Shown in pieces: positions 1 through 15,969 of a stretch of DNA of 15,969 nt (position 1 is the first letter of the stretch; each line of letters starts with the position of its first letter). This DNA comes from Tsukamurella soli (GTDB taxonomy: Bacteria > Actinomycetota > Actinomycetes > Mycobacteriales > Mycobacteriaceae): the NCBI RefSeq assembly GCF_039541155.1, contig NZ_BAABFR010000108.1:1-15969 (forward strand), given 5' to 3'. Under the pieces are notes generated by a model that was given only the letters and a program-made list of their open reading frames with translations, was not told the DNA's origin and made no database searches. Made by a program: the position numbers and the translations under genes.

Positions 1-95
1 CGGGCTGGGTAGCGCAACGTCTGGGCCTCGTTGCGGGTGCCTGGTATGCCGCTGGGCGGGGTGCCGTGACGTGGGATGACAGCGTTGCCTCTTGG

Positions 96-120
96 CGGTG
101 CGGTGCGGTGCGGTGCGGTG
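96..120. repeat. Pentanucleotide microsatellite (CGGTG)x5
   Basis: Five perfect head-to-tail CGGTG units read directly at 96-120, in apparently non-coding high-GC DNA. Confidence 0.9.
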
Positions 121-507
121 GGACGGTCGCGGTGATACCGGTGGACTTGCCGGCGTGTGGATAAAGTAGTGCCCGTTTGGGGCCCTGATGGCGTGCTGGG
201 GCGACGAGGGGCGTTATGGGTAGCTTCGACGGGGGCGTGCCTCGGCGGCGGCGAGGGACTTGTGGTGTTCGATCGCCGGCTCATGGGTCGTGAATCCGCA
301 TCAATTAGACGAACCGTCTCGGCGATCGGTTCCGACCATCTGTTCCCACAGGTAGGAGGGCCAGACGAACGCTCGCCAGGCAAAGGTCTCAACGACGACA
401 CCGCGTGAGCTGCCACTGACAAACCTGTCCTCTCGAGACGGTCCACGCTCGAGTGGGCAACAACAGTAGAGTCACATACGTAGCGAGTGACAGCCGGAGG
501 GGCGAGG

Positions 508-1635
508 ATGGACCTGCAGGAACAAATCGAGAGTGCCCGACAATCGATCAAGACCGACGCATATTCGATGTCAATCGGCGAACTTGTGAACCTTTACCGA
601 TCTGAAGAGCTCATAATACGCCCCGAGTTTCAACGACTCTTCCGGTGGTCAATCCTTCAGAAGTCCCGCCTAGTCGAGAGTATCCTTCTTGGCATACCAG
701 TGCCATCAATATTTGTCCTCCAGCGAGAAGATGGCGTCTGGGAACTCATCGACGGACTACAGAGAATCAGCACGATACTTGAATTCATGGGTGAACTGCG
801 CAACGAAGACCCCGACTCCGAAGAAGACCTCATTGCGCCCAAATTACTCGTCAGCACGGACTACCTTCCTGGTCTTGACGGAGTGACTTTCAGCGACGAC
901 TGGGAGAACGCAGCGGACAGTCTCACACCCGGACAGCGCATAGCATTCAAAAGGTCGAAGATCGACATCAAACTACTCCTTCCAGAGAGTGACAATCGAT
1001 CCAAATACGAACTATTCGACCGTTTGAACGCTGGTGGCGCTCCAGCGACAAGCCAGGAGGTCCGCGCAGCGCAGATCCTAATGCGCGATCCTGCGATGTT
1101 CAAATGGATCGAGGACTTGCGCACAAGCCCATCATTCTCGGATACCTTAAGTATTACGGATCGCTTGATCGCGGAAGCATACGACGCAGAGCTCGTTTGC
1201 CGCTTTCTTTCGCTTCTCCACTCCGGTACTGACGACCTGAAGTCAATCGATAGTTTCGACGAGCACATCACGTCAACGATATTCTCGCTAATCGAGTCAG
1301 ATGCCTTTGACCCTGAGACAGACAAACAGATCTTCGGTTCGGTCTTTTCACTAATAGATAATGCACTAAGCGACGACGCATTTCGGAAGTACGACGAGAG
1401 GAAGGGTCGCTTCGTTGGGGGATTTTCGGTTTCGGCATTCGAATCAATTACGATCGGAATCGCCCGTAATATCGAAGTGTGGCAGGAGGCCACCGAGGTA
1501 GAGCTAAGGAAGCGAGTCGAAGACCTTTGGTCACTTGAGGACTTCCGAAAGGGATCAGGCGGCGGCATTCGTGGTTCGTCACGCGTTTCCAAGACAATCC
1601 CTGCAGCAGTTTCCTACTTCTCCAAAACGGCATGA
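508..1635 (+). CDS. DUF262 (ParB-like, GmrSD N-terminal type) domain protein
   Basis: The N-terminus has the DUF262 signature 'IRPEFQRLFRWSILQKSRLVESILLGIPVPSIFV...WELIDGLQRIST' (DGLQRIST at 751-774). The ORF track starts at GTG 487, but ATG 508 has a GGAGG (496-500) 7 nt upstream, so 508 is preferred. I could see no DUF1524/His-Me nuclease motif in the C-terminal 250 aa. The block is low-GC. The stop overlaps the next start (ATGA at 1632-1635). Confidence 0.85.
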   Translation: MDLQEQIESARQSIKTDAYSMSIGELVNLYRSEELIIRPEFQRLFRWSILQKSRLVESILLGIPVPSIFVLQREDGVWELIDGLQRISTILEFMGELRNEDPDSEEDLIAPKLLVSTDYLPGLDGVTFSDDWENAADSLTPGQRIAFKRSKIDIKLLLPESDNRSKYELFDRLNAGGAPATSQEVRAAQILMRDPAMFKWIEDLRTSPSFSDTLSITDRLIAEAYDAELVCRFLSLLHSGTDDLKSIDSFDEHITSTIFSLIESDAFDPETDKQIFGSVFSLIDNALSDDAFRKYDERKGRFVGGFSVSAFESITIGIARNIEVWQEATEVELRKRVEDLWSLEDFRKGSGGGIRGSSRVSKTIPAAVSYFSKTA

Positions 1636-2297
1636 AAGTACGAACGTTAGAGAAGTTAGAGCAGCTCATCTCCGATGATGTATCCTGGAGGAAGAAAGAG
1701 CTTTCCGTACTCGACGGACTTATCGGGAACGGTCGCACGCCAGCAAGCCGTGCTGCACTACGCGCCAGCATCCCCCTACTTTACGCGCATTGGGAGGGTG
1801 CTATCAAAAACATCTGCCACTGGTATCTTTGCTATCTTGCGGCACAAGCCTTGCCTCTGGATGAATTTAAGGCCGAAATCGTCGGATACACTCTAAAAGG
1901 GAAGTTCGCTGCACTTAGCAATTCCCGCCGGCCCATAGTCTTCTCAGAGGCCGTGAGGATGATCAGAGAAGAGGCTGATAAGCGAGCAAGAATCCCTACC
2001 GAACGAGATGCAATTATCACTGAGTCGAACTTGAGTTATGCTGTATTATGCGACCTGCTTATGTCGATCGGGTGCGACACTTCCGGGTTCGATCGATACC
2101 AAGACCTGATCGATTCCCAACTCCTCAACATTCGGAATCGGATCGCACATGGAGAGGACGAATATCCCAGGCTACCAGAGTGGTCTGACCTGAAGGAAGT
2201 GATAGTGTCGTTGATCGATCAGGTTGCTACGCAGGTGTTAAACGCGTCCGTCACAGGACAATTCCGGCGTGTCGCCCCCAGTCCCGCAGCGGGGTGA
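1632..2297 (+). CDS. HEPN-domain protein (MAE_28990/MAE_18760-like family), predicted RNase effector
   Basis: R-x4-H HEPN motif 'RNRIAHGE' (RNRIAH at 2133-2150). The N-terminal 'WRKKELSVL...LLYAHWEGAIKN' is typical of this HEPN family as I recall it. It has a 4-nt ATGA overlap with the DUF262 gene. The last ~15 codons run into high-GC DNA antisense to the integrase remnant, so the native C-terminus is uncertain. Confidence 0.75.
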   Translation: MKVRTLEKLEQLISDDVSWRKKELSVLDGLIGNGRTPASRAALRASIPLLYAHWEGAIKNICHWYLCYLAAQALPLDEFKAEIVGYTLKGKFAALSNSRRPIVFSEAVRMIREEADKRARIPTERDAIITESNLSYAVLCDLLMSIGCDTSGFDRYQDLIDSQLLNIRNRIAHGEDEYPRLPEWSDLKEVIVSLIDQVATQVLNASVTGQFRRVAPSPAAG

Positions 2298-2770
2298 CGT
2301 TCCTTCGGCGCGGGGTCGACACCGACCCGAGCGCAGCCATAGTGTCTGCGTGGTCGTCATCGAATAGGTGGGCATAGACCTCCGTTGTCACCACGGTGGA
2401 GCTGTGGCCCATGTAGTCGGCGATTTGCTTCGGGTGCAGGCCCGCGCTCACACAGAAGCTCGCATAGGTGTGACGAAGCGTATGGGCCGTGGTGAGCGCT
2501 GGGATCGGTCGCAGACCGTCCGCATCGAGCGCCAGGCTCCCCCTCAACAGCGCGGGGCGGTAGATGTTCTTGTAGTACATTGTGGTGGATCAGCTCTGCC
2601 CAGTCCAGGCTTAGCCGCTCCCCTGCTTCCTGGACCGTCACGTCCGCAGAACTTGGCACAGCCCAGAGAGGCGAGACGGTTTGGGCGCGATCGCCCCTGT
2701 ATCGCGAAAGCAGTCGCCACCACGCGCGCTCCCGTGCCATGTGATCCTCGACCCGATCGGCGGGGCTGAA
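2251..2770 (-). pseudogene. Tyrosine recombinase (phage-type integrase) remnant, truncated and frameshifted
   Basis: The frame at 2251-2580 encodes only the C-terminal catalytic part: 'AHTLRHTYASF' (HxxR box), 'MGHSS', 'EVYAHLF' (catalytic Tyr). Upstream (2581-2770), a different frame gives a weak 'AGERLSLDWAELI' integrase-like stretch. The segment normally found between these boxes is missing, and there is no N-terminal core-binding domain. Confidence 0.7.
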
Positions 2771-2901
2771 CCATCGAGGTCCTCTGCAAACTCGTCCATA
2801 CCCATTAGGTGCACCAGCTCCCCATCCGGTGCCCAGTTCGTCCGTGCGTGCTCGAATGTGCGCGACTGACCAAACTACGCATCGACGGGCTCGCAGTCCC
2901 C

Positions 2902-3876
2902 TCACGGGTGCGATGGGGCTTCTTCTTCGGGGCCATGCACGAGGTACTGCGCGTACGCAAGGACCTGCGGGTTCATCTCCGAGTACGGGGCTGGTCCTCG
3001 TTCAGAGAACGGTCCAGTTCTGAAGCAGTACGCGCCGCGTTTGCCCTCAAACCGCTCGACCAACTCGCACACGATTTCGCCATACGGGCGCATGACCTCA
3101 TCGGGGTACAGGGCATTGAGAACCTTCTCATTGAACTTAGGCATCTCATCTTTGATGCTGTCCAAGAGCTTGAACACAGAGAGGTCTTGGGGCATCCCTT
3201 TGAGCTGTTCGAGGTACCCGGCAATCTTCTCGTTGGGTTTCTTCGGGTTGAGGTTGCGAACCTGCGAGACGACCTCGTTATCGAGGTCGAGCACAATCAC
3301 GGGCTCTCGGCCCACTGCGAGACTCACCGACATCTTGATAGCCATCAAGTCGATGTGCACCAAGGCATTTCGCGCCTCGATCATCCAACGGTACGCCTCG
3401 CATTGGTCGTAGAATTCGTTCAGTAGATTCTTTACCGTCTGCTCAGTAGCCTTGTCGTCGCTGCGTGCTTCGGATATCCGCTCGGCCTGAGCTATCCTCT
3501 GGTCGCGATACACGAAGCACGAGTTAGCCGCATTCATGGTCTTCGTGGCCGCCGCAATCCGAATCGACGTGCCCCGCTCTGTCGTGCGAGGGATATGCTT
3601 CTTCTTCATCCCGTATTGGGCGATGCCGATTATGAAGTCGAGTAGGTCGAGGCACTCGTCGTTCACGAACAGCCACATGGGGTCCTCGGCAAAGCGGGTC
3701 AGCTCTATGTACGCGCCCATGTAGCGCTCGTATTCTGCATCCGAGAAGTCGGCGATGTGACGCATGATGGGTGGCACTCCTGCCTCGAAGTCTTGAAGCA
3801 GGATCCCGTGGTTTCCGTGATCCTTCATCGCAAGAGCGTATCGCCCGCCTCGTCCGAATGGCGACCCATTTACCAT
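2902..3876 (-). CDS. Hypothetical protein (324 aa) with a HEPN-like RNxxxH motif
   Basis: Long ORF with realistic amino-acid composition in a GC-depressed block. AGGA lies 8 nt upstream of ATG 3876. The central motif 'EARNALVH' (R169..H174, nt 3355-3372) matches R-x4-H. I recognise no other family. Confidence 0.6.
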   Translation of the reverse strand: MVNGSPFGRGGRYALAMKDHGNHGILLQDFEAGVPPIMRHIADFSDAEYERYMGAYIELTRFAEDPMWLFVNDECLDLLDFIIGIAQYGMKKKHIPRTTERGTSIRIAAATKTMNAANSCFVYRDQRIAQAERISEARSDDKATEQTVKNLLNEFYDQCEAYRWMIEARNALVHIDLMAIKMSVSLAVGREPVIVLDLDNEVVSQVRNLNPKKPNEKIAGYLEQLKGMPQDLSVFKLLDSIKDEMPKFNEKVLNALYPDEVMRPYGEIVCELVERFEGKRGAYCFRTGPFSERGPAPYSEMNPQVLAYAQYLVHGPEEEAPSHP

Positions 3877-4348
3877 CTGAGATGTCCTGTGGCGCAGTGT
3901 ATCGCTGCGTATGCGTACGACCTCCGGTGAGCGGTCGTTGGGCGCGGAGCACTACGCCTCGACCCCGGACGCCGGGGCAGGCACCTCGTCGTCAACCTGA
4001 CGTTCGAAGCTCACGATCCTCGTCTCCCGCATTACGATGCCGAGGTGGAGTTGGGAGTCTGTGACTGGACGATGGGTGGTGCACCTGCCTCGAGCCGCGT
4101 TCCGCGACGGCATCCAAGAGCCCGGGCACCGTCCCGACGACGGCGGGACCTTGGCATCATCCCCGGGCTATCGAATGGCACCACTACAACCCACGCGGAT
4201 GTCGGGGTACGACGGGCGTTCCGCCCCAGGACGGCAGGACGAAACTACGAGTTGCGATGCGCCGCGGCCCTGGCGACGATGCCCGCTCCCTCGACGGCTC
4301 AGCGTGCCGGCGTAGTCGAGTGACATGTCGTAGGGTCTCGCTAGTCTC

Positions 4349-5338
4349 ATGTGTATGGGATTGGGAGAGCTGACCGCGGAGTCCGTAAACGCAGCGATCG
4401 CCGAATATGACGAGCTGGGCGCGGACGCTTTCCTGTCCAAGTATGGGTATGGACCCGCGCCCGGGTACCTCATCCACTACGACGGCAAGCTCTACGATTC
4501 GAAGGCTATCGCGGGGGTGGCATACGGCTACATCCCCGGGCTCAACCCGCTCGGTTCCGCAGAGTTCAGCGGTGGCGAAGCGAGCGTCGCTCGTAAGCTG
4601 CGCCAGCTCGGATTCCGGGTGCCACCAACTCGGTCACCGGACTGGGTTCGAGATGAGGTCATTCTCGCCTGCGATCTGGTCGCTCAGAACGGCTGGAACT
4701 ACATGAGCGCCGACGATCCTCGTGTCGTCAAACTGTCCGGACTCTTGCAGCGGCTCCCGTTCCATCCCGTCGAGGTCCGCGGAGACAAGTTCCGCAACAC
4801 CAATGGTGTAGCTCGTAAGACGGTTGACATTGCCATGCATCACCCCGACTACCCCGGGAAGACTACGAAGAGTGGCGGGATCGACGAGGTCGTGCTGCAC
4901 GAGTTCCTTGACGATCCGACGGGTATGCACGCGATCGCCGAGGCTATGCGCCGGTCGATCGCAGACGACACCGTGATCGAGCAGTCGGCGGTACCTAGCG
5001 AGGACGAGGATGACGGTGCCCGGGAGGGCCGTCTCCTTCAACGTCGGCACTTTGTCCGCGAACGGGACAAGAAGCTGCGTCGCCGCAAGATCGCGGAGTT
5101 TCTTAAGGTCCACGACCGCGTCCATTGCCAAGCGTGCGGATTCGACTTCGAGGCGGTCTACGGCGGCCGCGGCCAGGGGTACATCGAGGTCCATCACACG
5201 TTGCCGCTACACGCTGCCGACGAGCGGCAGACCGAGCTGACTGACCTCGTGCTGCTGTGTGCCAACTGTCACCGGATCGTCCACAACAAATCGCCATGGC
5301 TGACGTTTGACGAGCTGCGTGCGCTCGCCGCACCATAG
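4349..5338 (+). CDS. HNH endonuclease, type IV (modification-dependent) restriction-like, ScoMcrA/COG3183-type
   Basis: The N-terminal 'AIAEYDELGADAFLSKYGYGPAPGYLIHYDGKLYDSKAIAGVAYGY' resembles the ScoMcrA-type head domain. The middle 'WVRDEVILACDLV...DKFRNTNGVARKTVDIAMHHPDYPGK' is the COG3183-type region. The C-terminal HNH is 'CQACGFDF...YIEVHHTLPL...LLCANCHRIVH'. Confidence 0.85.
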   Translation: MCMGLGELTAESVNAAIAEYDELGADAFLSKYGYGPAPGYLIHYDGKLYDSKAIAGVAYGYIPGLNPLGSAEFSGGEASVARKLRQLGFRVPPTRSPDWVRDEVILACDLVAQNGWNYMSADDPRVVKLSGLLQRLPFHPVEVRGDKFRNTNGVARKTVDIAMHHPDYPGKTTKSGGIDEVVLHEFLDDPTGMHAIAEAMRRSIADDTVIEQSAVPSEDEDDGAREGRLLQRRHFVRERDKKLRRRKIAEFLKVHDRVHCQACGFDFEAVYGGRGQGYIEVHHTLPLHAADERQTELTDLVLLCANCHRIVHNKSPWLTFDELRALAAP

Positions 5339-5397
5339 TGGATCTTTCTAAGGTCGCTCAGCTGTACGTGCGTTACTTCGGCGCTCTTACCGATGCT

Positions 5398-5415
5398 CGC
5401 ACCGGATAACCGCGC
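5398..5415. repeat. Left copy of flanking direct repeat CGCACCG(GAT)AACCGCGC
   Basis: Read directly. It matches 12547-12561 (CGCACCGAACCGCGC) except for a 3-nt GAT insertion. It lies 6 nt from the Cas1 stop codon. Confidence 0.45.
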
Positions 5416-5421
5416 GTCCCG

Positions 5422-6858
5422 TCAGTCACCGTCGTGGTCGAGTGCCCCATTCAGTTGGTTCCAGGTTCCGTCAGCGGTCCAGCGGTCGAGTCGTGCTTTG
5501 CAGGTCCAGCGGGAGACGCCGAGGGTTTTGGGGATCTGCGCCCAGGCGGTGCCGTGGTGTGTGACGCAGAGGATTCCGGCGAGGACGGTTCGGTCGTCGG
5601 CCCATGCGCGTCCTCCGCTGCCGCTTTTGGGGTTCGGTGGGATGAGAGGGCGAAGGCGCTGCCACATCTCATCGGTAACGATGTCGGCGACGGTGACCAG
5701 TCCATCGAGTCTTAGTCGGGCCTGCTGGATCGGCGTCGTCGTGGCGGGGTGCATGATCGTCTTGTTCCGTACCAGCCGTGGTGTCGTCCGGGTTTCGGCC
5801 CGTGCGGTGTTGGCGATCGCGTTGGCGATGTACTGGGTGTGCGGCGTGATCTGCTTCGCGTAGTGCGGCAGGTGTTCGGCGAGTTCGTGTGTCAGTGGCG
5901 GAACCAGCCGGCACTGGCCGTCTCGGCTCTCGTGCAGCAGTGAGGGCCAGCGTCGCTTGTTGCACGGTGTGTTGATCATTGTCAGGACGTGCCGGTCGAC
6001 GTGGGGACGGAGGATTTCGAGGAGGTCGACGGCGAGGGAGTCCCGGGCGGGTTCGTCGAAGTGGAGGAATCCAAGCGCCGGATCCAGCCCGATGGTGTGG
6101 CAGGCGAGCCGGCACTCGACTTCGGCGAGCCGGTACGAGTAGTTGAGCATCGCGTTGATCGGGTCGCTGGCGAAACGGGCCCGGCCGGACTTGCCGACTT
6201 TCGAGCTGCGGCCGTTGAAGCGCTGCCAGTGGTCGGGGATGCGTGGTAGGTCCGCGCGGAGGTACGGGAGCGCGACGGTACCGGTCCAGGCGTTCCAGTA
6301 GATTCTGCCGGCGTTCCCTTCGTAGCCGCGGGCCTCGGCGATCGTGTCGGCTGCGTCGACGGCCTCGATGAGGGCGCGGATCTGCTGCGCTGCTTGCGGG
6401 TCGGCGAGTTCGTGGTCGGCGATCTGGGCTTGTCCGTCGAGTTTGAGACCGAGGATGTGTTTGACGAGCGCGAGCCCGACGTGTTCGTTGGGTCCGCCGA
6501 TCCCGGCGAAGGCCTGCGCGCGGCGGAGGCGCGCGTTGTGGTCGGCGGGCGGGGACGAGGAGGTGATGAGGTCACCGTTGCGGTCGAGGTGCAGCAGGGT
6601 GATGCCGACGTCGGCGCACCAGGCGAACGCGTCCAGGGTGATGTAGCCCGAGCCGGAGAGGACGACGATCCGTTGCAGTGTCCGTTCGATGCGGGGGATG
6701 CGGCGTTCCCGGCGGTGGGAGCCGATGCCGTCGCTGATGGTGAGATGCCCGCGGTGGACGCTGATTCGGATGCCGTAGCCGTCGACGACGAGCACCCGCG
6801 GGTCGGTCGGGGTGCGGGTGTAGATGTCGCCGACGGGGGTGTCGAGGGTCGCGGTCAT
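5422..6858 (-). CDS. cas1: Cas1-family integrase (solo, casposase-like) with C-terminal DUF4096/IS5-type HTH
   Basis: 478 aa from ATG 6858. N-terminal beta domain: 'VLVVDGYGIRISVHRGHLTISDG' and 'RIVVLSGSGYITLDAFAWCADVGITLLHLDRNGDL'. Catalytic residues: E180 ('ARGYEGNAGRIYW'), H266 ('DPALGFLHFD'), D278/E281 ('DSLAVDLLEILRP'), plus 'DPINAMLNYSYRL'. C-terminal ~90 aa: 'VTDEMWQRLRPLIPP...GGRAWADDRTVLAGILCVTHHGTAWAQIPKTLGVSRWTCKARLDRWTADGTW', an IS5-transposase N-terminal HTH pattern. The ATG overlaps the upstream stop (ATGA at 6855-6858). The track's 800-aa ORF is an upstream out-of-frame extension. Confidence 0.85.
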   Translation of the reverse strand: MTATLDTPVGDIYTRTPTDPRVLVVDGYGIRISVHRGHLTISDGIGSHRRERRIPRIERTLQRIVVLSGSGYITLDAFAWCADVGITLLHLDRNGDLITSSSPPADHNARLRRAQAFAGIGGPNEHVGLALVKHILGLKLDGQAQIADHELADPQAAQQIRALIEAVDAADTIAEARGYEGNAGRIYWNAWTGTVALPYLRADLPRIPDHWQRFNGRSSKVGKSGRARFASDPINAMLNYSYRLAEVECRLACHTIGLDPALGFLHFDEPARDSLAVDLLEILRPHVDRHVLTMINTPCNKRRWPSLLHESRDGQCRLVPPLTHELAEHLPHYAKQITPHTQYIANAIANTARAETRTTPRLVRNKTIMHPATTTPIQQARLRLDGLVTVADIVTDEMWQRLRPLIPPNPKSGSGGRAWADDRTVLAGILCVTHHGTAWAQIPKTLGVSRWTCKARLDRWTADGTWNQLNGALDHDGD

Positions 6859-7730
6859 CGATGTGTCTCTTCTGGTCGCTGGTCGAGGTGGAGCCCGAGG
6901 ATGGTGAGGACGTCGGTGCAGCAACGGTCGACCATCAGTTGGGTATTCGGTTGGAGGTACATCCCGTCGCTCGACGGTGTCGCCGTGCGGGCGAATTCGG
7001 GTTGCAGTGCAATGTATTCGGCGAAGCTCAGCAGATGTTGTTGCCGCGCATCGATGAAGCGTTGGTCGTGATGGCCGGCGAGGATGTCGTCCCTGTTGTC
7101 GATCAGCCAGTCGACGGCGACGGAACGTGCGGTGATCAGCCTCAGTACCGACTCGACGGTCAGCGGCGCTCCGGGCGCGCCGAGGTACCGCGGCGCGTGG
7201 TCGGGTTCGAAGACGGCGCGGATCGCCTCCTCCACACGGTGAGGGTCGAAGCGACCCGTGTAGCTGGTCTCGGCCAGCAGGTCGAGGAGGTGTGCGCGGG
7301 CCGCCTTGCCCGCGCCGGGGTGGTCGAGCTGGCCGAGCACTGCGCGGGCGCAGTCGCGTGCGTACTTCTTGTTGACGCGCGGTCCGCGGTCGCCGGGGTC
7401 GCCGAGCCAGGTGAGGAACGCTTTGCGGGCTTGCCGGGTCGGGACGTAGTCGTCGCCCCAATACAGCCAGATGCAGACGACGACACGCGCGAGCGCGGGG
7501 ATGCGCGTGGTCTGGGTGCGTTTGTCGAGGAGTGTCACGAACAGCAGGCGTTGATTGGCGGTGTAGAGCGCGGGGCGGGAGCCGTGGCCCTTGCCGGCGG
7601 GTTGCAGGGTGGGTGAGTCGAGCAGTCCCCGTTCGGTCCAGTCCCGGACCAGCCGCGCGGTGGGGTGATGGCCTGCGGTGCGCCCGTCGGTGAGCAGGTC
7701 GTCGATGGTGCCGGGCCGGTCGAAGGTCAC
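6855..7730 (-). CDS. Hypothetical protein with N-terminal MerR-like HTH, translationally coupled to cas1
   Basis: 291 aa from GTG 7730. 'TARLVRDWTERGLLDSP...GKGHGSRPALYTANQRLLF' resembles a MerR-type HTH. The remainder is unrecognised. The stop overlaps the Cas1 start. Confidence 0.6.
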   Translation of the reverse strand: MTFDRPGTIDDLLTDGRTAGHHPTARLVRDWTERGLLDSPTLQPAGKGHGSRPALYTANQRLLFVTLLDKRTQTTRIPALARVVVCIWLYWGDDYVPTRQARKAFLTWLGDPGDRGPRVNKKYARDCARAVLGQLDHPGAGKAARAHLLDLLAETSYTGRFDPHRVEEAIRAVFEPDHAPRYLGAPGAPLTVESVLRLITARSVAVDWLIDNRDDILAGHHDQRFIDARQQHLLSFAEYIALQPEFARTATPSSDGMYLQPNTQLMVDRCCTDVLTILGLHLDQRPEETHR

Positions 7731-7801
7731 TTATAGAGATTACATCGATTTGGTGCTCACTGAGGGGTGACCGACGGGATCCTGCCTGGGAATATCGGTG
7801 C
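7731..7801. promoter_or_regulatory. 71-bp divergent intergenic region, candidate back-to-back (possibly leaderless) promoters
   Basis: This is the most AT-rich stretch of the module. On the minus strand TAATCT (TANNNT) ends 6 nt before GTG 7730. On the plus strand GAATAT ends 6 nt before ATG 7802. There is no Shine-Dalgarno on either side. Confidence 0.35.
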
Positions 7802-8044
7802 ATGGACATCACACTATTGACCAAAGGTCAGGTCGCACGCCGGCTCGGGCTCTCCCCGGAACGGGTGCGGCAACTCTCCGAATCCGGGGCGCTCGCATGC
7901 CAGCACACACCGCTCGGCAGACTCTACGATCCCGACGAGGTCGACCGCTACGCGGCGACTCGCGCGGCTGACACCCGGCGCTCACACCGCTCGGTCGAGC
8001 GTCGGGATTCGTCCTCGCGCGACGGCGGTGCTGACGGTGAGTGA
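7802..8044 (+). CDS. Excisionase-family/MerR-like HTH DNA-binding protein
   Basis: 'LLTKGQVARRLGLSPERVRQLSESGALACQHTPLGRLYDPDEVDRY' matches the Xis-type HTH pattern. It is the first gene of the plus-strand operon. Confidence 0.7.
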   Translation: MDITLLTKGQVARRLGLSPERVRQLSESGALACQHTPLGRLYDPDEVDRYAATRAADTRRSHRSVERRDSSSRDGGADGE

Positions 8045-8303
8045 CGAGATGATCCGTGCCGTGACGACGCGGTCGGTCGAGTCCATTCCCGTGAGGGAGC
8101 TGACCGAGGCCGAGTTGTCGCTTGTCGGGAGTCATTGGAACGCCGTCGGGCGGTATCTGCGGACCGGTGACACGACACGGCTGAACCGGTTCGTCGGCGT
8201 CCGGGTCGGTGGTCGTGAGTTGGAGACACGGACCGTCGCACTGGACTATTACGGCAACATCGGGGAGCTCGAGTTCGAGTCGATCTATGACGACATCCGG
8301 TGA
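8028..8303 (+). CDS. Small hypothetical protein (84-91 aa)
   Basis: The ORF bridges the Xis-like and HNH genes, and its stop overlaps the next start (GTGA at 8300-8303). The start is either GTG 8028 or ATG 8049. No domain recognised. Confidence 0.5.
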   Translation: MLTVSDEMIRAVTTRSVESIPVRELTEAELSLVGSHWNAVGRYLRTGDTTRLNRFVGVRVGGRELETRTVALDYYGNIGELEFESIYDDIR

Positions 8304-9085
8304 GCCGGGGAGTGTGCGCCGCGTGCGGGCGGATCGGTCGTATCGAGGCCCATCACCTCGCGGGACGCGTCAATGATCCGACGCTCACGGTTCCTGTCTG
8401 CCGGGACTGCCATCGCGGTTACCTGACACCGTGGCAGTACGCCGACGGCGTCGGACTCCGCCACGATGGAGTCGACAACGAGGTCGATACGCTGCGTGCC
8501 CTCGTGCATGGGATGTTCCGCTTCCTCGCGCTGATGTGCCAGCGCACCGGAGGCGACCCGGCGCAGCTCGCTGACGACTGCATCCTGACGGCGCGGGGGT
8601 TCTCGTCCCTGCTGGATGCGGTGGGGCCACCCGACCGGCAAGGTCGGTGGTCGCCGGACCCACGCAACGCCGATCCTGTTGCGGGACCGGTGATCCCCGC
8701 CGGCGGATCAGCCGCCGAGCGCCTGCACGACCTGGCGACCAGCTTCCTCACGGCGACCGAGCCGGTCGCCGGCGTCGACCCGCTCCGCGTGGTGCTCGTC
8801 GACATCGTCGCCGACCCCGAGCGGTACCTGGACGCCTGGGAGGAGTTCGTCGCCGACCCCGATCGATACACGCAGATGTGCGCCACCGTCGGCGAGATAG
8901 CCGAGTGGAGTCACAACGCCACGCTCGGTCTCCTCGACCTCGCCGACCCCCACAGGCGGCCGGCGACCGGCGCCGGGTCCAGAACCGAACTCGGGCAGGG
9001 ACTCGCGGATGCGGGCTCCAAATTGCTAGACCTGCACCACGCCGTGATAGCCCATCATGCGGAAGAACCGAGGGCAGTGCGATGA
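8300..9085 (+). CDS. HNH-finger protein with an unrecognised C-terminal domain
   Basis: The N-terminal 40 aa 'CAACGRIGRIEAHHLAGRVNDPTLTVPVCRDCH' has CxxC...HH...N...CxxCH, an HNH/His-Me zinc finger. It is overlap-coupled to both neighbours (GTGA 8300-8303, ATGA 9082-9085). Confidence 0.7.
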   Translation: MSRGVCAACGRIGRIEAHHLAGRVNDPTLTVPVCRDCHRGYLTPWQYADGVGLRHDGVDNEVDTLRALVHGMFRFLALMCQRTGGDPAQLADDCILTARGFSSLLDAVGPPDRQGRWSPDPRNADPVAGPVIPAGGSAAERLHDLATSFLTATEPVAGVDPLRVVLVDIVADPERYLDAWEEFVADPDRYTQMCATVGEIAEWSHNATLGLLDLADPHRRPATGAGSRTELGQGLADAGSKLLDLHHAVIAHHAEEPRAVR

Positions 9086-11274
9086 ACGATGGCGACCGCG
9101 ACCTCCTGCCTGTCGCGGTGCGGGCCTGGACCGACGCACCCCGCGCCACCCGCAGGGCGCAGCGCAGCGAACCGATTCAACACGTCCTCGTGATCGACAC
9201 CGAGACCACCACCGACGAAGCGCAAGCCCTCAACTTCGGATGCTTCCGCTACTGCCACATCGACGGCGACGGGCGCGTGGTCACCGTCGCCGAGGGCCTG
9301 TTCTACGCCGACGACCTGCCCGAACGGCACCCCGACGGACACGCCGTCCTGCGCTCCTACGCCGCGCAGCAGTCCGCCGACGTCGACATGAAATACACTG
9401 GCGGATCGGTTGATTGGCGACTGAACTTGATGCCGCTGTCGGTGTTCGTCCGCGACTGGCTGCGGCTGGCGTACGAGCCGCGGCGCGGACGGGCGTGGGG
9501 ACCTGCCACGGTGGTGATGTTCAACGCACCGTTCGACCTCTCCCGCCTCGCCGGCAACGTCAGCGACGCCCGCGGCACCGGGAAGGCGCACGTGTTCGCC
9601 GGCGGATTCTCCCTCGCGCCGTGGGTCGACGCCGATGGACACCCCGCTGGCTGGTTCCCGAGACTGCGGGTCAAGTCGATCGACTCGAAACGCGCCCTCA
9701 TCGGCTTCTCCCAAATCGATCCCGAAAAGAAGATCAGTACAGGCGATTTCGTCGACCTCCGGACCGTGGCTTTCGCGTTGACCGGAAACAGTCACAGCCT
9801 GGCCACCGCATGCGAGACCTTCCGTGTCGAGCACGGCAAGACCGCGACCTCCGAGCACGGCCTCATCACACCCGAGTACATCCGATACTGCCGCGACGAC
9901 GTACGTGCCACCACAGAGTTGTTCGAGAATACCAGCGCGGAGTACGCACGGCACCCGATCGCTTTGCCGGTCAGCAAAGCGTTCTCGCCGGCCTCCATCG
10001 CCAAGGCCTACCTACGGGCGATGGGCATCACCCCGATCCTCGAACGCCACCCAAACGTCACCAATCAGGCTCTCGGGTACGCGATGTCGGCGTACTACGG
10101 CGGGCGGGCCGAAGCCCACATCCGCAACACCCCGGTACCGGTGGTCGTCTGCGACTTCACCAGCATGTACCCCACCGTCGACGTCCTGATGAACCTGTGG
10201 GGGCTGCTCACCCACGAGGACACCGTCACCGAGGACGCCACCGACGACTTTCGAGCGCTGCTGGATTCGGTGACGCTGGACGGCTGCTTCCGCCCCGACC
10301 TGTGGCCTCAGCTCGTCGGTATCGCGCAGATCGTCCCCGACGGTGACGTGCTTCCCGTCCGCGCCGCCTACGGTGACACCCCAGGATGGAACATCGGTGT
10401 CAACCACCTGACCAGCGACCATCCACTCTGGTATACGCTGCCTGATATCCTCGCCTCGACATTGCTCACCGGCAAGCCACCGCGCGTCCTGCGAGCGGTG
10501 CGGTTCACCTCCTCCCGCAACCTCTTGCACGGCCTCACCGAGGTGCGGCTGCGTGGCGAGGTCCCTGTCGATCCCGCGACGGATGACTTCTTCCGCACCG
10601 TCGTCGAGGAACGCCAACGCGTCAAGACCGCTGGCCAAGGCCACCCGGACAACTGTCCGTGCCAGGAGTGCTCGCTCGCCCCGTTCCTCAAGGTCCTCGC
10701 GAACGCCGGAAGTTACGGAATCTTCGGGGAGATGAACCGCCACGAACAGTCGAAGCCGATGACCGTGACCGTGTACGGGGCCTTCGAGTCACCGTGGGAG
10801 ACGACGACATCTGCCCCCGAGCTGCCGGGTGAGTACTGCTTTCCACCGATCGCTGCCTGCATCACCGGGGCTGCCCGGCTGATGCTCGCCTTGCTCGAAC
10901 GATGCGTCACCGACCTCGGCGGAACCTGGGCGTTCTGCGACACCGACAGCATGGCGATCGTCGCCGACGAGACCGGTTCACTGGTCCCGTGTGCCGGCGG
11001 ACCGCACCTTACCGACGACGGCCGCCCCGCGGTCCGCGCCCTCACCCCGCATCAGGTCGAAGCCATCCGTCGTCGATTCGACACCCTCAACCCCTACGAC
11101 CCTGTGGCGGTTCGCGACATCCTCAAACGCGAATACGACGGATACTGCGTCGCGATCTCCGCCAAGCGGTACGCCCTCTACCACCTCGACGATTCCGGAC
11201 ACGCGGTGCCGGATCGGGTCATCGATCTGATCGGCGAGGACGTCGACGCCGACACGTGGCCCGGCACGGCATGA
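9082..11274 (+). CDS. polB: Family B DNA polymerase with 3'-5' exonuclease domain (730 aa)
   Basis: ExoI 'VIDTET' (DTE 9196-9204). ExoII 'MFNAPFDL' (9523-9537). ExoIII 'YCRDD' (9886-9900). Motif A 'DFTSMYPT' (10153-10176). Motif B 'KVLANAGSYG' (10690-10719). Motif C 'CDTDS' (10936-10950). KxY 'AKRYALY' (KRY 11164-11172). The start at ATG 9082 is chosen for its ATGA overlap with the HNH gene. The track's 8647 start adds an Arg/Pro-rich stretch out of frame with the HNH gene. Confidence 0.9.
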   Translation: MNDGDRDLLPVAVRAWTDAPRATRRAQRSEPIQHVLVIDTETTTDEAQALNFGCFRYCHIDGDGRVVTVAEGLFYADDLPERHPDGHAVLRSYAAQQSADVDMKYTGGSVDWRLNLMPLSVFVRDWLRLAYEPRRGRAWGPATVVMFNAPFDLSRLAGNVSDARGTGKAHVFAGGFSLAPWVDADGHPAGWFPRLRVKSIDSKRALIGFSQIDPEKKISTGDFVDLRTVAFALTGNSHSLATACETFRVEHGKTATSEHGLITPEYIRYCRDDVRATTELFENTSAEYARHPIALPVSKAFSPASIAKAYLRAMGITPILERHPNVTNQALGYAMSAYYGGRAEAHIRNTPVPVVVCDFTSMYPTVDVLMNLWGLLTHEDTVTEDATDDFRALLDSVTLDGCFRPDLWPQLVGIAQIVPDGDVLPVRAAYGDTPGWNIGVNHLTSDHPLWYTLPDILASTLLTGKPPRVLRAVRFTSSRNLLHGLTEVRLRGEVPVDPATDDFFRTVVEERQRVKTAGQGHPDNCPCQECSLAPFLKVLANAGSYGIFGEMNRHEQSKPMTVTVYGAFESPWETTTSAPELPGEYCFPPIAACITGAARLMLALLERCVTDLGGTWAFCDTDSMAIVADETGSLVPCAGGPHLTDDGRPAVRALTPHQVEAIRRRFDTLNPYDPVAVRDILKREYDGYCVAISAKRYALYHLDDSGHAVPDRVIDLIGEDVDADTWPGTA

Positions 11275-11277
11275 CCC

Positions 11278-12522
11278 GTGATCGACAAGAACTCCGAGCA
11301 CGGGCTCGGGCACCTGCTCAACCCCACCGACCCCGAATCCGACGACCGAGACTGGATACGCCACCTGTGGACCTTCATCGTCGCGACCGTGATCGGCGCC
11401 GACCGGGTCGAGCCGGACTGGCTCGACCGACCAGCGCTCGGACGGATCACCATCTCCTCACCGACCATGCTGCAGCCGCTCGCAACGTGGAACGAGACAC
11501 GGCCATACGCTCAGCAGATCAAGCCGTACAACTTCCTGCTCGTCGCGCACGCCGCACCGCTCGGACACCCACCCGGTGCCGACCCCGAGAAGTTCACCCT
11601 CATCGCCCCGTACAGCGCCGACGCCACGCTGTGGGCCGGGTTGATGTGGCGCAACCTCCACGACCCCCACGGCCCGACCTACAGAATCACCACCGAGGAC
11701 TGGGATCACACCCTCGGCGGCCAACCGGCAGACCTCGTCGTCGTCACCTCCTACCGCGACGTCCTGCACCGATACATGCGCCACCCTGAAGCGAAATCCG
11801 CAGGCCCAGAGGGAAACCCATGCAGACACGACACCACCGGGCTCCTCGGACGACGGCAAGTCCACCTCACGAGCGGCAACCTGCACCACATCGGGAAAGA
11901 AGCCAACAAGATCGACGACGTCCAGGCCGGAACCGTCACCGCGCTCGACGACGTCGTCAACGACTACGGAACCCCGCTCGACATCCTGGCGGCTCTGGTG
12001 TGGCCGTGCATCGCCACGCTATCGAACGTCGACATCGCTGCACGATTCGACGTCGCGGAACGGACCGTCGCGCGCTGGCGCCGGAAGGATGCGACTCCCC
12101 GCGACCGACACGTGCAAGCGCTGATCATGCTCGCCGTCGACGTGGCACTCGACCACCTGAACCGGGCCGCGATCGACCACCCATGGTGCGACCTGCCGCT
12201 CGCAGCGGCGCGCCGCGACTGGCGAACGGTACTCGCGTTCCACCTCGACCGCCACGAACCAGAACAACCACGATGCCCCTGCGGCTGCGGAGCCCCGCTC
12301 CGCCCACGCCAGAACTACGCGACAGACGCCTGCCGGAAACGCATCGTACGCCGATCCGCCCCGCCGACACCCGGCGCGACGGCGGCACCCCGACCACAGA
12401 CCCAACTGACACCGGCGAGTCGTCCCCACGGGGCACAAGTAGGGACAGCGGCACCGATAGACAGTTTGGACATGTCACGTACTCGCGCAGCGGACCCGTC
12501 CCGATGTTTGGTGGGGTGGTAG
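11278..12522 (+). CDS. Hypothetical protein in the same frame as PolB (possible polymerase C-terminal continuation) with an HTH-like segment and C-terminal Cys cluster
   Basis: It begins 3 nt after the PolB TGA, in the identical frame. The N-terminus is 'IDKNSEHGLGHLLNPTDPESDDRDWIRHLW'. There is an HTH-like 'LSNVDIAARFDVAERTVARWRRK' and a 'CPCGCGAPLRPRQNYATDACRKR' zinc-ribbon-like tail. Confidence 0.55.
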   Translation: MIDKNSEHGLGHLLNPTDPESDDRDWIRHLWTFIVATVIGADRVEPDWLDRPALGRITISSPTMLQPLATWNETRPYAQQIKPYNFLLVAHAAPLGHPPGADPEKFTLIAPYSADATLWAGLMWRNLHDPHGPTYRITTEDWDHTLGGQPADLVVVTSYRDVLHRYMRHPEAKSAGPEGNPCRHDTTGLLGRRQVHLTSGNLHHIGKEANKIDDVQAGTVTALDDVVNDYGTPLDILAALVWPCIATLSNVDIAARFDVAERTVARWRRKDATPRDRHVQALIMLAVDVALDHLNRAAIDHPWCDLPLAAARRDWRTVLAFHLDRHEPEQPRCPCGCGAPLRPRQNYATDACRKRIVRRSAPPTPGATAAPRPQTQLTPASRPHGAQVGTAAPIDSLDMSRTRAADPSRCLVGW

Positions 12523-12546
12523 TGGTATCGGTGGTTTCGGCCGACG

Positions 12547-12561
12547 CGCACCGAACCGCGC
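12547..12561. repeat. Right copy of flanking direct repeat CGCACCGAACCGCGC
   Basis: Read directly. This is the partner of 5398-5415. It lies 24 nt after the stop at 12522. Confidence 0.45.
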
Positions 12562-12585
12562 CCGCACCACGTATCATGATCCAGC

Positions 12586-12990
12586 GTGAAGAAGTGGATC
12601 ACTGCGGTCGCCGCAAGTGGAATCTGTGTATCGCTCACTCCCTCTGTGGCACAGGCGGATCCGCCGCCCATGACGCCTGCGTATGCGTACGACTGCGGGC
12701 ACAAGTCGATCCGACCGGCTGAGATCGTCATCACCTGCGCGGACGCAAACAATGAGGTGGTTGACATCGATTGGTCGGTGTGGAGCACGGAAACGGCGCT
12801 AGGCCGTGGCGTGTGGACGATCAACCCATGTATTCCCTACTGCGCCGTGGTTCCCTCGTCGAAATGGAAACGCACGCCGGTCTCTGTGGTACTCACAGAA
12901 CGGCAGGACGACGGGTTTATGCTGATGGTGCTCACCGACGGGTCAGGCAGGAACACGGTAGTGAACCTTCGCGATATCGCGCAGGCGTGA
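12586..12990 (+). CDS. Small secreted protein (Sec signal peptide, four Cys)
   Basis: 'MKKWITAVAASGICVSLTPSVAQA|DPPP' has n/h/c regions with an AQA cleavage motif. The mature part contains four cysteines. Start is GTG. No domain recognised. Confidence 0.7.
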   Translation: MKKWITAVAASGICVSLTPSVAQADPPPMTPAYAYDCGHKSIRPAEIVITCADANNEVVDIDWSVWSTETALGRGVWTINPCIPYCAVVPSSKWKRTPVSVVLTERQDDGFMLMVLTDGSGRNTVVNLRDIAQA

Positions 12991-13262
12991 AATACGCCGG
13001 CGACGACAGCGACCACAAGTGCTCCGGGGGGCACCGACGCGGATCGGCTCGCCAAGGTGGCCGCTGACAAACTTGGCCGGCGGCAAGAGGCGCCTGGGAT
13101 CTGTCTCCACTGAGCCTGCGTTTCCGGGCACAGGCCCGGAGAGTCGCGTGGGCCGCCGTAGTGGGCCTTCAAGGGCAACGTTATGGTGTCGTCGGCAGGT
13201 TCGACCGGGCAGGTGGGCGCCCGCTGAGCCGTTTGAGATGCTTGGGTATTCTGCCTCTGAAG

Positions 13263-13284
13263 ATGGGCAGAGCATGGGCAGAGC
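13263..13284. repeat. Perfect 11-bp tandem duplication ATGGGCAGAGC x2
   Basis: Read directly, in the apparently non-coding 12991-13549 region. Confidence 0.9.
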
Positions 13285-13549
13285 TGTCAGGGCTGATATC
13301 ACCGCATCACGTGGGGGGCGCGGATGTGTGAGTGCGGCGCCTCGCGACGAGTACATGGATCCCGCAATCCCTGCAAGTCCAGCTGTGCTTCCGACTGCTG
13401 TTCACGTGGCCCCGGTTTCCGGTCGGCGCCGCATCGACCGGATGCCACGGCGGACGACACTCACGGCAATGGTGGCCACTGAAACACCGGAGAGCTCTTT
13501 CATGTAACCTTCCGCGGGTAAGCGGTGCGAGGCATGCCTACAAGGACCG

Positions 13550-14584
13550 CTACTCCGTCGACTCTCCGACTGGATCGATCTTTAATCGGCGAATACTATT
13601 CCGACACTTCTCAGGGAGTTCGATCAGGCGGATGTCTATAGTCCTGCGATCGGGTGAGAGTACCAGAACTTGCATCGTCCCCTCTCGCTCGCCCAACGTC
13701 ACGAGGGTTCCAGCTAGCGCCTCACCTGTGGCGATGTTGGACACCGCGTAGTACTCGGTCGGTGCACCGCGGTGCCACTGGAGATTTCCGTTTATCGTGA
13801 TAGTTTCGATGAGGACGAGCGAGGAATTCGAGCGCATATACACCCCGTCCGCGCGGACGTCGATCGTGTGAGTGTGCGGCCATCCGGGACCACATGCTTC
13901 TGCCGAATTTGAAGGTTCGTGGAAGGGGATTGGGAAGGTTCGCAGGACGGTCTGAGCGGGTTCGAGCTGGAACAATATCTGACTTGACCGCAGAAGTAGA
14001 TCCCTAAAATACTCTTCAACGGAAGCGACCCGACTGTTGCCCTGCCCCTGGTTGTCGAATAACGCCGTGGACCAGTCATACGACACTTGCTGTTGAGTGA
14101 CGATCGTGATATTCCAGCCTATCCAGCGAAGAAGGAACTGACTCGACGGTAAGCATTCTTGCGGCGTGCCCTTCATCGTCAGGATCGGGAACTGCTCACT
14201 GAGGTCCTTCGTCCATGGCTCAAGTCGATATAGGGTGACACCGTGTGCTTCCGCCTTCCTTTCGGCACCGTTCGTGAATCCGGAAGTCGATACGATAGCC
14301 CGATCCGTGATCGAATCCATGTCGGCGAATTTCATGCAGAGTTGTTCGACTGTGGTAACATCGATTGGCTGCCCCTCGTGCTTTACTTCGTAGGCCTTGA
14401 AAGCGTGGTTCCCACTGACAGGGTCAGTAACGGTTACTGTGACATCCACATCACGCTCCTTGCCGGCTGCGGGATCGTTTACCATATCCCCAACAACGAT
14501 GTCAATCGCCGCAGGATTCCATCGCGCGGCGCAAAGGCCAACGAGGTATTGGACGGTCATTTCAGTGAGTGGCAACTTCGGCAC
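13550..14584 (-). CDS. Mrr-like PD-(D/E)xK restriction-endonuclease-fold protein with an unknown ~200-aa C-terminal domain
   Basis: 'KERDVDVTVTV...AFKAYEVKHEGQPIDVTTVEQL...DRAIVSTSGFTNGAERKAEAHGVTLYRL' has D...ExK (EVK at 14381-14389) followed by the Mrr_cat-like 'vsTsgFT..A'. The block is low-GC. The start is GTG 14584 or ATG 14560. Confidence 0.75.
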   Translation of the reverse strand: MPKLPLTEMTVQYLVGLCAARWNPAAIDIVVGDMVNDPAAGKERDVDVTVTVTDPVSGNHAFKAYEVKHEGQPIDVTTVEQLCMKFADMDSITDRAIVSTSGFTNGAERKAEAHGVTLYRLEPWTKDLSEQFPILTMKGTPQECLPSSQFLLRWIGWNITIVTQQQVSYDWSTALFDNQGQGNSRVASVEEYFRDLLLRSSQILFQLEPAQTVLRTFPIPFHEPSNSAEACGPGWPHTHTIDVRADGVYMRSNSSLVLIETITINGNLQWHRGAPTEYYAVSNIATGEALAGTLVTLGEREGTMQVLVLSPDRRTIDIRLIELPEKCRNSIRRLKIDPVGESTE

Positions 14585-14710
14585 ATGGACATCGTCTCAT
14601 CTCTATCACGGTTCGGGACGCGTTCGGACTTCGTTTGAGGTGCTGGTCCCTCACTTGTGGCCCGATACCGCGAGGTCGGCGCAGCGCTGGACGTTCGGGC
14701 GGCTCCGGCG

Positions 14711-14759
14711 GTCACCCGGCTCACACAAACGCGGTCTTGAGGGCGCCGCGTGGGGTGAC
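14711..14759 (-). terminator. Compound GC-rich stem-loop between the kinase and nuclease genes (possible terminator or attenuator)
   Basis: The outer stem GTCACCC (14711-14717) pairs with GGGTGAC (14753-14759). The inner stem ACGCGG (14729-14734) pairs with CCGCGT (14746-14751). There is no U-tract. It lies 38 nt downstream of the kinase stop on the minus strand. Confidence 0.2.
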
Positions 14760-14796
14760 GCACGCATCCTCGAGGCGATCGCCAACTTGCAGACAG

Positions 14797-15969
14797 CTAT
14801 GCATTCAAACCCTCCACGGCATCGATGACCTCCCGGACCGACTGATACCGTCTTGAAGGTTCGGACTGCGAACACTTCTGAACGATCTTGCCGACAGGAT
14901 CTGTTCCAGGTAGGAGGTTATGCACCCCCTTGAAGATGTACGAAAGAACGACCCCTACCACCCAGATGTCGTTCACAGCTGTGAAATCTTTGAAGTCGCC
15001 TCCCAGGGCCGGGTCGATATATGTACCTCGCACCTCATCTCCGGTCTTAGTGAACCCTGAATCCACTTCTTTTGCGAGGCCGAAATCTGAGAGCTTGACA
15101 ACCGCAGCTTCGTCATCATACGCTTTAAGTAGGATGTTCTTGAGGCTTAGGTCTCGATGAAATATATGTTTGTAGTGCAGGTAGTTCAGTCCGTAAAGAA
15201 ACTGCAAGGTCAGTCTCTTTCTCGCGCCGAAGTCGAATGCGGGTTGATTGTTTCTGCGCTTGATGTACTGTTCTAAGGTGTACTCACAGTATTCCATCGT
15301 GTACGAGTAGTTGGACTCATCAAATGAGTATACTTCAACTATGTATGGAAACCTCAGGCCCTTCATGATTTCGTACTCGCGGAGGAATCTCGAACGCTCT
15401 TCTTCGGCAGAGTTCCGCCTGAGTTTCTTCCGTGCCACCGGGAAACCGTAGGTGGGGTCAATGTATCTGTGGACGTGCGCGAATGCGCCTTCTCCCACCA
15501 GCGTTAGGCGCGCACTCGGTGCCGCTGCAACGACCACAGCCTGTTCTCCTAGCCCGATCACAGCCTCGTACTGATCGATCGTTATTGGAGTGAAACCGGC
15601 AGGGATTGGGCTCCCGCCCCACTGTGTCAGCCACTCCTCTGAGTCTCGGAGTACTCGTTGGTACTCATTTGCGAGGACAAGTGTCTGCCCAGACTGCTCA
15701 AGCGCCAAAGTTAGTTTCCGAATCTCATCCTTAAGGGCGAGCAAGTTGCGACTGTTGTCGGCGTTGAAATGCCCCTCGGCCCCGTTTCGCGACTTGTAGT
15801 TCATAAAATCGAACTCTTTGTCAAGCTCTGCGTGAATACTTGCAAATGCTCTCGCCAGCCCTTGATCAAATTCAGAGTACAGATCCAAATACGCGTCATC
15901 TATGGGCTTGGTCTCGTACTCTCGCAAGAGCCGGGTAAGTCGCTTCTGGGCGGGAGAGTCTTCGGGCAC
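14797..15969 (-). CDS. Ser/Thr protein kinase with an unrecognised ~150-aa N-terminal region (probably 5'-truncated by the window edge)
   Basis: Gly-loop 'LVGEGAFAHV', VAxK-like 'PVARKK', 'REYEIMKGL', HRD 'FHRDLSLKNILL' (HRD at 15151-15159), DFG 'LSDFGLAK' (15079-15087), 'GTYIDPAL'. The ORF is open to position 15969, so the true start may lie outside the window. The block is low-GC. Confidence 0.85.
   Translation of the reverse strand: MPEDSPAQKRLTRLLREYETKPIDDAYLDLYSEFDQGLARAFASIHAELDKEFDFMNYKSRNGAEGHFNADNSRNLLALKDEIRKLTLALEQSGQTLVLANEYQRVLRDSEEWLTQWGGSPIPAGFTPITIDQYEAVIGLGEQAVVVAAAPSARLTLVGEGAFAHVHRYIDPTYGFPVARKKLRRNSAEEERSRFLREYEIMKGLRFPYIVEVYSFDESNYSYTMEYCEYTLEQYIKRRNNQPAFDFGARKRLTLQFLYGLNYLHYKHIFHRDLSLKNILLKAYDDEAAVVKLSDFGLAKEVDSGFTKTGDEVRGTYIDPALGGDFKDFTAVNDIWVVGVVLSYIFKGVHNLLPGTDPVGKIVQKCSQSEPSRRYQSVREVIDAVEGLNA

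What the first reader, a model, noticed from the sequence alone, without database searches (positions are those of the whole stretch)
5422..6858. Cas1 fused to an IS5/DUF4096-type transposase HTH
Seen: a continuous 478-aa ORF. Residues 1-~330 form a Cas1 core with E180, H266 and D278/E281 at typical spacing. After a Thr/Arg-rich linker, residues ~392-470 read 'VTDEMWQRLRPLIPP...GGRAWADDRTVLAGILCVTHHGTAWAQIPKTLGVSRWTCKARLDRWTADGTW'. That is the pattern of the N-terminal DNA-binding domain of IS5/IS1182-type transposases. Established: casposases differ from CRISPR Cas1 by having a C-terminal HTH. Inference: the end- or target-recognition domain here seems to have been recruited from, or shared with, an IS transposase family, linking two unrelated integrase systems.
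Basis: partly seen in the sequence, partly recalled or inferred. Interest (0 to 1): 0.6.

Follow-up and report, generated by a model that had tools for sequence, protein, structure and literature searches.

The report
Casposon integrase with borrowed IS5 DNA-binding domain
A Cas1-type transposon integrase (casposase) in an actinomycete carries, in place of its lineage's usual zinc-ribbon/HTH tail, a DNA-binding domain taken from IS5-family insertion-sequence transposases. This natural domain swap recurs in about 30 related protein clusters and could help show what the casposase tail does.

Summary
A 478-aa ORF lies on the minus strand (6858 to 5422). It has a Cas1 core (Pfam E 6e-44; E180, H266, D278 and E281 invariant), a disordered linker of about 35 residues, and a full-length DUF4096 domain (Pfam E 1e-20; NCBIfam IS5-transposase model, positions 5-81, E 1e-17).

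It is a casposase. A family B polymerase, an HNH-like gene and small HTH genes sit beside it, and the window has no CRISPR array. The best structural match is the M. mazei casposase 6OPM.

The fusion is not an artefact. 29 of the 120 best homologue clusters carry it (Pseudonocardia, Amycolatopsis, Saccharopolyspora, Streptomyces), and one pair gives dN/dS of about 0.13 on the domain.

The other 91 clusters carry a C-terminal zinc ribbon plus an unrelated HTH, the family-3 AceAut-C1 architecture. Trees of the Cas1 core (support 99) and of the domain (support 96) each make the fusions one clade, nested among zinc-ribbon forms. That fits a single capture from an IS5-type element.

DNA-end or target recognition by the domain is inferred, not shown. 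I found no inverted terminal repeats in this copy, only a marginal 15-nt direct repeat. The papers I searched do not describe this architecture. I class it as a new variant of a known kind, of moderate interest. Other notes from this scan had already flagged the casposon module on this same window.

The parts
5422..6858 (-). Casposase gene, 478 aa: Cas1 core fused to a DUF4096 domain (stop codon 5422-5424)
   Evidence: ORF and translation. Pfam PF01867 plus PF13340. Exact protein is listed with both domains (P0002).
5803..6858 (-). Cas1 core, residues 1-352: N-terminal beta domain (about 1-100) and catalytic helical domain (109-352). Catalytic codons: E180 (6319-6321), H266 (6061-6063), D278 (6025-6027), E281 (6016-6018).
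   Evidence: AF2 model, mean pLDDT 81.6. Foldseek best hit 6opm casposase at E 2e-18, then 4n06. phmmer against PDB: 4n06 at 1.6e-23 and 6opm at 2.8e-22. Invariant residues.
5692..5802 (-). Flexible Thr/Arg/Pro-rich linker, residues about 353-389
   Evidence: pLDDT 31-53 and no secondary structure at 358-383. Length and sequence vary among the fusion proteins.
5452..5679 (-). DUF4096 (IS5-transposase N-terminal HTH-type) domain, residues 394-469
   Evidence: Pfam E 1e-20. Genome scan with PF13340 places it at C108:5452-5679, 74 bits. NF033580 positions 5-81. Stand-alone AF2 model is a helical bundle, pLDDT 86.6. Alignment with IS-type DUF4096 proteins.
6855..7730 (-). 291-aa gene of unknown function, translationally coupled to cas1 (ATGA overlap)
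   Evidence: ORF list. No Pfam or NCBIfam hit. Homologues lie directly upstream of cas1 in 5 related loci. A 278-aa gene holds the same position in the Pseudonocardia locus L092.
7802..8044 (+). Small HTH_17/MerR-type (excisionase-like) gene heading the divergent polymerase operon
   Evidence: Pfam HTH_17 at 1.6e-5 and MerR_1 at 2.9e-5. A 70-aa HTH_17/MerR gene holds the same position in L092.
8300..9085 (+). HNH-like gene (CxxC...HH...CxxC at the N-terminus), 261 aa
   Evidence: Translation. No Pfam hit. Homologues upstream of polB in L007, L008, L018 and L027.
9082..11274 (+). Family B DNA polymerase, N-terminal part (ATG 9082 overlaps the HNH-like stop)
   Evidence: Pfam DNA_pol_B_2 at E 4.6e-7. 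tblastn finds it in 49 of 80 related loci at 40-50% identity, aligned from about residue 135 of the long ORF. Frame is open from 9082.
11278..12522 (+). 414-aa ORF directly after the polymerase stop. Conserved partner, or the C-terminal part of the polymerase.
Evidence: Found in 38 of 80 loci, always next to polB.
5390..5415 (.). Left copy of a candidate imperfect direct repeat (possible target-site duplication), in the 83-nt gap after the cas1 stop
   Evidence: Local alignment with 12541-12561 has 15 matching nt around a 3-nt indel. Score 26 against 17.0 +/- 2.8 for shuffles; 9 of 1000 shuffles and 3 of 80 other window segments reach it. Marginal.
12541..12561 (.). Right copy of the candidate direct repeat, in the gap after the last module gene
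   Evidence: No inverted repeat lies just inside either copy.

Best explanation
The gene encodes the integrase (casposase) of a compact, roughly 7-kb bacterial casposon of the family-3 kind. The element runs from about 5.4 to 12.6 kb in the window. It holds two divergent operons: 291-aa gene then casposase, and small HTH, HNH-like gene, then a family B polymerase in two ORFs. In this lineage the ancestral C-terminal DNA-binding tail of the casposase (zinc ribbon, basic helix and an HTH) was replaced once by a DUF4096 domain. DUF4096 is the N-terminal helical, HTH-type module of IS5-family DDE transposases. The new domain hangs on a disordered linker of about 35 residues. Shown here: the domain identities, the recurrence and single origin of the fusion, purifying selection on the domain in one pair, the casposon gene context, and long inverted terminal repeats in Streptomyces relatives. 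Inferred: the tethered domain binds specific DNA, either sites in the casposon ends or next to the target. It would thereby position the Cas1 core for end processing and integration, the role the zinc-ribbon/HTH tail, or the family-2 HTH, is presumed to play.
For: Domains. Fold: the whole-protein AF2 model's best PDB match is the M. mazei casposase 6opm (E 2e-18), and the linker is disordered. The tail alone folds as a confident helical bundle, and its only, non-significant, PDB neighbours are HTH DNA-binding domains: sigma region 4, SorC/DeoR, KorA. Context: polB, HNH-like gene, the 414-aa partner and the 291-aa partner are conserved in related loci. The window has no CRISPR array. Recurrence: 29 of the 120 best homologue clusters have PF01867 plus PF13340 at 33-52% identity. 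Replacement: the other 91 carry CxxC...CxxC plus a different HTH, and hhalign between the two tails gives probability 0.8%. Single origin: the Cas1-core tree puts all 29 fusions in one clade (SH-aLRT 99) inside the zinc-ribbon forms. The domain tree puts all 38 Cas1-linked domains, plus 6 short fragments, in one clade (SH-aLRT 96) among IS-type domains. IS affinity: 3378 library proteins match the 97-aa tail at E<=1e-3, and the best non-Cas1 hits are N-terminal DUF4096 proteins of 100-200 aa at 36-42% identity. Selection: L007 against L008 gives dN/dS 0.13 on the tail and 0.20 on the core. Mobility of the kind: L007 and L008 carry inverted terminal repeats of about 90-110 nt, with a clustered 9-mer (GGCCGTCYR). 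The element was not found in 20 same-genus genomes. Literature: deleting the family-2 HTH abolishes integration (PMC6977970).
Against: No DNA binding has been measured for this domain or for any casposase tail. Hickman et al. could not show DNA binding by the isolated family-2 HTH (PMC6977970). This copy shows no terminal inverted repeats and only a marginal direct repeat. Its closest full relative, the Pseudonocardia locus L092, shows none either. So this copy may be immobile. The polymerase is in two ORFs (note e1-2488179). Rooting of the Cas1 tree rests on one very long outgroup branch, so the direction of replacement (zinc-ribbon form to DUF4096) is likely rather than proven. Assignment to family 3 rests on architecture and on the Saccharopolyspora spinosa protein appearing next to StrAlb-C1 in the 2014 alignment. 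It does not rest on a tree with the named reference casposases.
Confidence: 0.75

Rival explanations
1. The fusion protein is real, but this copy is a decaying or domesticated remnant lodged in a defence island. It no longer transposes, and the protein may be idle or reused for another DNA transaction.
For: No TIRs were found. The polymerase is interrupted by a stop (note e1-2488179). The genome has a single copy. The flanks carry GmrSD-, HNH- and Mrr-type nuclease genes and a kinase. The S. spinosa homologue L006 has no polB within 10 kb.
Against: All catalytic residues and the whole domain are intact. The element was not found in 20 same-genus genomes, so it arrived recently. Operon structure is preserved, with ATGA overlaps at 6855-6858 and 9082-9085. 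Casposon TIRs can be short and imperfect (PMC4046053).
Confidence: 0.2
2. The DUF4096 tail does not recognise ends or targets. It serves another role, for example as an autoregulator binding the divergent promoter region, or as an oligomerisation or partner-binding module for the 291-aa protein.
For: Family-1 casposases integrate site-specifically with no tail at all (PMC6614799, PMC8464041). The isolated family-2 HTH showed no DNA binding (PMC6977970). A conserved, translationally coupled partner gene exists.
Against: From my own knowledge of IS5-family biology, not tested here, this N-terminal region is taken to be the end-binding part of the transposase. The domain replaced another zinc-ribbon/HTH DNA-binding module at the same position. 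Deleting the family-2 HTH kills integration on all substrates (PMC6977970).
Confidence: 0.15
3. The ORF is an accidental chimera: an IS5 element inserted at the 3' end of cas1, or an assembly or frameshift error.
For: IS5-type elements are active in this genome; one sits inside a CRISPR array on contig C12.
Against: The same architecture occurs in 29 homologue clusters from several genera, with an alignable linker and invariant W399, A427, P443 and W460. No DDE part or IS inverted repeat follows; only 83 nt separate the stop from the next gene. There is purifying selection on the tail in one pair. The resident IS domain is only 32% identical.
Confidence: 0.02

Closest known systems
Family 3 casposons (AceAut-C1, NitAL212-C1, StrAlb-C1, HenMar-C1; Krupovic et al. 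2014, PMC4046053)
   Same: Bacterial host and intergenic location. Cas1-solo integrase next to a family B polymerase and an HNH-type gene, plus small HTH proteins. The sister lineages here have the Cas1-zinc-ribbon-HTH layout described for AceAut-C1. Streptomyces relatives have TIRs of about 110 nt, like the 116-nt TIR listed for StrAlb-C1. The S. spinosa member of the fusion clade sits next to StrAlb-C1 in the 2014 alignment.
   Different: The C-terminal module is DUF4096 rather than zinc ribbon plus HTH, or nothing. The 2014 paper states that the StrAlb-C1 and HenMar-C1 Cas1 proteins have no extra domains. This copy is small (about 7 kb) and has no detectable TIRs.
Family 2 casposases (A. 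boonei; M. mazei, PDB 6OPM)
   Same: Cas1 core followed by a C-terminal helical DNA-binding-type domain of 60-90 residues on a flexible tether. 6OPM is the best structural match to the core. The tail is essential for integration in M. mazei (PMC6977970).
   Different: Archaeal, and mostly inserted in tRNA genes. A DUF4096 profile does not detect the 6OPM chain even at E<=10, so by sequence the tails are different domains. The family-2 polymerase carries the same HTH as its Cas1, whereas here no other gene of the element has DUF4096.
IS5-family transposases (NCBIfam NF033580; Pfam DUF4096 plus a DDE domain)
   Same: Residues 394-473 match the first 80 or so positions of the IS5 transposase model. 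The conserved W...PLLP...GGRP..DDR..L.GI......G..W..LP...G....TC.RR...W...G.W pattern is shared at 36-42% identity.
   Different: There is no DDE catalytic domain. The domain is C-terminal rather than N-terminal, and the catalytic partner is a Cas1 integrase. The resident IS's inverted-repeat sequence is not found at the casposon's borders.

Membership tests
Casposon / casposase | Cas1-family integrase with intact catalytic residues | tested here: met
   PF01867 at E 6e-44. E180, H266, D278 and E281 invariant. Best fold match is casposase 6opm.
Casposon / casposase | Not part of a CRISPR-Cas locus (no array, no cas2 or effector genes nearby) | tested here: met
   No CRISPR-like tandem repeats in the window. 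None of the window ORFs I scanned hits another Cas family. The genome's CRISPR-type Cas1 and its array are on another contig.
Casposon / casposase | Family B DNA polymerase gene in the same element | tested here: met
   9082-11274, PF03175 at E 4.6e-7. 40-50% identical to polymerases next to cas1 in 49 of 80 related loci.
Casposon / casposase | Terminal inverted repeats flanked by a target-site duplication | tested here: inconclusive
   Window: no TIR, and a marginal gapped 15-nt direct repeat at 5390-5415 / 12541-12561. Relatives L007 and L008: TIRs of 90-110 nt. L092: none found.
Casposon / casposase | Demonstrated mobility or integration activity | not testable with these tools
   Indirect only: not found in 20 same-genus genomes and rare in the class (3 of 400 sampled genomes, none with the DUF4096 part).
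Family 3 casposons | Casposase groups with the family-3 reference proteins in a Cas1 tree | tested here: inconclusive
   No reference sequences were available as tool objects. Indirect support: the clade is nested among Cas1-zinc-ribbon-HTH proteins of AceAut-C1 architecture, and S. spinosa Cas1 (P0010) lies beside StrAlb-C1 in the 2014 alignment file.
Family 3 casposons | Bacterial host, intergenic insertion, HNH gene present | tested here: met
   Actinomycete genome. The module lies between intergenic gaps 5339-5421 and 12523-12585. The HNH-like ORF 8300-9085 is recognised by motif and synteny only.
DUF4096 (PF13340) domain | Score above Pfam's gathering threshold over the full profile | tested here: met
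   70.3-74.2 bits against 34.3, profile positions 1-75 of 76; 74 bits in the genome scan.
IS5-family transposase | DDE catalytic domain after the N-terminal domain; IS-type short inverted repeats | tested here: not met
   NF033580 matches only positions 5-81 of 258 (64 bits against a cut-off of 110). The protein ends 9 residues after the domain. The resident IS's IR motif is absent at the borders. It shares a domain with IS5 transposases but is not one.

The most novel reading that the evidence does not exclude
The captured IS5-type domain keeps, or has evolved, an IS-like mode of end recognition. In that case DUF4096-casposons would use subterminal repeated sites, such as the GGCCGTCYR clusters in the Streptomyces TIR copies, in the way an IS transposase uses its inverted repeats. 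They might then cross-talk with IS5 elements by targeting or mobilising them. Relatedly, the 12-15-kb Streptomyces contigs that begin and end in the TIRs might be free linear or excised copies of an actively replicating casposon.
Probability: 0.08. Interest if true: 0.8.

Novelty: new variant of a known kind. Interest (0 to 1): 0.5.

Why it matters
What the casposase C-terminal domain does is an open question. It is essential in family 2, absent in family 1, was invisible in the crystal structure, and its isolated form bound no DNA (PMC6977970, PMC6614799). Here nature has done the swap experiment. Within one casposase lineage, a zinc-ribbon/HTH tail was exchanged for the N-terminal module of an unrelated (DDE, IS5-family) transposase, and the result has been kept under selection in several actinomycete genera. 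Comparing sister enzymes that differ mainly in this tail could show whether the tail sets end specificity or target specificity, using their own end sequences. The case also shows DNA-binding modules moving between two mechanistically unrelated transposase superfamilies, which bears on how Cas1 integrases gain and lose specificity on the way to CRISPR adaptation. Bacterial family-3 casposons have not been studied biochemically as far as the papers I read show, and these proteins come from culturable hosts.

Tried and rejected
- TIR/TSD search in the window. I used seeded repeat finding, gapped local alignment of the two borders, and exhaustive ungapped TIR+TSD scans over 5200-5422 x 12500-13560 and over 25-5422 x 12500-15944, i.e. 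both whole flanks. Nothing exceeded chance. The one lead, from note e1-2488180, is marginal.
- TIRs in the closest full relatives L092 and L006: none found.
- Empty-site search in 40 relatives: the whole contig is almost unique to this genome, so no empty site could be recovered.
- Word-based homologue search with the 97-aa tail: no candidates. I replaced it with the exhaustive HMMER search.
- Fold search with the tail alone against PDB: no significant hit. A profile search of PDB sequences found none either, so no DUF4096 structure is available and 6opm's tail is not detected.
- Homology between the zinc-ribbon/HTH tail and DUF4096: rejected (hhalign probability 0.8%).
- The Streptomyces TIR 9-mer and the resident IS5 inverted repeat are not enriched at the window's borders.
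- tRNA and Rfam scans of the window were empty.
- The AU test of the domain clade did not finish in the time allowed.
- Literature: no paper holds 'casposon' together with 'DUF4096', or Cas1 together with PF13340/DUF4096. The casposon papers and review I read do not mention this architecture.

Full report
**Observation**

Translating 5422-6858 on the + strand gives many stops. The gene is on the minus strand, with ATG at 6858 and stop at 5422-5424, and encodes 478 aa. The longer open frame reaching 7824 is out-of-frame read-through of the upstream 291-aa gene (7730-6855). That gene's TGA overlaps the cas1 ATG.

- Pfam finds Cas_Cas1 at residues 23-297 (E 6.2e-44).
- Pfam finds DUF4096 at residues 394-469 over the whole profile. 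E is 1.6e-19 in the full protein and 1e-20 for the last 97 aa alone.
- NCBIfam's IS5-family transposase model NF033580 matches its positions 5-81 at residues 394-473 (E 1.1e-17).
- E180, H266, D278 and E281 are invariant among 23 fusion proteins.

**Structure**

An AlphaFold2 model built on the 23-sequence alignment has mean pLDDT 81.6. It shows:

- a Cas1 beta domain and a helical catalytic domain up to residue 352;
- a disordered stretch at 358-383 (pLDDT about 31);
- a confident helical bundle at 390-474.

The best PDB match of the whole model is the M. mazei casposase 6opm (E 2e-18), followed by A. fulgidus Cas1 4n06. Sequence search ranks the same two first, in the reverse order.

Modelled alone, the tail has pLDDT 86.6 and no significant PDB neighbour. 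The weak ones are all HTH DNA-binding domains. A profile of DUF4096 sequences finds no PDB chain, not even the 6opm chain with its C-terminal HTH, at E<=10.

**What the element is**

The casposase is the distal gene of a two-gene operon, after the 291-aa gene. A second operon runs divergently from it:

- a small HTH_17/MerR gene (7802-8044);
- an HNH-like gene (8300-9085);
- a family B polymerase (9082-11274, PF03175 at E 4.6e-7);
- a 414-aa ORF (11278-12522).

tblastn of these proteins against 80 related loci finds the polymerase in 49, the 414-aa ORF in 38, the 291-aa gene in 5 and the HNH-like gene in 3-4. All lie next to the cas1 homologue. The closest full relative, Pseudonocardia locus L092 at 52% identity, has the same plan plus an SSB gene.

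The window has no CRISPR array. The flanking genes (GmrSD, HNH, Mrr-like, kinase) are not conserved in the related loci. G+C rises from about 0.52-0.63 in the flanks to 0.65-0.69 in the module. This is a casposon module of about 7 kb, roughly 5.4-12.6 kb in the window.

**Ends**

Streptomyces relatives have clear imperfect inverted terminal repeats:

- L007: 75-164 against 13270-13359.
- L008: 7-116 against 11344-11454.

These carry an internal palindrome and clustered GGCCGTCYR 9-mers. StrAlb-C1 is listed with a 116-nt TIR.

In the window I found no inverted repeats by four methods. 9 of 1000 shuffles reach its score, as do 3 of 80 other window segments. The Pseudonocardia locus shows no TIR either.

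Whether this copy is still mobile is therefore open. It was not found in 20 same-genus genomes. Relatives of the casposase occur in only 3 of 400 sampled genomes of the class, none of them with the DUF4096 part. That pattern points to recent horizontal arrival.

**Recurrence and origin of the fusion**

Of the 120 best homologue clusters (543 hits in all), 29 carry Cas1 plus DUF4096 at 33-52% identity. Named sources are Pseudonocardia, Amycolatopsis, Saccharopolyspora and Streptomyces. Four of the 80 genome loci kept cover the whole fusion, one of them a gammaproteobacterial MAG.

The other 91 clusters are 500-530 aa long. After the Cas1 core they carry a CxxC...CxxC zinc ribbon, a basic helical stretch and an HTH ending in PHxRHW. 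This is the layout reported for the family-3 casposon AceAut-C1. hhalign between the two kinds of tail gives probability 0.8%, so they are different domains.

- A maximum-likelihood tree of the Cas1 core was rooted with the genome's own CRISPR Cas1, which is a long branch. It places all 29 fusions in one clade (SH-aLRT 99), nested among the zinc-ribbon forms.
- An exhaustive HMMER search with the 97-aa tail finds 3378 proteins at E<=1e-3. After Cas1 fusions and their fragments, the best hits are 100-200-aa proteins with an N-terminal DUF4096 at 36-42% identity. Some continue into the start of a transposase body.
- In a tree of the domain alone, all 38 Cas1-linked domains plus six short fragments (91-162 aa; two include the Cas1-type linker) form one clade (SH-aLRT 96).
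- Between two Streptomyces elements, dN/dS is 0.13 for the tail and 0.20 for the core (one pair only).

Together these results indicate one capture of an IS5-type N-terminal domain by a family-3-type casposase. The captured domain replaced the older tail and has since been maintained.

**Mechanism**

Shown: a Cas1 integrase core with intact active-site residues, tethered by a flexible linker to a folded helical domain whose homologues form the N-terminus of IS5-family transposases.

Inferred: the tail binds specific DNA at the element's ends or beside the target and so positions the core. Three points support the inference:

- the tail occupies the position of another DNA-binding module;
- the family-2 tail is essential for integration (PMC6977970);
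- the N-terminal region of IS transposases generally binds the IS ends (general knowledge, not tested here).

Against it, no casposase tail has yet been shown to bind DNA, and family-1 enzymes manage without one (PMC6614799, PMC8464041).

**Comparison with what is known, and novelty**

The element works like, and most probably is, a family-3 casposon. A direct tree with the named references was not possible. The S. spinosa member of the fusion clade is present next to StrAlb-C1 in the 2014 alignment file.

The 2014 paper describes family-3 Cas1 proteins either with zinc ribbon plus HTH or with no extra domain. Later papers state that only family 2 has a C-terminal HTH. No paper in the library holds 'casposon' together with 'DUF4096', or Cas1 together with PF13340.

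The protein is not an IS5 transposase, because the DDE part is absent. I therefore class it as a new variant of a known kind: a casposase sublineage with a DNA-binding module borrowed from a DDE transposase family. Interest is moderate. Domain shuffling of HTH modules is common, but this case offers a natural tail swap for an unresolved question in casposase and Cas1 biology.

**Limits**

- The AU test did not finish.

Noticed in passing
L004 (own genome G000:C12:9714-12932), about 833-1785: The genome's only other DUF4096 gene belongs to an IS5/IS427-like insertion sequence of about 950 bp (inverted repeats TAGGGCGTGTCTC...). It sits inside a CRISPR array: palindromic repeat core CGCCTCGGCTCCGGCCGAGGCG, period about 74-75 nt, at least 11 units on each side. 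A CRISPR-type Cas1 lies on the same contig (C12:539-1084).
   Followed up: partly
L007:1-13371 and L008:1-13977 (Streptomyces contigs): Both contigs start and end within a few bases of TIR-like sequence and carry a third TIR-like copy 100-300 nt downstream of the cas1 stop. Several other Cas1-DUF4096 clusters also have longest contigs of 12-15 kb. This could reflect free linear or excised copies, or assembly breaks at the repeats.
   Followed up: partly
L007 36-55, 10691-10926, 13341-13349; L008 107-115, 11233-11467, 13932-13940: The 9-mer GGCCGTCYR is concentrated in the TIR copies of the Streptomyces elements (7 of 8 and 7 of 9 occurrences). It is a candidate protein-binding site. It is not enriched in the window.
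   Followed up: partly
window 295-358: A sequence of about 60 nt recurs at 84-90% identity in most same-genus genomes and elsewhere in this genome. It is not a tRNA or a known Rfam family. It may be a dispersed repeat or an attachment-site remnant.
   Followed up: no
window 2275-2638: This stretch is conserved at 73-85% in several same-genus genomes and on own contig C89. The adjacent 2684-3945 is 88% identical to one congener (G016). These are mobile or island-associated sequences flanking the casposon.
   Followed up: no
proteins P0122, P0123, P0128, P0131, P0132: Some proteins are made of 3-5 tandem DUF4096 domains (P0122 has five, P0123 four). P0131 (1052 aa) has three DUF4096 stretches near its C-terminal end and a weak Replic_Relax match near its N-terminus. 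So the domain is reused outside IS transposases in other contexts too.
   Followed up: partly
L006 (Saccharopolyspora spinosa chromosome), 9920-11437: This Cas1-DUF4096 gene has no polymerase, HNH-like or partner genes within 10 kb on either side. It is a solo casposase, possibly a remnant or a domesticated copy.
   Followed up: no
window 487-2297, 4349-5338, 13550-14584, 14797-15969: The casposon is flanked by a GmrSD-N/DUF262 gene with a coupled downstream gene, an HNH endonuclease, an Mrr-like nuclease and a protein kinase. All sit in lower-GC blocks, giving a defence-island-like setting.
   Followed up: no

What the first reader, a model, noticed from the sequence alone, without database searches (positions are those of the whole stretch)
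11164..11400. A single in-frame TGA splits the polymerase from a 415-codon downstream ORF that may encode its missing thumb
Seen: PolB (frame of 9082) and the next ORF (GTG 11278) are in the same frame. They are separated only by TGA (11272-11274) and one CCC codon. PolB stops 33 codons after its KxY motif (KRY 11164-11172). That leaves too little sequence for a thumb subdomain, given that the DTD-to-KxY spacing is the long (~75 aa) type. The downstream ORF opens with 'IDKNSEHGLGHLLNPTDPESDDRDWIRHLW', which loosely recalls the post-KxY 'KG.E..RRDW' segment of family B polymerases. Conceptual readthrough gives about 1146 aa and would append an HTH-like segment and a Cys-cluster tail. Options are a recent nonsense mutation (decaying element), programmed TGA readthrough or recoding, a genuinely split two-subunit polymerase, or a sequencing error.
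Basis: partly seen in the sequence, partly recalled or inferred. Interest (0 to 1): 0.65.

Follow-up and report, generated by a model that had tools for sequence, protein, structure and literature searches.

The report
Casposon DNA polymerase gene split in two
A single stop codon cuts the DNA polymerase gene of a self-replicating transposon (a casposon) in Tsukamurella soli into two reading frames at a floppy linker, and several relatives carry the same gene as two pieces cut at that linker (one lineage with selection on both halves), so it may still work as a two-piece enzyme.

Summary
ATG 9082 to TGA 11272-11274 (730 codons) and GTG 11278-12522 (414 codons) share one frame, separated only by TGA plus CCC.

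The two ORFs are one gene. In 80 of 80 related genome loci, and in all of the roughly 120 best protein hits, one 1000-1100 aa protein runs straight through the junction. The gene is the CDTDS-type family B polymerase of a Cas1-encoding casposon in Tsukamurella soli.

The TGA lies in a variable acidic linker of 12-42 aa. This linker is the only disordered internal segment in a confident AlphaFold model of an intact homologue (pLDDT 92, pTM 0.92). It ends 6 codons before the invariant K-x-SEHGLG block.

The C-terminal ORF shows no decay. No RNA structure follows the stop.

Other family members are split at this same linker:
- One lineage, seen in two metagenomes, has stop, an SD-like spacer and GTG. 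Its substitutions since the split are 11 synonymous to 1 non-synonymous.
- Another member has an in-frame TAG, 9 nt, then GTG.
- At least 16 diverged protein clusters start at that same Val/Met.

Best reading (about 0.5): a tolerated split, with the C-module made by reinitiation at GTG 11278. Rivals are a recent dead-end nonsense mutation (about 0.3) and a sequencing error (about 0.1). The "thumb" label rests on position only.

The parts
3905..3921 (.). Left copy of an exact 17-nt direct repeat, CTGCGTATGCGTACGAC. Candidate target-site duplication and left boundary of the element.
   Evidence: family D10; the only significant match between the two flanks, E = 0.004. GC content rises from about 0.52-0.58 to 0.62-0.71 here.
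4349..5338 (+). HNH endonuclease gene, a typical casposon accessory gene.
   Evidence: Pfam PF01844, E = 1.5e-8. Called as a 327-aa gene with ScoMcrA_N plus HNH.
5422..6858 (-). Cas1-solo casposase, 478 aa, with a C-terminal HTH (DUF4096).
   Evidence: PF01867 E = 6e-44 and PF13340 E = 2e-19. Gene call. A Cas1 homologue lies 2-5 kb upstream on the opposite strand in about 68 of 80 related loci.
6855..7730 (-). 291-aa gene of unknown function upstream of cas1, with a 4-nt overlap.
   Evidence: Gene call. No Pfam hit. Homologues in 4 related loci.
7802..8044 (+). Small HTH protein (MerR/HTH_17-like), first gene of the polB operon.
   Evidence: PF13411 at 24.5 bits, above its cut-off.
8028..8303 (+). 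Conserved 91-aa gene of unknown function. It overlaps the next gene by GTGA.
   Evidence: Homologues lie just upstream of polB in most related loci.
8300..9085 (+). 261-aa gene of unknown function. Its stop overlaps the polB ATG (ATGA).
9082..11274 (+). N-module of the polymerase (730 aa). Contains Exo I 9190-9210, Exo II 9523-9549, Exo III 9886-9903, motif A 10153-10176, motif B 10690-10719, motif C FCDTDSM 10933-10953 and KRY 11164-11172.
   Evidence: 163 of 167 columns conserved at 90% or more are kept. The full-length homologue model matches phi29 and other PolBs.
11173..11286 (+). Variable acidic linker between the KRY strand and the K-x-SEHGLG block. It is 40 aa here, 12-42 aa in the family, with a median of 16.
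   Evidence: The equivalent segment of homologue P0002 (residues 710-724) is the only internal stretch with pLDDT below 50.
11272..11274 (+). The in-frame TGA, followed by C. It lies 6 codons before conserved K736.
   Evidence: No stop at this junction in 80 of 80 related genome loci.
11278..11280 (+). GTG, candidate reinitiation codon 3 nt after the stop. It encodes the Val of a conserved hydrophobic V/I-I/L-x-K-x-SEHGLG strand.
   Evidence: The same layout is seen in L089 (TAG, 9 nt, GTG-IRKRSEHGLG). No SD-like sequence lies upstream.
11278..12522 (+). C-module ORF (414 aa). Contains the SEHGLG block (11293-11310), an alpha/beta domain (about residues 6-190), an Xre-like HTH (11974-12165), a Cys4 Zn-ribbon-like cluster (12274-12342) and a non-conserved disordered tail (12301-12519).
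   Evidence: 41 of 42 conserved columns are kept. GC3 is 0.83 in the conserved part and 0.63 in the tail.
12677..12693 (.). Right copy of the 17-nt direct repeat. Candidate right boundary of the element.

Best explanation
ORFs 9082-11274 and 11278-12522 are one gene: the family B DNA polymerase (CDTDS type) of an ~8.8-kb Cas1 casposon integrated in Tsukamurella soli. A single lineage-specific TGA cuts it inside a disordered, length-variable acidic linker that follows the KxY strand of the palm. The cut lies just before the invariant K-x-SEHGLG block that opens the C-terminal module (alpha/beta domain, then HTH, then Zn-ribbon).

Shown: the two halves are contiguous in the nearest relatives, and the C-half has not decayed. 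Independent family members carry the same gene as two ORFs cut in this same linker, and in one such lineage both halves stayed under purifying selection after the split.

Inferred: in the window the ribosome terminates at TGA and reinitiates 3 nt downstream at GTG 11278. This is the same termination-reinitiation style that couples the three upstream genes of the operon. A minor readthrough of the leaky UGA-C context may also occur. The 730-aa catalytic module and the 414-aa C-module would then assemble non-covalently into an active two-piece polymerase.
For: - Fusion in relatives; top hits are 1000-1100 aa and cover 85-95% of the readthrough product; 80 of 80 loci are open across the junction.
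- Cut site. The cut falls in the linker that is the only disordered internal segment of a model with pLDDT 92 and pTM 0.92.
- No decay of the C-half. The C/N identity ratio is 0.831, against 0.827 +/- 0.038 in intact homologues. 41 of 42 conserved columns are kept and GC3 is 0.83.
- Autonomous folding. The C-module alone gives pLDDT of 89 or more over residues 10-190.
- Splits at the same linker elsewhere. L084 and L087 come from two different metagenomes, are 99.1% identical, and read ...KRYSLFNR-TGA-AGGAAGGTyAGGC-GTG-ELRKNSEHGLG. They differ by 7 synonymous and 1 non-synonymous change in the N half and 4 synonymous and 0 non-synonymous in the C half (p about 2e-6 to 2e-5 for 11 of 12 synonymous). 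L086 has a GTGA overlap between an intact 701-aa N ORF and a 327-aa C ORF. L089 has an in-frame TAG, 9 nt, then GTG-IRKRSEHGLG.
- Frequency. 37 of 108 relatives of a stand-alone C protein start 20 aa or less before the motif. These include at least 16 clusters starting V/M-IRKRSEHGLG that are 59-85% identical to each other, many on contigs of 12-57 kb.
- Location argument. A random nonsense mutation or a sequencing error would hit this 40-codon linker in only about 3% of cases (inference).
- Operon style. Neighbouring genes overlap as GTGA and ATGA and lack SD sequences. Stop-start distances of -8 to +10 nt are the range that supports termination-reinitiation (PMC10666635). An engineered Pfu PolB split made by termination-reinitiation kept full activity (PMC3061061).
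Against: - The nearest relatives (54-60% identity, P0002-P0006) are all fused, and nothing closer exists in the databases. Persistence of this particular split therefore cannot be shown, and a very recent null mutation would look the same.
- No SD-like sequence precedes GTG 11278, unlike L084.
- The GTG codes for a residue that is hydrophobic in fused relatives too, so it need not have evolved as a start codon.
- For the V/M-IRKR clade, DNA was seen for only one member (L089).
- Two of the ten first-found 'linker-start' proteins come from contigs in which the gene is shattered into several ORFs, indicating assembly errors or pseudogenes. One (P0150) has a fused relative at 90% identity or more.
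- No expression or activity data exist.
Confidence: 0.5

Rival explanations
1. Recent inactivating nonsense mutation. The casposon's polymerase is truncated after the palm and lacks its whole C-terminal module. The C ORF is not translated to any useful level, and the element can no longer replicate itself. The C-half looks intact only because too little time has passed.
For: - The split is unique to this genome among 80 genome loci.
- All nearest relatives are fused.
- There is no SD before GTG 11278.
- The exact 17-nt flanking repeat suggests a young insertion, so a young mutation is plausible.
- Interrupted copies do occur in the family: P0150 has a fused relative at 90% identity or more, and L085 and L088 are shattered.
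Against: - A random stop should fall in the roughly 40-codon linker only about 3% of the time. Here it falls exactly where other family members are split, one lineage with selection on both halves, and 3 nt before a usable GTG.
- No other lesion is present in any gene of the element.
Confidence: 0.3
2. Sequencing or assembly error. The real codon is a sense codon (for example TGG), and the gene is an ordinary fused 1146-codon polB.
For: - Only one assembly could be inspected (GCA_042666795.1, a single 5.65-Mb contig).
- The fused state is the family norm.
- There is no decay of the C-half.
Against: - The lesion is a substitution, not an indel.
- Neighbouring genes in 22 kb show no fragmentation.
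- An error would have only about a 3% chance of landing in the linker.
- Real in-frame or out-of-frame splits at this linker exist in short-read assemblies from independent samples.
Confidence: 0.1
3. Programmed recoding. The UGA is decoded, by stimulated readthrough or as selenocysteine, so that a fused 1146-aa polymerase is the main functional product. The 730-aa protein would be a regulated by-product, as in viral opal-readthrough polymerases.
For: - The stop is in frame, and UGA followed by C is the leakiest bacterial context (general knowledge, not tested here).
- A second, independent in-frame stop (TAG) occurs in the same linker in L089.
Against: - No stable RNA structure follows the stop (z = -0.10; 85 of 200 shuffles fold as well), so there is no SECIS-like or stimulatory element.
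- The position is variable and often absent in relatives.
- Other split members are out of frame (L083, L084, L086), so a fused product is not required for function.
- TGA is the ordinary stop codon of the neighbouring genes.
Confidence: 0.05

Closest known systems
Casposon polymerases of families 2 and 3 (the 'PolB_CDTDS' cluster of Kazlauskas et al. 2020, PMC7544198; casposons of Krupovic et al. 2014, PMC4046053, e.g. Aciduliprofundum boonei and Streptomyces albulus StrAlb-C1)
   Same: - Motif C reads CDTDS.
- The gene is encoded next to a Cas1-solo casposase and an HNH nuclease.
- The polymerase carries a C-terminal HTH, as reported for family 2 casposon PolBs.
- The host is bacterial, as in family 3.
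   Different: - The gene is cut in two by an in-frame stop.
- No terminal inverted repeats were found in the window.
- The family recovered here is far larger than the handful of bacterial casposons described in the papers I read: 2578 proteins and 421 loci among GTDB species representatives.
- Assignment to family 3 by Cas1 or PolB phylogeny was not done.
Naturally split family B polymerases: T4-like phage gp43A/gp43B, Methanothermobacter thermautotrophicus PolB, phage RM378 (as summarised in PMC3061061)
   Same: A family B polymerase encoded by two ORFs whose products must assemble. In some T4-like phages the two ORFs are only 2 bp apart.
   Different: - The known splits lie in the finger tip, inside the palm, or between the N domain and the palm.
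- Here the cut lies after the KxY strand, between the catalytic core and the C-terminal module.
- The context is a casposon, not a phage or cellular replicase.
Engineered split Pfu polymerase made by termination-reinitiation (PMC3061061)
   Same: A bicistronic polB in which the second half is translated by coupled reinitiation next to the stop codon, and the two fragments reconstitute full activity.
   Different: - It is a laboratory artefact with an AUGA overlap in the fingers domain.
- The window has TGA-CCC-GTG in a post-palm linker, and its activity is untested.
phi29 DNA polymerase and other protein-primed PolBs (Pfam PF03175)
   Same: Best structural match of the intact homologue (Foldseek E = 1.6e-10). 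Weak but above-threshold PF03175 hit. Beta-rich insertion between motifs B and C, in the position of TPR2.
   Different: - About twice the size of phi29 polymerase.
- The roughly 360-410-aa C-terminal module has no counterpart in phi29's 45-aa thumb.
- No terminal-protein gene was recognised.
- The priming mode is unknown.
Primer-independent PolB of pipolins (piPolB, PMC5695915)
   Same: A divergent bacterial PolB carried by an integrated self-replicating element that often sits among defence genes.
   Different: - piPolB has SxTTDG and KTRG; this protein has CDTDS and KRY.
- Pipolins use tyrosine integrases; this element has Cas1.
- It is not a member of that family.

Membership tests
Casposon | Cas1-solo (casposase) gene within the element | tested here: met
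   PF01867 E = 6e-44 for window 5425-6858(-). No CRISPR array or other cas genes appear in the 22-kb locus.
Casposon | Family B DNA polymerase gene in the same element | tested here: met
   All exonuclease and polymerase motifs are present. The homologue model matches PolB structures. Cas1-PolB synteny holds in about 68 of 80 related loci.
Casposon | Target-site duplication flanking the element | tested here: inconclusive
   An exact 17-nt direct repeat lies 8772 nt apart and encloses HNH, cas1 and polB. It coincides with the GC shift. No empty site was available to prove it is a duplication.
Casposon | Terminal inverted repeats | tested here: not met
   No inverted match longer than 13 nt was found between 3700-4400 and 12400-13100. 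Relative L035 has 140-nt arms at 92% complementarity, placed around cas1 and polB.
PolB_CDTDS cluster (Kazlauskas 2020) | Motif C reads CDTDS | tested here: met
   FCDTDSM at 10933-10953. D620, T621 and D622 are invariant in 113 sequences.
PolB_CDTDS cluster (Kazlauskas 2020) | Clusters with the A. boonei casposon PolB by sequence similarity | not tested
   No reference sequence of that cluster was fetched.
Split (two-gene) family B polymerase | Two adjacent ORFs that together, and only together, cover a complete PolB as found fused in relatives | tested here: met
Split (two-gene) family B polymerase | Both halves are expressed and assemble into an active enzyme | not testable with these tools
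   Indirect evidence only: 11 synonymous to 1 non-synonymous change after the split in the L084/L087 lineage. There are no data for the window's own element.
Split (two-gene) family B polymerase | The split is maintained over evolutionary time in this lineage | tested here: inconclusive
   No relative closer than 60% identity exists in the protein collection. Other lineages do maintain splits.
piPolB / pipolin | Motif C SxTTDG, and KTRG in place of KxY | tested here: not met
   CDTDS and KRY are present. Criteria taken from PMC5695915.
Protein-primed PolB (PF03175) | Pfam DNA_pol_B_2 match above the gathering score | tested here: met
   29.9 bits against a cut-off of 25.8, but only over residues 261-366.
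Protein-primed PolB (PF03175) | Associated terminal protein and a linear genome with TIRs | tested here: not met
   No TIRs. None of the neighbouring ORFs has a recognisable terminal-protein domain. Terminal proteins are poorly conserved, so this is weak negative evidence.
Selenocysteine or stimulated UGA recoding site | Stable stem-loop immediately 3' of the UGA, and conservation of the UGA/Cys/Sec position in relatives | tested here: not met
   Fold z-score -0.10. The position lies in a variable, often deleted loop.
PolB thumb subdomain | Structural similarity of the post-KxY region to a known PolB thumb | tested here: inconclusive
   The C-module alone gave no PolB match in PDB or BFVD. hhalign to phi29 stops at motif C. 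Model coordinates could not be superposed on a DNA complex with these tools. Only the position after KxY supports the assignment.

The most novel reading that the evidence does not exclude
The linker after the KxY strand of casposon CDTDS polymerases is a recurrent, selectively maintained break point. Whole clades, mostly in soil metagenomes, would encode the replicase as a catalytic N-subunit plus a DNA-binding C-subunit (alpha/beta domain, HTH, Zn-ribbon). The in-frame-stop versions (TGA in T. soli, TAG in the L089 clade) would use termination-reinitiation, possibly with some readthrough, to set the ratio of the two products. This would be a two-subunit architecture not described for casposon polymerases in the papers I read, and the T. 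soli element would be a cultivable example in which to test it.
Probability: 0.35. Interest if true: 0.75.

Novelty: new variant of a known kind. Interest (0 to 1): 0.6.

Why it matters
Casposons are regarded as the ancestors of the CRISPR adaptation machinery. The papers I read report casposase integrase activity and in vivo translocation, but none reports biochemical work on a casposon polymerase. If the polymerase works as two polypeptides cut between the catalytic core and a DNA-binding C-module, three things follow.

- It defines a natural domain boundary for expressing and engineering these enzymes.
- It adds a new split site to the short list of naturally split family B polymerases.
- It provides a cultivable actinomycete (Tsukamurella soli) in which casposon replication could be studied.

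There is also a practical point. Annotation pipelines report the two halves as unrelated hypothetical proteins, which hides both the gene and the element. If the stop is instead a fresh null mutation or an error, the finding is ordinary.

Tried and rejected
- PDB sequence searches with the N-module and with the family profile found nothing.
- NCBIfam gave no family for either half.
I modelled the intact homologue P0002 and the window's C-ORF instead.
- Foldseek of the C-module against PDB and BFVD gave only non-significant Xre-HTH hits. hhalign of the family against phi29 polymerase aligned only motifs B-C at 8% probability. The thumb could therefore not be identified structurally.
- The SECIS or readthrough-stimulator idea was rejected because no structure follows the stop.
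- piPolB/pipolin membership was rejected on motifs.
- A search for terminal inverted repeats in the window was negative.
- Attempts to reach an independent T. soli assembly failed, so the sequencing-error rival stays open.
It did not retrieve the contigs of the V/M-IRKR clade, apart from L089.
- The last protein search, using L089's short N-tail, found only two fragments. One of them (P0374, 75% identical) also ends in the linker.
- Two 'linker-start' proteins (P0188, P0252) were discounted because their contigs show the gene shattered into several ORFs.


Full report
**Observation.** The sequence is as described.
- The polymerase frame opens at ATG 9082 and carries Exo I-III and motifs A, B and C (FCDTDSM).
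- KRY lies at 11164-11172, and the frame stops 33 codons later at TGA 11272-11274.
- One CCC codon follows. GTG 11278 then opens a 414-codon ORF in the same frame, ending at TAG 12522.
- Read through, the product would be 1146 aa.

**One gene, not two.**
- A search with the conceptual readthrough protein found 2578 relatives. Apart from the window's own 730-aa product, the 119 best are mostly proteins of about 1000-1100 aa that cover up to 95% of the query, at up to about 60% identity.
- In a 16-sequence alignment the homologues run uninterrupted across the stop. The block that opens the downstream ORF, K-x-SEHGLGHLLNP..DP...RDW, is the most conserved stretch of the C-terminal third.
- A scan of one genome per GTDB species found 421 loci. 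In all 80 that were kept, the N and C parts are in one frame with no stop at the junction. Three loci were flagged only because the tblastn tail ran past the natural stop.

**What the gene is.**
- The minus-strand gene at 5422-6858 is a Cas1 protein with a C-terminal HTH (PF01867, E = 6e-44). An HNH nuclease lies at 4349-5338.
- A Cas1 homologue sits 2-5 kb upstream on the opposite strand in about 68 of the 80 related loci. The element is a casposon.
- An exact 17-nt direct repeat (3905-3921 and 12677-12693) brackets HNH, cas1 and polB and coincides with a GC shift.
- No terminal inverted repeats were found in the window. A relative, L035, has 140-nt arms around cas1 and polB.
- Motif C reads CDTDS. 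This is the signature of the 'PolB_CDTDS' cluster, which includes the Aciduliprofundum casposon polymerase (PMC7544198). A C-terminal HTH on the polymerase is reported for family 2 casposons, and bacterial casposons form family 3 (PMC4046053).
- The protein is not a piPolB, which has SxTTDG and KTRG (PMC5695915).
- The host is Tsukamurella soli.

**Where the stop falls.**
- The distance from KRY to the x-EHGLG motif varies from 12 to 42 aa in the family, with a median of 16. The window has 40, an acidic insert shared only with its nearest relatives.
- An AlphaFold model of the intact homologue P0002 is very confident (mean pLDDT 92.1, pTM 0.92). Its only internal segment with pLDDT below 50 is residues 710-724, which is this linker.
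- The TGA sits in the equivalent loop, 6 codons before the conserved Lys.
- The full-length model matches phi29 polymerase best (E = 1.6e-10), followed by many other family B polymerases.
- The window's C-ORF modelled alone folds confidently over residues 10-190.

**Is the C-part the thumb?**
- By position it starts where family B thumbs start, within about 30 residues after KxY (established architecture, from memory). The high pTM suggests it packs against the core.
- Direct support is lacking. Foldseek of the C-part found no polymerase thumb in PDB or BFVD, only weak Xre-type HTH matches to residues of about 233-296. Profile comparison with phi29 stopped at motif C.
- I therefore describe it as the polymerase's C-terminal module: an alpha/beta domain, an HTH and a Cys4 cluster. 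The thumb role is an inference.

**State of the C-part.**
- It shows no decay. Its identity to homologues relative to the N-part is 0.831, against 0.827 +/- 0.038 for intact proteins (rank 63 of 112).
- It keeps 41 of 42 columns conserved at 90% or more; the N-part keeps 163 of 167.
- GC3 is 0.83, against 0.84 in the N-part.
- The last roughly 70 codons lack codon periodicity and are disordered. They probably represent read-on past the ancestral end.
- The RNA after the stop has no unusual structure (z = -0.10), which argues against a SECIS or a readthrough stimulator.

**The unexpected part.** Searching 1.84 billion representative proteins with the C-ORF alone returned two groups: full-length proteins, and about ten proteins that begin with Met or Val 6-18 residues before the SEHGLG motif. 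Their contigs show the following.
- L084: an N ORF ending ...SAKRYSLFNR-TGA, a 13-nt spacer with an SD-like AGGAAGG, then GTG-ELRKNSEHGLG in another frame.
- L087: from a different metagenome, it has the same junction at 99.1% identity. Of 12 coding differences, 11 are synonymous (7 synonymous and 1 non-synonymous in N; 4 and 0 in C; p about 2e-6 to 2e-5). Both halves were therefore under purifying selection after the split.
- L086: an intact 701-aa N ORF and a 327-aa C ORF overlapping by GTGA.
- L083 and a JGI contig for which no DNA was available: N and C ORFs in different frames, meeting in the linker.
- L089: an in-frame TAG, 9 nt, then GTG-IRKRSEHGLG. This is the same layout as the window.
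- A 75%-identical N fragment (P0374) also ends in the linker.

A search with one stand-alone C protein extended this picture. 37 of 108 relatives start 20 aa or less before the motif. They include at least 16 clusters that all begin V/M-IRKRSEHGLG, are 59-85% identical to one another, and in several cases sit on contigs of 12-57 kb.

Not every case is clean.
- Two linker-start proteins come from contigs where the gene is shattered into several ORFs.
- One has a fused relative at 90% identity or more.
- Most loci from the metagenome scan were fused: 66 of the 84 loci examined, which were 80 from the scan plus four fetched earlier.

**Reading.** Shown:
- The two ORFs are one casposon polB.
- The cut lies in the one disordered linker.
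- The same linker is a recurrent split point in the family.
- At least one lineage maintains both halves under selection.

Inferred for the window: after termination at TGA the ribosome reinitiates at GTG 11278, 3 nt downstream.
- The upstream genes of the operon are joined by GTGA and ATGA overlaps and lack SD sequences.
- Distances of -8 to +10 nt are the range in which termination-reinitiation works (PMC10666635).
- A Pfu polymerase split by exactly this mechanism kept full activity, and natural split PolBs are known in T4-like phages, M. thermautotrophicus and phage RM378, at other sites (PMC3061061).
- A random stop or base-call error would land in this linker only about 3% of the time, which favours a tolerated split over a dead gene or an artefact.

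Against this, the nearest relatives are all fused, nothing closer than 60% identity exists, and there is no SD before the GTG. A very recent null mutation cannot be excluded. I could not reach an independent assembly to exclude a sequencing error.

**Verdict.**
- Functional two-piece polymerase: about 0.5.
- Recent inactivating mutation: about 0.3.
- Sequencing error: about 0.1.
- Programmed recoding: about 0.05.

The finding is a new variant of known kinds (casposon polymerase; split family B polymerase). Its interest lies less in the single stop codon than in the recurrent, selected break point that it led to.

Noticed in passing
window 3905-12693: An ~8.8-kb casposon (HNH, cas1, four small ORFs, polB) lies in Tsukamurella soli. 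It is bounded by an exact 17-nt direct repeat and is GC-richer than its flanks. No terminal inverted repeats could be found, unlike relative L035 (140-nt arms).
   Followed up: partly
window 487-2297 and 13550-15969: The element sits among defence-type genes: GmrSD_N (487-1635), a HEPN RiboL-PSP protein (1632-2297), a short integrase fragment (2251-2580, minus strand), an Mrr_cat-like protein (13550-14584, minus strand) and a Ser/Thr kinase (14797-15969, minus strand).
   Followed up: no
window 5422-7824 (-): The mechanical 800-aa ORF is misleading. It consists of cas1 (478 aa, 5422-6858) plus a separate 291-aa gene in another frame (6855-7730). This is the usual long-ORF artefact of GC-rich DNA.
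   Followed up: yes
window 12301-12519: The last roughly 70 codons of the C-ORF lack codon periodicity (GC3 0.63, GC2 0.70), are not conserved and are disordered in the model. Homologues end just after the Zn-ribbon-like CPCGCG...C cluster (12274-12342), so the tail is probably read-on past the ancestral stop.
   Followed up: partly
L107 1238-1400; proteins P0272-P0277: There is a second recurrent split point about 20 aa before the KRY strand. Several clusters of 315-352 aa start M...ELLCYAIAAKRY, and in L107 the N ORF ends ...NFDANEE-TAA just upstream.
   Followed up: no
L099 ~5141, L102 ~5150, L109 ~978: Three related metagenomic loci share a frame break about 40 residues after the SEHGLG motif (...WQEI..D.L......*). 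This could be a shared frameshift, a further split site or a pseudogene lineage.
   Followed up: no
window 12586-12990: A 134-aa ORF with a signal-peptide-like N-terminus spans the right copy of the 17-nt repeat. Sequence just inside the right end (12620-12676) contains scrambled partial copies of the sequence upstream of the left repeat (GTGTATCGCT, CTGTGGCNCAG).
   Followed up: no
L002-L081: This Cas1-plus-CDTDS-PolB element family is abundant in the searched collections: 421 loci among GTDB species representatives, mostly Acidobacteriota, Actinomycetota, Gemmatimonadota, Chloroflexota and Eremiobacterota. This is far more than the few bacterial casposons in the papers I read. A conserved small gene (homologue of window 8028-8303) usually lies just upstream of polB.
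   Followed up: partly
L089 3-302; P0374: In the clade with the in-frame TAG split, motif C reads ADTDS rather than CDTDS.
   Followed up: no
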